DNA of 64,000 bases from positions 21,412-85,411 of the forward strand of contig JABGXW010000029.1 of NCBI GenBank assembly GCA_018675575.1, in the 5' to 3' direction. A program made the position numbers and the translations under genes. Of the stretch, positions 1 to 64,000 are shown piece after piece (positions within the stretch are counted from its first letter, which is position 1; every line of letters begins with the position of its first letter). Below the pieces are notes generated by a model. It was not told the DNA's origin, searched no databases, and was given only the letters and a program-made list of their open reading frames with translations. Origin of the DNA: Bacteriovoracaceae bacterium (GTDB lineage: Bacteria; Bdellovibrionota; Bacteriovoracia; Bacteriovoracales; Bacteriovoracaceae).

Positions 1-2961
1 ATGTTATGTCCTCCACCAAATAAAATTGGCTACATGATAATGCTTAGGGGAAAACCAGAAGATCTACCCGAAGAACTTAATAAAATCAAGTTTTATATAA
101 GCAACAAGAATACAAATGATCACTTTGTATTGTCCTGTGGCCCATTAGAAAAAGATCAAATAATCAATCAATTAAATGGCACTAACTTCTCTCCTTATTT
201 ATTGGACAATGTTCATCAACCTTACCATAGTCCTCTAATGGAGGACGTTTCCTACAATTTCCTAGACTACCTTAAGAAAGAAAATTTTCAATTTAAAGAA
301 CCAATTATTCCATATTTTTCAGGAGTTACAAAAGAGATAATTGATAGAGATAATTTTAATCCTAAAAAAATTCTGGCCCTCCTCGCTAATCAAATTGTTA
401 CTCCTGTAGATTTTCCTAATCAAATCAACTCAATAGCGAAAAATAAAACATATACATTCCTGGAGGTTGGCCCAGGCCAATTTTGTACTTCTTGCGTTAA
501 GCGAATATTAAATGATAACAACTATAAGATACTAAAGATAGATAAGTTAGATGGACTAATTAGTCATAAGGTTTCAAACCCAAAAGAAATCAGTACTTCC
601 GTCTTTTTTAAACCAATAAAGTATATCATCGAACGAGTTACTGGTCACAAGGTTTCTGAGGTTGAGTTTAATAAAAGTTTTCAAAACGATTTTGGCATTG
701 ATTCACTAAAGAAAGCTGAGATTGTTTTTGAAGTAATCAAAGAGTCTGAAAAAAACATGAATGTTAAATTTAACAATGAAATCAATCTTGTTGATCTTGA
801 AGTCATCAATGATTTAGTGAACTTACTTGAAGACGAAAGCCAGTCTCAATCTGAATTATCTAAAAAGTCAGTGCCCATAGATATGCATCCTGAAATAGAT
901 TTTTATAATTATCCTGAGCAATTAATACAGTTCACCCTAGATATCAGAAAAACATATAAACATGAAATATATTTAATTACCTCTAATGAAATTCTGTCAT
1001 CTGAAAATAAAGTTAAAACTAAGATCTATCAATCCTTAAATGGCCATATCAATAATGGCAGTTGGATTATTTTTGATATATCCAATTTAATTCACTTAGA
1101 ATTATCACCTTTGACGAATTTTAAGCAGACAGTGATTTCAATTATTCTTTTTTGGCAAAAAACTTTAATCGAGAACAAAGATAGGAGTCTTAAAATTTGT
1201 TTAAAGTTTATTAATTCATTTGAAGAAATGAACCCTTTATTTAATGCTTTTTCAAGTTTTTTCAAGAGTATTCAGCTTGAAAATTCACAGTTTCGGTTTA
1301 AAGGAATTCAAAGTTCATCAGCTTTAGGTCAGGATGAATTATATCAATTACTTTCTACTCCATTTGATAATTCTATTTATAAACTACAAGGCAAATATTT
1401 CAAAATAGGATTTTCAAAAGATACAACAGAAAAAACACAGGTCAATCTCAGCAAAGTACCCTGTATAGTTATAATTGGTGGAGCAGGGGGAATATCCCAA
1501 TCTCTTCTACTTGACCAACCTTTTCCAGTAGAAAGTCAGATATTTTTACTAGGAAGGCGACACAGTAACGATAAAAACATAAAAGATATAATTTTAAGAT
1601 TAAAAAGTTACTACAACCATTTAACTTATTTACAAGTTGACGCATGCAACCATATGGCCTTACGGGACAATTTAAAAAAAGTTCAAGGTGATAAAAATAA
1701 CATAGATCTTTTGATAAATTCTGCTGGTATTGAATATAGCAAAAATTTTATTTATAAAAATTCAGATGAAATAATTAAAGAATTAGATTCTAAATGTATT
1801 ATTTCTCTAAATATCAAAAACTTAACCGACGAAATCAAAATTAATAACATCTTCACATTTTCCTCAATTACGGGTGTTTTTGGAAATAAAGGTCAATCTA
1901 TTTACGCATTTTCAAATGGCTTTATTAATGCTCTCTCACAAAGTTCCTCTAATACTGTAAATTCAAAAGTTATACACTGGCCGGCGTGGGAAGACACAGG
2001 CATGACAGCACTTCCTGGTAACAAATTAGCATTGTTGGACAGACATTTCCATTTAATGCCCAAATATATTGGTAATAAGTTTTTCAGAGATATCTTGTCC
2101 ACTAAAACTCCTCTTAGTAATTTAATTATTTCTGCCCAAGATTTATCAATGTTTCAGCTACATCAATTTAATTATAAATCAATTCGGCCATTTATTGGTA
2201 GTGAGAAAATATCAAACGATCTTAGTTTTTCTTTAAATTTTTCTATACGCTCTCACGTATTTTTGCAGGATCATATTTATAATGGAATCTGCCTTGTTCC
2301 AGGTGCATATATGATATCAATGTTTCTCACAATAGCATTCTTGCATGATATAGAACTAGTTCAAATTAATAATTTTAAAATCTACAATCCTCTAATCATA
2401 AAAGGTGATCAGAATAAAGTTCAATTAATGATTAAGATTGAAAATCAGAAAATGTTTGATGCAAAACTAATTAATCAAAGCAATATTTCTGCTTGTAAAT
2501 TAACTAGTCTCGTTGATTATACAGAAAACAAATGGTGGAGTGAAGATCATGACTTTGATGAAATTACTCCCAAAGTTATTTACGACGATAATCTTTTCCA
2601 TGGTAAAAAATTTCAAACAATAAATAATATACATCTTAAAAAAAACCAGTTAAAAACATCAATAATAATTGCTGATTTACTGCCTTTAACAGGAGTTCAA
2701 AAATTAGATAATTATACTTTATATATAGATACAATTTTTCAACTAATAAATTTACACCCAAATTCTAAATCTCTGAAATTGCCAAATTCCGTATCAAAAT
2801 TATTAATTTTCCCAGATATTATTAATTCAATCAAATTAACTATTTATTGTGAAATAGAAAGAGAAGATAAATTTGAAACCCTTGCGAGGGCAGTAATTTT
2901 AAATGAATTAAATCAAACTTGCATGTTATTAGATGGAATAATTCTTAAGAATATAACTTAG
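1..2961 (+). CDS. PfaA/HglE-type polyketide/PUFA-synthase-like megasynthase, 3-prime part (AT C-terminal half, ACP, KR, DH); the gene continues upstream of the window
   Basis: The ORF is open to the window start. Motifs occur in this order. AT C-terminal half: YHSPLM and FLEVGPGQ, with the GHSxG nucleophile expected upstream of nt 1. ACP: FGIDSL, Ser codon nt 703-705. KR: Rossmann GGAGGIS nt 1477-1497, NSAGI, catalytic Tyr in SIYAFSNG. Hot-dog DH: LQDHxxxGxxxxPGA, His codon nt 2272-2274. AT-ACP-KR-DH is the PfaA-type domain order, not the canonical modular PKS order. Confidence 0.8.
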   Translation: MLCPPPNKIGYMIMLRGKPEDLPEELNKIKFYISNKNTNDHFVLSCGPLEKDQIINQLNGTNFSPYLLDNVHQPYHSPLMEDVSYNFLDYLKKENFQFKEPIIPYFSGVTKEIIDRDNFNPKKILALLANQIVTPVDFPNQINSIAKNKTYTFLEVGPGQFCTSCVKRILNDNNYKILKIDKLDGLISHKVSNPKEISTSVFFKPIKYIIERVTGHKVSEVEFNKSFQNDFGIDSLKKAEIVFEVIKESEKNMNVKFNNEINLVDLEVINDLVNLLEDESQSQSELSKKSVPIDMHPEIDFYNYPEQLIQFTLDIRKTYKHEIYLITSNEILSSENKVKTKIYQSLNGHINNGSWIIFDISNLIHLELSPLTNFKQTVISIILFWQKTLIENKDRSLKICLKFINSFEEMNPLFNAFSSFFKSIQLENSQFRFKGIQSSSALGQDELYQLLSTPFDNSIYKLQGKYFKIGFSKDTTEKTQVNLSKVPCIVIIGGAGGISQSLLLDQPFPVESQIFLLGRRHSNDKNIKDIILRLKSYYNHLTYLQVDACNHMALRDNLKKVQGDKNNIDLLINSAGIEYSKNFIYKNSDEIIKELDSKCIISLNIKNLTDEIKINNIFTFSSITGVFGNKGQSIYAFSNGFINALSQSSSNTVNSKVIHWPAWEDTGMTALPGNKLALLDRHFHLMPKYIGNKFFRDILSTKTPLSNLIISAQDLSMFQLHQFNYKSIRPFIGSEKISNDLSFSLNFSIRSHVFLQDHIYNGICLVPGAYMISMFLTIAFLHDIELVQINNFKIYNPLIIKGDQNKVQLMIKIENQKMFDAKLINQSNISACKLTSLVDYTENKWWSEDHDFDEITPKVIYDDNLFHGKKFQTINNIHLKKNQLKTSIIIADLLPLTGVQKLDNYTLYIDTIFQLINLHPNSKSLKLPNSVSKLLIFPDIINSIKLTIYCEIEREDKFETLARAVILNELNQTCMLLDGIILKNIT

Positions 2962-4649
2962 ATCTTTTCAATTAAATAGTCTTCGATAGCTAAAAATTTC
3001 AAAGGAGATTTTTCAAAAAAATTATAAACATCATTGATATCTTCTACTATCGGTTCCCCCATTGTATTTAAGCTTGTATTCAAGATACAATAAATTCCAG
3101 ATAGGTTTCCATAGTATTTTATTAAGTTATAAAATTTTTCATTTGACTCAAAATGAACAGTCTGAACTCGAGAAGTTTTGTCTTTATGAGTAATTTCTTT
3201 TAACTGATTAGAAAACTTCTCATTTATTGGTAAGGTAAATGACATAAAAGGATTAAGAAAATATTTTTCTACATTAAAATAGAGGTGAACTTTTTCCGCA
3301 AGACAAGCCCCCCCATAGGGTCGAAATTCTTCTCTGAACTTCACCTTGCTATTTAAATAATTCTTTAATTTAGGAAACGAGAGACTGGCCAATAAACTTC
3401 TATGACCTAATGCTCTTTGTCCACATTCGCTTCGGCCCTGAAACCATGCAACAATATTATTTTTATTTAATAATATTGAAACTTCCTTTGATATATTCTC
3501 AAGTTTTGTAACTTTATATTTATTAAAAATTGTAGTTATTTCATGGCCAGTGGGTATTGATAAACTTGATCCATAGTAAGAATGTTGAGCTTTTTTTGCA
3601 ATGACCTTCCATGTAGACCTTTTATCTTTTAAATAGGTGAAGTAAGATAGTCCAAGTGATAATCCCTCATCACCAGGGAAAGGAGGAACATAGATTTGCT
3701 TAAACGTTTTTTGATTAATTAATTCAAAATTATTTGAACAATTTAAAGCACATCCTCCCGTGAAGATTATGTTTTCGTAGTCTGAAAAAGATAATTTAAG
3801 ATCATTAAACTTTCTCTTCATATATTTGGAATATTCATTTTGAGCAGTGGCCGCTAAATCCATATAAAGATTTAGATTCTCTGATTTATCCCAACTGACA
3901 TTATCTGACTTAGAAAATGATTTTGACCAATCTAAGTTCTCTAAGAAGTTAATCCTATCTTTTACAATCATTGGATTTCCAAATGCTGATAATCCCATTA
4001 GCTTTCCGGAGGCCATTTTAGACCCGAACACAAATCTTGCTATATTTTCATAAAAAATTCCTATGCTGTCAGAAAAATATTCATTCATACAAGACTTAGA
4101 GGCTTGAAATTCTTGCCATTCCTTATTTACACATTTAATTTCACCTAAGTTTTGAGTATATACAGACACACTCTCATGTTGATATTTTTTATTTTTAGGT
4201 GCTTCAATTTCCTCTATAACATCGGACTTTCTTGAACCTGACCCATCCACTACAAGAATCAACGACTTTTTAAATGGAGACATTGCCAATGCACAATAGG
4301 CATGTGCATCGTGGTGTCCGATAAACTTTAATTTATTATTATAAACAGAACTATATCTAGTTAACTTTTTAGTTCCTAGATAATTATAAAATGGAAAAGT
4401 CAAATCCATACTTTCTTCATGATCTTTAGGAGTAGTAACATCTCTATTTTCACAAATTATTTCTTCTCCTAGATCTCTAGTATTACAAAGGAGTTCTAAG
4501 GGAAGAAATGGCCAATTGCCAGCATATTTTTTTCTGGTCAGCCTCTCTGTTGATAATATTGTAATATCAGAAATAGAACCATTATAACTAGAGATAGCAC
4601 AAACATTAGAATTATAAATTGTCTTTGCAAGACCTGTAAATGTTTTCAT
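2958..4649 (-). CDS. Carbamoyltransferase, NodU/CmcH/TobZ family
   Basis: 563 aa with HHDAHAYCA, VVDGSG, GGCALN and QRALGHRSLL motifs typical of this family. Its stop overlaps the synthase stop (TTAG). Confidence 0.8.
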   Translation of the reverse strand: MKTFTGLAKTIYNSNVCAISSYNGSISDITILSTERLTRKKYAGNWPFLPLELLCNTRDLGEEIICENRDVTTPKDHEESMDLTFPFYNYLGTKKLTRYSSVYNNKLKFIGHHDAHAYCALAMSPFKKSLILVVDGSGSRKSDVIEEIEAPKNKKYQHESVSVYTQNLGEIKCVNKEWQEFQASKSCMNEYFSDSIGIFYENIARFVFGSKMASGKLMGLSAFGNPMIVKDRINFLENLDWSKSFSKSDNVSWDKSENLNLYMDLAATAQNEYSKYMKRKFNDLKLSFSDYENIIFTGGCALNCSNNFELINQKTFKQIYVPPFPGDEGLSLGLSYFTYLKDKRSTWKVIAKKAQHSYYGSSLSIPTGHEITTIFNKYKVTKLENISKEVSILLNKNNIVAWFQGRSECGQRALGHRSLLASLSFPKLKNYLNSKVKFREEFRPYGGACLAEKVHLYFNVEKYFLNPFMSFTLPINEKFSNQLKEITHKDKTSRVQTVHFESNEKFYNLIKYYGNLSGIYCILNTSLNTMGEPIVEDINDVYNFFEKSPLKFLAIEDYLIEKI

Positions 4650-5510
4650 TTATGAATAGCTTCTTTTTACAATATTAGAATAAACATTAAATCCTGAAGT
4701 TACATCTCCATCGAATACTATTTTTGATTTATCAAGAACAATTAGTCTGTTGCAAATGCTATGGATTTGTTCTCGGTTATGACTGACAAACAAGATCGCT
4801 CCAGATTTATCAATTATATTAATTATTCTTTTTGAAACTTTATCTTTGAAATATTCATCCGCTCCGTCAAAAACTTCATCGAGTATTAATAGATCAGAAC
4901 TTTTTGCTGAGATAACAGATAAACATAACCTTGACTGCATACCCATGCTATATGTTCTAAAAGGTGTATCAATAAATTTTTTCAATTCGCTAAATTTAAT
5001 AGAGTCCTCAATTATTTCTTTCTTCTGTTTATCAGAATATTCTGAATAAATTAGGTTAACTAATAATACAACATTTTCTCTTCCTGTTAACATAGGAAGA
5101 ACACCCACTGAAGTGTTAAATATAAAGCGAACATTTCCATCTATGCATATATCTCCAGTTGTTGGTTTAATCATATCCGTTATACATCTACATAGAGTTG
5201 TTTTTCCAGCTCCATTTATGCCAACAATACCTATCCTTTCATTTTCATAGATATCAAAACTAACCTCCTCTAATACTTGAAATAGTTCAGGAGGGGATGT
5301 GAAGTATGTAATGGGTGATTTTACGAATTGTACAAAAAGATCTCTCATTCCATCAGTTTTAAATTTATCTAGCTCAAATTGTATGGAAAGGTTTTTTATA
5401 GAAGCTATTTTTTTTTTGGGGGTATTTGGTTGTTCATCGCTTTTAAACTTATTCTTTTCTTTAAAATCAAAGGTTTCTTTAATTTGATTTTTTAATTTTA
5501 ATGATGACAT
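4650..5510 (-). CDS. ABC transporter ATP-binding protein, Wzt/TagH/KpsT (polysaccharide-export) type
   Basis: Walker A GINGAGKTT, signature variant YSMGMQSRL (the YSxGM form typical of glycan exporters), Walker B LLILDEV, H-loop VSH. There is an N-terminal extension. No permease partner lies next to it. Confidence 0.8.
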   Translation of the reverse strand: MSSLKLKNQIKETFDFKEKNKFKSDEQPNTPKKKIASIKNLSIQFELDKFKTDGMRDLFVQFVKSPITYFTSPPELFQVLEEVSFDIYENERIGIVGINGAGKTTLCRCITDMIKPTTGDICIDGNVRFIFNTSVGVLPMLTGRENVVLLVNLIYSEYSDKQKKEIIEDSIKFSELKKFIDTPFRTYSMGMQSRLCLSVISAKSSDLLILDEVFDGADEYFKDKVSKRIINIIDKSGAILFVSHNREQIHSICNRLIVLDKSKIVFDGDVTSGFNVYSNIVKRSYS

Positions 5511-5520
5511 TTTTTCTCCA

Positions 5521-6567
5521 TTAATTACTCTTTTTTGAAGTCATATATTTATTTATGAGTCTGATCCTTCTTGATAGCCCAATGACTTGTGAAAGAGGTA
5601 ATTTTTTTTTCATCAATTGTTTTATTAACAAATTATAGTTTTCTTCAATTGTCATTTTGGTCTTCTCATTTAAATTTTGGATTGAATACTTTTCAGGTGT
5701 TCTGAGGTAGTGCAGAGCGACATCCCTTAACTCAAACAAATCGTTGTCTATAAAATAGTGTACCATTTCTGGAAAGTTTTGAATATTTAATGAACTAATT
5801 GTCGTATACGATGTAATGTCCGCATTTGGTAGCTCATTTTTTAGCACTTTTATATTTCTCTCAATCTTTTCCCAGGCAATCCCGGGCCTAATATTCTGGG
5901 CATCTCCATTAATCCCGTCAATACTGATAGAAATTTGTAAATTATTAAACTTTTTTAGATTTTTGATATAGGAGGTTTTTATTGAACTTCCATTAGAATT
6001 AAACTCTAACCTAATATCTGTTCTTTTTAATCTAATTAATTCTTCTAAAAATTCTATTATTTCAGATTGTATAAATGGTTCTCCCCCTGCAATAGTAATT
6101 TTTTTTAATTGATTTAATAGCGGAAAAATATTTTTTTTAATATAGTTTGTATATGTGACAATAGTATTTTCACTACTCCACCTTGAGCTATACTCAGAAC
6201 TACATGTCAAACACTTCATATTACATAGGTTAGAAAATGAAAGGTCTACAGACTCTATTTCTTCTATAGGAGAAGAGGTTATATTGGTATTAATACTTTT
6301 AAATTCTTGTAAAAATACTGACTGTAAACTCTCACCCTTTTGAGTATTTTCTTTTAAAATACAAAATTCACATTGAGGGACAATTTCATCTTTTGACATT
6401 TTTTCTTTTATTAATTTAGATTTATATGAATTTAGAATATCAGCTAAGGGAATTTCATTAATTTCTCCCAAGCAATCACTGGCTTCATAACATGTATATA
6501 TTTTCCCATTCGGTGAAATGAGCACGCTCTTCCACGGCGCAGGGCAATAACTATTATTTATTTTCAT
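5521..6567 (-). CDS. Radical SAM enzyme with N-terminal Cys-rich twitch/SPASM-like module (paralogue 1)
   Basis: N-terminal CPAPW...GKIYTC...C...CEFC module, then the radical SAM triad NLCNMKCLTC (CxxxCxxC), then GGEPF. Confidence 0.7.
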   Translation of the reverse strand: MKINNSYCPAPWKSVLISPNGKIYTCYEASDCLGEINEIPLADILNSYKSKLIKEKMSKDEIVPQCEFCILKENTQKGESLQSVFLQEFKSINTNITSSPIEEIESVDLSFSNLCNMKCLTCSSEYSSRWSSENTIVTYTNYIKKNIFPLLNQLKKITIAGGEPFIQSEIIEFLEELIRLKRTDIRLEFNSNGSSIKTSYIKNLKKFNNLQISISIDGINGDAQNIRPGIAWEKIERNIKVLKNELPNADITSYTTISSLNIQNFPEMVHYFIDNDLFELRDVALHYLRTPEKYSIQNLNEKTKMTIEENYNLLIKQLMKKKLPLSQVIGLSRRIRLINKYMTSKKSN

Positions 6568-6676
6568 ATTTAATAATTTTAATCTATTTTTTAGGTTTAA
6601 TAAATATGATAAAGCCTATTAACTCACATTTCATCTAGAATATCTGTATAATAGCCTGAACGGATGGTGACAAAAG

Positions 6677-7765
6677 ATGAGTGTAAATGTCTATACTGAA
6701 TGGGATCCTCTTCAAGAAATAATTATTGGTAACGTAATAAATACCAAATTAAACTTTGTTATGGATTTTACCTTTAAGCTTTTTTACCATGAAAACATTA
6801 ATGATCAATTAATTAGAAATAATAAAAAACTGCAGCAAAGACTCATTATCCAGAGACAGGAAGATCTTGATAATTTAGCGAATATATTGAGTGATTTGGG
6901 TGTTAAAGTCAAAAGACCTACCATGTTGAATAGTCCATCTGACTTCATAACTCCTAACTTTAAAAGCAATTTACATCCTTCAGACAACCCTAGAGATTTA
7001 GTTCTTATCGTGGGAAATAAAATTATTGAGACCCCCGTCCTAGTTCGTCATAGATATTTTGAAACTGACTTATTGAAACCAATCTTTATGGATTACTTTA
7101 AAAATGGAGCGCACTGGATAAGTGCCCCCAAACCAACTTTAGTTGAGGAATCTTTTGACTATACCTATATTAAAAGTAATGACGCTAATAAACGCTGGGC
7201 GGATGTTAAAGAAGACGACGACAAATTAGAAATAATGTTTGATGCTGCACAATGCATGAAGTTTGGGAGGGATATTATAATGAATATCTCAACGAAAAAT
7301 CACGTATTAGGCGCTGAATGGTTAGAGAGAGAACTAGGCCCTGATTATAAATTACATAGAGTTAATTTAACAGATTATCACTTAGACGGAATGATGATGC
7401 CTCTGGCCCCTGGAAAACTTCTCATTAATCCTATTTCAATGGAAAAAAAGCTACACCTATTACCAGAAGAGCTTCAAAAATGGGATATCATCCATTGTGT
7501 TGATAAGGAAATCGCAACAACAGATGACGAAACTTTATTAATTGCTAGTGAAAATATCAGTGTCAATGTTTTACCGATAAACGAAAAGCAATGCATTGTA
7601 TTTAGTTCCACTGGTAGTGGATTATCTTCCATGAGAAAAAGTTTAGAAGAAAATGGTATCGAAGCAATACCTGTTAGACTTCGGCATTCTAGAGTCTTTG
7701 ACGGTGGCGTACATTGCTGCAGCCTTGATACTATTAGAAAAGGCAACCTTGAAACATATTTTTAA
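6677..7765 (+). CDS. Amidinotransferase (glycine amidinotransferase / StrB1 inosamine-phosphate amidinotransferase family)
   Basis: The C-terminal signature FDGGVHCCSLDTIRKGNLETYF matches the catalytic-Cys block GG-x-HC-x-T/S-x-D-x-R-R/K-G-x-L-x-x-Y of AGAT/StrB1/CyrA/SxtG-type enzymes. Size (362 aa) and the internal H-x-D (DYHLDG) block also fit. Confidence 0.8.
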   Translation: MSVNVYTEWDPLQEIIIGNVINTKLNFVMDFTFKLFYHENINDQLIRNNKKLQQRLIIQRQEDLDNLANILSDLGVKVKRPTMLNSPSDFITPNFKSNLHPSDNPRDLVLIVGNKIIETPVLVRHRYFETDLLKPIFMDYFKNGAHWISAPKPTLVEESFDYTYIKSNDANKRWADVKEDDDKLEIMFDAAQCMKFGRDIIMNISTKNHVLGAEWLERELGPDYKLHRVNLTDYHLDGMMMPLAPGKLLINPISMEKKLHLLPEELQKWDIIHCVDKEIATTDDETLLIASENISVNVLPINEKQCIVFSSTGSGLSSMRKSLEENGIEAIPVRLRHSRVFDGGVHCCSLDTIRKGNLETYF

Positions 7766-7783
7766 TACATCTGGATACCAAGT

Positions 7784-8929
7784 ATGAAAACTAACATCAA
7801 TTATATTGATGAGAAACTTAACGAAGCCAAAAATATTATAAATGAATTTGAAAAGTTTGGTTTTCAGAAAAATGGATTCTGCCTTGTACCATTCACAACA
7901 ATAATTCTGGAACCTAATGGAAATGTGGGGGTGTGTCGATTACATGGAACCGATAAAGCTATTGGAAGTTTAAATAATAACACTATTGAAGAGATATGGA
8001 ACGGTACTCATTTAAAGAAATGGCGAAGGGAATTTTTAGACGGGAAACCTGAGATTTGTAAAAATCAAATTAAAAATAAAAATTGTAACTTATGTATTGA
8101 AAATAATAAATTACTTAATTCTGTCGAGTTCAATGAAACTCAAACTACTCCTATTCAAAAATTAACAGCAAACTTCAATGGTTTTTGTAATTTAAAATGT
8201 ATAATGTGTGATGTGTGGACATTACCAAATGGTTACTATAATGAACAAAACTTCTGGGGTCCAGCACGAACAACAATTTTCCCTTTTTTAAAAGAAATAG
8301 ATATGCTTTCAGGGGAACCTTTTCTACAAGCTGACACTTATAAATTGATAAAAGAAGTAAGTAGGGTAAATACAAAATGTAAATGGTCAATTACAACCAA
8401 CGCCCATTGGAAACTTAATCAATCTATAAAAGGCCATCTTGACTTAATTGACATAAAGAATTTAATCATCTCTATAGATAGTGTTAATACAAATACCTAT
8501 TCAAATATTAGAAAAGGCGGAAAGCTAGATGTTGTATTGAAAAATGTAGAACACCTCTTGGATTATCAAGAGCAACGACTTAAAAACAATAAATCAAGTT
8601 TAAATATATATGTAAATTTTCTTGTTCAAAAAGAAAACTGGAATGAAATTTCTGACATGATTCAATACTGCATTTCGAATGAGATCATGCCATTCATTTC
8701 ATTTTGTGAAAGGCCAGAAGAATACAGCTTACTAGATTATGACGAAAAATTGAGAATTGAGATTCTCGAGTTCTATTTTTCAAATTTAACTAAAGTAGAA
8801 CTCTTCTTTAGTCTTAGAGTAATTAGACCACTAATTTTTTCTTTACCTGCAATTTTCAAAGCTGATTTTCTAACTAGACTAAATGACATGTCCTTCAATG
8901 ATACCTATCTCCCTGTAGTAAACTTCTAA
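7784..8929 (+). CDS. Radical SAM enzyme with N-terminal twitch/SPASM-like module (paralogue 2)
   Basis: FCLVPF...PNGNVGVCR...NTIEEIWN...C..C module, then GFCNLKCIMC (CxxxCxxC), GEPFLQ, TTNA-W. Collinear with paralogue 4. Confidence 0.7.
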   Translation: MKTNINYIDEKLNEAKNIINEFEKFGFQKNGFCLVPFTTIILEPNGNVGVCRLHGTDKAIGSLNNNTIEEIWNGTHLKKWRREFLDGKPEICKNQIKNKNCNLCIENNKLLNSVEFNETQTTPIQKLTANFNGFCNLKCIMCDVWTLPNGYYNEQNFWGPARTTIFPFLKEIDMLSGEPFLQADTYKLIKEVSRVNTKCKWSITTNAHWKLNQSIKGHLDLIDIKNLIISIDSVNTNTYSNIRKGGKLDVVLKNVEHLLDYQEQRLKNNKSSLNIYVNFLVQKENWNEISDMIQYCISNEIMPFISFCERPEEYSLLDYDEKLRIEILEFYFSNLTKVELFFSLRVIRPLIFSLPAIFKADFLTRLNDMSFNDTYLPVVNF

Positions 8930-8979
8930 GTGGGTAAAAATGAGCAAACAAAACAACACACTGTTTCGAATTTTTTATA

Positions 8980-10803
8980 ATGCTAATTTGGAGGTTTTTT
9001 TTGGATAAAAATAATAACATATTTTGCCTGGCCCCCTGGGTACATGCTCATGTAGATGTAGAAGGAAAGAGGGCCCTATGTGATTTCAGTGATCCTATAG
9101 AGGGTATCTGTAACAATTTATCTCTGAAAGAGTACTGGAATAGTCCTGAAATTAAAGAAAGAAGAGTCATGATGTTAAATGGTCAAGCACCAAAAGAATG
9201 TCATTCATGTTCTAAACGGAGAATTTCAACAGAACCTCATTGTGTAGAATTTAATAATCCATATAAATACCTTGTACCAACGATATTAAGAAATACCAAA
9301 GTTGACGGATCGACGTCCATGAAGCCATTCTATTATGATTATCGTTTCTCTAATATTTGCAACTTTAGTTGTAAGATGTGTTCAGCACCAAATTCTACAT
9401 TAATTGAAAATGAAACAAGAAAGTTTAATAATATAAATCCTAAACAACCTACGTTATATGAGAATAGAAAAGTTAATAATGAGAAAATATATTTACCTGA
9501 GTTTTTACAGAATATTGAAAAAGGACATGTTCAAAAAATATCCTGGGCCGGGGGAGAAACATTAATCACCCCAGAACACTGGGAGGTCATTAATAAGATA
9601 CTTAATCTTGATATGCAAAAAAAAATATGTCTATCATACAGCACTAATTTTAGTATTGAAAACTACAAAGGTACCAAAATCCTTGATATTCTCAAAGACT
9701 TTAAACATATATCTTATGAATTAAGTTTAGATGGAATTAAGGAGGTAGGTGAATTCATTAGATCCGGATTAAACTGGGAAACATTTTATACGAACTTTAA
9801 GAGTTTACCTATTCGTTCAAATCTCGACATCTCATTTGCTATTACGTTGACCATTCCTGGTATTCTCGATATCAAAAATCTCATCGATTTTCTACTAGAA
9901 GATCGACTTAAATATGTTCCTGTTTTTTGTATTGGAGATTATTCAACCGATGTCATGTCTCCCTTTATTCTTCCGAGACATCTTTATGATCAACTGCTCG
10001 ACAATTTCGAAAAGTTGGTAATAGAATACAATGACCCGTATCTTGATAATTTTATTGATTTGATCCATTCAATGAAAAATACGACAATCATTGAGGAATG
10101 TATCAATCTAGATATTAAAGATTTCATTAGTGCAAGAAAGTTTCATTCATTTAGAGAGCAATTAAATCCGCATCAAATAACATTAAATGAAATTTTCAAA
10201 ATTAAATCACCAGATATTTATAAGTGGTGGTTAAAAAGTGATGATGAACTAATAAAAAGCAGTCTTAGCCTAGTTGAATACAGACACATACTTCACAATA
10301 AAGAATGGGATGATAAACATTCTTATTCCAGCGAAACTTTTCAAGAGAAAGTAATTCTTACGACCACATTTAATTTCACGGGAAACTTAGAAACTTCCCC
10401 TAAGCTATTCTATGGTACAAACTTAATTCGTGAGATTACAGACCCTGTTGAGTATCTAAATAAATTATCAAGGCATATTAATAAAGAAGACAGAGTGTCT
10501 CTGATAGATGCTACTGGGAATATATTCAGTTCATGGCTAAATCGAAAAAACTTAAATTCTTATCAAAATAAAATTATCCTATGGCGTTTGATAAACCTTC
10601 CTGCCGATGAGTGGGATCGGAAATTCCCAAATTTAATTATTTTATCTACAAATTATCTTTCCCCGATCTCTTTCATTCTTCGAAATAAAAATGTAGACAA
10701 TAGATTAATATCTATCATTTGTAAGTTTGAATTTTTGGTTAGCTTCCTTAATCCTGTAATCTCGCTACACTTCAGAGTTCTTTTCAAAAGAAGGGACGAT
10801 TGA
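8980..10803 (+). CDS. Radical SAM enzyme with N-terminal twitch/SPASM-like module plus about 200-aa C-terminal extension of unknown function (paralogue 3)
   Basis: FCLAPW...GKRALC...ECHSC module, NICNFSCKMC triad, WAGGETL. The start is uncertain: there is no SD before ATG 8980, and an upstream ATG at 8940 is one T out of frame across a T8 tract. Confidence 0.65.
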   Translation: MLIWRFFLDKNNNIFCLAPWVHAHVDVEGKRALCDFSDPIEGICNNLSLKEYWNSPEIKERRVMMLNGQAPKECHSCSKRRISTEPHCVEFNNPYKYLVPTILRNTKVDGSTSMKPFYYDYRFSNICNFSCKMCSAPNSTLIENETRKFNNINPKQPTLYENRKVNNEKIYLPEFLQNIEKGHVQKISWAGGETLITPEHWEVINKILNLDMQKKICLSYSTNFSIENYKGTKILDILKDFKHISYELSLDGIKEVGEFIRSGLNWETFYTNFKSLPIRSNLDISFAITLTIPGILDIKNLIDFLLEDRLKYVPVFCIGDYSTDVMSPFILPRHLYDQLLDNFEKLVIEYNDPYLDNFIDLIHSMKNTTIIEECINLDIKDFISARKFHSFREQLNPHQITLNEIFKIKSPDIYKWWLKSDDELIKSSLSLVEYRHILHNKEWDDKHSYSSETFQEKVILTTTFNFTGNLETSPKLFYGTNLIREITDPVEYLNKLSRHINKEDRVSLIDATGNIFSSWLNRKNLNSYQNKIILWRLINLPADEWDRKFPNLIILSTNYLSPISFILRNKNVDNRLISIICKFEFLVSFLNPVISLHFRVLFKRRDD

Positions 10804-11871
10804 GCTGGCTGCAGTAATTAATCTTGAGAACTTACCCTCTGTAAGTAAGTCTAGCATCTTAAAATATTTTATTTGTAAATTATTTGGAAATGTTTCCACA
10901 AGTGCTCTTAATACCCGATGAGATATCAACAATTCACGTTGGGACATTTTTGAAAAATAATACTTAAGTATTTTTTTTCGTTGAGCCAGACCTAGTGTCG
11001 AGGGAGATAAATTCTCAGGGCTGTAAACATATTGAACAAATGGAAATAGATTATTTTCTTCACAGAAATTAAGCATTTCTATTATCTGGAAAGCATTTTC
11101 CCGTTGGATAGAAAAATTAATTTCCAAGTGAAAATCTTTTTCTTTTTGAAAAAGTTTAAGGTCGTCAATTGTTTTAAGTGCATTTCCCAATTTACCTGGA
11201 GCGCGAATAGATTCATAGGTCTTAGGATCTACTGTATCTAAACTAACTGATATACGGTTAATTTTAATTTTTCTCAAATGAGACTTTATTGATTCAGAAA
11301 GAGACCATTGTGCGTTTGTCGTAAAGCGCCAAGACAATGCGGGATTCGAGTCTGCTGCCAGGTTAATTATTTTATATAAATCTGGTTGCAGAAATGGTTC
11401 TCCCGCAAGAGGATCGATTTGTATTAAATTTGGAATGATATGCTTTTTTAAATGTTCCCAGAATCCATCTATTTTATCATATTCATGATTAGGCATGGCC
11501 CATATATTACAAAATGGGCATTGAAGGTTACAAAATCCGTTAATGTCTGGCGATAATCTTAATATTGGAGTTTTTACGACCTCCGAGGCGTCAATGTAGG
11601 GCAATAAATCAAGATTAGAGTGTAGCTTATTACAAGAGTTGTGATTGATATATTCTTTGCATGTTACAATATTTCCAGTTAAAAACTCCAGCCTCCAGTC
11701 ACGAAATTTTTTATTGTTCCAAATCTCTTCAATTGTATTTTCGTGAATATTCCCAAGAACATGACCAATACCCAATTCCCTACATGAGCCTACATGTCCA
11801 TTGGGATTTAGAATCAAACTTGCAAAAGGTACTGGACAAAATACCTTGGGTAGTGATTTACCATTTTTCAT
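10765..11871 (-). CDS. Radical SAM enzyme with N-terminal twitch/SPASM-like module (paralogue 4)
   Basis: FCPVPF...PNGHVGSCR...NTIEEIWN module, GFCNLQCPFC triad, GEPFLQ, TTNAQW. Its 3-prime end overlaps paralogue 3 by 39 nt (convergent). Confidence 0.7.
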   Translation of the reverse strand: MKNGKSLPKVFCPVPFASLILNPNGHVGSCRELGIGHVLGNIHENTIEEIWNNKKFRDWRLEFLTGNIVTCKEYINHNSCNKLHSNLDLLPYIDASEVVKTPILRLSPDINGFCNLQCPFCNIWAMPNHEYDKIDGFWEHLKKHIIPNLIQIDPLAGEPFLQPDLYKIINLAADSNPALSWRFTTNAQWSLSESIKSHLRKIKINRISVSLDTVDPKTYESIRAPGKLGNALKTIDDLKLFQKEKDFHLEINFSIQRENAFQIIEMLNFCEENNLFPFVQYVYSPENLSPSTLGLAQRKKILKYYFSKMSQRELLISHRVLRALVETFPNNLQIKYFKMLDLLTEGKFSRLITAASSIVPSFEKNSEV

Positions 11872-11956
11872 ATTAGATCCATAATCATTTGGTCATTGTT
11901 ATTACTCAGCCTGTGATATATTATATCATTAGTCACATGAAATAGAGGTAATAATT

Positions 11957-12247
11957 ATGACTTCATATGCCAATTCAGATATGGTTATTAAAACTGTAGA
12001 CGATATTGTTACTAGAAAAAATGATAATGGTAGTATCATACTTATGAAAATGAACGACTCAGATAATTTTTTCAAGATTGACGGCATAGCATCAATGATC
12101 TGGCGCGAATCTGTAGACAATGGTCGACAACTTGGTGAAATATTTAAGCTAGTAATTGACGGATATGAAGTTGAGGCCAGCACATTGGAAAAAGATATAG
12201 ACAAATTATTACAAGATCTCAGATCCCACAAACTCATTGTTGAATAA
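11957..12247 (+). CDS. PqqD-family protein (RiPP-recognition-element-like peptide chaperone)
   Basis: 96 aa. The pattern DNGSIILMKM..DNFFKIDGIASMIWRE..NGRQLGEIFKLVIDGYEV....LEKDIDKLLQDLRSHKLIVE follows the PqqD family profile (LN-x-x-a-x-x-iW, y-v-x-x-x-x-x-e-x-Dv-x-x-fl-x-x-L-x-x-x-x-li). Good SD (AGAGGT) 8 nt upstream. Confidence 0.65.
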   Translation: MTSYANSDMVIKTVDDIVTRKNDNGSIILMKMNDSDNFFKIDGIASMIWRESVDNGRQLGEIFKLVIDGYEVEASTLEKDIDKLLQDLRSHKLIVE

Positions 12248-13241
12248 ATCTTAAAACATGATTAAGTGTCTCCTTCTCGTTACTTCCATATATAGTATAG
12301 AACTTCGAATTACTTATTAAATTAAACGCCGCCCAGATTCTCATTAGAAATATCTTAATTTTGGTCCAAAAATCCTTAATCCCAAATTCCCAAAATAATT
12401 CTAGAACCTGAGGTGTGCCGACCCCTAAAATAAAATATAAGAATAAGTCTTGATAAATTTCTATACGTTTTGATTTACCTAAAGAGCTTGTTTTACTGTC
12501 CCTATGTAGAAAAATAATATCTTCTCGTTTTTTTTTATCTTGATTTTTATCGTAAAAAAAATCTGCCCTGAGTAAATACTTTACATCATGATTAGTGCGG
12601 ACAAAATTTGACGTATATCCTTTATCATATTTTAACAATTTATTTTGATCTTTAAATCCTAAACGAAGTGGAAAGTGGAACCTATCCTGTGCGGAAACGA
12701 GAGTTATGTCGTCTGATGAATATTTCAAATTATTCTTTGAATTTAATAAATTTAAACATAGTGTTGATTTTCCAATACCAGAAGCCCCGACAAGAATGAA
12801 GTTCTTTTTCTCATTATATACACACATGGAATGAAGTCTGTGAATTCCGTCTATATCTAACATTTTCCCAACTCTAGACAATGTGGCAAGATAGATTATT
12901 TCTCTAGTTAAAATATCATTCTTTGAAAAGATTTTAATTGCTTCACTATCGAAATTTATTTTGAGAAGAAGTTCATCGTAATAATTAATATATCTACAGT
13001 TTTTATATTCATAGAATACTTTCCCATTATATGTTTTAATATTTTGAGATTGATTGTTAAATCTTAAAAGGTCAGGTTTGTCATAAATATGATCAATTTT
13101 AACATGAACAAGATTTGGTTTTCCTCCATCCGCGAATTCAAAGCTTTTAAAGTCAAATGACACATTCTCCAGAAGGCCATTAACAGGAGAATTGATACTG
13201 ACCATTTTACCTAAAAACAAAAAAAATTTACTTGATAACAT
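12234..13241 (-). CDS. HPr-kinase-related P-loop protein (HprK C-terminal-domain-like kinase)
   Basis: The P-loop LVGASGIGKSTL sits in the context typical of the HprK/P C-terminal domain (GxSGxGKS). The N-terminal half has no recognisable motif. Convergent with the PqqD gene, overlapping it by 14 nt. Confidence 0.55.
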   Translation of the reverse strand: MLSSKFFLFLGKMVSINSPVNGLLENVSFDFKSFEFADGGKPNLVHVKIDHIYDKPDLLRFNNQSQNIKTYNGKVFYEYKNCRYINYYDELLLKINFDSEAIKIFSKNDILTREIIYLATLSRVGKMLDIDGIHRLHSMCVYNEKKNFILVGASGIGKSTLCLNLLNSKNNLKYSSDDITLVSAQDRFHFPLRLGFKDQNKLLKYDKGYTSNFVRTNHDVKYLLRADFFYDKNQDKKKREDIIFLHRDSKTSSLGKSKRIEIYQDLFLYFILGVGTPQVLELFWEFGIKDFWTKIKIFLMRIWAAFNLISNSKFYTIYGSNEKETLNHVLRFIQQ

Positions 13242-14112
13242 GGTATTTCCTAGATAAATAAATCACTATCCCGATAAAAATGGCAATCCCATATGCTATA
13301 TGAATAAGTGGAAAGGTTAAAAAGGCAAGAAAAAAACAACCTATCGACGCGGACGCTCTTGCCAAAGAAAAGGAAAATAAAAAATCTAATGTTAGATAAA
13401 TAATTATTACAGGAGCAATATCAGTTGGAAAAATTAAACCATAAATTAATAGCAAAACAAAAAGGAAAGGAAGAAGGTAAATTATCTTTTTCGGAGCAAA
13501 ATTTACAAGAACATGCTTACCACGCGAAAATGCATAATAATAAATTTTTTTTATTACTTTTATATACGATTTACCAATTGTCCTAGTTACAATTGCCTCT
13601 GGATGATACCAGACATCATTTTTATCAACTCTAGATAAAAACTCATTCTCCTCATTGGGATAGAATCCAGGCTTAAAACCATTATTCTTTAAAAAAAAAT
13701 CCTTATTTATTACCATATTACATAATATTAACTCTCTTTCAGTTGATAATCTGGGACACCCAAGAGAAGAGTATCTAGCTCGAGAACTTTGAAAGGCAAA
13801 CCAAGATTTAAAAATATATGAAAAGAAATATGAATTAAAATTTTCTGATCTTATTAAAGCGGGGCCACCAACGACATTTACCCTATTATTATTAATAAAC
13901 TCTTTGTATTTTGCTAAGATATTTTTTGATAATTCACAATCGTCATCTAGAAATAGTAACCAATCGGAATTTGCCTGCCTAGCTGCCTTATTTCTTTGTT
14001 CTGAGGGATCATTCCCCTCCATACAAATAATTTCATCAACCAGATGAATTTTTTTATTTTTTTTCAGCACAACATTTGATATATTTTTACATGCAATTAT
14101 AATCGTAAACAT
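13228..14112 (-). CDS. Family 2 glycosyltransferase with C-terminal transmembrane segments
   Basis: MFTIIIACKN start typical of GT2, PSEQRN, DxD block LFLDDDCEL, hydrophobic C-terminus. I moved the start to ATG 14112, which removes the divergent overlap with the protease gene. The ORF track extends to 14160. Confidence 0.75.
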   Translation of the reverse strand: MFTIIIACKNISNVVLKKNKKIHLVDEIICMEGNDPSEQRNKAARQANSDWLLFLDDDCELSKNILAKYKEFINNNRVNVVGGPALIRSENFNSYFFSYIFKSWFAFQSSRARYSSLGCPRLSTERELILCNMVINKDFFLKNNGFKPGFYPNEENEFLSRVDKNDVWYHPEAIVTRTIGKSYIKVIKKIYYYAFSRGKHVLVNFAPKKIIYLLPFLFVLLLIYGLIFPTDIAPVIIIYLTLDFLFSFSLARASASIGCFFLAFLTFPLIHIAYGIAIFIGIVIYLSRKYHVIK

Positions 14113-14145
14113 AGTTAAATTATATGAGATTAGGTCAATTAAGTC

Positions 14146-15603
14146 GTGATTAAAAATCATTTTTATTTATATTCTCTATGCTATATTTTTTTTTTATCAC
14201 TAACTTCTGGTTGTTTGGTAAATAATGGTTCACAGTCCCTACTTCCAGCGAAATATGACCTTAGAGAATCTAATATTATCACTCTGCCAAAGAAACAGGC
14301 ATGGGGTACCTGCTGGGCACATTCCGCGATCTCATCAATTGAAAGTAACTTTTTATCAAAGCAAAAAGATAAGTCACTAGCAGAGATAAATTTCTCAGAG
14401 TACCATATGGATAAATTTAATGGATTTAATCGTGATGGGATTAAAGGTGAAGTTCTAAATACTGAAAAAAGCGGGCAAGGAATTGATTTCATAGGTTCAA
14501 ATCTCGACGATAGGCAGTCTGGTCTACTGGTCCATCAAGGTGGTGATATGAGAATAGCTACCGCTTACATTGCAAATAATGGAGGAGTAGTTAATGAAAA
14601 AAAATCTCATTTTATTTCTAACTCCCATCAAGATCACGACGTATTCGGGAACACCTCAATTACTGGGATCAAAAGAAGAGATATGTATCGTTATTATTTT
14701 TCACGAGATATTCAATTTCTAACCTTATTTGGCACAAACAGAGAAAAAAGAATCAAAATCAAAAAGGCCATAATTAATCACGGTGCCGTTTCAAGTGGAC
14801 AGGTTCAAACTAATAAACCTTTCGGTTTCTTTAACAATATGGAGGTTCATTTTCACAATGGTAATAAAGAAATTGACCACGCAATCAGCCTCATTGGATG
14901 GAATGATCACCTAGAAGTTGATGGTCATGTTGGAGCATGGCTAGTAAAAGATAGCTTCCATCAAAGTGAAACGACTGGTAAATATATCAAATACTTTTAT
15001 ATTTTATACGATGATATTCATGTAGCAAAAAACCCATTCCACGGCGGCACATCTTTTGCTAATACTCAATTAGAAAAGTTTAATTCCATTTACACTCATT
15101 CTCTTCATGGATGGAGATACACAAGTACAAATCTAAAAATTAAAGCAGTTGCCAGTAAGTATCTAATATCGCGGGAGAAAAAGATCGCGGGAGTTGGCAT
15201 CTATTCTACTCAAGAAAATTCAAGATATGTGCTAACAATACATTCATCATCACTAGATGGTCCTATTGTTTTTACAAAAGTATCAAAAGTTAAATATCCT
15301 GGATTTCACTTTGTTTCAGCCAACTCCCTAAGCATAAAGTCTGGAATATACTTTATAAAACTGGCTCTAAAACGACCAGCCTATCCATATGATGCCTCAT
15401 CTACAGTTGATGTATTATTAAGTGAGACTACTAAAAAAATACAAGTTAACTCCTCTGCCAACAAGGGAGAAAGTTATTATTTAATTGATGGGCAATGGAA
15501 AGACTTTAGCTCGTACAAAGATAAGCATAACCTTCAAAGAAAAAACAGTCATGCTATGAAATACGATACTGCCAATATCTCAATGAATTTGTATACTCAT
15601 TAA
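14146..15603 (+). CDS. Papain-family (C1) cysteine peptidase, predicted lipoprotein
   Basis: Lipobox LTSG-C after a hydrophobic leader. Active-site Cys block QAWGTCWAHSA (papain Q...CGSCWAFS). His block DHAISLIGWND. C-terminal region of about 200 aa is beta-rich. GTG start. Confidence 0.75.
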   Translation: MIKNHFYLYSLCYIFFLSLTSGCLVNNGSQSLLPAKYDLRESNIITLPKKQAWGTCWAHSAISSIESNFLSKQKDKSLAEINFSEYHMDKFNGFNRDGIKGEVLNTEKSGQGIDFIGSNLDDRQSGLLVHQGGDMRIATAYIANNGGVVNEKKSHFISNSHQDHDVFGNTSITGIKRRDMYRYYFSRDIQFLTLFGTNREKRIKIKKAIINHGAVSSGQVQTNKPFGFFNNMEVHFHNGNKEIDHAISLIGWNDHLEVDGHVGAWLVKDSFHQSETTGKYIKYFYILYDDIHVAKNPFHGGTSFANTQLEKFNSIYTHSLHGWRYTSTNLKIKAVASKYLISREKKIAGVGIYSTQENSRYVLTIHSSSLDGPIVFTKVSKVKYPGFHFVSANSLSIKSGIYFIKLALKRPAYPYDASSTVDVLLSETTKKIQVNSSANKGESYYLIDGQWKDFSSYKDKHNLQRKNSHAMKYDTANISMNLYTH

Positions 15604-17405
15604 TCACCAAAAAAAGATTTTAATCTTTCATAGTTATCTAATACAGGATCAGAAAATGACCTATGTTTTTTGGCATCTTTATAGTGAGAATAAGCTTTAT
15701 CATAATCTTTCTTATGAAAGTAATATTCACCTAATTTATAATTATATTTGAACAAGTTTTTATTGGTTATTGCAACTAGTCTTGTTTTTTGATAGTTAAT
15801 TTTATGTCTCGTTTCGTCTTTTATAATAAACTCATCTTCTAATTTATCCACAAGATACTGAGATAAAATTGTATCATTAGTATCAATCGCAATTTTTAAC
15901 ACCGTATCCAAAGTTTCGTTATGAAATTTAAGTGGATTGTCTTTATAAAACTTCAGAAACTCTTCTTTTTGAAATTTGTCATCGCATTTATCTATAATTT
16001 CAGCATAATATTCGAACATCTTATTTTTTCTAATTTCATTAGGGTGATTTAGGTAAAAAGAGACATTATTTTTTACTTTTATATAATTTTTTTCTTTCAT
16101 GTGAGCGGTTATTAGAGAAACTCTTACGTGATAATTTTCAGGGTTTTTATTAAGTATCGCCTGTAGAATAGTAGAGTCTTTTTGCCATCTGTTGATATTA
16201 AAAATCGTCGTAAATAAAAATGTGATACCAAATGCTATTAATAGGCCATCCCTAACTTTTTTATCCCTAATTTTAAAAAGGGCCCATACCAACATGAAGC
16301 TGTAAGAAACAGAGCCAAAATACATATAACGCGACGAGGTTACACTTATTGCCTGAAAAGGAAACGGTATTAATCCAGAGAATGGTAACAAAGTAACAAT
16401 AAAAGCAAAAACTGAGAAATAATTTTTTAATATCTTCTTATTTTTTAATACTGTCGATATTTTAAAAATTCCAACAAAGAAGGTCATCCTTAGAATAAAA
16501 TCTATTGAATTTATATTATATAGTGATCGGTCCAAGAATGATTTCGCACTGCCAAACACAGTGTTAAATGGAAATAAAAAATGATTAATGTAATATGAAT
16601 AAGCATGGAAAGATAAAAAGAGTCTATTTTGTACACCTATTTCATTACTTCCAAGCTCGTGGATACTCTTCAATTGAAAAAAACTATAAGTAGCTGAAAT
16701 AGAAAGTAATACCAGAGAGAATGCAAAAACGTATTTGATTTTAATTTTATAGAGCATTAAATCAATTAAAATAATGATAATAGGCAAGGAAATTGCGTCT
16801 TGTTTAGACAAAAGTGCAAAGATTAAATACAAAACTGTATTCAATGAATAATATTTTTGATTTTTCTCTCTCCATTTTAAATGATTTAGAACACATAGAA
16901 GAGAAAAGAACAAGCTCAGCACACCTCTTAACCCAGATAGCCAAACCACTGTTTCTACATTTACTGGAAATATCAAAAAAGTACCAGCTACGAAAGCAGG
17001 TAAGTATTTCAGATCACTTATATGTTTAGTTTTAACTAGTTGTTCTAATAATTTATAAATGATTATAGAATTTAAGCTGTGAAAAATAATATTAATTAAA
17101 TGTAGAATTATTTGCTGATGCTCTAGTTTGAAGTTGCTTGTTAGGGACCAAATAAGATTGGGTATTGGTGTTTTAAAACTAGTCACTATCTGAATAATTG
17201 AAGAAAAGGTACTACCCATTAATAGAGGATTTTTAAAAATATAATGATCATCATCAAAAATAAATTTATCAAAAAAGATTGAAGGTTGATATAATAACAC
17301 TCCAACAATTAAATATATTGAAAACAGGCAAACTCTATTCATATTTATACGGGAAAAAATATCTTTGAAATTTTTAATTAGATGTATTTTATCTATATTG
17401 TCCAT
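15600..17405 (-). CDS. GT-C fold membrane glycosyltransferase, TMTC/PMT_2-like, with C-terminal TPR domain
   Basis: About 10 TM segments. The first-loop acidic motif KFIFDDDHYIFKNPLL resembles the F-x-F/Y-DD...N motif of TMTC/PMT-type O-mannosyltransferases. The C-terminal 170 aa are TPR-like (YYFHKKDYDKAYSHYKDAKK). I moved the start to ATG 17405 (MDNIDKI) to avoid overlapping the upstream pilin-like gene. Confidence 0.65.
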   Translation of the reverse strand: MDNIDKIHLIKNFKDIFSRINMNRVCLFSIYLIVGVLLYQPSIFFDKFIFDDDHYIFKNPLLMGSTFSSIIQIVTSFKTPIPNLIWSLTSNFKLEHQQIILHLINIIFHSLNSIIIYKLLEQLVKTKHISDLKYLPAFVAGTFLIFPVNVETVVWLSGLRGVLSLFFSLLCVLNHLKWREKNQKYYSLNTVLYLIFALLSKQDAISLPIIIILIDLMLYKIKIKYVFAFSLVLLSISATYSFFQLKSIHELGSNEIGVQNRLFLSFHAYSYYINHFLFPFNTVFGSAKSFLDRSLYNINSIDFILRMTFFVGIFKISTVLKNKKILKNYFSVFAFIVTLLPFSGLIPFPFQAISVTSSRYMYFGSVSYSFMLVWALFKIRDKKVRDGLLIAFGITFLFTTIFNINRWQKDSTILQAILNKNPENYHVRVSLITAHMKEKNYIKVKNNVSFYLNHPNEIRKNKMFEYYAEIIDKCDDKFQKEEFLKFYKDNPLKFHNETLDTVLKIAIDTNDTILSQYLVDKLEDEFIIKDETRHKINYQKTRLVAITNKNLFKYNYKLGEYYFHKKDYDKAYSHYKDAKKHRSFSDPVLDNYERLKSFFGD

Positions 17406-17439
17406 GGTCGTCCGTGACAAGCATAATTTTTTATTTATT

Positions 17440-19242
17440 CTAAGGTAGTAGAAAAGGGTCCGCAGCTCCACCAATTTGAGGTTTACAACAAAGGATTCTG
17501 TTTGGAATATTTGCAGAAGTGGTCCGCATCCCTCTCATCACCCCTCGTCGGCACTTCCAATACCTTAAACCATTAACATTACTTGTATAACCATATTGGT
17601 AACAACTACTATTATCAAAGTTACCCCCCTCATACTTTAGATGGATTGTGTCTGATCTGCAGTAGCTATTAGAACATACTTGCGTACAATTATTGGCAGC
17701 ATCACAACGGGTATCAAGCGCAATTTTGCTAATACAGTCCACAAGTACTCTACCGGAGACGGGTCCTGAACCAGTAGGACTCCAACTGACATTTGTTACA
17801 ACTTTATTACCAACAGGGACAGCTGAGCAAGCACCAGTATAAATTCTGCTTATATTTCCCATGGTATAATCGTTAATAACATTTTTTAGATTAGTCAAGG
17901 CCCATGAACTGTTTACGCTGGCGAGTATACTCTCTGTGATGGCCTGTTTCTGCTGATTATTAAATGTTCCAGCAAAATGATCAAAAACCCATTTTTGCGT
18001 AACTGCGTAATTAGCACTATGCCCATTACAGTTCCCGCCAACATTACAGTCAGGGATTGATCCAAAAATTCTTATTGTTCCACCAGTAGTTAAATTATTG
18101 CCAACAGTTACATTATTGCCAACGATCGCATCTGTTCCAACATTTAAAGTGGTGTCCAATGCGGTTGCGAGTGTAGCATGCAAGGTACCAGTAACATCTG
18201 TATTACCTACGATTGTTGTTGCTCCGGCTATACCAACTGTACCTGTAATAGCTGTATTGCCTACTATCCCCATAGTTCCTGTAACAGTGGTATTACCAAC
18301 AATTGCTGTAGGACCAGTTATATTAACTGGTCCTACAAAGGTAGATGGCTGGGCCCCTGCTACCCCCGTACCAACACCAAATGGACCTTCATCAATCAAC
18401 ACTGGTCCAAAAAAATTAGCCGAAGTTGGAGTTCCGGCCAAACCTACGTTCATCATACCATTGAATTGGGTAGCGATATCCCCGACAGTAGTTATTGATG
18501 GGATAGCAGGGTCGTTTGTTCGAATTGTAATATTTGTACAGAAAGGTGGAGCTGTGTAGTCACCTCCTATGGATGCACATGAAGCTGTTACAAAACTTTC
18601 TTCATCGGAGGCACACTCCAAGAGTACATTATCAGCAACCCGCCTAACCAATACCAGCTGAACTTCTTCTTCCGAAGTCATATTACCATAAGTATTAGTT
18701 GCGGTGTTACCAGCCTTTGTATAAGTAATTGTTAATGTTGCGTTTCCTTGTTGTCTATTTTCAATGACGGGTCCAACAGGATTTAAAGTAAAAGCATAAG
18801 GGGCACCCACATCCGACCAATCGTTCAATACAATACTTGTAATATCTAACCTATTTGTGATCCCAAGAAAATGCATCCCTCTACCATCGCCATTAGGTCC
18901 AGAAGTTACACTTGTCGAGGCTACCTCCGAATTAGCTGCTATGCTTCTCCAAATATCAGTCAACACCAAGTCGTCACCATCAGCTAGTGTATTTGTTCCA
19001 AATGGTACTGCTCCAACAGACCGCTTACAAGCATCGAGATCCTGTAAAGCTCCTCGAACCTTTCGGATATTTTCAAAACGCCGCTCACGCATAACGGAAT
19101 AACCTTGATTTTTCGTCATGTTATCCATCACTGACATGGTTCCCAGAGAAATAACTCCCAACATGCCAGAGGCCACGAGCACCTCAACAAGAGAAAACCC
19201 CGACTCATTGTAATACTTAGGTATGGTGAAAAAGTTTTTCAT
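17440..19242 (-). CDS. Large type IV pilin-like protein (prepilin N-methylation signal, beta-solenoid-like Gly/Thr/Val repeats, Cys-rich C-terminal region)
   Basis: The leader MKNFFTIPKYYNESG is followed by FSLVEVLVASGMLGVISLG, giving G(-1), F(+1), E(+5) and the hydrophobic alpha1 helix. aa 265-395 hold GNTxVTGT-type repeats. There are 16 Cys residues, 12 of them in aa 399-586. SD AGGA lies 8 nt before the ATG. Confidence 0.7.
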   Translation of the reverse strand: MKNFFTIPKYYNESGFSLVEVLVASGMLGVISLGTMSVMDNMTKNQGYSVMRERRFENIRKVRGALQDLDACKRSVGAVPFGTNTLADGDDLVLTDIWRSIAANSEVASTSVTSGPNGDGRGMHFLGITNRLDITSIVLNDWSDVGAPYAFTLNPVGPVIENRQQGNATLTITYTKAGNTATNTYGNMTSEEEVQLVLVRRVADNVLLECASDEESFVTASCASIGGDYTAPPFCTNITIRTNDPAIPSITTVGDIATQFNGMMNVGLAGTPTSANFFGPVLIDEGPFGVGTGVAGAQPSTFVGPVNITGPTAIVGNTTVTGTMGIVGNTAITGTVGIAGATTIVGNTDVTGTLHATLATALDTTLNVGTDAIVGNNVTVGNNLTTGGTIRIFGSIPDCNVGGNCNGHSANYAVTQKWVFDHFAGTFNNQQKQAITESILASVNSSWALTNLKNVINDYTMGNISRIYTGACSAVPVGNKVVTNVSWSPTGSGPVSGRVLVDCISKIALDTRCDAANNCTQVCSNSYCRSDTIHLKYEGGNFDNSSCYQYGYTSNVNGLRYWKCRRGVMRGMRTTSANIPNRILCCKPQIGGAADPFLLP

Positions 19243-19448
19243 TTAAAAATCCTAATGAAACTTCTAGAGAATGACATTGGTTAATTATACAGTAAGTTAT
19301 ATCTTTTTTTAAGCAAACACTTATACGTATGTAGTTTCAATAGCTTACGCAATCCTCCTTTTTTAATTAGCTAGAAATTATTGGCACTCCTATACATAAA
19401 AACATCAAAGGGATATACTTAAACGAAATAAAAATGAAGGAGAAATAT

Positions 19449-20093
19449 ATGCAAAGAAATCAAATAGTTATAGTTTCTTTTGCCGCAATAATGGTAGTCA
19501 TCATTTATTTTAATTTCGCCTCCAAACAAGACATTTTATTACAAGAGCAAAAAAGTCTTACCAAAAAGCTAATTAAACTTGAAAGAGAGGCCAGTAAACT
19601 AAGAAATGAAAACAACAGACCTTATAAATCACCCACTGCTGCCGAAATTCTGGCGATGAAAAAAGCCAGGGTCGACAAATCAACTGCTATCATCGACAAA
19701 AATAAAAAGCTTAAGGTTGAAGGTACAAGAATTCCCATGGATCAAAGACCCAAGCTTGCGAGAATTAAAACCGGAAAAGATATTTACCTTTGTGAAGAGA
19801 TGACCAAAAAGGGTAAACCCAGAGTTGTTGTTAACATCAAAACAGATGGAAATATATTAGTATGGAATAATCTAAGAGACAAAGTAAACTTAAAAAGTAA
19901 ACCAAGTAATATTTGGACTTATGATCGATATGAAGGACTAAAGGATTTCTACGTCGACTATTCCGATGATCGTGGGCATTTGCACACATTAAAAGCTAAA
20001 ATCATAGATTTTGAATCAGATAACATCACTCCCTCCCACCTAAAGATCGCCGAAATAAAAAAAGATTTAAAAAAAGAATATTGCAAATTTTGA
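19449..20093 (+). CDS. Hypothetical protein with N-terminal membrane anchor and coiled-coil segment
   Basis: ATG 19449 is preceded by AAGGAG at 19437-19442. The track start 19434 lies inside that SD. One N-terminal TM (IVIVSFAAIMVVIIYFNF). No family motif recognised. Confidence 0.4.
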   Translation: MQRNQIVIVSFAAIMVVIIYFNFASKQDILLQEQKSLTKKLIKLEREASKLRNENNRPYKSPTAAEILAMKKARVDKSTAIIDKNKKLKVEGTRIPMDQRPKLARIKTGKDIYLCEEMTKKGKPRVVVNIKTDGNILVWNNLRDKVNLKSKPSNIWTYDRYEGLKDFYVDYSDDRGHLHTLKAKIIDFESDNITPSHLKIAEIKKDLKKEYCKF

Positions 20094-20111
20094 AAGGATT
20101 ATGGCGCCGGT

Positions 20112-21164
20112 GTGTTGAATGAATTACGACTGGTAAAGTTTTTTCAAATCTTTTTCTTAATTATCTACCATATCCTCTATTGGTTTTTCACTGGATTAGA
20201 TAATAAAGTCATAGATCCAAATGGTATACTTTATTTATTTGCCCTCAAGACGTTACCGATGATGCTGTTCACCACAACACTTCCTATAACATCTGGAATA
20301 ATTTTATATTTCAGAACAAAGAACAGGGTGATTGGGAAGAGACTCAGGAGTTTTCCCATAAAAGAGAGCTTGGTGATGTCTGGTACATTATTCATAGCAT
20401 CTGAAATACTTATGATACCAATTAATATTCTTGAACCTAATGGTTATGTTTTCTTTTGGGGAATTTTAAAGTTTCTAGCTGTATCCATTCCTATTGTACT
20501 ATTAATTGCAAAAATTCACTTATACATAATACCTGTTGTTGCATTAATTATCATCATTTTTGCTCCCGAAATTCGTGGTTTACTTTTACCTTGGCATTCA
20601 TATTATATTGTTAAAATACTTATTGGAGATGTTCCCGGTGACTTTTATTGGCCAATGATACCATGGATTTCTTCAGTATCTATTGGTTATTACATTGGTC
20701 ATTATTTCTTTAACTCTTCTCGTTCAACAAATACAAAGCGAGCACTTATCATCTTATTCACGTTGAGTTTAATTGCAATTATATTTAAAATAGAAAGACA
20801 GAATTCAATTGAGATTAATGGAATATACAATGACGTCTTCTACCCACCTACCCCAACCTTTATTTACTATTATCTTTTTTATTTTTCTATCTATCTATTT
20901 AGCATTGCACTTAGCAAGGTGATTAATCTTAAACGGTATGGAATGATTAACATTTTCAGCCAGATGATTTTGGTTATTTATGTTGTCACTGTTTTAGCTG
21001 AAATTCCCATAAGACATATAAATGATTTAATCGGTGGCTCAAAAGTTACAAATTTACTTATAGCAAGTATTACATTAATATTGGCGAATTGGGCGCTAGG
21101 TTTCCTCATTTCAAAATATATAATTGACAGAAAAATTACTATTAGACTTATGAGGAAGCTTTAG
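20112..21164 (+). CDS. Polytopic integral membrane protein, unknown function
   Basis: About 9-10 hydrophobic segments. GTG/TTG start only. No motif recognised. Confidence 0.4.
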   Translation: MLNELRLVKFFQIFFLIIYHILYWFFTGLDNKVIDPNGILYLFALKTLPMMLFTTTLPITSGIILYFRTKNRVIGKRLRSFPIKESLVMSGTLFIASEILMIPINILEPNGYVFFWGILKFLAVSIPIVLLIAKIHLYIIPVVALIIIIFAPEIRGLLLPWHSYYIVKILIGDVPGDFYWPMIPWISSVSIGYYIGHYFFNSSRSTNTKRALIILFTLSLIAIIFKIERQNSIEINGIYNDVFYPPTPTFIYYYLFYFSIYLFSIALSKVINLKRYGMINIFSQMILVIYVVTVLAEIPIRHINDLIGGSKVTNLLIASITLILANWALGFLISKYIIDRKITIRLMRKL

Positions 21165-22564
21165 ATCCCCTCCATTATACTCATCGCTTTATCAACCTTC
21201 TTTTTCTTTAATTTAGAAAACTCAGTAACAGCATTTTCAAAATATTGCTTATTATTTAATTCAATAACTAAATAATTAAGAGAATTTTTTATTAATAGTT
21301 TAGATCCATTAATGCTGTTAAAGGGTAATTCGTAAGTACCAATAGTAGAATTTAAGGCTCCACTAAAATTCAACAAGGGTCCATAAGATTTTTGAAGTTT
21401 TTTTATTAGTGAAATAATTTCTTTTTCATTAAGGCCATGAACCTCTTGAGAAATTTTATAAATTCTTTGACTTATTCTAGCTGCATATATGTTGATTTTA
21501 GTACGGCCATTAGTTTTTGAAATATTTCTATCCATGATACCAATACCATCATCTGTCAAGTTGCAGTCTATTTGTCCCGGTTTAATGAAATCTTTTGGAT
21601 TGATAATAAACCGACATTCATTGTAGGAATTGATCTTTTCATTAAGCTTCCATCCCCATACAGTTTTTTTCCTGCTTTTAGTCATTTCATTAAACGCTAA
21701 ACTATACTTTTTAAGTTTTTTTAATGCTAATGATATTTTGTCTTTTCGTAACAATAAATTGATTTTTAGAAGATCCCCTTTATCTTTAAATATTGATAGT
21801 TTATTTTTATCTACGAGATAATTTAAGGCTATTTTTATATCTGAGATTACCTTAAAAGAATCGTGGTTATTTTTATCTTTCAAAGTTTCTATTATGAAAT
21901 TTAAAACCTCCTTAATACTTTTTTCTTCTAAAACCATCTCCATAGCTAGGTTTTCCAGCATTGCTTTATATTGTGTAAATTTCTCTGGAGTTAATACTGC
22001 GAAATCGATAACTTTGCTTGTTCTTAAAGAATATTCTGAAAACGAAAATAGATGTGCAATATATTCCCGAGATGCCAATTGCATACATTTAATTTCATCA
22101 TTCTCATCTTTGTGTTTTATGCATAACTTAGATTTCTCTTTAAAAAAGAATTCACAAGTATTCATATATGAATTAATTTTTGAATTAAACATATTTTTGA
22201 GAGAGGAGATAGGATATCTTTGGTTCCTTTTATTTTCCTTAAGTTTTCTTATATTCTCAAAAAAATCATTTGATTTAAGACCTAGCAATTTAAACTGACT
22301 AATGGGAACTTTTTTCAACAATTCACTCGTAAAATTAATAAAGTATGAAATACATCGTTCATCTATTTGCTTTATGGAAAAATGTCTCCCTGAAGTATTT
22401 ATTGACTCCTTTTCGGGGTAGTTGTTAAGTACACTATTCTTTTGAAGGTCAATCTTTTTTTTAACTTTAAGCCCTTGCTTTTTATCCTCTTTTTGACAGC
22501 CTAATAAATTTAAAAAGATGACAATAAATAGTATTTTCAAATAAATTAACTTCACACTGATCAC
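21161..22564 (-). CDS. Hypothetical Lys-rich lipoprotein
   Basis: Signal peptide with lipobox LLG-C. 467 aa. No recognisable catalytic motif. Confidence 0.4.
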   Translation of the reverse strand: MISVKLIYLKILFIVIFLNLLGCQKEDKKQGLKVKKKIDLQKNSVLNNYPEKESINTSGRHFSIKQIDERCISYFINFTSELLKKVPISQFKLLGLKSNDFFENIRKLKENKRNQRYPISSLKNMFNSKINSYMNTCEFFFKEKSKLCIKHKDENDEIKCMQLASREYIAHLFSFSEYSLRTSKVIDFAVLTPEKFTQYKAMLENLAMEMVLEEKSIKEVLNFIIETLKDKNNHDSFKVISDIKIALNYLVDKNKLSIFKDKGDLLKINLLLRKDKISLALKKLKKYSLAFNEMTKSRKKTVWGWKLNEKINSYNECRFIINPKDFIKPGQIDCNLTDDGIGIMDRNISKTNGRTKINIYAARISQRIYKISQEVHGLNEKEIISLIKKLQKSYGPLLNFSGALNSTIGTYELPFNSINGSKLLIKNSLNYLVIELNNKQYFENAVTEFSKLKKKKVDKAMSIMEGI

Positions 22565-22995
22565 TCCTCTGCATTATTTTTGAACATGTATTGATATGTC
22601 AATGCTAAAGCAATGCATTCTATGATGAAGGATAGATAGGGGAACGGAAATAGATAGTTTTCTAAATTTGTTGAGTTATAAACACAAAAAATAAATGAAT
22701 CATTTCCACCAGACCATATTAATAAAAAAAGAGAAAGTTTCCATGCCCATTTGTATTTGTTTCTTATTCCATATCGTGTAGTGACGATGCCGATTATCCC
22801 CAAGGCCACTAAGTTCGTATAGGCAACATGTTCAATTAACACATTCAATTCATCAATATTAAAATTAGCCTCTACGTATCTAATAAAGTTTTGAATATAA
22901 TTAAAAAGTCCAACCAATAAGGGGACACAGAATCCTAAATAGGACAGTACTATTCCTATTTTGAACCTTTTATTACAATTGTTCCCTGGGCTCAT
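22561..22995 (-). CDS. Small 4-TM membrane protein, unknown function
   Basis: Four hydrophobic segments. 4-nt overlap with the downstream lipoprotein gene suggests co-translation. Confidence 0.35.
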   Translation of the reverse strand: MSPGNNCNKRFKIGIVLSYLGFCVPLLVGLFNYIQNFIRYVEANFNIDELNVLIEHVAYTNLVALGIIGIVTTRYGIRNKYKWAWKLSLFLLIWSGGNDSFIFCVYNSTNLENYLFPFPYLSFIIECIALALTYQYMFKNNAEE

Positions 22996-23057
22996 GTTGA
23001 ATTCCTTAGATCATGTCTTTTTAATATGTTAATCTAATTCAAATATTGGATTTATAC

Positions 23058-24773
23058 ATGACAAATTATAACATATTTGGGATATTTAACATACCTATAG
23101 CGCTTTGCATCCTCTCCGGTTGCATTGAGAAATCAAAAGATATCACCACTGAAATTAATCATATCTTGATTAAAGATGTTACTATGACTAGTGCTATCGA
23201 CTTTACTCATAAGCAAAGCAAATATTTTGATAAATATTTTCCAAACATATCACGTTATATGAGCTCAACAAGCTCAGCTGTGGCAGTAGCTGATGTTAAT
23301 AATGATGGCTGGCAAGACATATTTCTCACCAACGATACTGGTAAACACGCTCTGTACATTAATTTAAAGAACGGTAAATTCAAAAATCAATTTAGTATTT
23401 CTGGAATTACTACAGGCGATGTCGATAATGTCCTTAGGCCTATTTTTTTTGATTTCGATAATGATGGTCTCAAGGATCTTTTTTTAGGGACTAACAAACG
23501 TTACTACTTATATAAAAATATGAATGGAATTTTCTTTAAAGATGTCACGGCACGACTTGGACTAGCTCAAGAGAATCTCCTGATTATTGCCGCAAATGTC
23601 ATTGACTACAATAAGGATGGTTATTTAGATTTGGTTGTTTCAGGTTATTTTAAAGAAGTTGATCGCACTAAAAATTCAAGGTTTATGCCTACCACATTTA
23701 ACGGTGCTGAAAATGGGGGACCAGTTTATTTCTATAAAAATGAAGGTGGCAAGAAATTTGTAAAACAAAAAGACGCCCTCGGCATCCCTGGAGGTGGCTG
23801 GACATTAGCTATAGGTGTTTATGATCTCAATTATGATGGTTATGATGATCTTTGGTTTGCAACTGATTTTAATACAGATCGAGTCTATGAAAACGTGAAA
23901 GGTAAAAGCTTTAAAGATATTTCAAAATCTTTAGAACATAGTTTCTCCAATAATGGCATGAGTGCAGAGATTGCTGAAATTGATGATGATGGTCAACCGG
24001 TCATCTTTGTTTCACAAATTTATCAAGAAGGAATAGAAACCGATGGAAATACTCTATTTAAAAGAAATAAACAGGGACGTTATATCGATCAGGCCAAAAA
24101 AAGAGGCGTTGATAAATGTGGATGGGCCTGGGGGGCAAAATTTATCGATCTCGATAATAATTCCAAATTAGATATCATTGTCAATAATGGATATTTTTCT
24201 GGTGATCCCCAAAAAAATCTCTGGTTTAAAATTTCAACGCTTGGTTCAGCAGGAAAAGGATTTCTAGAAGATGCCAAAAATTGGCCAGACCTTAACGATG
24301 TCACATGGGGCGGTCATCAGACTAAATGTATTTTTTATAATACTGGAAAAAAATTCATAGATATCTCAAAAAATTCTCCGTTGGGTAAGAATCGAGGTGA
24401 TGGACGTTCTGTAGCAGCAATAGATTTTCGAAATAATGGTTACCAATCAATTCTTATGACTATGCAAAATGGAAAAACTTCTCTATATGAAGTTTCAAAT
24501 AAGAGAAAAGCTAATTGGATTGGCTTCACTGCAATAGGGAAAAAATCTGGAACTGATGCATTCGGCACAAAAATAAGAATTCAATTAAAAGATAGAGTTC
24601 TTGTCAGAGCAAAACATCCAACAAACGGGTTTTTAACTCAATCGGACGAACGTATACATTTTGGACTTGGGCGCAATGAAAAAATTCAAAAAGTATCTAT
24701 TACTTGGCCAAGTGGAAAGATAGTTGAATTGAAAAAATATCAATTAAATCGTTATAATATGCTTTATGAATAA
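23058..24773 (+). CDS. CRTAC1-family (FG-GAP/VCBS repeats plus ASPIC/UnbV C-terminal domain) lipoprotein
   Basis: Lipobox LSG-C. Repeated Ca-binding FG-GAP-like loops: DVNNDGWQDIF, DFDNDGLKDLF, DYNKDGYLDLV, DLNYDGYDDLW, EIDDDGQP, DLDNNSKLDII. The C-terminal block GFLTQSDERIHFGLG is typical of ASPIC/UnbV. Start set to the first ATG (the track uses TTG 23046). Confidence 0.75.
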   Translation: MTNYNIFGIFNIPIALCILSGCIEKSKDITTEINHILIKDVTMTSAIDFTHKQSKYFDKYFPNISRYMSSTSSAVAVADVNNDGWQDIFLTNDTGKHALYINLKNGKFKNQFSISGITTGDVDNVLRPIFFDFDNDGLKDLFLGTNKRYYLYKNMNGIFFKDVTARLGLAQENLLIIAANVIDYNKDGYLDLVVSGYFKEVDRTKNSRFMPTTFNGAENGGPVYFYKNEGGKKFVKQKDALGIPGGGWTLAIGVYDLNYDGYDDLWFATDFNTDRVYENVKGKSFKDISKSLEHSFSNNGMSAEIAEIDDDGQPVIFVSQIYQEGIETDGNTLFKRNKQGRYIDQAKKRGVDKCGWAWGAKFIDLDNNSKLDIIVNNGYFSGDPQKNLWFKISTLGSAGKGFLEDAKNWPDLNDVTWGGHQTKCIFYNTGKKFIDISKNSPLGKNRGDGRSVAAIDFRNNGYQSILMTMQNGKTSLYEVSNKRKANWIGFTAIGKKSGTDAFGTKIRIQLKDRVLVRAKHPTNGFLTQSDERIHFGLGRNEKIQKVSITWPSGKIVELKKYQLNRYNMLYE

Positions 24774-25584
24774 ATTTAATATTATTATCCCTAAATACAA
24801 TGACCCAAGATGGATTCTTTTTCTATTTTTTTCTATCTATTTGATAATATCTTCTTTAACTCCCACTTTTGGCAGAAATGTTTCGCAGATGATTGCTGCT
24901 GTTGCAACGGCACTATTATTAGATGCTGCTTTTACTTATTATAAAAAGAAGATTCTTTTCTTCTCGCTTAGTGGTTTAATTGCCTCAATTGGACTTTGCT
25001 TTCTTCTTTATTCGCCTGCAGTTTGGCCATTTGCAGTCGCTGCATTGTTAACAATAGGTTCTAAACACTTAATTAAATTCCGGGGGAACCATATTTTTAA
25101 CCCAAATAATTTTGGGCTTGTTTTGTCTCTGTTACTTATGTCAGATATAGTTTCTACTACTTCAGGAAGATGGATTAATGAACCAGAACTTCCTATACTT
25201 TTCATTGTTCTAGGGACGATTATCACTTACAAAATTAATCGTTTAGATGTAGCACTTAGTTTTATCCTTTTTTTTATCATATTTACATTTATACGATATC
25301 AAATTTCAGATACCGCTAATTATATGTTGTTCTATCTTCCAATGACTGGTCCGACATTTTATCTTTTTTCTTTTTTCCATATCACAGACCCAATTACTTC
25401 TCCTGCTACTCGTAAAAGCAGATTTATTTTTGCTTTTTTAATAGGACTTGTAGATGCTATCTTAAGATATAATGAAATACTTTATGCACCGTTTTATGCA
25501 TTATTCATTGTAACAATTATTAAACAAGTATTTCCTATACTTCTACCAGTCCAAAGCTCTAAAAATGTATGGGTTTATAAATGA
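24766..25584 (+). CDS. Stand-alone RnfD/NqrB-family-like membrane protein
   Basis: Polytopic. DPR near the N-terminus, HIFNPNNFG (family H-x-FNPA) and FFHITDPITSPAT (family f-x-x-TDP-x-TsP). Overlaps the CRTAC1-like gene by 8 nt. Confidence 0.5.
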   Translation: MNKFNIIIPKYNDPRWILFLFFSIYLIISSLTPTFGRNVSQMIAAVATALLLDAAFTYYKKKILFFSLSGLIASIGLCFLLYSPAVWPFAVAALLTIGSKHLIKFRGNHIFNPNNFGLVLSLLLMSDIVSTTSGRWINEPELPILFIVLGTIITYKINRLDVALSFILFFIIFTFIRYQISDTANYMLFYLPMTGPTFYLFSFFHITDPITSPATRKSRFIFAFLIGLVDAILRYNEILYAPFYALFIVTIIKQVFPILLPVQSSKNVWVYK

Positions 25585-25608
25585 TCACTAACAAGGTGAA
25601 TAATATTT

Positions 25609-27552
25609 ATGAAACTCCCTAGTTTAGTTGAGATTGAAATTAATAGTCGTTGTAATCTCACTTGTTCATATTGCCCAAACTCTGTAGCTGATAGAATTGA
25701 AAATGGAGATATGGACCCCAAACTATTCTCCCTTATAATTAGACAACTCAAAAAATATAATTATCAAGGACAGATGGCCTTTGAGTTTTACAATGAGCCG
25801 CTTCTGTGCGTCAATTTAGAGAATTTTATTCTCGAGGCAAAGGAGTCTCTCCCATTAATAACAATAATACTCTATTCAAATGGCACAAAATTAACAAAAG
25901 AAAAATTTAATAAACTTATAGTATGTGGGGTAGATAAGTTTATTATTACAAAACATGAGGGCGTGAAGAATATTCCTTTTGAGCAATTTTTTACCAGTAT
26001 GAACGAAGAGGACAGGTCTCATGTCTCTTTTCAAAATCATACCGAAGTTTCAAAGTATAACAGAGCTGGAATATTGCCCCACCTTGGTAGTGCAGAGGAT
26101 TTACGAGAAAAACCATGTAATATTCCAAATCATATTTTAACAATTTCCGTTTTAGGAAATGTTCTCTCTTGCTTTGAAGACTTTTATCAAAAGTATGTCT
26201 TTCAAAATGTAAAAGATGCTAATGTAATAGAGACTTGGAATAGCAATCCTTATAATCAATTTAGAAATGATCTAATAGACGGTAAACGAGAAATTTACAG
26301 TACTTGTAATAAATGTAATCGTGAAGATCGAAAGTTTGAAATGAATAAAAACAAACATATGATTGACGAATTAGAAATAGAGGCCATTAAGAAGGTGTTA
26401 GATAATGGTAAACTGTTTCGCTATAAACGAGAACCAGGGGAATGTGAAAATTTTGAGAAAGAATTTTCTAATTTTCTCGGGACAAAACATACCTCGTTAG
26501 TCACCAGTGGAACAAACGCATTAGTTGCTGCACTGATTACACTTAACATCACAGAAGGTGATGAAGTTATTATTCCTTCATATACATTTGTAGCTACCGC
26601 AAGTGCTGTTCTTACGGTCGGTGCCATCCCTGTGGTAGTAAATATTGGTAATGACTTATTAATATCTTTAACAGAAATAGAAAGTGCTATCACAGAAAGA
26701 ACAAAGCTTATCATACCTGTTCACATGGATGGTCTTCAATGTGAAATTGATAAGATTTCTGTTCTTGCAAAGGAGAAAAAACTTTTTTTAGTCGAGGATG
26801 TAGCGCAAGCATTAGGTGCAAGTTATAAAGGAAAAATGTTGGGATCTTTTGGTGATCTTGGATGTTTTTCTTTTAACAGAGATAAAACAATTACTTGTGG
26901 CGAAGGTGGAGCTGTCACCACTAATAATCAGTTATACAGCGAAAGACTGCTTTTTATTACAGATAATGCTTACCAGTATAATACATTTCATAAAAACAAA
27001 TTTACAAATATTACACCTTTTTTAGGTCTCTCCATGAGAATGTCTGAGATTTCTGGCGCCATGTTAAGGATTCAGTTAAAAAAGACAAGTAATATTATCG
27101 AACAAAATAAATTACGAAAAGACATTCTTACTAACTCTTTAAAAAATTCAAAACATTATAAAGAAAAGTTTTCAATAATCAATTCCGCAGACCCCGATGG
27201 ACAATGTTATTCCACTATTCATTTGAAGTTCAACGAACCTGATACAGCAGCACTAGTATCAAAGAAGTTTTTGTCACAAAAAATATTAATTATCCCTATA
27301 ACGTTAAGATTAGCCCATTTCGTTTGGAAGTGGAATAATATATTAAAACCGGGTTCATCCTACTCCAAAAGCAGAGACCCCTATGCTGCAACAGATAAAA
27401 AATATAACTATTCTAAAATCAATTACCTTCCCTCAATCGATATTATTATGTCCACATTAAGAGGTGAAATTGATATTACAAAGACAGAAGAAGAAACAAA
27501 GCTTATGGGTATTCAAATGGTAAAAATCATTGGAGCAGTATGTGGAAATTAA
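25609..27552 (+). CDS. Fusion protein: N-terminal radical SAM/SPASM-twitch domain plus C-terminal DegT/DnrJ/EryC1/StrS-family PLP aminotransferase
   Basis: N-terminal part: SRCNLTCSYC (CxxxCxxC), then the auxiliary-cluster region CNIPNHILTISVLGNVLSC...CNKC. C-terminal part from about aa 250: TSGTNALVAAL, IIPSYTFVATA, VEDVAQALG and the PLP-Lys block FSFNRDKTITCGEGG. Confidence 0.8.
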   Translation: MKLPSLVEIEINSRCNLTCSYCPNSVADRIENGDMDPKLFSLIIRQLKKYNYQGQMAFEFYNEPLLCVNLENFILEAKESLPLITIILYSNGTKLTKEKFNKLIVCGVDKFIITKHEGVKNIPFEQFFTSMNEEDRSHVSFQNHTEVSKYNRAGILPHLGSAEDLREKPCNIPNHILTISVLGNVLSCFEDFYQKYVFQNVKDANVIETWNSNPYNQFRNDLIDGKREIYSTCNKCNREDRKFEMNKNKHMIDELEIEAIKKVLDNGKLFRYKREPGECENFEKEFSNFLGTKHTSLVTSGTNALVAALITLNITEGDEVIIPSYTFVATASAVLTVGAIPVVVNIGNDLLISLTEIESAITERTKLIIPVHMDGLQCEIDKISVLAKEKKLFLVEDVAQALGASYKGKMLGSFGDLGCFSFNRDKTITCGEGGAVTTNNQLYSERLLFITDNAYQYNTFHKNKFTNITPFLGLSMRMSEISGAMLRIQLKKTSNIIEQNKLRKDILTNSLKNSKHYKEKFSIINSADPDGQCYSTIHLKFNEPDTAALVSKKFLSQKILIIPITLRLAHFVWKWNNILKPGSSYSKSRDPYAATDKKYNYSKINYLPSIDIIMSTLRGEIDITKTEEETKLMGIQMVKIIGAVCGN

Positions 27553-28561
27553 AGAATGGATTTTTAAGAACAAAAGATTCCATATGGAGACAATCGATAT
27601 ACCTGATAAACTCAAGACAGGCGATGTTCTCATCAAACCTTCTCTAGTAGGTATTTGTGGTTCAGATCTTTTTGCGATGGAACTTGTGCAAGATACTAAA
27701 ACATTGCGCTTAGGTCATGAATGGGTTGGAGAAGTTCTCGATCCCAACGGAACTACATTTAAAAAAGGTCAAAAGGTTACAAGCCCTGCCATCTTAGGTT
27801 GTGGTAAATGTGATTTTTGTAATAGAGGAGATTCACATCTCTGTACAAATTGTCTCGTCCTTGGTGGAGAAGAACTTGGACTACTTAGAAATATACTTAT
27901 TATTCATGAACGTCATTTAATTGAAACTCCTGATTTAAATCACTCATCCGCAGTACTCATTGAAGTTGCGGCAGTAAGCTTTGAGGCCCTTCGACAAATA
28001 AAATATCTTGGATATGATAAAAGTCATCAATTACTTATTTTTGGTGCTGGTCCGGTAGGACTTTTCTGTGCACTACAAGCGAAACAAGAAGGTTATAAAT
28101 ATAAGATAATTGAAGTGGATAAATTTAGAGTTCAGTTTGCACGTTCGCTCGGTTTAGATGTTGAGCAAACTCAATCTGCCGTTATGAATAGAGATTATTC
28201 AAAGAAATTTTCATTTATTGTAGATTGCTCAGGGGACGGAAATAATCGTTCAGGCTTTTGGAAATATTTTAATTTCTTTACCTCTGTTGGAGTTAAGGTA
28301 TTAATTGTCGGAAAATATTTAAATAACCCAACAATCAATTCGAACCTCTTCGCAAAGAAAGATTCGACGATAAAATGGATGAGGGGAATGAGCATAGATA
28401 TTCTCAAAGATACATATGATTTTTGGAAAGAAGATATTGAAAAGTTGTCGGATAAAATAATTACTCATCGATTTAGATTTAACGAAGTAGCTGAAGCCTT
28501 TGATGTTGCAATGAAGAGAAAAGATTCAATCAAAGTTGTTATTGATTTTTCAATAGACTAA
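27530..28561 (+). CDS. Zn-dependent medium-chain alcohol/polyol dehydrogenase
   Basis: GICGSDL, GHEWVGEV, structural-Zn cysteines CGKCDFCNRGDSHLC, Rossmann IFGAGPVGL. Overlaps the upstream fusion gene by 23 nt. Confidence 0.8.
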   Translation: MEQYVEIKEWIFKNKRFHMETIDIPDKLKTGDVLIKPSLVGICGSDLFAMELVQDTKTLRLGHEWVGEVLDPNGTTFKKGQKVTSPAILGCGKCDFCNRGDSHLCTNCLVLGGEELGLLRNILIIHERHLIETPDLNHSSAVLIEVAAVSFEALRQIKYLGYDKSHQLLIFGAGPVGLFCALQAKQEGYKYKIIEVDKFRVQFARSLGLDVEQTQSAVMNRDYSKKFSFIVDCSGDGNNRSGFWKYFNFFTSVGVKVLIVGKYLNNPTINSNLFAKKDSTIKWMRGMSIDILKDTYDFWKEDIEKLSDKIITHRFRFNEVAEAFDVAMKRKDSIKVVIDFSID

Positions 28562-30340
28562 TTAAGAATTCATCAACTGTCTTTCAACAGTGTTTTCTTG
28601 TTCTTCGAAGAGTAGATAATTAACATCATCTACCTGACTCTTAGTTAACTCTTCTGAAAAAAACTTTCCAACTCGAAGATGTTCAATTTTAACTTCAATA
28701 CTAGCAGGAAAGTTCAATTCACTTGTTAGTGTTTCACTTATTTTTCCAAGAAATGAATTAAACCATTTTCGTGTAAGTTTAAATATACTTGCTTCAGGAA
28801 TAGTTATGTGTGATTGAATCAATTTATTACATGTTAGCGATGGTAAATCAAATCTTTTCTCGATAAGCTCACTGATAACAAGTTTTACAAGAGATATATG
28901 ATTTGAAAATGACTCTTGATCTCTATATCCATGAAGTATTTTTTCTTCAATCAAAAACCTGTTTTGCCTCAAGCTAAAGTTTGAGATGTTCTTATTTTCT
29001 AATTTATTTTCCTTTTTAAAGTATTTGCAAAGCTCAATTACGCCCGATTGGATGGCCGATGAAAGAACCATCGTTGCATCATAATTTTTTAAACTTTGTT
29101 CGATCCAACCAAAATCAGAATATTTTTTTGCATAAAAGAACCATACCAAAAGATTTGTATAAGCATAGAAATCCCACAACGATTTTATATTAAATAATTC
29201 AAAACTCCCAAATCCTTGATATTGATCCTTATAAATTAATGTTAAAAAATCAAATTCATTTTTCATAAATTTGTTTATTACTTTAACTTTATGAGGTAAG
29301 TTTTCGTCACCTGATACAAGATGTGCTAACAGATGACACTCCCTTGCAATTATATCAGTACCCGGAGAATAAAAAGGGTCAATAAAACCATAAGCTTCAC
29401 CAAGATATGCAATTTTATCTGTAAAACAAAAATTTTCTCTGCAATAATCAAGCTGGGTTCCAAATTGGAAATCTAGCAATTCTGCCTCTATAATTAGTTT
29501 TTTTACAAAACTGTTCTCATTTAATGCTGCTAGAAATTCTTTTTCTGTTTCAATTGGTTTTGCCATATATTTTTTATCATAGACAATTCCAAAACTCACG
29601 ATGTCATCACCTATCGGGATGGCCCACACCCAAGACCCCTCTTTCATAAAGTGATTTGTTGAAAGATACCTGCTCGTAAAACCTACTTTTTCCTTCCATT
29701 TTTCAGAACCAATATTATCAATATCAATTACATTTTTAAAACGTCCCCACGCCGCAGCAGTATTTAAATCACCACTTGATATAATTGGATTTCTTTTTTC
29801 TAATAGGTCATCAATATTATTATTTCTTCCAGCTGTATTTACAAACCACTCACAACTAATGGAAATTTTCTTTTCTAAATGTTGAATTAATATTTCATGA
29901 GATTTATTTTTTTCTACTTTAATATTAGTAATATCTGCTTCTAATAATATATCAATACCTATCTTTGCATTCATTTTTAGTAAATCTGTATCAAACTTAG
30001 CTCTATCAATTTGGTAAGTTGGTATCACGGGAATCATATTTGTTCCTACTTCTGAACAAGATTCCACCTTGAAATCAATGCGACTATCTTCGAAGAAATA
30101 TCTTAATCCATTCTTAGGCAGATGATTTTGGTAACAATATGTCGACAGGCCTAAATCTCTAATCATAAATATTCCGGCAACACCAACTGTTGATTCACCA
30201 GGAGACCACTTAAACTCTTTTTCCTTTTCTATTATAAGAATCTTTTTATCTGGATATTGAAGCTTTAGAAAACGTGCTGCTAATGAACCAGAAAGTCTTC
30301 CGCCGGCAAATACCATGTCATAATGTTGCTTTAATTCCAC
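28562..30340 (-). CDS. FAD-dependent halogenase-like oxidoreductase (flavin-dependent halogenase signature)
   Basis: N-terminal dinucleotide fold (VFAGGRLSGSLAA...ILIIEKE). GSWVWAIPIG contains the WxWxIP motif. FIDPFYSPG fits FxxPxxSxG. Its stop abuts the ADH stop. Confidence 0.65.
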   Translation of the reverse strand: MELKQHYDMVFAGGRLSGSLAARFLKLQYPDKKILIIEKEKEFKWSPGESTVGVAGIFMIRDLGLSTYCYQNHLPKNGLRYFFEDSRIDFKVESCSEVGTNMIPVIPTYQIDRAKFDTDLLKMNAKIGIDILLEADITNIKVEKNKSHEILIQHLEKKISISCEWFVNTAGRNNNIDDLLEKRNPIISSGDLNTAAAWGRFKNVIDIDNIGSEKWKEKVGFTSRYLSTNHFMKEGSWVWAIPIGDDIVSFGIVYDKKYMAKPIETEKEFLAALNENSFVKKLIIEAELLDFQFGTQLDYCRENFCFTDKIAYLGEAYGFIDPFYSPGTDIIARECHLLAHLVSGDENLPHKVKVINKFMKNEFDFLTLIYKDQYQGFGSFELFNIKSLWDFYAYTNLLVWFFYAKKYSDFGWIEQSLKNYDATMVLSSAIQSGVIELCKYFKKENKLENKNISNFSLRQNRFLIEEKILHGYRDQESFSNHISLVKLVISELIEKRFDLPSLTCNKLIQSHITIPEASIFKLTRKWFNSFLGKISETLTSELNFPASIEVKIEHLRVGKFFSEELTKSQVDDVNYLLFEEQENTVERQLMNS

Positions 30341-30706
30341 TACTTATTTTAACCCTACCCTTTGTATCAAAGCAATATTCAATATAACGACATTTATTAG
30401 TCATTATTGACAGCTATTATCTCAAAAGTAATCAATCGACCCAACAAATTTTCTATATTTGAATTCTTGGTCTTTTTTAAATCTAAATGATTAATATAAT
30501 TATGGATTTTTTATCTGTGTTGCTGACGAGTTAATACACAAAATTTTATCAAAACATAATATTACATTCTTAAGCTGGTCTGAGCTGTAATGGTCAATGT
30601 ATTCATTAAAAATTTTTAGCATTAGAAACAATTTCTTCTTGATATTGTTTTTTTAAAACCGGCCCTGATAGGATCTTCTATTTTCCAAAACTCTCTATTT
30701 AAAAAT

Positions 30707-30783
30707 TGGTCGGAGCGACTGGATTCGAACCAGCGACCCCCTGCTCCCAAAGCAGGTGCGCTACCAAACTGCGCTACGCTCCG
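30707..30783 (-). tRNA. tRNA-Pro (anticodon UGG), CCA encoded
   Basis: Reverse complement: CGGAGCG TA GCGC AGTTTGGTA GCGC A CCTGC TTTGGGA GCAGG GGGTC GCTGG TTCGAAT CCAGT CGCTCCG A CCA. This gives a 77-nt cloverleaf with a 7-bp acceptor stem, TTCGAAT T-loop and anticodon loop TT-TGG-GA. Confidence 0.9.
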
Positions 30784-30824
30784 ACAAAAATCACATTGAA
30801 GAAAATTTATAATTAAAAAGCCAC

Positions 30825-31418
30825 TTATTGGCAATCTCTTTCTCCAACAAAGCTCAAAAGAGCTTTAACTGCTTTTGATCGATGGGAATGTTCTTGTTTA
30901 AATTCTGGCAGCATGGCCAAAGTATCTTGCTGCTCTCCATTAGTGGGGATAAAAACAGGATCGTAGCCAAAACCCTGCTCACCTTTGTATTCAGTCGCTA
31001 TGGCACCTTCGAGACGCCCTTCAAAGAAAAATATTTCATCCTCAGATAAATAAAGGCAAAGTACACAGATAAAATAAGCTGATCTCTGCTCGCCACTAAA
31101 CTCTAAAGATTTAGTAATAAGTAACCTGGCCCGGTTCTCATCACTTAGGCCCACTCCTCCAAATCTTGCGCTCTCAATTCCCAACTGATCAGGAAGGCCA
31201 GCTACACATAGACCCGAATCATCTGAAAGGATAGGCTTTTGGTAACGATCAAAATAGGCCTTAGCCTTTTTAAAAGAGTTTTCTAGAAAGCTCGCTCCAT
31301 CTTCAACCACTTCGAGTTTTTCTGATGCAGCACAAATATTGATCAACTTTACTGGACAAAGCTTAGCAAATTCTTCTGCCTTATGTGTATTACTAGTAGC
31401 AAGGATAATATCCATCAC
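30825..31418 (-). CDS. rdgB: Non-canonical purine NTP pyrophosphatase (RdgB/HAM1)
   Basis: ILATSNTHKAEEF and GFGYDPVF motifs. 4-nt overlap with rph. Confidence 0.85.
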   Translation of the reverse strand: MMDIILATSNTHKAEEFAKLCPVKLINICAASEKLEVVEDGASFLENSFKKAKAYFDRYQKPILSDDSGLCVAGLPDQLGIESARFGGVGLSDENRARLLITKSLEFSGEQRSAYFICVLCLYLSEDEIFFFEGRLEGAIATEYKGEQGFGYDPVFIPTNGEQQDTLAMLPEFKQEHSHRSKAVKALLSFVGERDCQ

Positions 31419-32119
31419 GACAAGGCGTCACTTTGGGCCTTAAATACAACTTTCAAAGACTCTTTCGCACAGTCAAGCAATGCTTGCATCTGATCTGAGG
31501 TGAAAGGCTGACCCTCAGCAGTTCCCTGCACTTCAATAAATTTCCCAGAGTCAGTCATGACAATATTCATATCGGTATCACAGCTTGAATCTTCTTCATA
31601 ATTAAGGTCTGCGATAATTTTTCCATTTTTGTTAATCCCAACAGAGATAGCTGCTAGGCCCTCCTTAAGGGGAGATTCTGCCAACTCACCGGACTTCAGT
31701 AGTGTATCAATGGCCAATTTCAAAGCAACATAAGCACCTGAAATTGAAGCCGTTCGAGTTCCACCATCGGCCACCAATACATCGCAGTCAACCATGAGAC
31801 TTCTCTCACCTAACTTTTCTAGATCAACAACTGAACGCAAAGACCTTCCAATCAATCTTTGTATTTCCATAGTTCGTCCACCAACTTTTGAACGCTCCCT
31901 TCTTACTCTTGAATGAGTTGCTGAGGGTAACATTGAATATTCAGCAGTTACCCAGCCTTCACCTCGACCTTTAAGCCAGGAGGGTATTTTGTCTTCTATA
32001 GTAACTGTTATATGAACTTTTGTATTTCCAAAATTGGCGATAACGCTTCCTGCTGCGTAAGGATTTTGGTTAAGCTCAAATGTAACATTTCGTGGGGTGT
32101 TTCTTTCGATTAGGGACAT
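31415..32119 (-). CDS. rph: Ribonuclease PH
   Basis: Typical RNase PH blocks: GSV..FGNTKV, RGEGW.TAEYSMLP, GGRTMEIQRLIGRSLR, CDVLVADGGTRTASI. Confidence 0.9.
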   Translation of the reverse strand: MSLIERNTPRNVTFELNQNPYAAGSVIANFGNTKVHITVTIEDKIPSWLKGRGEGWVTAEYSMLPSATHSRVRRERSKVGGRTMEIQRLIGRSLRSVVDLEKLGERSLMVDCDVLVADGGTRTASISGAYVALKLAIDTLLKSGELAESPLKEGLAAISVGINKNGKIIADLNYEEDSSCDTDMNIVMTDSGKFIEVQGTAEGQPFTSDQMQALLDCAKESLKVVFKAQSDALS

Positions 32120-32187
32120 AATTAACCTCGTTTAGATATTTTTGAGCTATATTAACTCTATATAGAAATCTTTGTAAACGGACAGTC

Positions 32188-32877
32188 GTGAAACATATTC
32201 ATCATAGCTCAATTGATTCAACTTCTTTGTTTTTGAAAAATAATTTCAATAAGTTTATCGCTGAAGATCAACAAATATTAGTAAGCACGGATAAACAGAC
32301 AAACGGGAGGGGGCGTTCAGGCCACACTTGGGAGCATCCTCTTAACTGTTTAACGTTCTCATTCACCTTAAAACCTTGTCCAATTCTAACACTCTCATCA
32401 TTAGAACTTGGAGTTTTATTGGCCCAATTCTTAAAAGGTAAGCTATATTTAAAGTGGCCCAACGATATTATTAATCTGGAGTATAAAAAATGTGGTGGCA
32501 TTCTTTGTCAGGTTATAGACAAAGAACATCTTGTAATTGGAATTGGTATAAACGCCGGAAAATTTTTAAGCACAGATTATCAATTTGATTATCCAATAGG
32601 ATCAGTCGATTCGGATCTTGTTCTAGAAAAAGAAGAATATAAAAATCTTCCCTTAGCTATCTATCAATATATTCTTGATAATAGATTAAGGCCTTTGGAC
32701 ATTATTAAATCATGGAATACTTATTGTTTTCATGCTGACAAAAAAGTTAAAATTGTCGATGGAAATACTTCTCATGAGGGCATCTTTAAACGAATAGATA
32801 AAAATGGGGCGGCTATTTTAGAAATTAATGGTGAAGATAAAGTAATTATGTGCGGGAGCTTATTCGTTATTTCTTAA
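32188..32877 (+). CDS. birA: Biotin--[acetyl-CoA-carboxylase] ligase, group I (no N-terminal HTH)
   Basis: QTNGRGRSGHTWE (GRGRxGRxW), KWPNDI, GIGIN. The 229-aa length leaves no room for a repressor domain. GTG start. Confidence 0.8.
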   Translation: MKHIHHSSIDSTSLFLKNNFNKFIAEDQQILVSTDKQTNGRGRSGHTWEHPLNCLTFSFTLKPCPILTLSSLELGVLLAQFLKGKLYLKWPNDIINLEYKKCGGILCQVIDKEHLVIGIGINAGKFLSTDYQFDYPIGSVDSDLVLEKEEYKNLPLAIYQYILDNRLRPLDIIKSWNTYCFHADKKVKIVDGNTSHEGIFKRIDKNGAAILEINGEDKVIMCGSLFVIS

Positions 32878-34414
32878 CAGAATCTGAAATAGACTGAATT
32901 TCTTTTGTGATTAAGTTCTGTGCCAAATCAGGAATAACTTCCCAAGAAATTTCTTCAACTTTTTCACGACATATCTCACGAATCATTTGTTCTATTTGTG
33001 GCATTAAGGATTCTTTAATCTTTTCAATAATAACTTCGTTGTCTACTTCAATCTCGAAAACTTCTTCAGCACCCAATGCTTTTTGAGCTTTCAGGAAAGA
33101 CTCTTCTTTCCGTTTAAAGTTTTCAACGTCTGCAACAGCTCCAGCACCAGAAACATAATCATCGATTTTAAACTCTTGAGTTGAGTCTTCATCTAGCCTA
33201 TAAGCGGGTGTGTTTTTATCGTCTACAGCCCAAAACTCTTCAGGAGAAGATTCATCGTGAATTTCCTGTGCCATATCATCACTTGTTGGCAGAATATTCA
33301 ATTGTGGATCTGTTTTTTCTAATTTTTCATTATACTCATTTTCATCTGGAGCAAGTTCATCTAACGAAACCAAAGTTGAAGTTGGACCCATAACTGATCC
33401 AGAATAATCGATATTAGACATGTCCGGATAAGACAAGTCCTCATCATCTGGAAAACTCATGTCCTCGTTATCTTCATCTCTAATGACTGTTGTAGCTCCC
33501 ACATTTCTTTCAATACTAAATTCACTCTCATCTTTTTTTGAAGAATCAATCATTAAGTTAATTTGTGAATTTGTTACATCAAAAGATTCTATTTCTTCTT
33601 CAGCCAATTGCTCAATGGCAATTTCTACAGCTTCTTCAATCTCTACGGGATCTTCATCCAAGATAAAGTTTTTCTTAATTTCTTCTCCTACAGCATTGAA
33701 CACTATTTTTTTTTCTTTTAATTCTTCATCGATGTGTGAAATCTCTATTTTCTTATCTTCAAAACTTTCTATTACAGGAGGAAAAATATCTTCTGAAGAC
33801 GAAGCTCCTATTATGGAAGGCATGGACATTCCCCAGCCCTGGACTTCAGATGTCAATGCACCAGGCTCTTCATTTTCGGGACCATCAACTTCCCAGCCTG
33901 ATCCGATCTCACTGGACTCGATTTCTTCAGTATTCTTTTCTGGAGATTCTCTTTCAATATCAAATTCTAAAGTAGAAGATTCTACTTCTTCATCACTATT
34001 CTCTTTGGATCTAAATTCAATAGTCTCTTCCAGAGGAGCTTTTTCTTCACACGTTGAAATAAGTTTTTCACATATTGAAATAAATTTTGAACTTTCAAAT
34101 GGTTTAACAATGTGATCTATATTTTTAAAATCACCTAAGTTAATTTCATCAGTATTATCAAAAGTTCCTAACATTACTAGGATGGGTAAATTTGCATTCT
34201 TTGCTCTAATTACTCCGATGAGTTCATTACCAGATTTGTTTTCGGATAAATTAAAATCCAACAATACGAGATCAAATAATTTTGACTCTAAAGAATTCAT
34301 CAACTCATCTTCAGTCAACGCTTGAAAAAGTTCATGATCAGTATCGGACAAAGTTATTCCGACTACTTTTTGAATGGTAAGGCTGTCATCAGCCACTAAA
34401 ATTCTGTTAGACAT
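32867..34414 (-). CDS. Response regulator (REC domain) with long acidic linker and C-terminal domain of unknown function
   Basis: ILVADDS...LVLLDFNL...VKPF receiver pattern in aa 1-120. The rest is Glu/Asp/Ser-rich. Confidence 0.7.
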   Translation of the reverse strand: MSNRILVADDSLTIQKVVGITLSDTDHELFQALTEDELMNSLESKLFDLVLLDFNLSENKSGNELIGVIRAKNANLPILVMLGTFDNTDEINLGDFKNIDHIVKPFESSKFISICEKLISTCEEKAPLEETIEFRSKENSDEEVESSTLEFDIERESPEKNTEEIESSEIGSGWEVDGPENEEPGALTSEVQGWGMSMPSIIGASSSEDIFPPVIESFEDKKIEISHIDEELKEKKIVFNAVGEEIKKNFILDEDPVEIEEAVEIAIEQLAEEEIESFDVTNSQINLMIDSSKKDESEFSIERNVGATTVIRDEDNEDMSFPDDEDLSYPDMSNIDYSGSVMGPTSTLVSLDELAPDENEYNEKLEKTDPQLNILPTSDDMAQEIHDESSPEEFWAVDDKNTPAYRLDEDSTQEFKIDDYVSGAGAVADVENFKRKEESFLKAQKALGAEEVFEIEVDNEVIIEKIKESLMPQIEQMIREICREKVEEISWEVIPDLAQNLITKEIQSISDSVKK

Positions 34415-34488
34415 TATTTCCTCTTCTACATTCTCACCTAATCTCGCCTACTTCGCAACACACGAAGTAAGAAATTTAGAAAATAGTA

Positions 34489-35226
34489 CTAAAACTGGAG
34501 GAAAATAGTCGTTTGATTATCGAGGTTCCCACGTGAGTTTGCTAGCTCAAACATCTCATCTATTTTTTTATTGGATGCTAGGTTTTTTTCAATGATATAT
34601 TCTATTTCCTTTTCAGAAATCCTTGCATATACACCATCTGTCATGAAGACAAATAGATCGTCTTTCAAGATTCTAATTTCATCCACCTTAAGGTGAAGAT
34701 CTTCAAATAATCCAAGACCACTGGTAGGAGCACAGTGGAAATGGGCCTCATAATCATCGTGTCCGAGATAGAGCTGGCCATCTGGCCTTGAGACCAATGA
34801 AAGATTTCCACGCCGGGATAAATAACAAAGGCAGTTCCCTGTTGAAACCAAAGTCATAATATTATCCGCAACAGACGCCCCTATGACCGAGGCCCCTCCA
34901 CGCTGATTCATTTCTTTATCGAGATTCATATCTTTAATTGTTGCATGGGCATAATGCATCGAATTGATCAAAGCATTGCCTTCTAATAAGTATTTATGGG
35001 AGTAATAAAATGGAAGGGTTGAATCAGGATCACCACCTATTTTAGTATAGAATTTTTTAATCGTTTCTTTAGCTACTTTTACTGTTTCATCCCCAACATT
35101 AGACCCGCCAAAACCATCCATTATCAGAAATAATTTATTTATCAGATCTATATCTTGCCCATCTTCATTAACTTGCAAGTACGGTCCTTGGTCTGTTCTG
35201 GCTGCGTATGATTTTAATTGATTCAT
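34489..35226 (-). CDS. PP2C-family Ser/Thr protein phosphatase
   Basis: RTDQG...VNED, MDGFGG, MTDG and DNQT blocks in the canonical order. Confidence 0.8.
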   Translation of the reverse strand: MNQLKSYAARTDQGPYLQVNEDGQDIDLINKLFLIMDGFGGSNVGDETVKVAKETIKKFYTKIGGDPDSTLPFYYSHKYLLEGNALINSMHYAHATIKDMNLDKEMNQRGGASVIGASVADNIMTLVSTGNCLCYLSRRGNLSLVSRPDGQLYLGHDDYEAHFHCAPTSGLGLFEDLHLKVDEIRILKDDLFVFMTDGVYARISEKEIEYIIEKNLASNKKIDEMFELANSRGNLDNQTTIFLQF

Positions 35227-35228
35227 AA

Positions 35229-37718
35229 TTAATCCAAATAATCTTTAAGTTTAAGGGTAGCTTTTTTGTAATAATCACTATCAGAAGGAGCGATCTGCTG
35301 AACTTCTTGAAATTTTTCTTTTGCATCATTAAATAAACTTAGAGATTCGGAGATCAAAGCCTCTCTATAAATCTTCCGAGATCTAATCGTTAATTTTTCT
35401 CTTATTTCATTCATTTCATTAAGAGCTTCATCATATGTTGGATCAGTTTCTAGAATCTCAGCGTAAACTTCATATGCTCCTTTTAAGTCTTGACCTTCTG
35501 ACAGGGATCTCGCTTTTCCAATCAACGGATTCACAATATCGCTGATTGTTTTTTTGGACTCTTCTAACATTTTTGTTGCATCTGTTACAAGATCTTCATC
35601 CATTTGTTTCAATCTTAAAAAGTCTTCTAGCTTAAGAACGGCTTTGTACCATTCTTTTTTAAGATAAAATGATTTACCAGGAGCTAAGGCATCTACCATT
35701 CGTTTTCTATCTGCCTCTTTTTGAGCTTTTTCAATCGCAATTCTATCTTGTTCTTTTTTCCAAGCTTCTATTTCAATTTTTAATTGTGGGATATCAAAGT
35801 TATCAGGATCAAGCTCTAAAATTTGTGAGAAGAATGCCTCAGCAGCATCTGACTTTCTTTCTTTCACTGCTTTTTGTGCTCGCTTAACAAGCTCTTTAAC
35901 TTTTGCCATTCTTTGTTTTCGATCTATCTCTGCTTGTTGTTTTCGCTCTAGTTCTTCAAGTTTTGAAAGACCTTGCTTAGCAACTTCTCTCAAAGTAGAG
36001 GTTTGTTTATAGTCATTTATATTTGCTTGTTTAAGTTTTAGTTGAATTTTATCAAGTTCAGAGAGTGATTCTCTATATTTCCCCTGATCAATAAACTCTT
36101 TTGCTAAGAGGTAAGTCCCCTCCAGAAACTCTAACTCTTCAGAATTGAATTTTTTAATTAGTTTGTTCTTACTATTTTTTATCTTTTTCTTTTTATCAAG
36201 AAGTCTCGATTTTTCTTCTTTGCTAATAATTTTTTTTACAGGTTTTTCCTCATCTAACATAACCCATAATCCAATCAGTACTACAGCATAAATTAAAAGT
36301 TTCTTTCTTTTTTCTGGGTCCTTTAATTTGTCTGCGAAGGATCCAGAAGATGCCGTAGCTCCAGCGTCTAAAGCAAACTCTCCTCCAGATTTTTCAGCAA
36401 AAAGCTCTCTTACGCTAGTTTTTTCAGCATAATCTTCAGAGACCTCTACAATTTCCTCTACTTCAACCATCTGATTTTCTTCAACCGGCATGAGTCGTTC
36501 AGACTCTTGTTGAATAAGTTCTGAAATAACATGAACTGTAAAGGTTGTACTCCCTATTATAAACTCATCGTTATTGGTCAATCCTGATTTATTAATTCTT
36601 TCGCCATTTAATAACGTACCATTACCAGAATTTAAATCTTCAATAACACATGTAATATTATTTTTCTTAAGAATTGCGTGTTGACCAGATACTTCGGGAT
36701 CATTTAATATGATGTCACATTTTTCAGGATCACGGCCAATTATTGTTTCTGTCTTATCGACAATAAATTTATCAAAGGGAGCTAATTCACCAAAAATTTC
36801 TAACTCAAACCTTGCGAAAGCTGACATAACCTGAGTCTTGTCATCATCACCGTAGGTATCTACTCCGAATTCCTCTTCAGTGTATTCTCCATCTTCAAAA
36901 CCTTCTTCTGCCACATTTCCAGCTTCAAAACCCTCGGTAGCTTCATCCCCGAATAGTTCGTCATCATCTTTTGATTCAGGATCGAAACCTTCTTCACTTA
37001 GGTTGAACATTCCGGTTGGTTCATCAACACTTCCTTCATCATCACTAGGAACCGTGTTAGTTGGTGCCCCATCAATATCAAAATCATCATCAGAGTTATT
37101 TGAATCCCCAAAGTCTGTACTCGTAAAATCAGGACTTTCAGCAAGCTGTTCTTCATCTACAGCAACTTCTTCCTCTGTAGACACAGATTCATTACTGGTA
37201 AAACCAGGGTTATCTATGACCTGGTCGCCCTCACCATTGATTATAAAATCATCTTCCAAAGTATTGTCGGCGTCTCCCCCTGGTGGCGAAGTATCCGAAG
37301 GTTGCTCCATGATCGTGTTTGTCTGATCATTAATATCAGAGGAGGGTAATGTTTGGGTTTCATTACTAAGCATGTCTACTGGTTCCGATATTATTTGAGC
37401 TGAGTTTAGTAATCCAAAGGTATTAATTACATAAGGGCCAATCGTAACAACATCACCATTGTTTAATTCTTTTGAATCTGTGAGAACACCATTTATAATG
37501 AGTCCTCCAAATCCTGACACTTGATTTATTTTCCAACTTCCTGATTTAAAAGAAATTCGAGCATGTTCACGCGAAACCTTTTTATCGTCCAAATGAATAT
37601 GGCAATCCTCGGATCGACCAATATAGAAAGAGATTTCCGAATCATCTAATCCAATGATTTCTGAGGACAAATCGACCTCGTCTAAATGTGTATTATTTTT
37701 GAATACACTTAATTTCAT
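35229..37718 (-). CDS. Double-FHA-domain membrane protein with acidic linker and C-terminal TPR/coiled-coil region
   Basis: FHA 1: IGRSEDCHIHLDDKKVSREHARI...NG. FHA 2: IGRDPEKCDIILNDPEVSGQHAIL...DLNSGNGTLLNG. One TM (LLIYAVVLIGLWVML). TPR-like C-terminus. Confidence 0.7.
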   Translation of the reverse strand: MKLSVFKNNTHLDEVDLSSEIIGLDDSEISFYIGRSEDCHIHLDDKKVSREHARISFKSGSWKINQVSGFGGLIINGVLTDSKELNNGDVVTIGPYVINTFGLLNSAQIISEPVDMLSNETQTLPSSDINDQTNTIMEQPSDTSPPGGDADNTLEDDFIINGEGDQVIDNPGFTSNESVSTEEEVAVDEEQLAESPDFTSTDFGDSNNSDDDFDIDGAPTNTVPSDDEGSVDEPTGMFNLSEEGFDPESKDDDELFGDEATEGFEAGNVAEEGFEDGEYTEEEFGVDTYGDDDKTQVMSAFARFELEIFGELAPFDKFIVDKTETIIGRDPEKCDIILNDPEVSGQHAILKKNNITCVIEDLNSGNGTLLNGERINKSGLTNNDEFIIGSTTFTVHVISELIQQESERLMPVEENQMVEVEEIVEVSEDYAEKTSVRELFAEKSGGEFALDAGATASSGSFADKLKDPEKRKKLLIYAVVLIGLWVMLDEEKPVKKIISKEEKSRLLDKKKKIKNSKNKLIKKFNSEELEFLEGTYLLAKEFIDQGKYRESLSELDKIQLKLKQANINDYKQTSTLREVAKQGLSKLEELERKQQAEIDRKQRMAKVKELVKRAQKAVKERKSDAAEAFFSQILELDPDNFDIPQLKIEIEAWKKEQDRIAIEKAQKEADRKRMVDALAPGKSFYLKKEWYKAVLKLEDFLRLKQMDEDLVTDATKMLEESKKTISDIVNPLIGKARSLSEGQDLKGAYEVYAEILETDPTYDEALNEMNEIREKLTIRSRKIYREALISESLSLFNDAKEKFQEVQQIAPSDSDYYKKATLKLKDYLD

Positions 37719-38718
37719 CTTTAAACTTTCCCATTTCTTTTTCTACGGTTCTAATATTTTTCATTGCATCTTTGTATCTTTCATCTTCTTTATGCGCTTG
37801 TAGTAATCTTACAATTGAACAATAAGAAACCACTGCTGCAGTATATTTCAATCCATCAGCATCCCTTCTTGCTTTTAAAAATGCTAACTCAATTTCTTCA
37901 TCTAGCCTTTGTTTCGAACGCTCTAAATGAAAACTCGCCTTTCCATTATTTGGACTTAAAATAAGTGCTAATTCAAATTGCCGAATTGCTCGAAAATAAT
38001 TACGTTCTCTAAATTCTCGCAATCCTCTATGAATAATAGCATCCAATTTCCTCTGCACTTCCCTTGTTTCAGAAGTTTGCTTTCTAAGTGCATCTTGTAA
38101 ATTTATCTTCGTCGATTTTTCTTTGCTTGATTTTGTTTTTTTTATAACGGGGGGAGGAGTGTCCTCATCCAAGACAACCCAGATAACTAACGCCGCAACA
38201 ATAATTATCATAATACGTTTGCGACCGGCATCGGCTTGCTTCTTTCTATTCTTACTTTTTTTCTTCTTTTTCTTCTCATTTAATAATCTACGTTCTTCCT
38301 CTTCCTCTTCATCTTCATCTTCATCATCTTCATCCTCATCATCAACAAGGGCCAATTCTTTTGCTTGAATATCAAATCGATTAAATTTATATACTGTGGC
38401 GCCAATGATAATCTTATCGCCATCAATGAGACTATGTTGGGTGATTTTTAAATCATTAATAATCAACCCATTTTGTGAAGCAAGATCAGTCACAATATAG
38501 CGGCCATTATTTAAAATAAGCTCTGCGTGCTCTCTAGAAGATTTGATATCCAGTACTTGGATATCCGCAGTTTCACCTCTTCCCATTATAACTCTGTTAC
38601 CAGTCAGATAATAAGAACTTCCCTTGTTTTTGCCTGTCATACAAAGAAGCCGATAATGAAGTCCGACCTCCTCAGGGGGAAGCATATTTCTAATTAATTT
38701 GACATTAAGTGCGCTCAT
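37693..38718 (-). CDS. FHA-domain membrane protein with charge-block linker and TPR-like C-terminus
   Basis: FHA: MGRGETADIQVLDIKSSREHAEL...DLASQNGLIIN. Acidic run DDEDEDDEDEDEEEEEE, then KKKKKKSKNRKK, then one TM. Confidence 0.7.
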   Translation of the reverse strand: MSALNVKLIRNMLPPEEVGLHYRLLCMTGKNKGSSYYLTGNRVIMGRGETADIQVLDIKSSREHAELILNNGRYIVTDLASQNGLIINDLKITQHSLIDGDKIIIGATVYKFNRFDIQAKELALVDDEDEDDEDEDEEEEEERRLLNEKKKKKKSKNRKKQADAGRKRIMIIIVAALVIWVVLDEDTPPPVIKKTKSSKEKSTKINLQDALRKQTSETREVQRKLDAIIHRGLREFRERNYFRAIRQFELALILSPNNGKASFHLERSKQRLDEEIELAFLKARRDADGLKYTAAVVSYCSIVRLLQAHKEDERYKDAMKNIRTVEKEMGKFKDEIKCIQK

Positions 38719-38727
38719 AACTATCTG

Positions 38728-40293
38728 CTAATCCTTTATAAAAGTGATATAAAAGGCCTTTGCAAAATTATCGACTCCCATCAACGCCGTGACACAAATT
38801 TTATAGTCAATTCCCTGTAATTCATAACGCCCCTCCTGTAAGTAGCCGCTATTACTGGCACTTCCATCGCACAGCTCGATGCAAGTTGCTCCAAAACCTT
38901 TTTCCCTAGAAACATCCAGTAAGCTCATATCAGAAGCTGCTGATTCTCTTATTCCGGTAAGGTCTTCACCTTCGAGATTTATATATTTCAGGTTTTTTTC
39001 TGAATTTAGAACCATAGTCGCTGTACCAGAACCTGCCATGAACTCTTTTAATAAAGAAACGTATTTTTCATCTGACTCAGCCTCTCCAAATTCATCGACT
39101 TCTTCATTTTGAAGTTCTCTATTTCTTTGTAGAATTGAATTAATTGAATCTCTTAATCCATCGAGCTCACTCATAAGATAACGACTTTTAAGATTTCTTC
39201 TTCGACCCCTCAGTGCGTCTTCAATCTGAAATTTTAGCTCTTCCAAAGGTCTGACTGTCATATAGTAGACAATTCCAAAGAAAATAATCGCGACAAGCAT
39301 AGATGTGACTATTGATTCTAAATAGGCTTTTTGTGATTTTGTAGCTTCAACAGCTAGTGATTTTGGAGCGAATCGAATCGCAATAATTCCCACGGCTTCG
39401 AAAACACCGATCTTTGCATTATAGGCCATGATTTTTTTACCAATTCCAATTTCATCACCAGATAAAATCTTCTTATAAACTTTTTTACCATTATCATCAC
39501 TGGTTTTTAAAGCCCACTCTCTCACCTGAACAGATAATGGTTCTGAAATATAGTCATTTAGTTTTTCTAGCGGTCTAACAATTCTTCCTTCAAGGTCAAA
39601 TAGTTGATAAGTTTGTACACCATCTTCTTGATTTAGAAACTCTGTATTAACCTGGTCTAAGTTTTTTGACTCTAGTGCTCTCGCATTCATTCTACCAATT
39701 TCTTCCGCATAATGTGCCCCTCTTTTTGCTGTTTCATATAGTAGAATATTTTTAGTCGATTGAAGAACTGGTGTAATGATGAGAATCACAGATGTAATAA
39801 TAAAAACAGTTAATATAATTCCAAATAAAATTCGCCACTCGTATTCTTCATTAATACCATGGACAATTCTCATGAGTTTATATTTAAATAAATGAAGTAT
39901 TTTTCCAGGCAAGTTATCAGGAGCGACTCCTCCATCTAGAAAAGACTCTTCATCTTCTTCTTCGTCCTCCTCAGAAACTACTTTGTGAATCAATATCTTT
40001 TTTTCTTCGACATATACAACCTGCATAATCAAATGAGGTAAGGTTATTTTGTCCCCATTCTTTGCAGTTGCCCTTTTAATTATTTTACCATTTAAGAAGG
40101 TTCCATTTGAACTATCGAGATCAACAATATAAGCAACATCATCTGTAACTGTGATATTCATATGTTTTTTTGAAATTCCATCGATGGTCAAAATGATGTC
40201 GCACTCATCTGATTTTCCAAAGATTGTTTCTCCGTCTTCTAAAACGAACTCTTGACCTCTTAACTTTCCACCAATTACTACTAATTTATACAT
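38728..40293 (-). CDS. FHA-domain bitopic sensor-like protein (FHA, TM, extracytoplasmic segment, TM, HAMP/PAS-like C-terminus)
   Basis: FHA: FGKSDECDIILTIDGISKKHMNI...DLDSSNGTFLNG. Two TM segments flank about 150 aa. The C-terminal ATMVLNSEKNLKYINLEGEDLTGI is PAS-like. Confidence 0.65.
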   Translation of the reverse strand: MYKLVVIGGKLRGQEFVLEDGETIFGKSDECDIILTIDGISKKHMNITVTDDVAYIVDLDSSNGTFLNGKIIKRATAKNGDKITLPHLIMQVVYVEEKKILIHKVVSEEDEEEDEESFLDGGVAPDNLPGKILHLFKYKLMRIVHGINEEYEWRILFGIILTVFIITSVILIITPVLQSTKNILLYETAKRGAHYAEEIGRMNARALESKNLDQVNTEFLNQEDGVQTYQLFDLEGRIVRPLEKLNDYISEPLSVQVREWALKTSDDNGKKVYKKILSGDEIGIGKKIMAYNAKIGVFEAVGIIAIRFAPKSLAVEATKSQKAYLESIVTSMLVAIIFFGIVYYMTVRPLEELKFQIEDALRGRRRNLKSRYLMSELDGLRDSINSILQRNRELQNEEVDEFGEAESDEKYVSLLKEFMAGSGTATMVLNSEKNLKYINLEGEDLTGIRESAASDMSLLDVSREKGFGATCIELCDGSASNSGYLQEGRYELQGIDYKICVTALMGVDNFAKAFYITFIKD

Positions 40294-40628
40294 ACTGCCT
40301 CTAAGTTATCACCTATTTTTAAATTTCCAGGTAAGAATCCTCCACTGAACTCTAAACATTGTGTGGCTGTAAAATACATCAACGTCACTCTCCAGGGTTT
40401 TATATTTTTAATAATCTTTACAATCTTTAATTTCTTATCTAAAAACATCACATCAATTGGATATTTCATAAAACATGTATGAATTGATTTGCATGGCCTT
40501 ATCCACAAACAATCAAATCCATCCAAAGACTTACTAAACATTAATCCCACTGTTCTCAAATATATTGTGTCAGCCATTTTTACTTTTTCTGCAATGACTT
40601 GATCACCCTTTGTAAGTTTCATCAACAT
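40281..40628 (-). CDS. DUF192-family protein
   Basis: 115 aa. ADT...R.VGLMF ... M..T..PIDV.FLD pattern typical of DUF192/COG1430. Confidence 0.55.
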   Translation of the reverse strand: MLMKLTKGDQVIAEKVKMADTIYLRTVGLMFSKSLDGFDCLWIRPCKSIHTCFMKYPIDVMFLDKKLKIVKIIKNIKPWRVTLMYFTATQCLEFSGGFLPGNLKIGDNLEAVCIN

Positions 40629-40629
40629 T

Positions 40630-41532
40630 CTATTGATCCTCTAAGAATTGAAGGACTAGAGGTGCCGCTACAATTAAGAAAACAGCGGGAACGATTAGAA
40701 ACATCATTGGAAAAAGGATTTTTGTAGCAGCTGTAGCCCCAGCTTTTTCAACCTCAGCTGATTTTTTCTGCCTTATTTCCATAGACAAGGCTTTTAGGAT
40801 TGGACCGATTGAAGCACCAACCGAGTCTGCTGCAATCAAGGTTGCACAAAAAGAAGACATGGTAATCATATTAATTCTCCATGCCATATTTCTCAAAGCT
40901 TCTGCCCGACTTGCACCAACCTTTATTTCTTTAAGTAAAATTGTGAATTCTTCATTGAGAGCAGAAGGTTTTGCTTTTTCTACAACCTTAGTCATAGCTG
41001 CAATAAAATCGAGACCTGCTTCAACGGAGAGAGCAAGCATGTCTACAGCAAAAGGCATATTCATCGTCACATCTTTTCTTCGCTGTTCGATCTTTCCACT
41101 TATCCAAATATTTGGATAAATATAACCCACAATCGCGATAACGGGAATTAGTCCAAGATCCCAAGTTTCTTCAAGGAATGTTCTTAATGCCATAAACATG
41201 ATGGGAAATCCTAAAATTAAAAACAATTTAAAAGAATAAAAATCCTCAGGCGTGAGATATTCTGTTAATCCACTACTTGCCAATTTTCTCCGATAAGCTT
41301 TCTTAAATTTAGACTTTGCCTTCATCTGTGCAACCATTGGTGAAGCATACCGCTTAAAAAATGGACGAGAATATTTTAAGATAATTCCATGATTATCTAC
41401 GGCCTTTTTACTTGATACATCCGCATCTTCAATCTTTTCTTGGGCCTTGAATTCTTCTTCATCTTGAAACATCGTGTTCGTGATAATAAAAATAGCAATC
41501 CCAATAAATACAATAGCTGCCCACATTAACAT
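40630..41532 (-). CDS. Type II secretion system F-domain protein (TadB/TadC-type pilus platform protein)
   Basis: 300 aa with an N-terminal TM, a cytoplasmic helical T2SSF domain (MPFAVDMLALSVEAGLDF, RAEALRNMA) and two C-terminal TMs. This is the single-domain Tad-type architecture. Confidence 0.7.
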   Translation of the reverse strand: MLMWAAIVFIGIAIFIITNTMFQDEEEFKAQEKIEDADVSSKKAVDNHGIILKYSRPFFKRYASPMVAQMKAKSKFKKAYRRKLASSGLTEYLTPEDFYSFKLFLILGFPIMFMALRTFLEETWDLGLIPVIAIVGYIYPNIWISGKIEQRRKDVTMNMPFAVDMLALSVEAGLDFIAAMTKVVEKAKPSALNEEFTILLKEIKVGASRAEALRNMAWRINMITMSSFCATLIAADSVGASIGPILKALSMEIRQKKSAEVEKAGATAATKILFPMMFLIVPAVFLIVAAPLVLQFLEDQ

Positions 41533-41676
41533 GGGTATTTCTCCTATTCTTAAATACTTGCATTATAATGATGCACCTATATATAGATTACCAAATAGTA
41601 GAGAGTTTGCTTCAAAGTGGTAAATTTATCCAATTTTCAGAGAGATAGCTCGATTTAAAATGTGTCTTTTTTGTGG

Positions 41677-42756
41677 TTATTCTTGAGAAATAAACTCAAT
41701 CTTTTCATGGACTTCTTTTATAAGATTCTCTGAAGACTTGATGCCTACTACCTTATTGATATCTGGAATATAATTGGGAGTATATTCAGATAAATAGGTT
41801 TTTTTGCATTCTAATATCCGATCATACTTCTTCTTTACTTGATCAACCTTAAGAGTTTTATTTTTAACCGCCTCTTTTAGGCCCTCGAGTCCAAGTTTTG
41901 CATGATTCATATCACGATATTCGATTATATCTGCTCCAGCAATAATTGCCATGGCGGCAGCATCACTTGTTGAATATCTATCAGCTATGGCCTTCATTTG
42001 CATGTCGTCGGTAATTATTAATTTTGTAAAACGTAATTCATCTCGAAGAAGATCATAGGCTTTTGAACTTAAAGAACAGGGAAGTTCAGGATCTAATCCT
42101 TCAATTATTACATGGGCCATCATGACAAATTCAACTCGGGCTTTTATAGCTTTTACAAAAGGTGGAAGGTCCATGCTTTTTAGGTCTTCCATATTTTTTT
42201 TAATAATTGGTAAATTAAAATGTGAATCAATTGAAGTATCACCATGACCTGGAAAATGTTTCGCACAGGCCAAGACTCCATTAGTTTGTAATCCTCGGAT
42301 AGCAGATGAAACAAAGGCCGAAACTTTTCCCGGATCAGAGCCAAAGGCCCTATCACCAATAACTTTATTATCTTTATTACTTAAAACGTCACAAACAGGG
42401 GACAGGTTTACATTAACTCCACAGATGGCCAATTCTTCTGCCATAAGTTTTAAAACTTTGAAACAAAGTTTTGGTGATTCAGTTTTAGCAAGCTCTAGCA
42501 TTGCTGGAATTTTAGTGAAGTGATTTTTAAACCTTACGACTCGCCCTCCTTCATGGTCTACTGCTATAAACAAAGGATATTCTTCTCTGAGCGCCTGGAT
42601 ACTGTTTACTAATTCTGCTAATTGCGCAGGTGATTCGTAGTTTTCACTAAATAAAATAACCCCACCAATATTTTCTTTTTCAATAAAATTCTTCTCTTCA
42701 TCTGTGAGTATAGTTCCACTTATGCCAGTAAATACTAATTGTCCAAGATTACTCAA
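41677..42756 (-). CDS. nagZ: Beta-N-acetylhexosaminidase (GH3, NagZ)
   Basis: GGVILF, DHEGGRV, KHFPGHGDTSIDSH, ITDDM motifs. Confidence 0.85.
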   Translation of the reverse strand: MSNLGQLVFTGISGTILTDEEKNFIEKENIGGVILFSENYESPAQLAELVNSIQALREEYPLFIAVDHEGGRVVRFKNHFTKIPAMLELAKTESPKLCFKVLKLMAEELAICGVNVNLSPVCDVLSNKDNKVIGDRAFGSDPGKVSAFVSSAIRGLQTNGVLACAKHFPGHGDTSIDSHFNLPIIKKNMEDLKSMDLPPFVKAIKARVEFVMMAHVIIEGLDPELPCSLSSKAYDLLRDELRFTKLIITDDMQMKAIADRYSTSDAAAMAIIAGADIIEYRDMNHAKLGLEGLKEAVKNKTLKVDQVKKKYDRILECKKTYLSEYTPNYIPDINKVVGIKSSENLIKEVHEKIEFISQE

Positions 42757-42828
42757 TTATTTCTCCCTGATGCTACTTAATAATTTCCTACGATTCAGCT
42801 TCTATAGGTCACCTTTTTCATTCTTAAA

Positions 42829-43602
42829 TCAATGTTTTTTTGTAATAGAAAGACCCTGAGACACCCAAAACATCTTTGATAAATTATTTTTATTATCAAT
42901 AAAGTAAAAGATAGATTGTCCCGAAAACTTTAATGTGAATCTCCTTTCTCCATTACTATTTTTTCCATCATATTCTAAAGAGGCATTTGAAAAAACCTCA
43001 TTTGGCATATTAAGATATTGTTCCTGAAAATAAGGATAGCCTGCCCAGATGACAAGTATCTTCATAGAGCCGGCTTGTCTCTTTGTTGCTTCATCAAGAA
43101 ATCCCGTTAGATTTGCACATTCAATCACCTGAGAAAAATAACAATAGACACCAGTCATTGGCGGAAATTTCAGCCTCGATTCTCCCTGCCATTGTTTTTC
43201 GGGTGAGTTTAATTTAATAAGCATAGATTTATCTTTGGGCGATATTTCCATTTCTGTAAAATATTTTTTCTTTTCAAACCAAACAGTATACTGAGAAATA
43301 CTTGGACGCATGACATTTACACCTTTCACAGATCCTGGAGTAGAGATGACGATACTTTTTTCGAGTAATTTTCTATCTGAGTTATAAGAAAAAATTTGTC
43401 GTTTGGTAATATACTGATTTTTAGACTTTATGTAGCCAGACTCTCTTCTTAATTCAAACTTTCCCGACTTATCAACGAGGTTGAAAGTAGTGACAATTGC
43501 CCCTCCACTAAGTGTCTTATCTTTTCTTAATGCCCTACTGAAAAATCCACAAGAGCTTATTTGAAAACAAATGAGAAGACGAATGAGAAAATTAGTCCTC
43601 AT
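42829..43602 (-). CDS. Hypothetical secreted protein or lipoprotein
   Basis: Hydrophobic leader with a possible lipobox (ISS-C). No family motif recognised. Confidence 0.35.
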   Translation of the reverse strand: MRTNFLIRLLICFQISSCGFFSRALRKDKTLSGGAIVTTFNLVDKSGKFELRRESGYIKSKNQYITKRQIFSYNSDRKLLEKSIVISTPGSVKGVNVMRPSISQYTVWFEKKKYFTEMEISPKDKSMLIKLNSPEKQWQGESRLKFPPMTGVYCYFSQVIECANLTGFLDEATKRQAGSMKILVIWAGYPYFQEQYLNMPNEVFSNASLEYDGKNSNGERRFTLKFSGQSIFYFIDNKNNLSKMFWVSQGLSITKKH

Positions 43603-44471
43603 TATTTTATAAAATCTTCAAAATCTTTTTGATCTTTTTCTGTAGATCCATTTTCATCGATCTTGTCTTTTATTTTCCTTCTGAGATCATGATTATGATC
43701 AAACTCAAAACCAATTTTTGACATAGGAACTAAACCCGAGCGTGGATTTACATAGTCGACATTATAGATTATTTTTGCTTTTCGAAGATTAAAAACTTCT
43801 CCTTCGAATAGTAATGTCATTTCAAAGGTTTTATCAGAATCTTTAAAGTATAATTTTTCACTCTCGCTTGAAATAAAAGCTATTCCCTTATACGAGACAT
43901 CTAAAACTCGAAAGCCAATGAGCTCCTCTTTAATTTCAGAATCAACAGAATCTTGCAGTTTTAAAATTTCATCATCAGTTAGTTTCTTAAACTTCTGAAA
44001 GACTTGGTGATTTGATTCAATTTGTTTATTAATAAAGATCAAATTGGATTCATTCGAATCGACACTCAACTTGAAATAAGTATAAACATGAAAGTGAGGG
44101 TAAGTTAATAATCTCTCATTTCCTCTTTTTTCAATTTTAAAAACATGAGGACTAAGTTCTAACCAAAAATCTTCATTGCCCAAGACTTCGACAACTTTTC
44201 CTTTGGTATAATAATCTATTCCACGGATATTAAATTGTACGAGTAAATCTTTAGGCTTCCAATCGTCAGAAATATTGCCATTTCTCAATCGCAATTGCTG
44301 AGTTCTCTCACCCTCTGCATCATCACCATGGCTATTTATTACCTTGCAAAGGTCTGGAGAATCTCCCTTCGCCCAAATCTTCACCTCTCCAGAATCTGTA
44401 ACAAGAGTAGATATGCGACTACTAAGCTCACTCCATTCCAACTCTACAAAGTTTGAATTATCCTTATTCAT
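43602..44471 (-). CDS. Hypothetical protein, tentatively PilZ-like
   Basis: RGNER (RxxxR) and LDVSYKGIAF (DxSxxG) are both present. They lie about 70 aa apart rather than the canonical 20-30 aa, so the call is weak. Confidence 0.3.
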   Translation of the reverse strand: MNKDNSNFVELEWSELSSRISTLVTDSGEVKIWAKGDSPDLCKVINSHGDDAEGERTQQLRLRNGNISDDWKPKDLLVQFNIRGIDYYTKGKVVEVLGNEDFWLELSPHVFKIEKRGNERLLTYPHFHVYTYFKLSVDSNESNLIFINKQIESNHQVFQKFKKLTDDEILKLQDSVDSEIKEELIGFRVLDVSYKGIAFISSESEKLYFKDSDKTFEMTLLFEGEVFNLRKAKIIYNVDYVNPRSGLVPMSKIGFEFDHNHDLRRKIKDKIDENGSTEKDQKDFEDFIK

Positions 44472-44494
44472 TTACAACGCCTCCAATACATTTA

Positions 44495-45553
<1,059 letters not shown>

Positions 45554-46591
45554 TTAATCCCAAGTGTAATGTCTTACCTTTTCACCACGGTCAGCTATAT
45601 CTGCCATGGCCTCAATACCTAACTCAATATGGATGTCAGTGTATTTTTTAAAAACAGATTTTGCTGATTTTTTTGTTTTGATTCCACCTTTTTTCATTGG
45701 ACAGTCAGAGATTAGCAAAATTGCACCGATGTTAACTTTACTAACGAAACAGGTTGTAAACAAGGCTGCAGTTTCCATCTCTACCGCCAAAACCCTCTCT
45801 TCAATAAGGTTCTTCTTAAATCTTTCATCAAATTCCCAAAACCTAAAATCAGTTGAGTGAATTGTTCCGGTACGGTATTCCAACTTATGTTCAACTAAAA
45901 TCTGAGAAACAAATTTTTGAATTTTAAATGTTGGGAGAGCTGGTACTTGTGGGGGTAAGAAGTGCTGACTCACTCCTTCCCCTCGTATCGAAGCAATTGG
46001 TAAAACAAAGTCACCTACTTTCAGTGACGGGTGAACTGCTCCTGCTAGGCCCAAAAATAAAACGGCCTTAGGCTGAATAACAGAAAGCAGCTCTCCAATA
46101 AGTGCTGCCATTGCAGATCCGACACCAAATTCAACAATAGTCACTCTTGCTTTTTTTGAAGAAGAGGCCTTGAAGGCAGAACCATGGGTGTAATAATGGT
46201 CATCTAATAAAGCATTAAATCTTTGAGTATAATAATGAAAATTTGTCAAAATAACTTGTTGCTGAAAATCTTCAAAGTCATGACCGGTGTATCGTTCAAG
46301 CATATCAATTGCAATTTTTTTCTTTTCTTGATTCCAATGAATACGTCTTGACCGAAGTAACATTCTCTTCTGAGCGAGGGGATCCATTTTTTTTGTTGAG
46401 CGATTTAAAACAGGTGTGTTGCCCAGAAGATCATCTTCTTGAGCTAGAAGCTTATTAGTTTTAACAATCTTAGACAATTTAGCTAAATCAATTTCTTGTG
46501 AAATCTTTTTTACTTTTGCTTTTGCTTTTGCTTTTGCTTTTTTATTAGTTTTGCTTTTTTTAGCAACCGTCTTTTTGACTACCATAGTCAT
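45554..46591 (-). CDS. AMP-nucleosidase-like phosphorylase-family-1 enzyme with Lys/Ala-rich N-terminal tail
   Basis: Catalytic-domain blocks GDFVLPIASIRGEGVSQHFLPP, STDFRFWE, VEMETAALF, LLISDCPMKKGGIKTK resemble AMP nucleosidase. The N-terminus is KKTVAKKSKTNKKAKAKAKAKVKK. Confidence 0.6.
   Translation of the reverse strand: MTMVVKKTVAKKSKTNKKAKAKAKAKVKKISQEIDLAKLSKIVKTNKLLAQEDDLLGNTPVLNRSTKKMDPLAQKRMLLRSRRIHWNQEKKKIAIDMLERYTGHDFEDFQQQVILTNFHYYTQRFNALLDDHYYTHGSAFKASSSKKARVTIVEFGVGSAMAALIGELLSVIQPKAVLFLGLAGAVHPSLKVGDFVLPIASIRGEGVSQHFLPPQVPALPTFKIQKFVSQILVEHKLEYRTGTIHSTDFRFWEFDERFKKNLIEERVLAVEMETAALFTTCFVSKVNIGAILLISDCPMKKGGIKTKKSAKSVFKKYTDIHIELGIEAMADIADRGEKVRHYTWD
46513..46541. repeat. Hexanucleotide tandem repeat (CTTTTG)x4 plus a partial unit, inside a CDS
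   Basis: Read directly from the sequence. Encodes the KAKAKAKAK tail of the AMP-nucleosidase-like protein. The unit length is a multiple of 3, so copy-number change keeps the frame. Confidence 0.8.
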
Positions 46592-46694
46592 TCAACCTCA
46601 TTCTATGAAAAAAAATACCTGAAAAATTTATCACTTACATACTTTAGGTGACAACTATTAATAACAGCTATATGGCGTCAAAAGCTTTTAAACC

Positions 46695-46723
46695 TTGCCA
46701 GTAGCGATATCTTTTACTAATAT
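46695..46723 (+). promoter_or_regulatory. Sigma-70-like promoter for the small basic ORF
   Basis: TTGCCA (46695-46700), 17-nt spacer, TAATAT (46718-46723). About 45 nt upstream of ATG 46770. Confidence 0.3.
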
Positions 46724-46769
46724 AATTTCACCTACACAACCAAGGCGCGACGCAACATTCGGAGTTAAC

Positions 46770-46877
46770 ATGGGTCAAGGCAGAAAAAGACAAACATTAA
46801 AAATGAATAGAAAAAAATCTCAAAGAAAACTTAAAGCTAGACTCAAAAGGGCGATTGAAGCAGGCAAAAATAAATAA
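46770..46877 (+). CDS. 35-aa highly basic small protein (possible bS22-like ribosome-associated peptide)
   Basis: ATG 46770 is preceded by GGAG (46761-46764). The product is MGQGRKRQTLKMNRKKSQRKLKARLKRAIEAGKNK. A sigma70-like promoter lies upstream. The track start (TTG 46695) lies in the -35 element and is unlikely. Confidence 0.35.
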   Translation: MGQGRKRQTLKMNRKKSQRKLKARLKRAIEAGKNK

Positions 46878-46891
46878 TAGCCAAAATAACT

Positions 46892-48853
46892 CTATTTTTG
46901 AAATATATTATTGATTTTCCCACGTGATAGCTTCAAGGAAGACATTTCTTTAATCCACACATTTTCATTGAGAACCCATTTACCGGTCAGACCAGTAATC
47001 TCATTCTTAGCTCGAAGATAAGTATCAAGTTCATCTCTAGTTTCAAATAACTTCTCACCCAAAAGGTCTCCCACTATTTTCATTGAGTCATAACCTCTTA
47101 TTTCAACTAGTCGTGGTTTCTTTTTATAGTCTTTGATAAAATGGGTAACAAATTCTTTGCTAATAGGCTTGATGTCGTCTCCTACAAAGTAAAGGTCGCC
47201 CAGCCTACGGCTTTTTCTGGAAAGCATACTTGACCTCCAGCTTGGGCCACCAATCATTCTCAATTTAAAGGCATCAAAATAAGAAAAAGAAGGAATTATC
47301 TGTAGAGCCTCTTTTGGAAAAGCAGGTATGAAAATCCAATCAAAATCTACTTGCGGTTTTAATGTTTGTATCCTTCGTATAGAACTCTTTTTCTCTAATG
47401 AGTGAATTTCTTTTAAGATGTCTAATTCTTCCTGCCGGCCACGTTTATATTTTAAGCCTAATAAATTTCCAACAGGATCTCTATAATCTGTAATTCCTTT
47501 ATTAAAAGAAACAAGACCTGTTACTTCCACATCATTTTGTTTTGATTTTCTCCAGAACTCATCAACATATGCCTCTCCGCGCGAAGATTTTGGATAGAGT
47601 ATCGCAGCTCTTCTCCCAAACTTATTAAGCATTTGTGCTGTGAATATTCTATTTATTTGAGATTCAATAGATCCAGGAACTTCTAACAAGAGATGATCTT
47701 TTTCTCCCTTGGGTAAATATATCTGACTGAGAGATATAAAAAGGATTCCATTCTTTTTAGCCTCAAGATATTCTTTTGTTGCTTCAGTTGAAAATAGTCC
47801 ACCTACGATAACTCCCACACTATGTTTTTCTACTAACTCGCGTATGCGATAAGCGCCGACTGCTCCACTGCCTTCAGAGTCAACAATGTGAAGTTTGAAT
47901 TTTCCATTAATCTTGCTGTTCTTTAAGAACTTTTTAAAACCGCTATCAATCCCAAGTAATGCTCTTTCTCCAAACTTTTTCTTTTTTACATGTGAAAGAG
48001 GAAGGACGATCCCAATCGCAAGTTGATTCATTTTTGTATGATTCTCAACTTTAAAAAAGAAATTTTCTACCAAGGTAGCAATTTCTTCATTAGATCCAAA
48101 GTGATCTTTAATCCATACTAAAAACTCTTTAGCATCTTCCTTTTGCCCTTTATAATAGATCGCTTCAGCTTCAACATATGCAAGATAACCAATAACAAGA
48201 GGATGGTTCTCTTCATATTTTTCAATAAAATGAACTTTTTCCCTACTGTCTAATTTAAAAAAGGCAGATAAAAGATGTTCAAAATATGGATCTGCTTTAA
48301 GCTCAGCAAGGTTTTTTTTATCAATTAGATATAGAAATAAAGATTCGAGCAATTCCTCATCTCGACCTAATTCTTTAGCTACATTAAACATTAACTTCTG
48401 ATATTTAGTTTTTTCTGGATCAGATAAAGTTTTCCACTGAACTAATTTAAGGTTAACAAATGACTTTTCTAAAAATCCTAGTTTGTAATAGCTGCTGGAT
48501 AAATTAAGGTATATCTGTGCGGTTAAAGCTTCATCTAATGTCGAATGCGAAAGACCTAGATCAAAATTAAAAATAGCTTGTTCATAATTGCTCTTAGAAA
48601 ATAAGATCACTCCCATCAGATTTCTTCTCATTGCTTTTTCTGTAACTAATAGTCCTGATTCAGATATATTATTCAATATTTTTAATGCAAGTGCTGCATC
48701 ACCTTGCTTATAACTTACTTTTACATTTTCAATCGTTCCTAAAAATTTTTCTGAATACAGGTCTGTTCGAATCCCTTTTTGGATCAAGCTGACACCGGTA
48801 CACCCAATTAAAATAAGAAATTGAAGAATCAAAATATACTTAATAATTTTCAT
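46892..48853 (-). CDS. LpoA/LppC-like lipoprotein (N-terminal TPR plus type-1 periplasmic-binding fold)
   Basis: Lipobox LIG-C. TPR-like N-terminal half. The C-terminal half (IGIVLPLS...G..GAYRIRELVEKHSVGVIVGGLFS) is typical of the LivK/LpoA fold. Confidence 0.5.
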   Translation of the reverse strand: MKIIKYILILQFLILIGCTGVSLIQKGIRTDLYSEKFLGTIENVKVSYKQGDAALALKILNNISESGLLVTEKAMRRNLMGVILFSKSNYEQAIFNFDLGLSHSTLDEALTAQIYLNLSSSYYKLGFLEKSFVNLKLVQWKTLSDPEKTKYQKLMFNVAKELGRDEELLESLFLYLIDKKNLAELKADPYFEHLLSAFFKLDSREKVHFIEKYEENHPLVIGYLAYVEAEAIYYKGQKEDAKEFLVWIKDHFGSNEEIATLVENFFFKVENHTKMNQLAIGIVLPLSHVKKKKFGERALLGIDSGFKKFLKNSKINGKFKLHIVDSEGSGAVGAYRIRELVEKHSVGVIVGGLFSTEATKEYLEAKKNGILFISLSQIYLPKGEKDHLLLEVPGSIESQINRIFTAQMLNKFGRRAAILYPKSSRGEAYVDEFWRKSKQNDVEVTGLVSFNKGITDYRDPVGNLLGLKYKRGRQEELDILKEIHSLEKKSSIRRIQTLKPQVDFDWIFIPAFPKEALQIIPSFSYFDAFKLRMIGGPSWRSSMLSRKSRRLGDLYFVGDDIKPISKEFVTHFIKDYKKKPRLVEIRGYDSMKIVGDLLGEKLFETRDELDTYLRAKNEITGLTGKWVLNENVWIKEMSSLKLSRGKINNIFQK

Positions 48854-48975
48854 GAAAATACCTTCTCTTAGTTAGGCCATTATTCTAGCTATGATTGGGC
48901 ATATATTAAAGGTTCAATACTTGAATTAATTGGATTACTTACTAATAAATATTAGTTTTTCGCACAGTGCCAGCG

Positions 48976-50100
48976 TCAATGGAATAGATTTTTCATCTTC
49001 TCTAGAAAACCACGAGACATAGGAGCTGTCCCCTCGTCTTCTATCTCCATTAACCTAACAAAGATTTCCCTTTGCTCAATGCTTAGATTAGCCGGAGTTT
49101 CGACATGGATTTCAATATACTGATCACCCTGACCATACCCACCAAGCTTTTGAATTCCTTTATTTTTAAGTCTCATTTTAGTACCAGACTGAGTTCCTGA
49201 AGGAATATTAACTGATACTTTTCCATTAAGCGTTGGAACTTCTACTTCAGCTCCAAGAGCTGCTTGAGAAATACTAATCGGCACTTGGCAATAAACATCG
49301 AATTGGTCTCGTTCAAAAAGGTCATGTTCGTTAATGCTAACGACAACATAAAGATCACCACTAGCTCCACCACTTAGGCCAACATCACCTTCACCAGATA
49401 ATTTAAGTCTCTGACCTTCATCAATTCCTGCTGGTACTTTTACAGCAAGCTCAATTTGTTTTTTTCTTCTACCTTCACCGTGACATTTGTTACAAGGATC
49501 AGAAATCATCTGACCAGCCCCATGGCATTTCGGACATGCTGAAGCGACAGTAAAAAATCCCTGCTGTCTTCTCACTTCACCAATTCCATTACACATGTCA
49601 CATGAAGTTGGTGTTGATCCATTTTTTCCACCAGATCCGTGACATTCACCACATTTAACATTTCTAGTTAGAGAAATATTTTTTTCGATTCCAAAAGCCG
49701 CTTCTTCAAAATCCACATCTAATGTCATTTGTAAATCATGACCTGGCCTATGTCTTGAACGACCACCACGTCTTCTTCCACCACCTAGAATATCTCCAAA
49801 GATATCTCCAAAGATATCTCCAAGGTCAGCAAAATCTCCGGCACCGCCAAACCCACCAAATCCTTGATTTGGATCCATACCTGCATGGCCAAATTGATCA
49901 TAGCGTTGTTTTTTGTCTGGAGTTAAAAGAACATCTGCAGCTTCAGAGGCCTCTTTAAATTTTGCTTCCGCACCAGCATCGCCAGGGTTTCTATCTGGAT
50001 GATACTTCATGGCCATCTTACGATATGCTTTTTTAATTGTGTCGTTTTCTGCACCACGATCAACACCTAAGATATCGTAAAAATCTCTTTTATTACTCAT
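48976..50100 (-). CDS. dnaJ: Molecular chaperone DnaJ
   Basis: J domain (DFYDILGV...KYHPDRNPGD), G/F region, four CxxCxGxG zinc-finger repeats. Start moved to ATG 50100 (MSNKRDFY), which is preceded by GGAGAGG. Confidence 0.9.
   Translation of the reverse strand: MSNKRDFYDILGVDRGAENDTIKKAYRKMAMKYHPDRNPGDAGAEAKFKEASEAADVLLTPDKKQRYDQFGHAGMDPNQGFGGFGGAGDFADLGDIFGDIFGDILGGGRRRGGRSRHRPGHDLQMTLDVDFEEAAFGIEKNISLTRNVKCGECHGSGGKNGSTPTSCDMCNGIGEVRRQQGFFTVASACPKCHGAGQMISDPCNKCHGEGRRKKQIELAVKVPAGIDEGQRLKLSGEGDVGLSGGASGDLYVVVSINEHDLFERDQFDVYCQVPISISQAALGAEVEVPTLNGKVSVNIPSGTQSGTKMRLKNKGIQKLGGYGQGDQYIEIHVETPANLSIEQREIFVRLMEIEDEGTAPMSRGFLEKMKNLFH
49789..49824. repeat. 12-nt tandem repeat x3 in the dnaJ G/F region
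   Basis: aatatctccaaa / gatatctccaaa / gatatctccaag. Encodes GDIFGDIFGDI. Confidence 0.7.
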
Positions 50101-50124
50101 GAATCCTCTCCATCCAAATATAAT

Positions 50125-50149
50125 AGTGGCCACCTATAAGGCAGCCACT
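50125..50149 (-). promoter_or_regulatory. Intercistronic stem-loop between dnaK and dnaJ
   Basis: On the minus-strand transcript, AGUGGCUGCC-UUAUA-GGUGGCCACU forms a 10-bp stem (two G-U pairs) with a 5-nt loop. On the plus strand the same positions are mismatches, so the structure favours the dnaK-dnaJ mRNA sense. Confidence 0.4.
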
Positions 50150-50181
50150 TTTTATCATCTATAATTTAAAATATCGTCTAT

Positions 50182-52113
50182 CTATACTTCTTTAAAATCT
50201 GCATCTACAACATCTTCATCCTTAGCACTTGCACCAGGTTGTTCACCTTGTGCTTCTGCAGCCTCTGGTCCCCCACCTTCTGCACCCGGAGAACCTTCTG
50301 CCCCCGGTTGTTGATAAAGAGCTGAGGCAATTTTATGACTTACATTTTGAAGTCTTTCAGTGGCAGCTTTTAATTCATCTAAGGTTTGGCTTTCAAGTTT
50401 AGATTTAGCTTCAGTAACAGCTTCATTTAATTCTTTTCTTGATGCTTCATCAATTTTATTTTCTTTGTCATCTTGAATCATTTTTTCAGAAGAAAGAATA
50501 AGAGCATCTAGACTATTTCTAGTATCAACAATTTCTCTTTTCCCTAGATCAGCTTCTCTATTTTCCTCAGCGTCTCTAACCATCTGTTCTATTTCTTCTT
50601 CAGACAATCCTGAACCGCCAGAAATTTTAATTTCTTGAGATTTACCTGTAGCTTTATCGTTCGCTGTTACGTGAACAATTCCATTTGCATCAATATCAAA
50701 AGTCACTTCAATCTGAGGCACACCTCTTGGAGCGGGAGCAATTCCCGTAAGATCAAATTTCCCAAGAGTTTTATTATCATTAGCAAATTCTCTTTCACCT
50801 TGAAGTACGTGAATAGACACAGCGGGCTGATTATCTTGAGCTGTTGAAAAAGTTTGCATTCCTTTCTTTGGAATAGTTGTATTTTTCTCGATTATCTTTG
50901 TGAAGACACCACCAAGAGTTTCAATTCCTAATGAAAGAGGTGTTACATCTAAAAGCAGAACGTCTTTAACATCACCAGCTAATACACCACCCTGAATAGC
51001 GGCACCGGCAGCAACAACTTCATCAGGATTAACACCTTTTGAAGGCTCTTTTCCAAAGATTTGTTTAACTCTTTCCTGAATTGCAGGAACTCTAATAGAT
51101 CCTCCTACTAAGATGACTTCGTCAATCTCTGCAGTCGTTAATCCTGAATCTTCAATACATGTCTTGCAAGGAACATCTAATCTAGCGACGAGATCTCCAA
51201 TTAATGATTCAAATTTTGCTCGTGAAAGTGAGATTGTTAAATGTTTTGGTCCTGAAGCATCTGCTGTAATAAAAGGAAGATTTATTTCCGTTTCAGTTAC
51301 ATTTGATAATTCATGTTTTGCTTTTTCTGCAGCTTCTTTTAATCTTTGAAGCGCCATATGATCATTTCGTAAATCAACACTATTATCTTTTTTAAATTCT
51401 TCAGCAAGCCAGTTAATGATACATTCATCAAAATCTTCACCACCAAGGAAAGTATCTCCATTTGTAGCTCTCACATCGAAAACACCATCAGTCGTAATCT
51501 CTAAAACAGAGATATCAAATGTACCACCACCTAAGTCAAATACAGCGATGTTCTTATCCACCTTAGTATCTAAACCATAAGCAAGAGCGGCAGCAGTTGG
51601 CTCGTTTATGATTCTTTTAACTTCAAGTCCAGCAATTCTACCGGCATCTTTAGTTGCTTGTCTTTGAGCATCATTGAAGTATGCAGGAACAGTAATAACA
51701 GCTTCTGAAACTGTTTCTCCTAAATAATCTTCAGCAGCTTTTTTAAGTTTCTCTAAAACAATTGCTGAAATTTCTTGAGGAGACATTTCTTTTCCGTCAA
51801 CTTTAACCCAGGCGTCTCCATTTTTATTTGCAAAGATCTCGAAAGGAGCTACTTTTTGAAATTTTTGAACTTCAGCAGCACTTGCTTTTCTTCCAATTAA
51901 TCTTTTAATTCCATGAAGAGTTTTCTTTGGGTTAGTTACCGCTTGTCTTTTAGCAACTTGACCAACGAGCCTGTCGTCATTTTTTCCAAAACCAATTACT
52001 GAAGGTGTTGTGTTATGTCCTTCCGCATTTGCAATGATCTTGTATTTTCCATTTTCTAATACTGATACACAAGAATTTGTTGTACCTAAGTCGATTCCAA
52101 TAATTTTTCCCAT
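50182..52113 (-). CDS. dnaK: Molecular chaperone DnaK (Hsp70)
   Basis: [28 protein letters not shown]-type C-terminus. 643 aa. Confidence 0.95.
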
Positions 52114-52162
52114 TTCATACTCCTCTTAATTTTAAATTTAATCTATATATAAGGATTTATTT

Positions 52163-52741
52163 TTAATCATTATTAACAATTACAACCTTTGCAGCTCTTA
52201 ACAGTCTTCCGTTTAGCGTATAACCTTTTTGAAACTCTGTAATGATCTCATCATTTCCTTTACCTTCAGTAGGTTGAGCAGCTATAGCTTCGTGTATATT
52301 TGGATCAAACTTTTGTCCAAGAGTTTCTACTTGTTCTAAACCATTTGTTTTTAAAACTTCTACGAATTGCTTTTTTACCATTTCAATTCCTGTAAACACA
52401 TTCTTTATTTTCTCATCTTCGTCAATTGCAATCGCGTCCGATGTTCTGTCTAGATTATCCATAACTTCTAACAATCCTGATAAAATCTTTTCTGAACCAT
52501 ATTTAAGAAGATTTTGTTTTTCTCTATCAAATCTCTTTCTTAGATTTTCCATTTCGGCAGCTAGATAATAATACTTTTCTTTAAAATCTTCTTCTTTCGG
52601 CTCCTTAGCCTTAAGCTCAGCTATATTTTCTTCTGCTTCAGTAGTTTCTTCAGCTGAATCTTCTTGCTTATCATTTATCTCTGTTTCAACTTCTGGATTA
52701 ATCGGCTCAGTATTATCTTTTTCACTTGTAACTTCTGACAT
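52163..52741 (-). CDS. grpE: Nucleotide exchange factor GrpE
   Basis: Acidic N-terminus, coiled coil (YLAAEMENLRKRFDRE), C-terminal FDPNIHEAI block. Lies upstream of dnaK. Confidence 0.9.
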   Translation of the reverse strand: MSEVTSEKDNTEPINPEVETEINDKQEDSAEETTEAEENIAELKAKEPKEEDFKEKYYYLAAEMENLRKRFDREKQNLLKYGSEKILSGLLEVMDNLDRTSDAIAIDEDEKIKNVFTGIEMVKKQFVEVLKTNGLEQVETLGQKFDPNIHEAIAAQPTEGKGNDEIITEFQKGYTLNGRLLRAAKVVIVNND

Positions 52742-52775
52742 TTTTTCCTCTCTGCTTTAACTTCTTCTATCTTAA

Positions 52776-52802
52776 AAATGGTGGCATTAAGAAAAATGTC
52801 AA
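52776..52802 (-). promoter_or_regulatory. Sigma-32-like heat-shock promoter upstream of grpE-dnaK-dnaJ
   Basis: The minus strand reads TTGACA-N13-CACCATTT, against the proteobacterial sigma-32 consensus CTTGAAA-N13-15-CCCCATnT. It ends 34 nt before the grpE ATG. Confidence 0.35.
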
Positions 52803-52848
52803 TACTATATAAGAAAAAAATATGTGATGGACTTATAACATGCTGTAT

Positions 52849-53970
52849 TCAGAGATTTTTTGCAAAGCGAAAAACTTCATTCATAAAGTGATCCATTTGT
52901 AACATCCCTTTTGAGTTCAGTATTAACAGGGCCCCCGAACTAGGTGTCAATAATTTCTGTGTATTCCATTTTTCTTTTAAATTCATAAAATGATCCAATT
53001 CTTCAGCTTGAAAAAAATCTCTCCCATCAACTCCCTTATTAGTTCTAAGTATTAAATACAATTTTTCTAATTTAAGTTGTTCAGGAGTTAGGTTTTCGAC
53101 ATCGTAATCTAGTAATTTATTTTTCCATTTATAACGGAGACCTTTTTCAAATAAAAAACCGGAACCTGAAGGCCCCATTGCAGCGACTGATTCCGCATTC
53201 CAATATTTTAAATTATGTTGTGATTTATAACCGGGTTTTGAAAAGTTAGATACTTCATAATGCTCATAACCTCGATCAATAAGATAATTAGATACTCCAA
53301 GATATTCATGTTCTATCCATTCATCATTAGGAATATGATCTTGATGAATATATTTCTCTTTTACTGTTAGAATATATAATGAGATATGCGGCGGATCCCA
53401 TTTGAGAATTTCTTCTAATTCTTGTATAACATTTCTTTTGTCATTTACGGAATATGGAAGTCCGAGCATAAAATCAACAGAGTAGTTTATCCCTAAAGAT
53501 TTAATATACTTAATTGTTTCTACTATTTCTTTTATTCGATGGACACGATCAAGGTGTTTAAGAAATACGTCATTATATGATTGAACTCCGAAACTTACTC
53601 TATTGACTCCTGTCTCAATCCAGCTTTCAATTTCTTCACTTTTCCACCCTCCAGGATTAACCTCCAAGGTAAATTCATATTCCTTTGAAAAACCATGTAG
53701 CCTATGATCAACCCAGTTTTTAATAAGCTTTGGGCCTGACATTCCCCATAAAGAAGGCGTTCCTCCTCCTATATAAAGAGTTTTCAAAGGAGCCCAATCA
53801 TAATTATTTTCTTTAAATAGTTTACTGTGAAAAGAAAAGGACATATCAAGAAAATTATTAAATTCACGAACTTGATTTTCTGACTCTTTAATAGATTTGT
53901 AAAAGTCACAATAATTACAAAGGTGACGACAGAAAGGGAAATGAATGTAAAGAGAGTTTACAGTATGCAA
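52849..53970 (-). CDS. hemW: Radical SAM heme chaperone HemW / HemN-like
   Basis: LYIHFPFCRHLCNYCDF (CxxxCxxC with the HemN-type context), GGGTPS, HemN_C-like tail. 373 aa. Confidence 0.8.
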   Translation of the reverse strand: MHTVNSLYIHFPFCRHLCNYCDFYKSIKESENQVREFNNFLDMSFSFHSKLFKENNYDWAPLKTLYIGGGTPSLWGMSGPKLIKNWVDHRLHGFSKEYEFTLEVNPGGWKSEEIESWIETGVNRVSFGVQSYNDVFLKHLDRVHRIKEIVETIKYIKSLGINYSVDFMLGLPYSVNDKRNVIQELEEILKWDPPHISLYILTVKEKYIHQDHIPNDEWIEHEYLGVSNYLIDRGYEHYEVSNFSKPGYKSQHNLKYWNAESVAAMGPSGSGFLFEKGLRYKWKNKLLDYDVENLTPEQLKLEKLYLILRTNKGVDGRDFFQAEELDHFMNLKEKWNTQKLLTPSSGALLILNSKGMLQMDHFMNEVFRFAKNL

Positions 53971-54047
53971 TATTATTCCATAGATTTAAAGATTGTAAGA
54001 AATGCTATTGGAAGACTATAATGGCAAAGACTAAAAAGGAAATATAA

Positions 54048-56624
54048 ATGAAATACATTCAAAAAAAGCTAGATAATGGCCTTGAAACTCTATTTATCAA
54101 TTCGCCAGGCAGTACCTCGGGCTCAGTACAGATTTGGTTTAAAGCAGGATCTGCTCTCGAAGAAGATACAAATCAAGGAATCGCACATTTTCTAGAACAT
54201 ATGTTTTTTAAGGGAACTAAAAAAAGACCGGGACCATCAATGGCGCATGAAGTGGAGTCTTTTGGTGGGGAAATCAATGCTTTCACTTCTTTTGATTACA
54301 CTTGTTATTATATAAATACACCCCAATCTCATATTCAAAAAACAACTGAAATTTTACTAGACATGGTTTCTAATCCACAATTCCTTCAACAAGACATTGA
54401 TCCAGAAATTGGTGTCGTTTACGAAGAATATCGACGTTCGCTCGACAGTCCAGCTCAATATTCTTTTAGTCAATTACAAAAGTCTTCTTTTACAGATTCT
54501 TATTCACATATGATTTTAGGGAATCCAGATACTATACTCGGATTTTCAAGAAGCCAGCTAACTAGTTTTCGCTCAAAGTTTTATAATAACAATAATGCTT
54601 TTTTAGTCATTGCTGGAGATCTTAAACAACAAAAAGAAATCGAAAGTACGATTAATCAATATCAATTACCTACTGGGGAATTCTCTAACTTTCCACAATT
54701 TAAACTAAAGACAAGGTCCACAATAAATATTCATAATAAGGAAGTTAGAATGGCAGAGCTCACAATTGCTATTCAAGCACCAGAATTAAATGATCCTAAT
54801 TCTATTGCCGAAGACTTGGCACTAAATTGTCTTGGTTCAGGAGAAACCTCCCCCCTATACAAAGAACTTGTTGTTAAATCTAGTCTAGCCAACTCAGCAT
54901 CTGCGTCAACATTATTTATGACAAAAGGGGGAGTTCACATGCTTAGGATCAGATGCCCTTTTGAAAACTTAGACAAAGCTTTAAGTCGTCTTTATTCAAC
55001 AATTTCAAAGAATACTAAAAGTGGCTTTCAAGATGAAGATATAAAAAAAATAAAAAATCATTATCTTGCTTCCAAAATTTTTGAAATGGAATCTTTAGAA
55101 TCTTTTGCTTTTTCATTAGGACATAGTTATGCCCAATCAGGTGATATTGAAGCAGAAGAAAAGTTTCTTAAAAAAATGAAATCAACTCCAATGGATCATG
55201 TCAATGAATCACTTCAATCTATCTTTTCAAGAGGATTACACTTAAGCTTACAAATCCCTATGGATATTAAAGTCAAAGAAGCAAGAGCAATTCTCAAAAT
55301 ATTTCAAGCGAAGTTCAAGTCGTTTAAGACTAAATCCAAATCAAAAACTAAAAATATATCACCATATAAAATAACTAAATCCAAATATGACTCGCAGGTT
55401 CAAGTTGTAGAGTTAAAAACTGGATTACGTTTACTTTATAGACAGAACACACTCAATCCAACTTATGTGCTTCAAGCCTATATAAAAGGCGGCATTACAA
55501 AAGAAACACCTCAAACAAATGGTTACTATCATTTGATGACTCAATTATTAACACTGGGTTATAAATCTTTTCCATATGAAAAGTTAAAATCATTTTTAGA
55601 AGATCGGTCAGCTTCTCTTAATGGCTTCTCTGGTAAAAATGCTTATGGCCTAAGCATGCACGGTCTCTCAAAAGATTTCTCCGAATTATCCGAGTTATTT
55701 TTGGGATCTCTTTTAGAGCCTACTATGCAAAACAAATTCCTAAAGCATGAGAAGGTAATTGCAAAAAGAGTTTTAGAAAATCAAACAGAAGATCCTATTA
55801 AAACTTGTTTTCATGAAGTTGCTAAGCTCTTCTTTGGAGATCATCCTTATTCCTTTAACTCTCTTGGAACTGTAAAGAATATAAATAAAGCTACTAGTAA
55901 ATCATTGTTATCAATCCATCAAAATAATTTAGCAAAGAATGATATTTTAATTACATACGTTGGTGATTTAAGTTTAGATGCTGTCCTCAAAAAAATAGAA
56001 CCGTTATCTAAAAAGCTAAAGTCCAAAAGACCAAATAATATTGCTAAGAAAAAAATTATTTCAAGTAGAGGTGTTCATAAGTTTATAGAGTTTGATAGAG
56101 AACAAACTCAAATTTTTCATGGGTTTCCTATAGGGGGAATCGAAGCTACTGAACATATTGTTCTCAAGATGCTCTCGACTCACCTCTCTGGCCAATCTTC
56201 TGACCTCTTTGTAGAGGTTAGAGATAAATTAGGCTTATGCTACACCATTCAGCCAATCCATTTTATTGCCCTAGAGTCAGGTTACTGGGGAATTTACATG
56301 GCAAGCGGTAGCGAAAAAGTAAAAGATGCAATTACCGCAATTAAAAAAATTCTTGATGAAATTAAGATCAACTGCATTTCTAAGGATGAGTTTAATAGAA
56401 TTAAAGTCATGATTGAAGGACAAAACCAAGTTAACATTCAAACCAATGACGACTACGCATCAGTCTACTCTGTTCCAACATTACAAGGCTGTGGTCTGGA
56501 TTACTTTCATAAGAATAATAAAAAAATTAATGAACTAACTTATGATACATTTCAAAAAAAATTGAAATCTTTACTAAATGGAAAGTGGAATACAGTAATT
56601 GTCGGAAAAGAAGACGCTCGTTAA
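54048..56624 (+). CDS. M16-family (pitrilysin-like) zinc peptidase, duplicated (two M16 halves in one chain)
   Basis: Inverted zinc motif HFLEHMFFKG (HxxEH) in the first half. The second half repeats the fold without the motif. 858 aa. Confidence 0.8.
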   Translation: MKYIQKKLDNGLETLFINSPGSTSGSVQIWFKAGSALEEDTNQGIAHFLEHMFFKGTKKRPGPSMAHEVESFGGEINAFTSFDYTCYYINTPQSHIQKTTEILLDMVSNPQFLQQDIDPEIGVVYEEYRRSLDSPAQYSFSQLQKSSFTDSYSHMILGNPDTILGFSRSQLTSFRSKFYNNNNAFLVIAGDLKQQKEIESTINQYQLPTGEFSNFPQFKLKTRSTINIHNKEVRMAELTIAIQAPELNDPNSIAEDLALNCLGSGETSPLYKELVVKSSLANSASASTLFMTKGGVHMLRIRCPFENLDKALSRLYSTISKNTKSGFQDEDIKKIKNHYLASKIFEMESLESFAFSLGHSYAQSGDIEAEEKFLKKMKSTPMDHVNESLQSIFSRGLHLSLQIPMDIKVKEARAILKIFQAKFKSFKTKSKSKTKNISPYKITKSKYDSQVQVVELKTGLRLLYRQNTLNPTYVLQAYIKGGITKETPQTNGYYHLMTQLLTLGYKSFPYEKLKSFLEDRSASLNGFSGKNAYGLSMHGLSKDFSELSELFLGSLLEPTMQNKFLKHEKVIAKRVLENQTEDPIKTCFHEVAKLFFGDHPYSFNSLGTVKNINKATSKSLLSIHQNNLAKNDILITYVGDLSLDAVLKKIEPLSKKLKSKRPNNIAKKKIISSRGVHKFIEFDREQTQIFHGFPIGGIEATEHIVLKMLSTHLSGQSSDLFVEVRDKLGLCYTIQPIHFIALESGYWGIYMASGSEKVKDAITAIKKILDEIKINCISKDEFNRIKVMIEGQNQVNIQTNDDYASVYSVPTLQGCGLDYFHKNNKKINELTYDTFQKKLKSLLNGKWNTVIVGKEDAR

Positions 56625-56629
56625 GATAT

Positions 56630-57187
56630 TTAAGACGCTTTTATACTCTTTTGATTGGCTAAAAAAATAACGTCCGCCTCATGTCCTGAATAAATATTCA
56701 TTTGTTGAGATACGATGGTCATCATACAAGTTAATTCTTTAAAAGTATTTGAAAGTATGTCATAGAAAGAATCGACTTCAAAAGCATCTGGAACAATTCC
56801 ATTCAACCTGCTATAGGCGACTTTTCCAACCTCGTGGTAATAATTAAGATCGACAATTTTTCTATTAAAAGATTCTGAGAAAAATCCACATAGTAATAAG
56901 GCCGTATCTCCTATGTCGCGGAACTCTCTTCTTTGAGAAGCTTTAGACATATGACCACATTCTAAAAGTTTTTTTCCTAAGGTTTTATCTCTAACCTTGC
57001 CATCATTAACTTCAAAATATTCTGTTGAATGTGACAACTTATCCATCACTATACTAGAGTAATAAATGGCTTCATTTGGTATTGGTGTCGCAGTTATTTT
57101 ATTAAGGCCCATGAGTTGGTCATAAAAGAATGTCTGCAATGATGTTTCTAAAACTATACTGTGTTTTTCTTTATCTATTTTATTCAT
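56630..57187 (-). CDS. Hypothetical protein
   Basis: Start moved to ATG 57187 (MNKIDKEKH), which is preceded by GGGGGA. The longer track ORF would overlap the divergent mutase gene. No motif recognised. Confidence 0.3.
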   Translation of the reverse strand: MNKIDKEKHSIVLETSLQTFFYDQLMGLNKITATPIPNEAIYYSSIVMDKLSHSTEYFEVNDGKVRDKTLGKKLLECGHMSKASQRREFRDIGDTALLLCGFFSESFNRKIVDLNYYHEVGKVAYSRLNGIVPDAFEVDSFYDILSNTFKELTCMMTIVSQQMNIYSGHEADVIFLANQKSIKAS

Positions 57188-57350
57188 CAATCCCCCAATG
57201 AGATTCTCTCTTATTTTATCAAAAGATTGGATTATTTTAAATATCTGGAATGAATTTCCCCTAATTTCAATAGCTTCCAATATACAATTCTCTTTATATT
57301 TTGACTTTCCTTTGCTAAAAGTACGTAAAACCAAATAGTTAGAGGATTTT

Positions 57351-59501
57351 ATGACTGATAAAAATGACATTAATTCAACATATAAAGACTGGACGAAGCT
57401 GGCAATTAAAGAAACCAAGGGACTCAATCCAGAGCAACTTGCATGGCACACTCCCGAAGGTATTGTAGTCAAACCTCTTTATACAAAAGAAAGTTTAGTC
57501 AAAATAGAACATCAAGAAACAATGCCTGGACTTCCACCTTTTACACGTGGAGCACGGGCGACAATGTACACCGGACGGCCGTGGACTATAAGACAGTATG
57601 CTGGATTTTCGACAGCTGAAGACTCTAATGCATTTTATAGAAAAACTTTAGCTTCAGGAGGTCAAGGCATATCTGTTGCTTTTGATTTGGCTACCCATAG
57701 AGGTTATGACTCTGATCATGAAAGGGTAACTGGCGATGTTGGTAAAGCAGGTGTCGCAATCGATTCTATATTGGATATGAAAATTTTATTTGATCAAATC
57801 CCCTTAGATAAAGTTTCTGTTTCCATGACTATGAATGGCGCTGTTCTTCCAATACTCGCAGGTTATATTGTAACTGCAGAAGAACAAGGTGTTTCTCAAG
57901 ATAAACTTTCGGGAACAATTCAAAATGATATTCTTAAAGAATTTATGGTGAGAAATACTTATATTTACCCACCTACTCCATCAATCAAAATCATTTCAGA
58001 TATTTTTTCTTATACTTCTCAATATATGCCAAAATTTAATAGCATTTCAATCTCTGGTTATCATATGCAAGAAGCCGGAGCTAATGCCAAGCTTGAGTTA
58101 GCTTATACTCTAGCAGATGGAAAAGAATATATAGAAACAGCTTTAAAATCTGGTATGAAAATAGATGACTTTGCTCCGAGACTTTCATTTTTCTTTGGAA
58201 TAGGAATGAACTTTTATATGGAAGTAGCTAAACTTCGTGCCGCAAGATTATTATGGTGTGAAATTGTACAGAAATATAATCCTCAAAATGTAAAATCAAC
58301 TATGCTCAGAACCCATTGCCAAACTTCTGGCTGGTCGCTTACGGAACAAGACCCCTATAACAATGTCATCAGAACTACCATTGAGGCCATGGCAGCTGTA
58401 TTTGGAGGAACTCAATCTCTCCATACAAATTCTTTTGATGAGGCTATTGCACTTCCAACCGAATTTTCAGCAAGAATAGCTAGAAATACTCAAATTATAT
58501 TACAAGAAGAAACGGGACTCTCACAGACTGTCGATCCTTGGGGAGGATCTTATTTCATGGAAACACTTACCCATGAATTAGCCGAAGAAGCTAGAAAAAT
58601 ACTCAAAGACATAGAAGGTCACGGTGGTATGGCAAAGGCCATTCAAACCGGATTACCTAAAATGGAAATAGAGAAATCTGCAGCTGAAAAGCAAGCTCGT
58701 ATTGATAGAGGTGAAGATACAATCGTCGGTGTTAATAAATACAAAGTTGAAAATACTGAGGAGTTTGAAATCTTGGAAATAGATAATGAATATGTCCGCA
58801 AATCTCAAATTGCACGACTTGTAGAGCTTAAAAATAATCGAGACAATGACAAAGTAAATAAATCATTAGATAATTTAACTCATTATGCGAAAACGGGTGA
58901 AGGGAATGCATTAGATTTAGCTATTAAAGCCGTTCGTGAAAGATGTACAATAGGAGAGATCTCATTAGCTTTAGAAAAGGAATGGGGTAGATTTAGTGCG
59001 AAATCTATGACGATCTCAGGGGTCTATGGTCAGTCATTTTCAAAAGACGAGGGATGGAATTTGCTAATAAAAGAAGTTAACCAATTTGAAAAAGATTTTG
59101 GACGAAGACCTAGAATGTTAGTAGCAAAGATGGGTCAAGACGGTCATGATCGCGGTGCAAAAGTTATTGCAACAGCTTTTTCAGATGTTGGATTTGATAT
59201 TGACCTCGCCCCATTATTTTCAACTCCTAAAGAAGTTGCCAAGCAAGCGATAGAAAATGATGTTCATGTGATTGGTGTTTCAAGCCAAGCAGCAGGGCAT
59301 AAAACATTAGTCCCCGAATTAATTAAAGAGCTAAAATTAGAAAAAGCTGAAGATATTATTGTTGTTGTTGGTGGAGTTATCCCTCAAAAAGATTATAGTT
59401 TTCTTTATAAGGCAGGAGCTCAAGGAATCTTTGGACCAGGAACCCCTATTCCAGAATCTGCAAAATTAGTTTTACAAAAAATAAGAGAGAGTCAAGAATA
59501 A
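57351..59501 (+). CDS. scpA: Methylmalonyl-CoA mutase, single-chain (catalytic TIM barrel plus B12-binding domain)
   Basis: [31 protein letters not shown] blocks. C-terminal cobalamin-binding motif [11 protein letters not shown] (DxHxxG). Confidence 0.9.
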
Positions 59502-60457
59502 TGGATATTGATCTTCAGAAATTAAAAGATGGAGACAGGCGTACATTAGCAAAGGCCATTACTTTAATTGAAAGTTCAAATCCTAATCATAGAAAATCTG
59601 CAAATTTATTATTAGACAAAATAAAAAATAACCCGCACGACTCGATGCGCATCGGTATAAGTGGAAGTCCTGGTGTTGGTAAATCTACCTTTGTAGAAAC
59701 ATTTGGAGAATATCTTATTTCACTTGGTCATAAAGTTGCTGTGCTAGCAATTGACCCTAGCTCACCCATTGCTGGAGGAAGTATTTTGGGTGATAAAACT
59801 CAGATGGAAAAGCTTTCTCAAAACAAAGATGCATTCATTCGCCCATCGCCAAGTTCAGGAACGTTAGGTGGAGTTGCGAATAAAACAAAAGAAACAATCA
59901 TTCTCTGCGAGGTGGCCGGATTTGATATTACTTTGGTTGAAACAGTTGGTGTTGGTCAATCTGAACATGACGTTGCTAATATCGTCGACTTCTTTCTTTT
60001 ACTAATTCTTCCAGGTGGTGGTGATCAACTTCAAGGTATAAAAAAAGGTATTTTAGAATTTGCCGATCTAATTGTTGTTAATAAAGAAGATCTCAATTCA
60101 AATTTGGCAAAATCAACCCAACAAGAATATCAAAATGCATTAAGAATACTCAGTTCCGATGATCAATATCAACAAGTATTGACTTGTTCTGCAGAAAAAA
60201 ATATTGGTGTCCAAAAGATCTGGGAGATTGCTGAGAAGAAACTACTAGCTAGACAGGTATCAGGCGCAACAGAGAAGAATAGAACAGAGCAAGAAATTAG
60301 GTGGCTAGATAAACTTATTATAGAGGGTTTACAAATTAAGCTAAAAACAGATCAAGACTGTCAAAAGTCTTATAATATTGCTTTAAATCAAATTCGCGAT
60401 AAAAAATCATCAGCATTTGAATCTGCTCAGAATATTTTGAAATTATTTTTCTCTTAA
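59501..60457 (+). CDS. meaB: Methylmalonyl-CoA mutase-associated G3E GTPase MeaB/ArgK
   Basis: P-loop GISGSPGVGKST, ETVGVGQSE, VVNKED. Start overlaps the mutase stop (ATAATG). Confidence 0.85.
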   Translation: MDIDLQKLKDGDRRTLAKAITLIESSNPNHRKSANLLLDKIKNNPHDSMRIGISGSPGVGKSTFVETFGEYLISLGHKVAVLAIDPSSPIAGGSILGDKTQMEKLSQNKDAFIRPSPSSGTLGGVANKTKETIILCEVAGFDITLVETVGVGQSEHDVANIVDFFLLLILPGGGDQLQGIKKGILEFADLIVVNKEDLNSNLAKSTQQEYQNALRILSSDDQYQQVLTCSAEKNIGVQKIWEIAEKKLLARQVSGATEKNRTEQEIRWLDKLIIEGLQIKLKTDQDCQKSYNIALNQIRDKKSSAFESAQNILKLFFS

Positions 60458-61420
60458 AAAAGAAATGGTCTCATCAACAATTCGATTTCTAATACTATCT
60501 CTTTCTTGAAACATTTCATGATATGAAGTTGGCATAAATATTTTTCGACAAGTATCTAAGCTTTCACAAATTCTATTTTGCCTGGTCACTTCGGAATATA
60601 GGTCTTTACCTGCCTGAAATATCAAGATTGGCATCTCTTTTAATTTATGTTTATTTTTATATATTTTATGACCAATTCTTAAAGACTCTAAGACCCATTG
60701 ATTGGTAGTCCCACCCATTATTAAATCTGTATTTTTTCGTTCTAAGTTTCTGGCCATTTGAAATCTTTCAAGGCAACGAGTAACTCTATTATTCTTAAAT
60801 GGAGTATTAACATCTCCTTTACCTGAGCCAGAAGAGTATTCTGTTCCATTTCCAATCAGTCTAAGAACGTTCATGTAATTTTCAACAAGTCTTGGAGAAT
60901 TTGCCCCCGTAATAATTTCAAGCATCGGTGCAGAAAGGACCATTTTAGAAAATGTTTTTCCTTTTTTGATCTGATGCCAAAGAGCAATTGCTGCCCCCAT
61001 AGAATGGGCTATAAGATAAATATTTTCATATCTTATTTTTAATTCTTTAATATTTATAAATGTCTCAAGGTCTTCTATATAATTATCAAAATTTTTAACA
61101 TAACCTTTATGTCCATCAGCAAGCATTCTTCCAGATTGTCCTTGTCCACGATGATCCATTAAATAAAAGTCATGCCCCAATTCATCTAAATCAAATACAA
61201 GTTCTGAATATTTCAAAAAAGGCTCTGTTCTTCCAGGAAGCATAACTATAGCATTCTTACTGCCTCGAATAATTTCGTGGTAACAAATTTGAATGCCGCC
61301 TAGTCCTTCAAAGAAATTTTGTGTTCCTTGGTTAAAGTATGGGATGACTTCATCATTCATCTTAGACTCATATGAAGAGTCTGTATTATTTGTTGAATTA
61401 GGATTTAATTTTTCTATCAT
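60443..61420 (-). CDS. Alpha/beta hydrolase (lysophospholipase / monoacylglycerol-lipase-like)
   Basis: Nucleophile elbow AHSMGA, HRGQGQS block, C-terminal H in SYHEMF. Confidence 0.65.
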   Translation of the reverse strand: MIEKLNPNSTNNTDSSYESKMNDEVIPYFNQGTQNFFEGLGGIQICYHEIIRGSKNAIVMLPGRTEPFLKYSELVFDLDELGHDFYLMDHRGQGQSGRMLADGHKGYVKNFDNYIEDLETFINIKELKIRYENIYLIAHSMGAAIALWHQIKKGKTFSKMVLSAPMLEIITGANSPRLVENYMNVLRLIGNGTEYSSGSGKGDVNTPFKNNRVTRCLERFQMARNLERKNTDLIMGGTTNQWVLESLRIGHKIYKNKHKLKEMPILIFQAGKDLYSEVTRQNRICESLDTCRKIFMPTSYHEMFQERDSIRNRIVDETISFLREK

Positions 61421-61507
61421 AATGAATTCATCTTACTACGGGAGAAAGGTAATTTATATTGGGAAATATTAATTTTTATTTATTGATTATTAACCATAAA
61501 GGTCAGG

Positions 61508-61548
61508 CATTAACCTTCCTACTATTTAAGCTTATAAGAAGGTTAATG
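61508..61548 (-). terminator. Perfect 11-bp inverted repeat just downstream of hflC (possible terminator)
   Basis: CATTAACCTTC ... GAAGGTTAATG with a 19-nt spacer that holds the palindrome TAAGCTTA. It starts 13 nt after the hflC stop. No clean U-tract follows on the minus strand, so terminator function is uncertain. Confidence 0.3.
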
Positions 61549-61560
61549 AAAATATTAAGA

Positions 61561-62538
61561 TTATTGATTTCTTAAATATTTAAGAAAGTCTGAATCAGCA
61601 GAGAGTAGGAAGTTGGTGTCATCTTTTAATGATTTCGTATAGGCTTCCATGGTTCTAATAAATTCGTAAAACTTTGGGTTTTGGCTAAATGCCTTAGCTG
61701 AAATATTGGCTGCTGTTGCATCCGCTTTACCTCTAACCTCTTGAGCTTTTCTATAAGCCAATGATTGAATTGTTCGCAGGTCTCTAGAAATCCGGCCTTC
61801 AATTTTTGACCGCTCACCAAGTCCAATTGACTTTATCTTCTGAGCAATTCTTTGTCTTTCTGAAATCATTCTTTCATAAACTTTTTTCTCAACAGAAGCT
61901 TCGTAAGAAATCCTTCTTAATTGAACATCAATCAACTCAATTCCAAATTCACTTAATTCCGAACTTGCGGCTTCAGCAATTTTTAAAGAAAGCTTCTCTC
62001 GCCCAGTCTTGATAGGCGCTATTTCCCCAGTAACTTCTTCTTCAATTAATTCTCCACCTTCTGCCATTCTTTTATCCTGATCTTCTTTCTTCTGTTTAAG
62101 AGTATCGAGAATGTTATTAGAAGTTCTTACCGCCTCTACAAGATTATGATTAGAAATAACATCTCGTGTAGATGCATCTAAGACAGCGTCTAGTCTTGCT
62201 TTAGCACCTCTTTCAGATTGAACAGTTTGAATGAATTTTAACGCATCAACAATTTTCCAACGAGCAGTTGTATCGACAGCAATATATTTTTTATCTTTTG
62301 TAGGAATCTGATTGGGGTAACCATCCCATTCCAAAATCCTTTTATCTACATATCTGGCTTCTTGAATAAACGGCTTTTTAAAATGAACTCCCGCAGTAGT
62401 TACAGGCATTCCTATAGGTTTACCAAATTGAGTAATAATAACTTGTTTACCTTCTGAGACTGTATAGATACTTGATTTAACAACAATTAAACCGGCAACA
62501 AGAATAATAATTCCTAATACTTTTCCTAACCCTTGCAT
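61561..62538 (-). CDS. hflC: Protease modulator HflC (SPFH/band-7)
   Basis: N-terminal TM, SIYTVSEGKQVIITQFGKP, band-7 core. Lies immediately downstream of hflK. Confidence 0.8.
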   Translation of the reverse strand: MQGLGKVLGIIILVAGLIVVKSSIYTVSEGKQVIITQFGKPIGMPVTTAGVHFKKPFIQEARYVDKRILEWDGYPNQIPTKDKKYIAVDTTARWKIVDALKFIQTVQSERGAKARLDAVLDASTRDVISNHNLVEAVRTSNNILDTLKQKKEDQDKRMAEGGELIEEEVTGEIAPIKTGREKLSLKIAEAASSELSEFGIELIDVQLRRISYEASVEKKVYERMISERQRIAQKIKSIGLGERSKIEGRISRDLRTIQSLAYRKAQEVRGKADATAANISAKAFSQNPKFYEFIRTMEAYTKSLKDDTNFLLSADSDFLKYLRNQ

Positions 62539-62539
62539 C

Positions 62540-63517
62540 TTAATTCCCCTTCCCTTTAAAGACAGGTAATAATCCCTTCACTTTAGGATCAACAATAGTA
62601 ATTTTTTCAAACCTTGAAAATAAATTTTCCATTGTCTCTATATAAATTCTTTTTTTAGTAATACTCGGAGCACGTTTATATTCCTTTAAGATTTGAAGGA
62701 ACTTAACGGTATCTCCGTGAGCATTATTTACAATCGCCGAGGCATAACCTTCAGCCTCAGATAATAATTTTTCAGCTTTACCTCGGGCTTCCGGAATAAT
62801 TTTATTATATTCTTTTTCAGCTTGATTGATTATTTTTTCTTGTTCTTGTTTAGCGGAGTTTACTAAGTTAAAAGATGGCTGAACTAGTTTGGGTGGATTC
62901 ACGTCCTGTAGTTTCACCGTTACTATAGTAATTCCGATATCATACTTATTAAGTACTTCTTGCATTAAAAGTTTTGCTTCTGTAGATATTTCGGCCCTAC
63001 CGGTTGTTAAAACCTCAGTCACAAGTCTATCACCAACAACTCTTCTCATTATTGCTTCTGATACATCTCTAATATTCTTTTCCGGAGTTGAGGTTTTAAA
63101 TAAGAATTTAAATGGATCTGAAATTTTGAATTGAACAACCCATTCAACATCTGCAACGTTAAGGTCCCCAGTTAACATTAAAGACTCAGATTCAAAGTTA
63201 CCAGTTGAGTATTGAGTTACTCTTGTGGAAGAATTACTTGTCCTAAAACCAAATTCTGCCTGATGTATTTTTGTAGTTTGTACCTTTATCACTTTATCAA
63301 TTCCTAATGGAATTTTAAAATGAAGACCAGGTGGATTTGTGACAATGTATTTTCCAAACCGGATAACCACAGCCTCTTCGTCAGGTTCTACGGTATAAAA
63401 GCTTGAGCTCACCGCAGAAATGAGAATGATGATTCCAAGAACAGGTCCCAAAAAGCCTGTCGCTTTTTTCAAATCATCAATTGTTTTTTGTAAATCGTCT
63501 TTAGCGTTTCTTTGCAT
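62540..63517 (-). CDS. hflK: Protease modulator HflK (SPFH/band-7)
   Basis: N-terminal TM, SFYTVEPDEEAVVIRFGKY, band-7 core, AEGYA block. Confidence 0.8.
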   Translation of the reverse strand: MQRNAKDDLQKTIDDLKKATGFLGPVLGIIILISAVSSSFYTVEPDEEAVVIRFGKYIVTNPPGLHFKIPLGIDKVIKVQTTKIHQAEFGFRTSNSSTRVTQYSTGNFESESLMLTGDLNVADVEWVVQFKISDPFKFLFKTSTPEKNIRDVSEAIMRRVVGDRLVTEVLTTGRAEISTEAKLLMQEVLNKYDIGITIVTVKLQDVNPPKLVQPSFNLVNSAKQEQEKIINQAEKEYNKIIPEARGKAEKLLSEAEGYASAIVNNAHGDTVKFLQILKEYKRAPSITKKRIYIETMENLFSRFEKITIVDPKVKGLLPVFKGKGN

Positions 63518-63518
63518 T

Positions 63519-64000
63519 TTATTCTACCTCCATCATCAGGATATTTTCTTCAAGAACATCACCCTCAGATACATGAACAGCCTTAACTACACCGTCCAGA
63601 CTTGATTTAATTTCATTTTCCATCTTCATTGCTTCGAGAATAAGAAGTGTTTGTCCTATAACAACCACATCTCCTTCTTTTACATTTATTTTTGTAATTT
63701 TACCAGACATTTTAGTGAATAACTCTCCCTCAGCGGAAGAGTTAAGGCCCGATGGCTTATATCCGTAATAAACATCAAATACTCGGTCTATATTGAGCAT
63801 TTTTACAGGAAGATGCTGTCTAGCCATTTTTTCCCAGCTGATACTATCAACTGAACTAAAATAGCTACCCGCTAATTTTTTAATATATATTTTTTCTGTA
63901 TTCATAACTTCATTGTTTTGAACTGTGGAAAACTCAAATTCTACTAGTTTACTGGAATGGATTATTGTTCTTGTTAGATCAATTTTAAGTTCATTATTTT
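63519..64000 (-). CDS. Biotinyl/lipoyl-domain protein, probably the C-terminus of a larger biotin-dependent carboxylase subunit (partial; the frame is open to the window end)
   Basis: Biotinylation motif LEAMKMENEI within GKITKINVKEGDVVVIGQTLLILEAMKME. The frame has no stop between 63905 and 64000, so ATG 63905 need not be the start. Confidence 0.7.
   Translation of the reverse strand, partial: NNELKIDLTRTIIHSSKLVEFEFSTVQNNEVMNTEKIYIKKLAGSYFSSVDSISWEKMARQHLPVKMLNIDRVFDVYYGYKPSGLNSSAEGELFTKMSGKITKINVKEGDVVVIGQTLLILEAMKMENEIKSSLDGVVKAVHVSEGDVLEENILMMEVE

Follow-up and report, generated by a model that had tools for sequence, protein, structure and literature searches.

A lasso-type RRE and an HprK/PEPCK-fold kinase in a conserved tailoring cluster of a Bacteriovoracaceae bacterium

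The two convergent genes at 11957-13241 of the window (the whole 64-kb stretch of Bacteriovoracaceae DNA analyzed here) are best explained as components of a single conserved tailoring cluster, about 35-40 kb in size, and not as a self-contained pair. One encodes a PqqD-family RRE, the other a phosphotransferase of the HprK/PEPCK fold. We assign a probability of roughly 45% to the reading that the cluster is a tailoring pathway with an RRE-bound peptide or small-protein substrate, which would be decorated by the kinase and a membrane GT2 glycosyltransferase. The features on which the argument draws are the following.

1-2961, plus strand: 3' portion of a gene for a type I PKS, AT-KR-DH, whose complete product on the contig has 1137 aa (contig gene list)
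2958-4649, minus strand: NodU/TobZ-type O-carbamoyltransferase (Pfam Carbam_trans_N and Carbam_trans_C)
4650-5510, minus strand: ABC transporter ATPase of the Wzt/TagH (glycan export) type (NCBIfam)
5521-6567, minus strand: N-terminal-twitch radical SAM (rSAM) enzyme (N_Twi_rSAM, 239.7 bits against a cut-off of 170)
6677-7765, plus strand: amidinotransferase, 362 aa (phmmer against the PDB)
7784-8929, plus strand: rSAM enzyme with N-terminal SPASM/twitch domain (N_Twi_rSAM 85.7, below the cut-off of 170)
8980-10803, plus strand: N-terminal-twitch rSAM enzyme, 607 aa, with an uncharacterized C-terminal extension (N_Twi_rSAM, 266.1 bits against 170)
10765-11871, minus strand: rSAM enzyme with N-terminal SPASM/twitch domain (Pfam SPASM at residues 12-65, and Radical_SAM)
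11872-11956, no strand: divergent rSAM/PqqD intergenic region, 85 nt, no credible ORF
11957-12247, plus strand: discrete, lasso-B1-like PqqD-family RRE, 96 aa (PF05402, TbiB1 match, AF2 model)
12234-12247, no strand: 14-nt overlap of the convergent PqqD and kinase stop regions, tcattgttgaataa (read from the sequence)
12234-13241, minus strand: P-loop phosphotransferase of the PEPCK/HPr-kinase fold, 335 aa, MBT7608732.1, locus tag HN576_03180 (family alignment, profile, AF2/Foldseek)
13228-14160, minus strand: GT2 glycosyltransferase with C-terminal transmembrane helices (Pfam Glycos_transf_2)
15600-17474, minus strand: polytopic membrane protein with a C-terminal helical-repeat region, 624 aa (conserved in the related locus L001)
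20112-21164, plus strand: HGSNAT-type membrane acyltransferase (Pfam PF07786)
25609-27552, plus strand: rSAM/SPASM enzyme fused to a DegT-family sugar aminotransferase, 647 aa (Pfam and NCBIfam)
27530-28561, plus strand: Zn-dependent alcohol dehydrogenase (Zn-ADH) paired with the rSAM-DegT fusion (NCBIfam tdh and scyllo-inosose dehydrogenase-like models)

The convergent genes and the cluster around them

The 96-aa ORF is preceded by an AGAGG ribosome-binding site. The profile search that the initial annotation had proposed as a check on its PqqD assignment gives 40.2 bits for PF05402 (Pfam PqqD) against a cut-off of 23.4 (E 4e-10), covering profile positions 9-67 of 67, and TbiB1 is its closest match by sequence in the PDB (E 1.3e-4). 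In the AF2 model (pLDDT 91.5), a three-stranded sheet (residues 17-21, 27-31, and 34-41) is followed by three helices (44-54, 59-69, and 74-90), which is the RRE fold, and the model superposes on the lasso RREs TbiB1 and TfuB1 with a TM of 0.75-0.88 and an rmsd of 1.4-1.7 Å (Foldseek). The protein is a lasso-B1-type RRE, and the earlier proposal of a PqqD-type RRE holds. The only known job of RRE domains is to hold the leader of a ribosomal peptide, and we know of no RRE or PqqD domain that works without a peptide.

Comparison with L001, in which PqqD is 65% and the kinase 50% identical to the window proteins, yields a dN/dS of about 0.12 for the PqqD gene at a dS of about 2 (synonymous sites near saturation), and on these figures the gene is under purifying selection. 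A 102-aa antisense ORF (ATGA overlap with the kinase stop) was rejected because stop codons interrupt it in L001; hence, the plus strand is the coding strand. The PqqD gene forms a single-gene unit. Word-indexed protein searches with the window PqqD or a two-sequence profile returned only the query, its L001 ortholog, and one relative of 40% identity, and a metagenome DNA scan with PqqD patterns found no organism besides the source organism. The window PqqD is no nearer to the PqqD proteins of Elusimicrobia than to the PqqD family at large, a point against the peptide reading.

The convergence and the 14-nt overlap had been described with exact coordinates. L001 matches the window gene for gene and repeats the overlap, at 7068-7081, with an identical gene order; the arrangement is not due to chance because order and overlap recur there. 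All four rSAM genes previously noted beside the pair encode N-terminal SPASM/twitch domains. The one at 10765-11871 (100.8 bits for N_Twi_rSAM, NF033640, below the cut-off of 170) is divergent from the PqqD gene here and in L001, and the intergenic region offers just two ORFs, of 18 and 22 aa, which L001 does not conserve. The 607-aa rSAM protein is 53% identical to L001 8490-10298.

Much of the cluster is devoted to sugar or small-molecule chemistry. The amidinotransferase, 79% identical to its L001 ortholog, matches HsvA (6.5e-58), AGAT (2e-52), StrB1 (7e-52), and SxtG (2e-49), all over the full length. Galactan Wzt/RfbE and teichoic-acid TagH are the best NCBIfam matches of the ABC ATPase, and a KS gene lies next to the PKS gene on its left (contig gene list). 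The rSAM-DegT fusion shares 68% identity with its counterpart in L001 and 53% with that in L002, and its pairing with the Zn-ADH is conserved in both loci. The acyltransferase is 40% identical to L001 3991-5043. The 624-aa membrane protein shares 39% identity with L001 7-987 and bears a weak resemblance to the gene that lies upstream of the kinase in L022; it has no Pfam, NCBIfam, or PDB match. The pilin-like protein, named as a candidate substrate in the initial annotation, was not linked to the RRE by any of the analyses. The L001 sequence ends inside a homolog of the TPR membrane gene that adjoins the gene of the pilin-like protein.

This gene content might instead reflect a pathway that makes solely a glycan or glycolipid and involves no ribosomal peptide. 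The glycan, anchored to a polyketide or linked to a lipid, would be built and exported, and its amino sugar or aminocyclitol guanidinylated, carbamoylated, and acylated; the kinase and GT2 would act on a sugar or a polyprenyl-linked intermediate, and PqqD would be an accessory or stabilizing rSAM subunit. The true amidinotransferase related to StrB1, HsvA, and SxtG speaks for such a pathway, as do the NodU/TobZ-type carbamoyltransferase, the Wzt/TagH-type ATPase, the HGSNAT-type acyltransferase, and the PKS genes. The amidinotransferase, DegT, NodU/TobZ, and Wzt/TagH families are associated with sugars or small amines, which counts against the peptide reading. In the streptomycin pathway, a phosphorylated inosamine is needed before StrB1 acts. 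Moreover, the rSAM/SPASM-DegT fusion with its Zn-ADH recalls the BtrN/BtrS/NeoA logic, in which an alcohol is converted into a ketone and then an amine. The window PqqD, however, keeps the full RRE fold and is under purifying selection, for a domain with no known peptide-free role. We regard a pure glycan pathway as an unlikely, albeit serious, explanation.

The kinase family and its glycosyltransferase partner

The sequence of the 335-aa protein is only weakly HPr-kinase-like, with 14.3 bits for Pfam Hpr_kinase_C (PF07475) against 33.3, 14.0 for TIGR00679 against 240, and 21.5 for HprK_rel_A (TIGR04352) against 200, the last match being limited to the P-loop. PF07475 likewise matches none of 27 diverse family members at E<=0.01. 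With a profile of the kinase family, however, HPr kinase/phosphorylase provides the four best PDB matches through the aligned block HG..G.SGxGKS..L..DD, and the AF2 model (pLDDT 86) retrieves ATP-PEPCK (E 5e-9, TMq 0.6) and then HprK (E 1.5e-3) in Foldseek. H134, R135, H137, G157, K158, S176, P191, R193, and G195 are invariant in the family alignment, and H137, the P-loop G-ASGIGKS, and S176-D177-D178 are conserved as HprK-type motifs. The label "HPr-kinase-like" is thus correct with respect to fold and motifs but not at the level of the curated HprK models, all of which stay below cut-off. The protein is a phosphotransferase of the HprK/PEPCK fold that looks catalytically intact. PEPCK is a small-molecule kinase, and its rank as the best whole-chain structural match of the kinase model counts in favor of the glycan pathway.

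The kinase belongs to a large, wholly unannotated family separate from the known RiPP kinases. It comprises 637 representative clusters at E<=1e-30, sampled members are all named "hypothetical," and a literature search for "HprK-related kinase" found nothing. One member, P0067, is fused to a B12-rSAM. An apparent 680-aa kinase fusion (P0024) was set aside: no domain was recognized in its N-terminal half, which appears to stem from a start called too far upstream.

A related-locus search with a narrower kinase alignment returned 20 loci, mostly from Elusimicrobia. Among 27 independent kinase loci, a membrane GT2 lies directly upstream of the kinase in 19. In the window, the GT2 overlaps the kinase start by 14 nt, and the two genes are probably translationally coupled; the GT2 family alignment contains DDD and NEEN motifs and a hydrophobic C-terminus. 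Among ORFs 3' of the kinase in relatives, only GT4 shadow frames are conserved. A PqqD gene occurs within 10 kb of the kinase in 10 of the 27 loci, and these ten represent two PqqD lineages that are unalignable by BLASTP and at least two phyla. We infer that this frequency is far above chance for a domain with about one copy per genome. In the remaining 17 loci, neither PqqD nor the peptide described below lies within 10 kb, which weighs against the peptide reading; that the family resides there in GT2/GT4/ABC2 loci without PqqD fits the glycan pathway.

The initial annotation treated PqqD and kinase as a functional pair; this was not confirmed, since the usual neighbor of the kinase is the membrane GT2. 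The two genes might even belong to unrelated systems that merely abut, and their opposite strands and the single-gene organization of PqqD, in addition to the GT2 being the usual kinase partner, are compatible with this. Against it, L001 retains the juxtaposition and the 14-nt overlap despite a dS of about 2, and PqqD ORFs recur near the kinase family in the 10 loci from at least two phyla, which makes mere abutment very improbable.

A leader-like peptide in relatives and the search for a substrate

Seven of the eight Elusimicrobia loci that have both the kinase family and PqqD also encode a conserved peptide of 36-51 aa. It reads KKYxKPxLxKHG followed by VLSIVEGD and thus carries a lasso/LPP-type [Y/W]xxPxL..HG leader; its tail codons show synonymous changes only. 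LPP are linear polyphosphorylated peptides (lppA-K-B-S-D-N; Popov et al., Nat Commun 2026; PMC13381572). The peptide motif matches YxxP or [Y/W]xxPx[L/V/I], the recognition sequence of lasso and LPP RREs (PMC12710340; PMC13381572). A literature search on the tail sequence found nothing. Because this leader-like peptide is conserved in seven of eight PqqD loci, the peptide link is real in these relatives, which argues against a pure glycan pathway. The same holds for L025, with the row ABC2, ABC ATPase, PqqD, peptide, two GT4, GT2, and kinase. Since this row combines PqqD and the peptide although the 9.7 kb on the upstream side of the kinase contain no rSAM gene, PqqD has to be more than an rSAM subunit in this locus. 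On the other side, the PqqD-adjacent rSAM of Elusimicrobia has its closest match in AprD4, an aminoglycoside diol-dehydratase (E 4e-60), a point in favor of the glycan pathway.

Alternatively, the RRE might recognize a leader-like docking tail on a pathway protein and thereby assemble an enzyme complex; the "[Y/W]xxPxL..HGVLSIVEGD" of relatives would then be an aminotransferase-associated tail. In L021, no stop codon separates the peptide from DegT, whose reading frame it continues, and in L006, L010, L011, and L013 it begins a few bases past the DegT stop. The peptide also has almost no core, because it ends two or three residues past the LPP leader cleavage position. Yet in L015 and L025 it has a longer, variable C-terminal part and lies away from the DegT gene, and the separate peptide ORFs of L006, L010, L013, and L025 have their own RBS-like sequence upstream (L011 has no clear one). 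Furthermore, no such tail could be identified in any window protein: the [YW]xxPx[LI] occurrences in the kinase, the 607-aa rSAM protein, and the rSAM-DegT fusion are either not conserved or inside the SPASM fold. We consider a docking tail improbable.

The peptide context suggested for the pair is therefore borne out in Elusimicrobia but not in the window, whose 64 kb encode no precursor. The initial annotation had seen none close to the two genes, and conserved-ORF, motif, and HMM scans extend this to the entire stretch; the missing precursor is a further point for the glycan pathway. Apart from the PqqD gene, every small ORF that L001 conserves with the window proved to be a shadow frame within a larger gene. 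Free-standing ORFs of at least 18 aa throughout the window include nothing peptide-like, and scans with an HMM of the Elusimicrobia peptide and a relaxed [YWF]xxPx[LIVM] motif gave nothing credible. Proteins of 144, 219, and 467 aa were rejected as long precursors, being a membrane protein, an anchored protein, and a lipoprotein, respectively, and absent from L001. Consistent with the earlier remark that a lasso cyclase/protease pair is lacking, neither a lasso cyclase nor a B2 protease is found among the Pfam and NCBIfam matches of the genes from 1 to 30,340. Neither Pfam nor an HMM built from the S24-like proteins found in L002, L007, and L008 detected an SpI-like leader peptidase in the window, and the lack of a cytoplasmic leader peptidase (SpI-like or lasso B2) weighs against the peptide reading.

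The best substrate candidate is a 142-aa Peptidase_S74-domain protein, a lead drawn from two gene lists. Outside the window but on the same contig, about 5.1-5.6 kb to the left of base 1, the gene for this protein stands immediately before one for a further rSAM/SPASM enzyme (248 aa). A 172-aa Peptidase_S74 protein is encoded by the gene adjacent to that of P0161, which is 40% identical to the window PqqD and, apart from the L001 ortholog, the single relative found for this PqqD type. A regular expression for the S74 cleavage motif had no match across the collected loci, and no literature linking Peptidase_S74 with radical SAM enzymes was found.

The proposed pathway and its place among known systems

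In the pathway that we favor, the RRE would bind a peptide or small protein, encoded outside the 64-kb window, through its [Y/W]xxP-type leader and present this substrate to the SPASM/twitch rSAM enzymes and to the kinase/GT2 pair. The latter would add phosphate and a sugar to a hydroxyl, paralleling the pairs of HprK-like kinase and NTP transferase of paeninodin-type lasso peptides and LPP. The sugar part might be elaborated by the rSAM-DegT/ADH pair, the amidinotransferase, the carbamoyltransferase, and the acyltransferase, and the product exported via the Wzt/TagH-like ABC system. A bolder version, which we hold to be doubtful, is an undescribed hybrid class of pathway in which a lasso-type RRE, a PEPCK/HprK-fold kinase, and a membrane GT2 yield a phosphoglycosylated, rSAM-tailored peptide in glycan loci. 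Its substrates, both of an unprecedented type, would be the "leader-only" 36-41-aa peptide ending in VLSIVEGD in Elusimicrobia and a self-cutting S74 small protein in Bacteriovoracaceae, whose C-terminal Peptidase_S74 domain would cut itself off and free the modified N-terminal peptide without a leader peptidase.

Modules of an RRE and an HprK-like kinase that phosphorylate ribosomal peptides were shown only in 2016-2026 (paeninodin, pseudomycoidin, LPP), and to our knowledge all these cases come from Bacillota or Pseudomonadota. What is new here is a separate, much larger unannotated kinase family tied to a membrane GT2, which recurs beside RREs in Elusimicrobia and Bacteriovoracaceae and is accompanied in the Elusimicrobia kinase/RRE loci by a new precursor-like peptide under strong conservation. 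Should peptides be the substrate of the kinase/GT2 pair, "polysaccharide" loci would conceal far more phosphoglycosylated RiPPs than has been assumed; should the substrate be a sugar, this would be the first RRE to operate in a pathway without a peptide.

Among known systems, the HPr-rel-A (TIGR04352) and SynChlorMet (TIGR04355, ScmE/ScmF) cassettes have a similar parts list of HprK-related P-loop protein, PqqD-like protein, and rSAM/SPASM enzymes. Membership, which had been considered earlier, does not hold, as the kinase and rSAM proteins score far below the cut-offs: the kinase reaches 21.5 against 200 for HPr-rel-A and 18.8 against 200 for SynChlorMet, and the rSAM proteins reach 12.5-51.4 against 400 for the latter. 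Among the matches listed, the PqqD protein has none to the cassette-specific PqqD models. Both cassettes are, as far as we know, experimentally uncharacterized. Mycofactocin (MftB RRE, MftC rSAM/SPASM, MftF GT2) offers a like combination, its membrane-associated GT2 using a peptide-derived product as substrate. Among NCBIfam models, MftF ranks first for the kinase-adjacent GT2 of L006 (57.6 bits) and matches the window GT2 weakly. However, all scores are below the cut-offs, there is no MftA-like peptide, and mycofactocin has no kinase.

The enzymes of aminoglycoside and aminocyclitol pathways (BtrN/BtrS, NeoA, StrB1, TobZ, AprD4) match the cluster by family, namely in the rSAM with auxiliary cluster plus DegT, the Zn-ADH, the amidinotransferase, and the NodU/TobZ carbamoyltransferase, but none reaches an equivalog cut-off. 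We know of no aminoglycoside pathway that uses an RRE or an HprK-fold kinase. Published work describes fusions of RREs with carbamoyltransferases and with GT2 enzymes, which speaks for the pathway that we favor.

Lasso clusters of the paeninodin/pseudomycoidin type combine a kinase with a nucleotidyltransferase, and their HprK-like kinase phosphorylates a precursor Ser (PMC13381572). The window RRE is structurally closest to the lasso B1 proteins TbiB1 and TfuB1; in contrast to these clusters, the window has no lasso cyclase (Asn-synthase-like) or B2 cysteine protease among the genes from 1 to 30,340, and no lasso precursor.

The closest published system is LPP (2026), although membership fails for it as it does for the paeninodin-type lasso clusters and the TIGRFAM cassettes. 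The window lacks an SpI-like (S24/S26) leader peptidase and, within 64 kb, a precursor with the LPP motif YxxPxVLxHQxIxFETxxS (PMC13381572). It has a membrane GT2 instead of an NTP transferase and a Wzt/TagH-type ATPase instead of an MsbA-like pump, its kinase fails Pfam Hpr_kinase_C, and it stems from Bacteriovoracaceae, whereas LPP are from Bacillota. Beyond the LPP parts, the window has five rSAM genes and encodes an amidinotransferase, a carbamoyltransferase, and a PKS. LPP clusters, in turn, sit in glycosyltransferase-rich polysaccharide/capsule loci (PMC13381572), and their YxxPxVLxHQ resembles the YxxPxLxKHG of the Elusimicrobia peptides. LPP clusters have an HprK-like kinase, a description that the window kinase fits by motif and fold only. 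Common to LPP and the window are a discrete PqqD-type RRE, a nucleotide-sugar-type transferase adjoining the kinase, a glycosyltransferase-rich polysaccharide setting, an exporter, and a layout without lasso cyclase.

PqqD-type protein and convergent kinase

11957-12247 (+), PqqD-family RRE, 96 aa (ORF call, Pfam PqqD)
12234-13241 (-), P-loop kinase-like protein, 335 aa (family profile, AF2 model)
13228-14160 (-), GT2, with a 14-nt overlap at the start of the kinase gene

The assignment of the 96-aa ORF to the PqqD type in the initial annotation is borne out by the Pfam PqqD profile (40.2 bits; cut-off 23.4), and an AGAGG ribosome-binding site belongs to this ORF. The protein model can be overlaid on two lasso RREs, TbiB1 and TfuB1 (TM 0.75-0.88, rmsd 1.4-1.7 Å), whose structures were both solved with leader peptides; TbiB1 is also the best PDB sequence match (E 1.3e-4). 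The previously noted 14-nt convergent overlap with the kinase gene (tcattgttgaataa, read from the sequence) is real and recurs in L001, a metagenomic relative with an orthologous cluster, where both genes are present and the PqqD protein is 65% identical (dN/dS ~0.12). Besides L001, the sole other relative of this PqqD found is P0161 (40% identity). The four adjoining rSAM genes likewise stand, each with an N-terminal SPASM/twitch domain, and two of the proteins reach the NCBIfam N_Twi_rSAM cut-off. A 102-aa antisense ORF, seemingly coupled to the kinase stop via an ATGA overlap, was rejected because stop codons interrupt its L001 counterpart.

The kinase had been described as HPr-kinase-like, which holds for fold and profile but not for the curated model Hpr_kinase_C (14.3 bits; cut-off 33.3). 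Scores of 21.5 with HprK_rel_A and 18.8 with HprK_rel_B (cut-off 200 for each) speak against the suggested link to the HPr-rel-A system and the SynChlorMet cassette, and the curated-model matches are confined to the P-loop. In a family alignment built from eleven word-indexed homologs, H134, R135, H137, G157, K158, S176, P191, R193, and G195 are invariant. The four best PDB matches of its profile are HPr kinase/phosphorylase, with HG..G.SGxGKS..L..DD aligned. The AF2 model (pLDDT 86) is matched across both domains by ATP-dependent PEPCK (E 5e-9, TMq ~0.6) and more weakly by HprK. Given the low curated scores, the profile matches to HprK and the model match to PEPCK, the protein is placed in the PEPCK/HprK kinase fold but outside all named families. 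Its own family is large: 637 representative clusters match in an exhaustive profile search at E<=1e-30, almost all of them 320-360 aa long, and every sampled member is named 'hypothetical'. One 880-aa member from an ENA metagenome (P0067) fuses a B12-binding radical SAM enzyme to a full-length kinase, a Rosetta-stone link to rSAM chemistry. Residues 53-58 in the N-terminal domain read YDKPDL, a YxxPxL-like string that is probably due to chance, since the Tyr is not kept in L001 or other family members.

Kinase loci and a precursor-like peptide in relatives

We compared 27 independent kinase loci, namely the window together with six obtained by exact look-up and twenty by scanning genomes; most come from Elusimicrobia, with some from Omnitrophota and 'Deltaproteobacteria'. 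A GT2 gene lies immediately upstream of the kinase in 19 of them; these GT2s are ~310-350 aa long, carry the motifs DDD and NEEN and have membrane helices at the C-terminus. The surroundings are of glycan type, with GT4 and GT9 glycosyltransferases, ABC2/Wzt-like exporters, rSAM enzymes and DegT aminotransferases. In L022 (435-12730 for the whole stretch described here), six consecutive rSAM genes (SPASM-type and B12-type) stand beside the kinase, and the row is followed by a 522-aa relative of the window's 15600-17474 protein, the kinase, an ABC2 permease with ATPase, GT9 and SAM synthetase. A PqqD-family ORF occurs within 10 kb of the kinase at 10 loci. BLASTP does not align PqqDs of the window type with those of the Elusimicrobia type; the two are kin at family level only, so the association spans two PqqD lineages. 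Three loci with no PqqD within reach of the kinase encode small S24/S26-like peptidases with SGDSMxP: L002 7000-7368 (-), L007 7265-7711 (+) and L008 4349-4795 (+).

Comparison of free-standing small ORFs among these loci picked out a Lys-rich peptide family of 36-51 aa with the leader motif [Y/W]xxPxL..HG:

L006, 4845-4970 (-), GGAG-type ribosome-binding site; sequence MNMAPKKKNSSNKPSAAKKGKKKYETPDLVKHGVLSIVEGD
L010, 5762-5884 (+), GGAG-type site; tail nearly identical to L006
L011, 5558-5665 (-), tail nearly identical
L013, 5317-5439 (-), GGAG-type site; tail nearly identical
L021, about 6242-6355 (-), tail nearly identical
L015, 5998-6141 (+), variant with longer C-terminus
L025, 6451-6606 (+), GGAG-type site; variant with longer C-terminus

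Five loci share HGVLSIVEGD, and every codon difference in the KHGVLSIVEGD tail is synonymous. The gene order is PqqD, AprD4-like rSAM, DegT, peptide, GT4; in L025 the row reads ABC2, ATPase, PqqD, peptide, two GT4, GT2, kinase, and the 9.7 kb upstream are free of rSAM genes. No stop separates the peptide of L021 from the DegT aminotransferase, with which it shares a reading frame (6242-7492, -); a natural fusion, a docking tail and an assembly error are possible explanations. The motif agrees with YxxP, the recognition sequence of lasso RREs (PMC12710340), and with YxxPxVLxHQ of the precursors of linear polyphosphorylated peptides (LPPs; PMC13381572). An NCBIfam lasso-precursor model gives sub-threshold matches to the peptides, and a literature search for the tail sequence found no match. 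The family is confined to PqqD-containing kinase loci and present in seven of the eight from Elusimicrobia. Because a conserved peptide with a recognition motif of published type recurs this regularly, predicting a RiPP at these loci is well founded.

The window cluster and its possible substrate

Kept in L001, and in part in L002, are the four rSAM genes, PqqD, kinase and GT2 and those entries below that are marked as conserved; the remaining entries are further features of the region:

2958-4649, carbamoyltransferase (conserved with L001)
4650-5510, Wzt/TagH-like ATPase (conserved with L001)
6677-7765, true amidinotransferase (conserved with L001; matches HsvA, AGAT, StrB1, SxtG; E 1e-49 to 1e-58)
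14146-15603 (+), lipoprotein with papain-family C1 peptidase and lectin-like domains, between GT2 and membrane protein genes (no counterpart in the L001 stretch compared)
15600-17474, polytopic membrane protein, 624 aa (conserved with L001)
17440-19242 (-), pilin-like protein, 600 aa (35-nt overlap with the gene of the 624-aa membrane protein)
20112-21164, HGSNAT-type acyltransferase (conserved with L001)
25609-27552 (+), rSAM/SPASM-DegT aminotransferase fusion (conserved in L001, L002)
27530-28561 (+), Zn-ADH, overlapping the fusion gene (pair kept in L001, L002)
28562-30340 (-), flavin-dependent enzyme, 592 aa, weakly like CmlS-type halogenase and geranylgeranyl reductases (right edge)
30707-30783, tRNA-Pro gene, marking the right edge with a GC-skew shift

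BtrN, BtrS and NeoA form an alcohol-ketone-amine route of aminocyclitol biosynthesis, which the rSAM/SPASM-DegT fusion and Zn-ADH recall. The pilin-like protein has an unusually long class III signal peptide (MKNFFTIPKYYNESG|FSLVE) containing FxxPxY; it also has fibre-like repeats rich in Thr and Gly (IVGNTxVTG), and its C-terminus is rich in Cys.

No precursor had been visible beside the PqqD gene, and this extends to the full 64 kb: free-standing ORFs of at least 18 aa yield none that convinces, and the Elusimicrobia peptide HMM and relaxed motif scans return shadow-frame matches only. Between positions 1 and 22,000, the PqqD gene is the only small ORF conserved with L001; intergenic gaps within the cluster measure just 50-190 nt. 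The main rival to a peptide reading, which we regard as rather unlikely, is that the locus serves a glycan or glycolipid pathway only, with a PqqD protein whose peptide partner was lost or never existed. Four observations favour it: several cluster enzymes are small-molecule in character, the whole-chain kinase match is PEPCK-like, PqqD is absent within 10 kb at 17 of the 27 kinase loci, and the rSAM beside the Elusimicrobia PqqD is AprD4-like.

A candidate substrate outside the window comes from gene lists. Left of the window, the 325,826-bp contig of this Bacteriovoracaceae MAG carries PKS genes (AT-KR-DH, KS), GT4 and a 248-aa rSAM/SPASM gene, directly upstream of which, ~5.1-5.6 kb to the left of the first window base, lies a 142-aa Peptidase_S74-domain gene. 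P0161 is flanked by a divergent 363-aa gene and, on its other side, by a co-directional 172-aa Peptidase_S74 gene. A small gene that adjoins an RRE in one case and an rSAM/SPASM gene in the other stands where RiPP substrates are classically found. These S74 proteins, known from gene lists, are candidate self-cleaving substrates and as such no more than a lead.

Comparison with known systems

In paeninodin-type and LPP systems, a precursor Ser is polyphosphorylated by a kinase, and the clusters sit in capsule loci (PMC13381572); RRE fusions to carbamoyltransferases and GT2 enzymes are reported in the literature. The most economical reading, to which we give a tentative probability of about 0.45, is that the RRE would serve a peptide or small protein whose gene lies beyond the window, and that the kinase/GT2 pair would correspond to the pairs of kinase and NTP transferase in paeninodin-type lasso and LPP systems. 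The peptide and glycan readings can be merged in a glycopeptide with an elaborately tailored sugar.

The kinase family with its GT2 coupling and the Elusimicrobia peptide family are undescribed elements, as is the possible S74-domain substrate. In membership tests the locus falls outside the HPr-rel-A system, the SynChlorMet cassette, the paeninodin-type lasso clusters and the LPP clusters, and it shares with all four the logic of an RRE, an HprK-fold kinase and a sugar or nucleotide transferase.

What the first reader, a model, noticed from the sequence alone, without database searches (positions are those of the whole stretch)
15600..19242. Giant type IV pilin-like protein followed by a TMTC/PMT-like GT-C glycosyltransferase (candidate pilin and cognate O-glycosyltransferase pair)
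A canonical prepilin signal (leader ending in G, then FSLVE with Glu at +5 and a hydrophobic helix) is attached to a mature protein of 585 aa, about four times the size of ordinary major pilins.

The gene immediately downstream, with a 34-nt gap, encodes a multi-TM protein with a first-loop DD motif (FIFDDDHYIFKN) and C-terminal TPRs. That is the architecture of TMTC/PMT-type protein O-mannosyltransferases.

In Pseudomonas aeruginosa, pilin-specific glycosyltransferases (TfpO/PilO, and the GT-C enzyme TfpW) are encoded directly downstream of pilA. By analogy, this pair may be a surface fibre or tip adhesin with its dedicated glycosyltransferase. The Thr-rich repeats would be acceptor sites, and the flanking sugar-modifying genes could supply the donor.
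Basis: partly seen in the sequence, partly recalled or inferred. Interest (0 to 1): 0.7.

Follow-up and report, generated by a model that had tools for sequence, protein, structure and literature searches.

The report
Giant pilin with partner GT-C glycosyltransferase
A predatory-bacterium genome (Bacteriovoracaceae) encodes a 600-residue pilin-like protein next to a membrane glycosyltransferase, and related genomes keep similar pairs together, so the enzyme probably adds sugar to this likely pilus-tip adhesin.

Summary
Gene 17440-19242 (-) encodes a 600-aa protein with a canonical prepilin signal (leader ends at G15, then FSLVE, Glu at +5). Thirty-four nt downstream, 15600-17405 (-) encodes a polytopic protein with an invariant first-loop DD motif and a helical-repeat C-terminus.

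The source is a Bacteriovoracaceae MAG. Both proteins are annotated "hypothetical".

The pilin is not an orphan. It belongs to an undescribed family of roughly 550-870-aa prepilins in Bdellovibrionota. The parts are a pilin module, about 20 hexapeptide repeats, a helical neck and a variable Cys-rich head. This is a new architecture within the known "modular pilin" class.

The enzyme is a divergent TMTC/PMT_2-like GT-C. Its layout closely matches Pseudomonas TfpW, but homology to TfpW was not tested.

Pairing is supported comparatively:
- A distant syntenic locus (L014) keeps a GT-C homologue next to its giant pilin despite an inversion.
- Two other loci (L013, L016) carry PMT_2-type GT-C genes downstream of giant pilins.
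- Sugar-modifying genes recur around these pilins.

Glycosylation, prepilin processing and pilus display remain inferred. Verdict: a new variant of a known kind, of moderate interest.

The parts
19284..19312 (-). Promoter-like site (TTAAAA-17-TATAAT) about 40 nt upstream of the pilin start codon
   Evidence: Consensus scan only. No terminator-like site was found between the two genes.
17440..19242 (-). Gene for the 600-aa modular prepilin-type protein (NCBI MBT7608736.1, annotated 'hypothetical protein')
19198..19242 (-). Class III (prepilin) leader, residues 1-15, ending in Gly15
   Evidence: Read from the sequence. G15 is invariant in family alignments A5 and A7.
18523..19197 (-). Pilin module, residues 16 to about 240. 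It has F+1 and E+5, a long N-terminal helix, a four-stranded sheet and the family-invariant Cys72, Cys210, Cys222 and Cys235
   Evidence: Invariant columns. AlphaFold secondary structure gives a helix at 18-67 and strands at 132-211, at low confidence.
18058..18417 (-). About 20 hexapeptide repeats, residues 276-395 (for example IVGNTT VTGTMG IVGNTA ITGTVG), probably a beta-solenoid stalk
   Evidence: Period-6 periodicity z=5.0. Weak matches to the hexapeptide proteins LpxA and LpxD. Periodic short strands in the AlphaFold model.
17863..18009 (-). Conserved '(A/V)TxxWV' motif and helical neck, residues 412-460
   Evidence: Alignment A5. Helices at 416-460 in the model.
17443..17829 (-). Cys-rich C-terminal head, residues 472-600 with 10 Cys. 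It is shared with P0198 and P0162 and varies across the wider family
17406..17439 (-). 34-nt intergenic spacer between the pilin stop codon and the GT-C start codon
15600..17405 (-). Gene for the 601-aa GT-C-type glycosyltransferase with a TPR-like tail (NCBI MBT7608735.1, annotated 'hypothetical protein')
17247..17258 (-). D50-D53 (FDDDH) in the first periplasmic loop. D51 and D52 are invariant in the family and form the putative catalytic motif
   Evidence: Equivalent to the TMTC M1 motif and the TfpW DDx motif.
15603..16178 (-). C-terminal helical-repeat (degenerate TPR) domain, residues 410-601, predicted to be periplasmic
14146..15603 (+). Papain-family (C1) peptidase with a lectin-like domain. 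It is convergent with the GT-C gene, and the L014 locus has a C1 peptidase in the same position next to its GT-C
13228..14160 (-). GT2 glycosyltransferase with about 3 C-terminal TM helices. It is a candidate maker of the lipid-linked sugar donor (inferred)
25609..27552 (+). Radical-SAM/SPASM-DegT aminotransferase fusion, part of the conserved sugar-modification island
   Evidence: The same fusion is present in L014.
23046..24773 (+). FG-GAP/ASPIC repeat protein. This kind of protein recurs next to giant pilins in four other loci

Best explanation
The pair is a modular type IV pilin-like protein and its dedicated periplasmic GT-C glycosyltransferase. It is the Bacteriovoracaceae counterpart of Pseudomonas PilA-TfpW.

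Proposed steps (all inferred unless marked as shown):
1. The 600-aa precursor inserts into the inner membrane through its class III signal. A prepilin peptidase, not encoded in this window, cuts after Gly15.
2. The pilin module (residues 16 to about 240) lets the protein join a type IV filament. It most likely sits at the tip or is a low-abundance subunit, because about 350 extra residues are attached.
3. The extra module is a hexapeptide-repeat stalk, a helical neck and a Cys-rich head. The head varies between paralogues and probably binds a ligand. In a predator that ligand may be on the prey surface.
4. Before assembly, the neighbouring enzyme transfers sugar from a polyprenyl-phosphate donor to the pilin. 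The enzyme has about 11 TM helices, a DD motif facing the periplasm and a periplasmic TPR-like domain that could hold the acceptor.
5. The surrounding island supplies an unusual sugar.

Shown here: the sequence features, membership of both families, and conserved neighbourhoods.
For: Pilin:
- Canonical leader with G, F+1 and E+5.
- A profile search found 1076 cluster representatives at E<=1e-3 and 106 at E<=1e-10. Of the best 150, 132 have the prepilin motif and the median length is 558 aa. By my reading of the table, about 58 match beyond profile position 250.
- Named members come from Bdellovibrionales, Bacteriovoracaceae and Bacteriovoracales MAGs, plus two MAGs labelled Epsilonproteobacteria/Campylobacterota.
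- G15, C72, C210, C222 and C235 are invariant.

GT-C:
- 17 homologues were found. D51, D52, E151, K201 and Y362 are invariant.
- PMT_2 hits 4 of the 17 aligned members, best E=7e-10.
- AlphaFold gives pLDDT 78.6 and pTM 0.77. Foldseek top matches are PglB (E=3.4e-3, probability 1.0), PIG-U, STT3 and Pmt4, plus TPR proteins.
- The family shares the TMTC motifs DD, Y-x-P, R-K-D, S-K and (D/E)RYxY.
- The layout matches TfpW.

Linkage:
- The gap is 34 nt on the same strand, with no terminator between the genes and a promoter-like site only upstream of the pilin.
- L014 is a syntenic island from a distant relative, with pilin about 24% identical. It keeps C1 peptidase, a GT-C homologue and a giant pilin side by side. 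There the pilin gene is divergent rather than co-directional. The homologue scores HMM E=1e-17 over profile positions 10-385 and blastp E=4e-13.
- P0198 shares the C-terminal head and has a 553-aa ORF with no Pfam hit overlapping its 3' end, followed by two GT2 genes.
- L016 runs pilin, then a 530-aa polytopic protein, then a 547-aa PMT_2 protein on one strand.
- In L013, the 599-aa ORF 70 nt downstream of the pilin is homologous to that PMT_2 protein (E=4e-23).
- L011 and L012 carry a 501-aa protein with YYDD after TM1 and a weak PMT_2 hit within 6 kb, plus UbiA and FAD_binding_4 genes.
- DegT, GT2 and radical-SAM/SPASM genes recur.
Against: - N_methyl and TIGR02532 fall just below their cutoffs for this protein.
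- The GT-C itself has no significant Pfam or NCBIfam hit and no PDB sequence hit.
- Foldseek E-values are weak and TM-scores are about 0.3.
- The window enzyme has lost otherwise conserved residues. H146 is F, the acid of (D/E)RYxY is S, RKD is LRG, and the Y-H-P segment is shortened. It could therefore have altered activity or none.
- Homologues of this GT-C in two other contexts (L003 and L004/L005) sit in unrelated neighbourhoods without pilins.
- Some giant-pilin loci have no detectable GT-C (L006/L007, L015, L009).
- No prepilin peptidase or pilus-assembly genes, and no second pilin, are present in the 64-kb window.
- The pilin AlphaFold model is poor (pLDDT 45).
- The GT2 candidate lies in a different transcription unit.
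Confidence: 0.5

Rival explanations
1. The two genes share an island but are not enzyme and substrate. The GT-C glycosylates another envelope target, such as other periplasmic or surface proteins, a polysaccharide or a lipid. The pilin-like protein simply belongs to the same surface-structure island.
For: - The first 30 kb of the window is a dense glycan or secondary-metabolite-type island. It holds five radical-SAM/SPASM genes, PqqD, GT2, DegT, a carbamoyltransferase and an ABC transporter.
- GT-C/TPR homologues elsewhere are not linked to pilins.
- TMTC and PMT enzymes act on many or specific non-pilin acceptors.
Against: - Immediate adjacency is kept in L014 even though gene orientation changed.
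- Unrelated GT-C subfamilies also sit directly downstream of giant pilins in L013 and L016. That pattern is easier to explain by a functional tie to the pilin than by island membership alone.
Confidence: 0.25
2. The large protein is not a pilus subunit. Its class III signal only anchors it in the inner membrane or routes it elsewhere, for example as a pseudopilin-like or periplasmic fibre, or as a protein released after cleavage. The C-terminal module then acts in the periplasm or cell envelope.
For: - No pilus machinery or minor-pilin genes are nearby.
- The module is bulky.
- There is a weak GspJ N-terminal match.
- Some family members replace Glu+5 with Gln or Ile.
Against: - Glu+5 and the full hydrophobic helix are kept in this protein and in most relatives.
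- Large modular pilins such as CofB, TcpB, ComZ and PilB are known to be displayed on filaments.
- One locus (L015) has a small N_methyl pilin directly downstream of a giant pilin.
Confidence: 0.15
3. The GT-C-like protein is catalytically dead or repurposed. It would serve as a TPR-bearing accessory or chaperone for the pilin rather than as a transferase.
For: It has lost H146, the acidic residue of the (D/E)RYxY motif and the D of RKD, and its TPRs are degenerate.
Against: - The DD motif, E151, K201, R360 and Y362 are retained.
- The L014 homologue keeps HP and DRY.
- Sugar-donor genes surround the pair.
Confidence: 0.1

Closest known systems
PilA-TfpW of Pseudomonas aeruginosa group IV strains (Pa5196, PA7)
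   Same: The GT-C gene lies immediately downstream of a prepilin gene. The enzymes are 601 and 646 aa, with about 11 TM helices, a DD(x) motif in the first periplasmic loop, a Y-x6-P-F motif (Y272...P279-F280 here) and a C-terminal periplasmic TPR-type domain.
   Different: - Sequence homology to TfpW could not be tested because no TfpW sequence was available.
- The distal Pro of YX6PFX7P is missing.
- The acceptor here is a 585-aa modular pilin, not a pilin of ordinary size.
- No UbiA or FAD_binding_4 (DprE1-type) family was found among the window ORFs of at least 120 aa, so no D-arabinofuranose pathway genes were detected. UbiA and FAD_binding_4 genes do flank giant pilins in L011 and L012, and FAD_binding_4 alone flanks them in L015.
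Eukaryotic TMTC1-4 O-mannosyltransferases and the GT-C/PMT clan (Pfam PMT_2)
   Same: An N-terminal GT-C domain is followed by TPRs. DD in external loop 1 is at almost the same position (D51/D52 here, D52/D53 in TMTC1). Family-level equivalents of motifs M2, M3, M4 and M7 are present. PMT_2 hits 4 of the 17 aligned members.
   Different: The window protein itself gives no PMT_2 or DUF1736 hit. Several motif residues are lost. The donor and acceptor are unknown, and the host is bacterial.
Modular type IV pilins (S. sanguinis PilB and PilC; ETEC CofB and V. cholerae TcpB; T. thermophilus ComZ)
   Same: A pilin module carries an extra functional module. CofB and TcpB are large tip pilins with repeat and sandwich domains. 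ComZ carries a beta-solenoid. More than 1,200 modular pilins of up to 860 aa have been catalogued.
   Different: - The module here (hexapeptide repeats, neck and Cys-rich head) matches no Pfam domain.
- The family appears largely confined to Bdellovibrionota.
- It often occurs as tandem paralogue arrays.
- It is embedded in glycan or radical-SAM islands.
Bdellovibrio MAT (mosaic adhesive trimer) fibres
   Same: Both are long surface fibre candidates in predatory bacteria, with an invariant base and a variable tip.
   Different: MAT proteins have a standard signal peptide and a conserved beta-rich N-terminal domain, not a prepilin signal. PHROGs gave no tail-fibre-annotated match for the window protein or seven relatives. 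This protein is therefore not a MAT family member.
TfpO/PilO and PglL O-oligosaccharyltransferases
   Same: Both are pilin-modifying polytopic enzymes. tfpO is encoded directly downstream of pilA.
   Different: TfpO and PglL are oligosaccharyltransferases with only limited sequence similarity to TfpW. From general knowledge they carry an O-antigen-ligase-type (Wzy_C) domain and transfer preassembled undecaprenyl-pyrophosphate-linked glycans. No Wzy_C hit was found here.

Membership tests
Type IV pilin / prepilin (class III signal peptide) | Short leader ending in Gly, a hydrophobic residue at +1, Glu at +5, and a hydrophobic stretch of about 20 residues | tested here: met
   ESG|FSLVEVLVASGMLGVISLG. 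The hydrophobic peak is at residues 14-39.
Type IV pilin / prepilin (class III signal peptide) | Curated HMM above its cutoff (Pfam PF07963 or TIGR02532) | tested here: inconclusive
   20.2 against 21.2 bits and 16.1 against 16.3 bits. The relative in L008 passes at 22.5 bits. P0198 has a precomputed PF07963 hit.
Type IV pilin / prepilin (class III signal peptide) | Pilin fold: an N-terminal helix of about 50 residues packed on an antiparallel sheet | tested here: inconclusive
   AlphaFold secondary structure gives a helix at 18-67 and four strands at 132-211, but mean pLDDT is 45. Foldseek on this model is meaningless.
Type IV pilin / prepilin (class III signal peptide) | Cleavage and N-methylation by a prepilin peptidase, and incorporation into a filament | not testable with these tools
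   No peptidase or assembly genes are in the window. This needs experiment or the full genome.
Modular pilins | A pilin module plus an additional non-pilin module | tested here: met
   About 350 residues lie beyond the pilin module, comprising hexapeptide repeats, a neck and a Cys-rich domain.
GT-C glycosyltransferases (PMT_2/TMTC-like) | Polytopic N-terminal domain with an acidic DD/DE motif in the first extracytoplasmic loop | tested here: met
   About 11 helices cross the membrane in the AlphaFold model, and hydropathy predicts 9 TM segments. The N-terminus is positively charged. D51 and D52 are invariant in 17 sequences.
GT-C glycosyltransferases (PMT_2/TMTC-like) | Match to a curated GT-C family HMM (PF13231 PMT_2 or DUF1736) | tested here: not met
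   The window protein gets no such hit even at E<=10. Only 4 of the 17 aligned members hit PMT_2.
GT-C glycosyltransferases (PMT_2/TMTC-like) | Structural similarity to solved GT-C enzymes | tested here: inconclusive
   Foldseek top matches are PglB (E=3.4e-3, probability 1.0, TM 0.32), PIG-U, STT3 and Pmt4. Profile searches of PDB sequences found nothing in the TM domain.
GT-C glycosyltransferases (PMT_2/TMTC-like) | TMTC motifs M2-M7 (YRP, RxD, KE(T/Q)xxT, DW, PxxP, ERxxY) | tested here: inconclusive
   The family has Y(H/R)P, RKD, SK and (D/E)RYxY. The window protein keeps P80, R160, K201, R360 and Y362 but lacks the acids and H146.
GT-C glycosyltransferases (PMT_2/TMTC-like) | C-terminal TPR domain | tested here: inconclusive
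   TPR_2 scores only E=0.012. AlphaFold shows paired helices at 410-598. 15 of 17 aligned members have strong TPR hits.
TfpW-type pilin glycosyltransferases | Encoded immediately downstream of the pilin gene | tested here: met
   34-nt gap on the same strand.
TfpW-type pilin glycosyltransferases | Sequence homology to TfpW | not tested
   No TfpW sequence was available in the tools. Only architecture and motifs were compared.
TfpW-type pilin glycosyltransferases | YX6PFX7P proline motif | tested here: inconclusive
   Y272-x6-P279-F280 is present and the distal Pro is absent in the window protein. Most family members have a distal Pro at +8 to +10.
TfpW-type pilin glycosyltransferases | Linked decaprenyl-phospho-arabinose (UbiA/DprE1/DprE2) genes | tested here: not met
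   No UbiA or FAD_binding_4 hit was found among the window ORFs of at least 120 aa. Both are present in L011 and L012, and FAD_binding_4 alone in L015.
Bdellovibrio MAT fibre proteins | Standard signal peptide, a conserved beta-rich N-terminal domain of about 130 aa and a trimeric tail-fibre-like shaft | tested here: not met
   This protein has a prepilin N-terminus instead. PHROGs gave no tail-fibre-annotated hit.

The most novel reading that the evidence does not exclude
Bdellovibrionota carry a lineage-specific arsenal of glycosylated giant 'tip-fibre' pilins. Their variable Cys-rich heads are the prey-recognition elements presented by type IV pili. Each pilin subfamily is matured by its own GT-C enzyme. 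The co-conserved radical-SAM/SPASM and PqqD enzymes might also mature them, for example by forming thioether cross-links in the Cys-rich head. That would be RiPP-style chemistry applied to a 600-residue pilin.
Probability: 0.12. Interest if true: 0.8.

Novelty: new variant of a known kind. Interest (0 to 1): 0.55.

Why it matters
Type IV pili are required for prey invasion by Bdellovibrio-like predators, but what they bind is unknown. The 2024 MAT-fibre study explicitly left open how adhesion and pili interact.

This family consists of 550-870-aa prepilins with variable heads. They are often in tandem arrays and repeatedly sit next to GT-C enzymes and sugar-modification genes. That makes it a concrete candidate for a pilus-borne, glycan-decorated adhesin repertoire.

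It would also extend the PilA-TfpW type of dedicated GT-C pilin glycosylation to a distant phylum and to modular pilins. It gives bacterial TMTC-like TPR glycosyltransferases a testable protein substrate.

Tried and rejected
- PDB sequence searches. For the pilin, only weak hexapeptide-protein matches appeared. For the GT-C, the single sequence found nothing, the full-length profile hit only TPR proteins, and the TM-only profile found nothing relevant.
- AlphaFold of the pilin with a 19-sequence alignment gave pLDDT 45, and Foldseek on it was uninformative.
- The phage tail-fibre idea, suggested by the 'ATQxWV' motif and the MAT precedent, was not supported. PHROGs gave only weak hits to families of unknown function over the repeats.
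- ArnT-type (lipid A) grouping was not seen in the Foldseek list.
- Searches for the source or relatives in GTDB genomes and JGI metagenome contigs found nothing. A broader metagenome scan gave only 3 loci. Two alignments were too diverse to be back-translated.
- The 523-aa protein downstream of the L008 pilin and the 491-aa L012 protein are not homologues of the window GT-C.
- DNA of the P0198 locus could not be retrieved, so its 553-aa neighbour remains unverified.
- The word-index homology search with the family profile returned only 4 proteins.

Full report
**What is there.** Two adjacent minus-strand ORFs occupy the reported interval. ORF 17440-19242 encodes 600 aa starting MKNFFTIPKYYNESG|FSLVEVLVASGMLGVISLG. 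That is a 15-residue leader ending in Gly, with Phe at +1, Glu at +5 and a single hydrophobic segment. The curated prepilin HMMs fall just under their cutoffs: PF07963 scores 20.2 against 21.2 bits, and TIGR02532 scores 16.1 against 16.3. ORF 15600-17405 (601 aa from the ATG, which is also the NCBI model) begins 34 nt after the pilin stop codon. A promoter-like site lies upstream of the pilin only, and no terminator-like site separates the genes. Exact-sequence look-up places the window in a Bacteriovoracaceae MAG. Both proteins are annotated 'hypothetical' there (MBT7608736.1 and MBT7608735.1). An independent ENA contig reproduces the pilin-end, GT-C and peptidase arrangement at 99.7% identity.

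**The pilin-like protein.** A word-index search found one relative. An exhaustive profile search found 1076 cluster representatives at E<=1e-3 and 106 at E<=1e-10. Among the best 150, 132 carry the G-x4-E prepilin motif and the median length is 558 aa, with many at 600-870 aa. About 58 match well beyond the pilin head, by my reading of the table. Named members are MAGs of Bdellovibrionales, Bacteriovoracaceae and Bacteriovoracales, plus two MAGs labelled Epsilonproteobacteria/Campylobacterota.

Alignment shows a common plan:
- a prepilin N-terminus with invariant G15;
- a head with invariant C72, C210, C222 and C235;
- a 'KCKNITI'-type motif;
- a Gly/Asn/Thr-rich repeat region;
- a conserved '(A/V)T(R/Q)xWV' motif followed by helices;
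- a Cys-rich C-terminal domain that varies between members.

In the window protein, residues 276-395 form about 20 hexapeptide repeats. Period-6 aliphatic periodicity is z=5.0 against shuffles, which fits the weak LpxA and LpxD matches. AlphaFold was low-confidence (pLDDT 45). It still predicted a helix at 18-67, four strands at 132-211, periodic short strands and helices at 416-460. Foldseek on that model was uninformative. PHROGs gave no tail-fibre-annotated match. The window holds only this one family member and no other prepilin motif. Relatives often occur as tandem arrays.

Large pilins are a known class. Modular pilins number over 1,200 proteins in 264 architectures, reaching 860 aa. 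CofB and TcpB are tip-located, and ComZ carries a beta-solenoid (PMC8179133). Bdellovibrio MAT fibres use an ordinary signal peptide and a beta-rich base, so this protein is not a MAT.

**The GT-C protein.** It has no Pfam hit at E<=0.01, no NCBIfam hit and no PDB sequence hit of its own. At E<=10 it gives only weak TPR-type matches. Seventeen homologues at 22-28% identity are polytopic proteins, and 15 of the 17 aligned members have strong TPR hits. Four of the 17 hit PMT_2, and JGI names one 'protein O-mannosyl-transferase'. D51, D52, N59, P80, H102, E151, K201 and Y362 are invariant. AlphaFold (pLDDT 78.6, pTM 0.77) gives an all-helical protein with about 11 membrane helices and 10 paired C-terminal helices. 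Foldseek's best PDB matches are PglB (E=3.4e-3, probability 1.0), PIG-U, STT3 and Pmt4, plus TPR proteins. ArnT is not among the 50 matches listed.

The family carries counterparts of the TMTC motifs DD, Y-x-P, RxD, K and (D/E)RxxY (PMC7801869). The window protein is divergent, however. H146 is Phe, the acid of (D/E)RYxY is Ser, RKD is LRG, and the Y-H-P segment is shortened.

The architecture matches Pseudomonas TfpW. TfpW is 646 aa with 11 TM helices, a DDx motif in periplasmic loop 1, a YX6PF... motif and a periplasmic C-terminal TPR domain, and its gene is immediately downstream of pilA (bioRxiv 10.1101/2020.04.19.049825). The window protein has Y272-x6-P279-F280. Homology to TfpW itself could not be tested.

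**Is the pairing meaningful?** GT-C/TPR homologues in two other contexts (L003 and L004/L005) are not next to pilins. Seen from the pilin side, though, the association recurs:
- L014 carries P0162 (675 aa, about 24% identical, with the same type of Cys-rich C-terminus). Its island is syntenic with the window: carbamoyltransferase, ADH, radical-SAM/SPASM-DegT fusion, PqqD, SPASM/radical-SAM, C1 peptidase, a 558-aa protein, then the pilin. The 558-aa protein is a homologue of the window GT-C. The HMM E-value is 1e-17 over profile positions 10-385 and blastp gives E=4e-13. It has FIFDD, HPINLES and SDRYAY. Adjacency is kept although the pilin gene is divergent there and co-directional here.
- P0198 (662 aa, from a Bacteriovoracaceae MAG) shares the 'DTRCDAxNxCxQVC' head. 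A 553-aa ORF with no Pfam hit overlaps its 3' end, followed by two GT2 genes and a radical-SAM/SPASM gene.
- L016 runs pilin, then a 530-aa polytopic protein, then a 547-aa PMT_2 protein on one strand, followed by DegT, radical-SAM/SPASM, GFO/IDH and GT2 genes.
- L013 has a 599-aa ORF 70 nt downstream of the pilin. It is homologous to the L016 PMT_2 protein (E=4e-23). DegT, B12-radical-SAM, epimerase and dTDP-sugar isomerase genes surround it.
- L008 has a 523-aa polytopic ORF overlapping the pilin's 3' end. It is homologous to the L016 530-aa protein (E=7e-21). DegT, GFO/IDH, GT2 and a 4,6-dehydratase lie nearby.
- L011 and L012 each have three tandem giant pilins. They also carry two UbiA genes, a FAD_binding_4 gene that could correspond to DprE1 (my inference), and a 501-aa protein with YYDD after TM1 and a weak PMT_2 hit. 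L012 additionally has a GT2 gene.
- L006/L007, L009 and L015 show no GT-C by the searches I could run.

Different GT-C lineages next to the same pilin family argue for a functional tie. This parallels P. aeruginosa, where tfpO or tfpW follows pilA.

**Most likely mechanism (inferred).** The precursor is anchored by its class III signal and cleaved by a prepilin peptidase encoded elsewhere. While its periplasmic part is exposed, the GT-C enzyme transfers sugar from a polyprenyl-phosphate donor. Its DD loop and TPR-like domain both face the periplasm. The island could build the donor. Candidate genes are the GT2 with C-terminal TM helices (13228-14160), the radical-SAM/SPASM-DegT fusion, the ADH and the carbamoyltransferase. 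The glycosylated modular pilin is then presented on a type IV filament, probably at the tip, with its variable Cys-rich head acting as the adhesin. I give this 0.5.

Rival explanations:
- Shared island membership without an enzyme-substrate relation (0.25).
- The protein is not a filament subunit (0.15).
- The GT-C is inactive or acts as an accessory factor (0.1).

**Verdict.** The pilin is a new architecture within the known modular-pilin class, and the gene pair is a new variant of the PilA-TfpW theme. The added value is an apparently undescribed family, found mainly in Bdellovibrionota, with recurrent GT-C and sugar-gene neighbourhoods. That family is a concrete candidate for pilus-borne prey adhesins.

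Noticed in passing
window 5521-11871 (ORFs 5521-6567, 7784-8929, 8980-10803, 10765-11871); also L014 4598-5698: Four paralogous radical-SAM proteins have the Pfam SPASM match at the N-terminus (about residues 8-95) and the radical-SAM core after it. This is the reverse of the usual order (as in the L008 radical-SAM protein). The same order is seen in L014.
   Followed up: no
window 11957-13241: A PqqD-like protein (96 aa, E=4e-10) sits next to a P-loop protein with weak HprK-related kinase A/B matches. This is a RiPP-like or 'HPr-rel-A'-like pair inside the island. PqqD is also conserved in L014.
   Followed up: partly
window 25609-27552; L014 2339-4255: A single 647-aa protein fuses radical-SAM, SPASM and a DegT-type aminotransferase, followed by an ADH. 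The fusion is conserved in the syntenic L014 island, which suggests unusual amino-sugar chemistry.
   Followed up: partly
window 14146-15603; L014 5691-7112: A papain-family C1 peptidase lies next to the GT-C gene in both syntenic loci (the window copy also has a lectin-like domain), and the two N-terminal regions are clearly similar. It may process or bind the glycoprotein.
   Followed up: partly
L011 1943-4633 and 13118-13969; L012 1-2607 and 11047-11838; L015 7679-8848: UbiA-family prenyltransferases and a FAD_binding_4 oxidase flank tandem giant pilins. These could correspond to the UbiA/DprE1 genes of the decaprenyl-phospho-arabinose pathway, whose DprE1/DprE2 enzymes are needed for TfpW-dependent pilin modification in Pseudomonas.
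   Followed up: partly
L008 12129-13700; L016 5529-7121: A second conserved family of polytopic membrane proteins of about 525 aa has no Pfam match. It sits directly downstream of giant pilins in two loci (mutual blastp E=7e-21).
   Followed up: partly
window 23046-24773; L008 21-4430; L011 13966-16902; L012 12875-15766; P0198 locus: FG-GAP/ASPIC (UnbV) repeat proteins recur within a few kb of giant pilins in five loci.
   Followed up: no
window 1-30340 versus 30707-64000: The island is 28-34% G+C in 2-kb windows, apart from the window holding the pilin gene. It ends next to a tRNA-Pro gene (30707-30783, minus strand). Beyond that lie housekeeping genes (rph, dnaK/J, grpE, mreB) at 31-38%, mostly 34-37%, with strongly negative GC skew. 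This suggests a flexible genomic island. The pilin gene itself is relatively G+C-rich (0.388 in the 18-20 kb window).
   Followed up: partly
window 35229-41532: Three consecutive FHA-domain proteins are followed, after a gap of about 340 nt, by a T2SSF-family (TadB/C- or PilC-like) membrane protein. This may be part of a Tad or type IV filament system. No ATPase or prepilin peptidase was seen in the window.
   Followed up: no
window 1-4649 and 28562-30340: A PKS-like KR/DH protein touches the window start and may be cut off there. A carbamoyltransferase and a tryptophan-halogenase-like protein sit at the island edges. The island may also make a small molecule.
   Followed up: no
alignment A5 (for example P0047, P0056, P0062, P0067, P0093): Several family members replace the +5 Glu with Gln or Ile (for example GVSLVQVL, GVSILQVL). 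This is unusual for assembling pilins.
   Followed up: no

What the first reader, a model, noticed from the sequence alone, without database searches (positions are those of the whole stretch)
25609..28561. Radical SAM (SPASM/twitch) domain fused to a DegT-family aminotransferase, followed by a Zn-ADH: a possible oxidise-then-aminate module
One 647-aa ORF joins a complete rSAM core and a DegT/StrS-type PLP aminotransferase. The rSAM core has CNLTCSYC plus a C-terminal auxiliary-cluster region CNIP...SC...CNKC. The aminotransferase has the Lys block FSFNRDKTITCGEGG.

In butirosin biosynthesis, the twitch-type rSAM dehydrogenase BtrN oxidises 2-deoxy-scyllo-inosamine and a DegT-family aminotransferase (BtrS) aminates the resulting ketone. 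Other aminoglycoside pathways use an NAD/Zn-ADH for the same oxidation.

A covalent rSAM-dehydrogenase/aminotransferase fusion would channel a hydroxyl to keto to amine conversion on a sugar or cyclitol. A Zn-ADH gene follows with a 23-nt overlap, and the amidinotransferase at 6.7 kb could then guanidinylate the amine. I am not aware of a characterised fusion of this type.
Basis: partly seen in the sequence, partly recalled or inferred. Interest (0 to 1): 0.7.

Follow-up and report, generated by a model that had tools for sequence, protein, structure and literature searches.

The report
BtrN-like radical SAM–aminotransferase fusion enzyme
A predatory marine bacterium encodes one protein that joins a radical-SAM alcohol oxidiser (a close relative of the antibiotic enzyme BtrN) to the aminotransferase that would use its product, so it probably turns a sugar hydroxyl into an amine in one enzyme; the fusion is real, conserved and uncharacterised, but its substrate is unknown.

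Summary
ORF 25609-27552 (647 aa) has two halves:
- **Residues 1-240:** a full-length homologue of the twitch radical-SAM dehydrogenase BtrN (PDB 4M7T, E 4e-57, 38.6% identity, TM 0.92). All seven cluster cysteines and the family-invariant Arg152 are kept.
- **Residues 251-647:** a DegT-family aminotransferase (Pfam 252 bits, PLP lysine K426). Its closest solved relative is KdnA, the Kdo8N transaminase.

The fusion is not an artefact. About 38 clusters, including the finished Halobacteriovorax marinus SJ genome, carry it in frame with a short variable linker, and their rSAM halves form one clade.

In three relatives the BtrN-like, Zn-ADH and DegT genes are separate but adjacent. The Zn-ADH lies within 10 kb in 8 of 10 fusion loci. 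This supports an oxidise-then-aminate module.

The context is not aminoglycoside-like. No cyclitol synthase was found. The module sits in glycan or RiPP-like islands (GT1s, carbamoyltransferase, ABC-2 exporter, PqqD, further rSAMs), or at the end of the kdsB-pyrG-kdsA-kdsC-gpsA operon.

The amidinotransferase at 6.7 kb is real but accompanies the fusion in only one other locus. The substrate is unresolved; a Kdo-like sugar acid is the best lead. This is a new variant of a known kind.

The parts
25609..27552 (+). Fusion gene, 647 aa: BtrN-like rSAM dehydrogenase domain, linker, then DegT aminotransferase domain
   Evidence: ORF. Pfam domains. AlphaFold2 model with mean pLDDT 95.3 and pTM 0.81.
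25609..26328 (+). Residues 1-240: twitch radical-SAM domain, full-length homologue of BtrN
   Evidence: phmmer against PDB 4M7S/4M7T: E 4e-57, query residues 2-240 aligned to BtrN 3-239. 38.6% identity. Foldseek 4M7T: TM 0.92, rmsd 1.3 A.
25651..25674 (+). CX3CX2C motif (C15, C19, C22), site of the SAM-binding [4Fe-4S] cluster
   Evidence: Aligned with BtrN C16/C20/C23. At least 97% conserved in 39 fusion and 80 stand-alone family members.
26062..26064 (+). Arg152 codon, equivalent to BtrN Arg152 in the NRxG motif
   Evidence: Invariant in all fusion and stand-alone family members and in BtrN. Its role as substrate contact or base is from my recollection of the BtrN structure paper, which I could not verify here.
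26116..26316 (+). Twitch sub-domain with four auxiliary-cluster cysteines (C170, C188, C233, C236)
   Evidence: Pfam SPASM, residues 170-237. One-to-one alignment with BtrN C169/C187/C232/C235. C170 and C188 are 100% conserved across the family; C233 and C236 are invariant in the 39 fusions.
26329..26358 (+). Inter-domain linker, residues about 241-250
   Evidence: Variable in length (about 8-20 aa) and in sequence across the 39 fusions, between the conserved CxxCNR and (N/D/E)KH(L/F)(I/L) motifs. It is the only block with lower pLDDT, about 75.
26359..27549 (+). Residues 251-647: DegT/DnrJ/EryC1/StrS-family PLP aminotransferase domain, KdnA-like
   Evidence: Pfam PF01041, 252.7 bits. Best PDB match is KdnA 5K8B, E 1.1e-52, 36.7% identity. 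Foldseek 5K8B: TM 0.89. The stand-alone DegT of H. marinus BE01 starts exactly at this boundary, MDKHFID.
26884..26886 (+). Lys426 codon, the predicted PLP Schiff-base lysine
   Evidence: FSFNRDKTITCGEGG aligns with YSFDSVKTITCGEGG of KdnA. Position computed.
27542..28561 (+). Zn-dependent medium-chain dehydrogenase (polyol/threonine-DH type), overlapping the fusion gene and probably translationally coupled to it. The longest ORF starts at TTG 27530.
   Evidence: ADH_N, 65.6 bits. PDB threonine, xylitol and sorbitol dehydrogenases at about 1e-17. It belongs to a lineage-specific clade of about 60 clusters. Found within 10 kb of the fusion in 8 of 10 fusion loci and between the BtrN-like and DegT genes in 3 of 3 split loci.
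6677..7765 (+). Amidinotransferase. Context gene; its link to the fusion is uncertain.
   Evidence: PDB HsvA, AGAT, StrB1 and SxtG at 1e-49 to 1e-58. A 79%-identical orthologue lies 8.5 kb from the fusion in L003. Absent from the other module loci.
2958..4649 (-). NodU/CmcH-family carbamoyltransferase. Context gene and a recurrent partner of the module elsewhere.
   Evidence: Pfam Carbam_trans_N/C. Orthologues lie beside the module in L012, L013, L015, L017, L018 and the P0025 locus.
5521..12247 (.). Four N-terminal-twitch rSAM genes (5521-6567 -, 7784-8929 +, 8980-10803 +, 10765-11871 -) and a PqqD-like ORF (11957-12247 +). Context: the island that is contiguous with fusion plus ADH in L003.
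   Evidence: NF033640, 239.7 and 266.1 bits (cut-off 170) for two of the four; it is the best hit, below cut-off, for the other two. PqqD-like ORF. Synteny with L003.

Best explanation
The gene encodes a bifunctional 'hydroxyl-to-amine' enzyme.

**N-terminal domain.** It works like BtrN.
1. Its CX3CX2C [4Fe-4S] cluster cleaves SAM to a 5'-deoxyadenosyl radical.
2. That radical abstracts the carbinol hydrogen of a carbohydrate-type substrate.
3. The resulting radical is deprotonated, probably by the Arg152 equivalent, and gives its electron to the fully Cys-ligated auxiliary [4Fe-4S] cluster.
4. This leaves a ketone or aldehyde.

**C-terminal domain.** The DegT domain, in its PMP form and charged by Glu or Gln, transaminates that carbonyl to an amine.

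**Role of the fusion.** It keeps a labile carbonyl (possibly an amino-carbonyl) intermediate next to its consumer.

**Zn-ADH.** The co-transcribed Zn-ADH provides a second, NAD(P)-dependent oxidation of the same scaffold. This would either create the first carbonyl for a first round of amination, as in the dual-use BtrS/BtrR logic, or act at another position.

**Destination.** The product feeds a strain-variable surface glycoconjugate of Bacteriovoracia, not an aminoglycoside. The most likely substrate class is a free, non-nucleotide sugar acid or polyol such as Kdo, giving a Kdo8N-like amino-ulosonic acid.

**Shown here:** the domain identities, the cofactor ligands, the conservation of the fusion, the split gene versions and the neighbourhoods.
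**Inferred:** the chemistry, the hand-off between domains, the role of the ADH and the substrate.
For: **rSAM half**
- BtrN is the only strong PDB sequence hit for the N-half (E 4e-57, full length). The model superposes on 4M7T with TM 0.92 and rmsd 1.3 A.
- All three plus four cluster cysteines are conserved, together with 41 family-invariant positions including Arg152, Glu190/Asp191, His116 and Tyr89/Asn91.
- There is no additional conserved cysteine: C67 and C106 vary. This argues against an epimerase that needs a Cys hydrogen donor, and a four-Cys auxiliary cluster fits an electron-acceptor role, as reviewed in PMC9012708.

**Aminotransferase half**
- It has the PLP lysine, so it is not a His-type dehydratase. 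Its nearest structures are KdnA, Fic25 and BtrR, which to my knowledge all act on substrates that are not nucleotide-linked.

**Gene-fusion (Rosetta-stone) and neighbourhood evidence**
- BtrN-like, Zn-ADH and DegT are three separate adjacent genes in L011, L012 and L013.
- Fusion rSAM halves form one clade.
- The ADH is within 10 kb in 8 of 10 fusion loci. At least 13 fusion clusters share a contig length with a member of the dedicated ADH clade.
- In H. marinus the ADH, the rSAM domain and a GDSL gene are present (strain SJ) or absent (strain BE01) together, between flanks 96-98% identical.

**Glycan context**
- GT1s, a carbamoyltransferase and an ABC-2 exporter share the operon or island in L015, L017 and L018.
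- BtrN-like domains are fused to GT1 in other proteins.

**Kdo lead**
- In L009 the fusion and ADH end the kdsB-pyrG-kdsA-kdsC-gpsA operon, and the fusion start overlaps the gpsA stop.
- A DegT-only orthologue occupies the same slot in L004 and L005.
- KdsB/PseF-like cytidylyltransferase genes lie near the module in L001, L016 and L007.
Against: - No biochemical data exist for any member of this family.
- The substrate is not identified.
- The window's own copy lies next to neither Kdo genes nor GT1 or ABC-2 genes.
- KdnA identity is only 36.7% and its margin over other DegT enzymes is modest (182 vs 164 bits).
- Having both an ADH and an rSAM dehydrogenase is not explained by a simple Kdo-to-Kdo8N conversion.
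- Two fusion loci have no ADH within 10 kb.
- DegT-only orthologues nested within the fusion clade show that the aminotransferase can function, or at least persist, without the rSAM domain.
- PqqD and many SPASM/twitch rSAMs in the islands would also fit peptide chemistry.
- The trees are neighbour-joining, without support values.
Confidence: 0.6

Rival explanations
1. Aminocyclitol route. The Zn-ADH oxidises an inositol or cyclitol, DegT aminates it, the BtrN domain oxidises the resulting inosamine (as BtrN does with 2-deoxy-scyllo-inosamine), and DegT aminates again. The amidinotransferase and carbamoyltransferase then decorate the diamine, giving a streptidine- or 2-DOS-like metabolite.
For: - BtrN's known substrate is an aminocyclitol, and the family-conserved residues are shared with BtrN.
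- BtrR is among the top structural matches of the C-half.
- The ADH's best NCBIfam hits include scyllo-inosose 3-dehydrogenase IolM, at 90-106 bits and far below its cut-off.
- An amidinotransferase with StrB1 similarity of 7e-52 lies in the same island in the window and in L003.
- The scheme uses all three conserved enzymes economically.
Against: - No DHQS-like DOI synthase or inositol-phosphate synthase was found among the window genes I scanned (all of 1-32.9 kb and ten more ORFs; the remaining ORFs of the housekeeping half were not scanned) or in the annotated related loci. The only DHQS hit is a housekeeping AroB-AroA fusion in L015.
- The amidinotransferase is absent from 11 of 13 module loci.
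- KdnA, not BtrR, is the nearest aminotransferase.
- The neighbours are GT1s, an ABC-2 exporter or the Kdo operon.
Confidence: 0.15
2. Same pathway but no direct hand-off. The rSAM domain acts on a different molecule or at a different step from the DegT domain: for example a sugar already attached to a glycan or peptide, a residue of a PqqD-recognised precursor peptide, or as an epimerase. On this view the fusion reflects only co-regulation or complex formation.
For: - The islands are rich in PqqD, N-twitch rSAMs, a papain-plus-lectin protease and small S74-domain proteins.
- BtrN-like domains are also fused to glycosyltransferases, which suggests action at or after glycosyl transfer.
- DegT-only orthologues exist.
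Against: - BtrN-like, ADH and DegT recur as neighbours in both fused and split forms across divergent clades.
- There is no conserved extra Cys for an epimerase-type hydrogen return.
- An aminotransferase needs a carbonyl, and the module contains two dehydrogenases.
Confidence: 0.2
3. The fusion is an assembly, frameshift or gene-calling artefact, or a decaying pseudogene.
For: Relatives with separate genes exist (L011-L013), and DegT-only versions exist.
Against: - 39 in-frame fusion sequences at 40-68% identity come from independent sources, including the finished H. marinus SJ chromosome.
- A 100%-identical independent contig spans the junction (P0001).
- All catalytic motifs are intact.
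- The model is confident throughout.
- The split versions have the ADH gene between the two halves and belong to other clades.
Confidence: 0.01

Closest known systems
BtrN plus BtrS/BtrR, butirosin 2-deoxystreptamine pathway of Niallia (Bacillus) circulans
   Same: - The N-half is a full-length BtrN homologue: same abridged rSAM core, same twitch domain with a four-Cys auxiliary cluster, and the same invariant residues.
- The partner is a DegT-family aminotransferase.
- The logic is the same: an rSAM oxidises C-OH, then PLP aminates the carbonyl.
   Different: - The two enzymes are covalently fused here, and separate genes in butirosin.
- Identity to BtrN is only 38.6%.
- The aminotransferase is nearer to KdnA than to BtrR (182 vs 138 bits).
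- No DOI synthase or other aminoglycoside genes were found.
- The host is a predatory Bdellovibrionota lineage, and the context is a surface-glycan or RiPP-like island.
KdnB plus KdnA, Kdo8N biosynthesis in Shewanella
   Same: - It is an oxidise-then-aminate pair acting on free Kdo before CMP activation (PMC4402001).
- KdnA is the best sequence and structure match of the C-half.
- In L009 and L004 the module or its DegT sits at the end of the Kdo operon.
   Different: - KdnB is an Fe-ADH-family oxidase (PMC5125639). Here the oxidants are an rSAM domain and a Zn-ADH, and no Fe-ADH gene appears in the loci examined.
- Identity to KdnA is 36.7%.
- Kdo8N is reported only from Shewanella.
- The window's copy is not next to kds genes.
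NAD-dependent dehydrogenase plus DegT pairs in sugar amination: NeoA-type DOIA dehydrogenase/NeoB, GnnA/GnnB, WbpB/WbpE, NtdC/NtdA (named from my own knowledge of these pathways)
   Same: The two-step hydroxyl to keto to amine conversion by a dehydrogenase and a DegT aminotransferase encoded side by side. The Zn-ADH partner here resembles the NAD-dependent option.
   Different: - Those pairs use a single nicotinamide-dependent dehydrogenase and are not fused.
- This module carries both an rSAM and a Zn-ADH oxidant.
- None of these sequences was compared here.
SpeY and HygY, twitch rSAM dehydrogenase and epimerase of spectinomycin and hygromycin B pathways (named from my own knowledge)
   Same: Twitch-domain rSAM enzymes acting on secondary alcohols of sugar or aminocyclitol scaffolds.
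   Different: Not fused to aminotransferases. Not compared by sequence here. The fusion lacks a conserved extra Cys of the kind epimerases use.

Membership tests
Radical SAM superfamily | CX3CX2C motif binding the SAM-cleaving [4Fe-4S] cluster; Pfam PF04055 above the gathering score | tested here: met
   C15/C19/C22. PF04055 33.7 bits against a 29.5 cut-off. Aligned to BtrN C16/C20/C23 (the Cys assignment in BtrN is from PMC9012708).
BtrN-type twitch rSAM dehydrogenases | Full-length homology to BtrN, including the abridged core and a single C-terminal auxiliary-cluster (twitch) domain | tested here: met
   phmmer E 4e-57, query residues 2-240 against BtrN 3-239. Foldseek 4M7T: TM 0.92, rmsd 1.3 A. 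In the NJ tree BtrN nests inside the Bacteriovoracia family.
BtrN-type twitch rSAM dehydrogenases | Auxiliary [4Fe-4S] cluster fully ligated by four cysteines | tested here: met
   C170, C188, C233 and C236 align with BtrN C169/C187/C232/C235 and are invariant in the fusions. Four-Cys ligation in BtrN is from PMC9012708.
BtrN-type twitch rSAM dehydrogenases | Two-electron oxidation of a substrate alcohol (enzyme activity) | not testable with these tools
   Inferred only from homology, from the absence of a conserved extra Cys, and from fusion to an enzyme that consumes carbonyls.
2-Deoxystreptamine/butirosin-type aminoglycoside pathway | Presence of a 2-deoxy-scyllo-inosose synthase (DHQS-like) or another cyclitol-forming enzyme, plus aminoglycoside tailoring genes, in the cluster | tested here: not met
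   No such family among the window genes I scanned: every gene in 1-32.9 kb and ten further ORFs of 318-521 aa in the housekeeping half. The other ORFs beyond 32.9 kb were not scanned. None in L001, L003, L006-L009, L011, L012, L014-L018, except a housekeeping AroB-AroA fusion at the edge of L015.
DegT/DnrJ/EryC1/StrS aminotransferases | PF01041 above the gathering score, fold-type I architecture, and an active-site lysine (not the histidine of the dehydratases) | tested here: met
   252.7 bits against a 19.8 cut-off. K426 lies in the S-F-x-x-x-K-x-x-x-x-G-E-G-G block aligned to KdnA. Foldseek TM 0.75-0.89 to many family members.
KdnA (Kdo8N transaminase) orthologues | Closest characterised relative is KdnA, by a clear margin | tested here: inconclusive
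   KdnA is the best hit by sequence (182 bits; next 164) and by fold, but identity is only 36.7%. No NCBIfam model passes its cut-off. JGI's 'KdnA' names for homologues are automatic.
KdnA (Kdo8N transaminase) orthologues | Genomic association with Kdo biosynthesis genes and a KdnB (Fe-ADH) oxidase | tested here: inconclusive
   A kds operon lies directly upstream in L009, and of the DegT-only form in L004/L005. It is not present in the window or in most island-type loci. No Fe-ADH partner was seen in any locus.
Zn-dependent medium-chain dehydrogenases (neighbour gene) | ADH_N domain; catalytic Cys/His/Glu and structural four-Cys zinc sites; GxGxxG dinucleotide fold | tested here: met
   PF08240 65.6 bits against a 23.5 cut-off. 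The sequence shows GICGSD, LGHEWVGEV, the CGKCDFC...C block and FGAGPVG. PDB threonine and polyol dehydrogenases at about 1e-17.
Streptidine-type amidination (StrB1-like) coupled to the module | Amidinotransferase consistently co-located with the amine-forming enzymes | tested here: not met
   The amidinotransferase is real, but it is found near the module only in the window (19 kb away) and in L003. It is absent from the other 11 module loci.

The most novel reading that the evidence does not exclude
Bacteriovoracia make Kdo8N-like (or diamino) ulosonic acids for their outer membrane or capsule by an oxygen-independent radical route. A BtrN-type rSAM domain replaces the Fe-ADH oxidase KdnB and is welded to a KdnA-like transaminase, forming a single-polypeptide 'alcohol-to-amine' converter. 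This would be the first rSAM dehydrogenase acting in primary envelope-sugar metabolism, and the founding member of a large, unexplored family of BtrN-like sugar-modifying enzymes, some of them fused to glycosyltransferases.
Probability: 0.25. Interest if true: 0.75.

Novelty: new variant of a known kind. Interest (0 to 1): 0.6.

Why it matters
- **A rare enzyme type turns out to be a family.** To my knowledge BtrN has been the main characterised rSAM dehydrogenase that acts on a carbohydrate-like small molecule. The exhaustive search found 59 representatives at E <= 1e-30 and 1,574 at E <= 1e-10; the named close relatives are nearly all from the predatory Bacteriovoracia, and some are fused to aminotransferases or glycosyltransferases.
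- **The fusion predicts function.** It is a natural gene-fusion (Rosetta-stone) clue that the rSAM product is a carbonyl destined for transamination.
- **It is a compact target for experiments.** It would let one study radical oxidation coupled to PLP amination, and it could serve as a one-protein, cofactor-economical biocatalyst for converting C-OH to C-NH2.
- **It may mark prey-relevant surface variation.** The module is a strain-variable cassette (H. marinus SJ versus BE01). It may therefore mark surface-glycan differences relevant to how these predators recognise prey or evade phage.
- **If the Kdo link holds,** it would extend Kdo8N-type envelope chemistry beyond Shewanella.

Tried and rejected
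- **Promoter and terminator scan of 22.4-30.9 kb.** Promoter-like sites were fewer than in shuffles, so the scan says nothing about operon limits.
- **Genome-contig scan.** It returned only 5 loci, so contexts had to come from the look-up of encoding contigs, which was used to its cap.
- **Papers not held.** The BtrN structure paper (PMC3791736), the Drennan-lab twitch review (PMC4326806) and the Kdo8N paper (PMC3610993) were unavailable. I therefore could not map BtrN's substrate-contact residues; I used family-wide conservation as a substitute.
- **Model coordinates.** They are not exposed, so the distance and orientation between the two active sites could not be measured. pTM 0.81 only suggests a defined arrangement.
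- **Literature searches.** Searches for BtrN + aminotransferase + fusion, radical SAM + DegT + fused, and Halobacteriovorax + radical SAM found nothing relevant. A first Kdo8N/KdnA search was swamped by kinetoplast 'kDNA' papers.
- **S74 protein, GT1s and ABC-2 permease in the window.** tblastn with the L017/L015/L012 proteins found none.
- **Pfam and NCBIfam on the amidinotransferase.** Both gave nothing; only the PDB sequence search identified it.
- **Rejected ideas.** The antisense 97-aa ORF at 26421-26714 is not a gene; it lies inside the conserved DegT coding region. An anSME-like role in peptide formylglycine formation is unlikely, because the domain has a single-cluster twitch and matches BtrN, not the two-cluster SPASM enzymes.

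Full report
**1. The observation**

Pfam finds three domains, each above its curated cut-off:
- Radical_SAM, residues 10-112
- SPASM, residues 170-237
- DegT_DnrJ_EryC1, residues 252-518 (252.7 bits)

No NCBIfam model reaches its cut-off, so no curated family describes this protein. The quoted motifs are present: C15/C19/C22, C170/C188/C233/C236 and the lysine block with K426. The window has about 30-38% G+C. The best-named relatives are Halobacteriovorax and Bacteriovoracaceae, and the neighbouring ADH is 100% identical to an NCBI protein from a 'Bacteriovoracaceae bacterium' MAG.

**2. The rSAM half**

A sequence search of all PDB chains with residues 1-254 returns BtrN as the only significant hit. 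The E-value is 4e-57, covering query residues 2-240 against BtrN 3-239, at 38.6% identity.

The three SAM-cluster cysteines and the four auxiliary-cluster cysteines align one-to-one with those of BtrN. [quoted passage not shown]

In an alignment of 39 fusion N-halves, 80 stand-alone relatives and BtrN, 41 positions are at least 90% conserved in both groups. Nearly all are identical in BtrN, including Arg152, His116(117), Tyr89(90)/Asn91(92) and Glu190/Asp191 (BtrN 189/190). Only two positions distinguish fusions from stand-alone proteins. The two extra cysteines, C67 and C106, are not conserved, which argues against an epimerase needing a thiol hydrogen donor.

An AlphaFold2 model is very confident (mean pLDDT 95.3, pTM 0.81), and only the linker drops to about 75. 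Its N-domain superposes on BtrN 4M7T with TM 0.92 and rmsd 1.3 A.

**3. The aminotransferase half**

The best PDB sequence hit is KdnA of Shewanella, the 8-amino-3,8-dideoxy-manno-octulosonate transaminase (5K8B, E 1.1e-52, 36.7% identity). It is followed by two uncharacterised 'sugar transaminases' and WecE, with BtrR at 5e-39. Foldseek gives the same order: KdnA TM 0.89, then 7B0M, Fic25, 7B0D and BtrR. To my knowledge KdnA, Fic25 and BtrR all act on substrates that are not nucleotide-linked. That is a weak hint that the same holds here.

**4. The fusion is real and arose once**

About 38 clusters at 40-68% identity carry the same architecture at about 630-655 aa. They include the finished H. 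marinus SJ chromosome, where the gene is annotated 'putative pilin glycosylation protein'. A 100%-identical partial protein from a separate contig spans the junction (P0001).

In all 39 sequences the last cluster motif, CxxCNR, is followed by a variable 8-20-residue linker and then the conserved (N/D/E)KH(L/F)(I/L) start of the DegT domain. In a neighbour-joining tree all fusion rSAM halves form one clade, and BtrN itself nests among the stand-alone Bacteriovoracia proteins.

The DegT tree also has a fusion clade, but several stand-alone DegTs are nested within it, which implies secondary loss of the rSAM domain. These trees carry no support values.

**5. Split versions and the Zn-ADH**

A blastp synteny table against the window's proteins shows that three relatives encode the activities as separate genes:

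| Locus | Gene order |
|---|---|
| L011 | BtrN-like, Zn-ADH, DegT (overlapping genes) |
| L012, L013 | BtrN-like, Zn-ADH, PqqD, S74 protein, DegT, carbamoyltransferase, N-twitch rSAM |

The Zn-ADH is within 10 kb of the fusion in 8 of 10 distinct fusion loci. It is adjacent in the window, L001, L003, L009, L010 and L015, and in the same operon or island in L017 and L018. It is absent in L014 and the P0025 locus.

The ADH belongs to a lineage-specific clade of about 60 clusters, beyond which similarity falls abruptly to generic polyol and threonine dehydrogenases. At least 13 fusion clusters share a 'longest contig' length with a member of that clade, which I take to mean the same contig.

A natural experiment points the same way. 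H. marinus SJ and BE01 have flanks 96-98% identical. SJ carries ADH, fusion and a GDSL gene, whereas BE01 carries only a divergent DegT that starts exactly at the domain boundary.

**6. Context**

There are two recurring settings.

(a) *Island type.* These islands hold a carbamoyltransferase, one to three GT1s, an ABC-2 exporter, PqqD, N-terminal-twitch and other rSAMs, a papain-plus-lectin protease and a small S74-domain protein (L015, L017, L018, the P0025 locus). The window is a variant of this type. It has the carbamoyltransferase, an ABC ATPase, four N-twitch rSAMs, PqqD, a GT2, the papain-lectin protein and an amidinotransferase, but no S74, GT1 or ABC-2 permease genes. In L003, the closest relative (68% identical fusion), the same genes are contiguous with fusion plus ADH.

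(b) *Kdo operon type.* In L009 (64% identical fusion) the fusion and ADH close the kdsB-pyrG-kdsA-kdsC-gpsA operon. All five genes score above NCBIfam cut-offs, and the fusion's start overlaps the gpsA stop. In L004 and L005 a DegT-only orthologue sits in the same slot. KdsB/PseF-like cytidylyltransferase genes are near the module in L001/L016 and next to a DegT in L007.

Other points on context:
- Stand-alone BtrN-like genes lie beside large GT1 genes and ABC-2 exporters (L006, L008).
- The exhaustive representative search found GT1-BtrN, BtrN-GT1 and DUF6625-BtrN fusions.
- No cyclitol-forming enzyme was found. I scanned every window gene in 1-32.9 kb and ten further ORFs in the housekeeping half; the remaining ORFs there were not scanned.

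**7. Interpretation**

The best-supported explanation is a bifunctional enzyme that oxidises a carbinol by BtrN-type radical chemistry and transaminates the resulting carbonyl, working with a dedicated Zn-ADH. The pathway would supply a strain-variable surface glycoconjugate.

- **Shown:** domain identity, cofactor ligands, conservation, split and fused gene forms, neighbourhoods.
- **Inferred:** the reaction, the hand-off, the ADH's role (first-round oxidation or a second site) and the substrate.

A Kdo-like free sugar acid is the leading candidate substrate. The supports are the KdnA similarity, the Kdo operon linkage and the nearby cytidylyltransferases. Kdo8N is made from free Kdo before incorporation (PMC4402001), and its known oxidase is an Fe-ADH (PMC5125639). 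This remains a lead, not a result.

The aminocyclitol, streptidine-like reading remains possible for the window and L003, where the amidinotransferase co-occurs, but it lacks a cyclitol synthase and does not generalise to the other loci.

**8. Novelty**

Pairs of a dehydrogenase and a DegT aminotransferase are well known, and BtrN/BtrS is the radical example. What is new:
- the covalent fusion;
- the presence of both a radical and a nicotinamide-dependent oxidant;
- the host lineage and its glycan or Kdo context;
- the size and fusion diversity of the BtrN-like family.

No paper or curated model covering this was found.

Noticed in passing
window 1-30783: The left 30 kb has lower G+C (about 0.30-0.32) than the housekeeping right half (0.34-0.38). 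It ends at tRNA-Pro (30707-30783). This looks like a variable genomic island bounded by a tRNA gene.
   Followed up: partly
window 6677-7765 (+): This 362-aa amidinotransferase is strongly similar to HsvA, AGAT, StrB1 and SxtG (E 1e-49 to 1e-58). It gets no hit at all in Pfam or NCBIfam, which is an annotation blind spot. Its 79%-identical orthologue sits in the same rSAM island in L003.
   Followed up: partly
window 5521-14160: A cluster of four N-terminal-twitch rSAM genes (NF033640), a PqqD-like 96-aa ORF (11957-12247), a P-loop 335-aa protein and a GT2. The same set is syntenic in L003. Its function is unknown and it has both RiPP-like and glycan-like features.
   Followed up: partly
window 1-4649: A polyketide synthase fragment (KR and DH domains, cut by the window edge) lies next to a NodU/CmcH-type carbamoyltransferase and an ABC ATPase.
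   Followed up: no
L017 4040-4498; L018 1863-2309; L015 17159-17611 (-); L012 9387-9881 (-): Small proteins of about 150 aa combine a conserved N-terminal segment of about 45 residues (...EYNFGGIQEFSLEEIE.EVL.DSVYLDVFAGSD) with a Peptidase_S74 self-cleaving chaperone domain. They always lie beside PqqD, rSAMs, GT1s and a papain-lectin protease. They may be a self-processing precursor or scaffold. No counterpart exists in the window.
   Followed up: partly
L013 11077-13941: A 955-aa stop-free reading frame appears to fuse a carbamoyltransferase to an N-twitch rSAM; these are separate adjacent genes in L012. I did not check it for a frameshift or an internal start.
   Followed up: no
P0216, P0224, P0232, P0259, P0288, P0244: BtrN-like domains are also fused to GT1 glycosyltransferases, in both orders, and to DUF6625. 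This suggests a wider family of sugar-modifying radical enzymes.
   Followed up: partly
L001 8976-13355 vs L016 8001-9179: H. marinus strains SJ and BE01 differ by a cassette swap between near-identical flanks. SJ has Zn-ADH, fusion and GDSL-lipase-like genes. BE01 has a DegT-only gene that is only about 70% identical at the DNA level.
   Followed up: yes
window 23046-25584 (+): An FG-GAP/ASPIC (CRTAC1-like) putative lipoprotein and a stand-alone RnfD/NqrB-like 272-aa membrane protein lie directly upstream of the fusion, with overlapping or tightly spaced genes. An FG-GAP/ASPIC gene also flanks the island in L018. Whether the RnfD-like protein feeds electrons to the rSAM enzymes is unknown.
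   Followed up: no
window 28562-30340 (-): A flavin-dependent halogenase/monooxygenase-like gene (Trp_halogenase family, weak CmlS similarity) is convergent with the Zn-ADH. It is not conserved in the related loci.
   Followed up: no
window 27530-27552: The Zn-ADH probably starts at GTG 27542 (GGAG 6 nt upstream; the identical NCBI protein is 339 aa). This gives an 11-nt overlap with the fusion gene, compared with the 23 nt of the longest ORF.
   Followed up: yes
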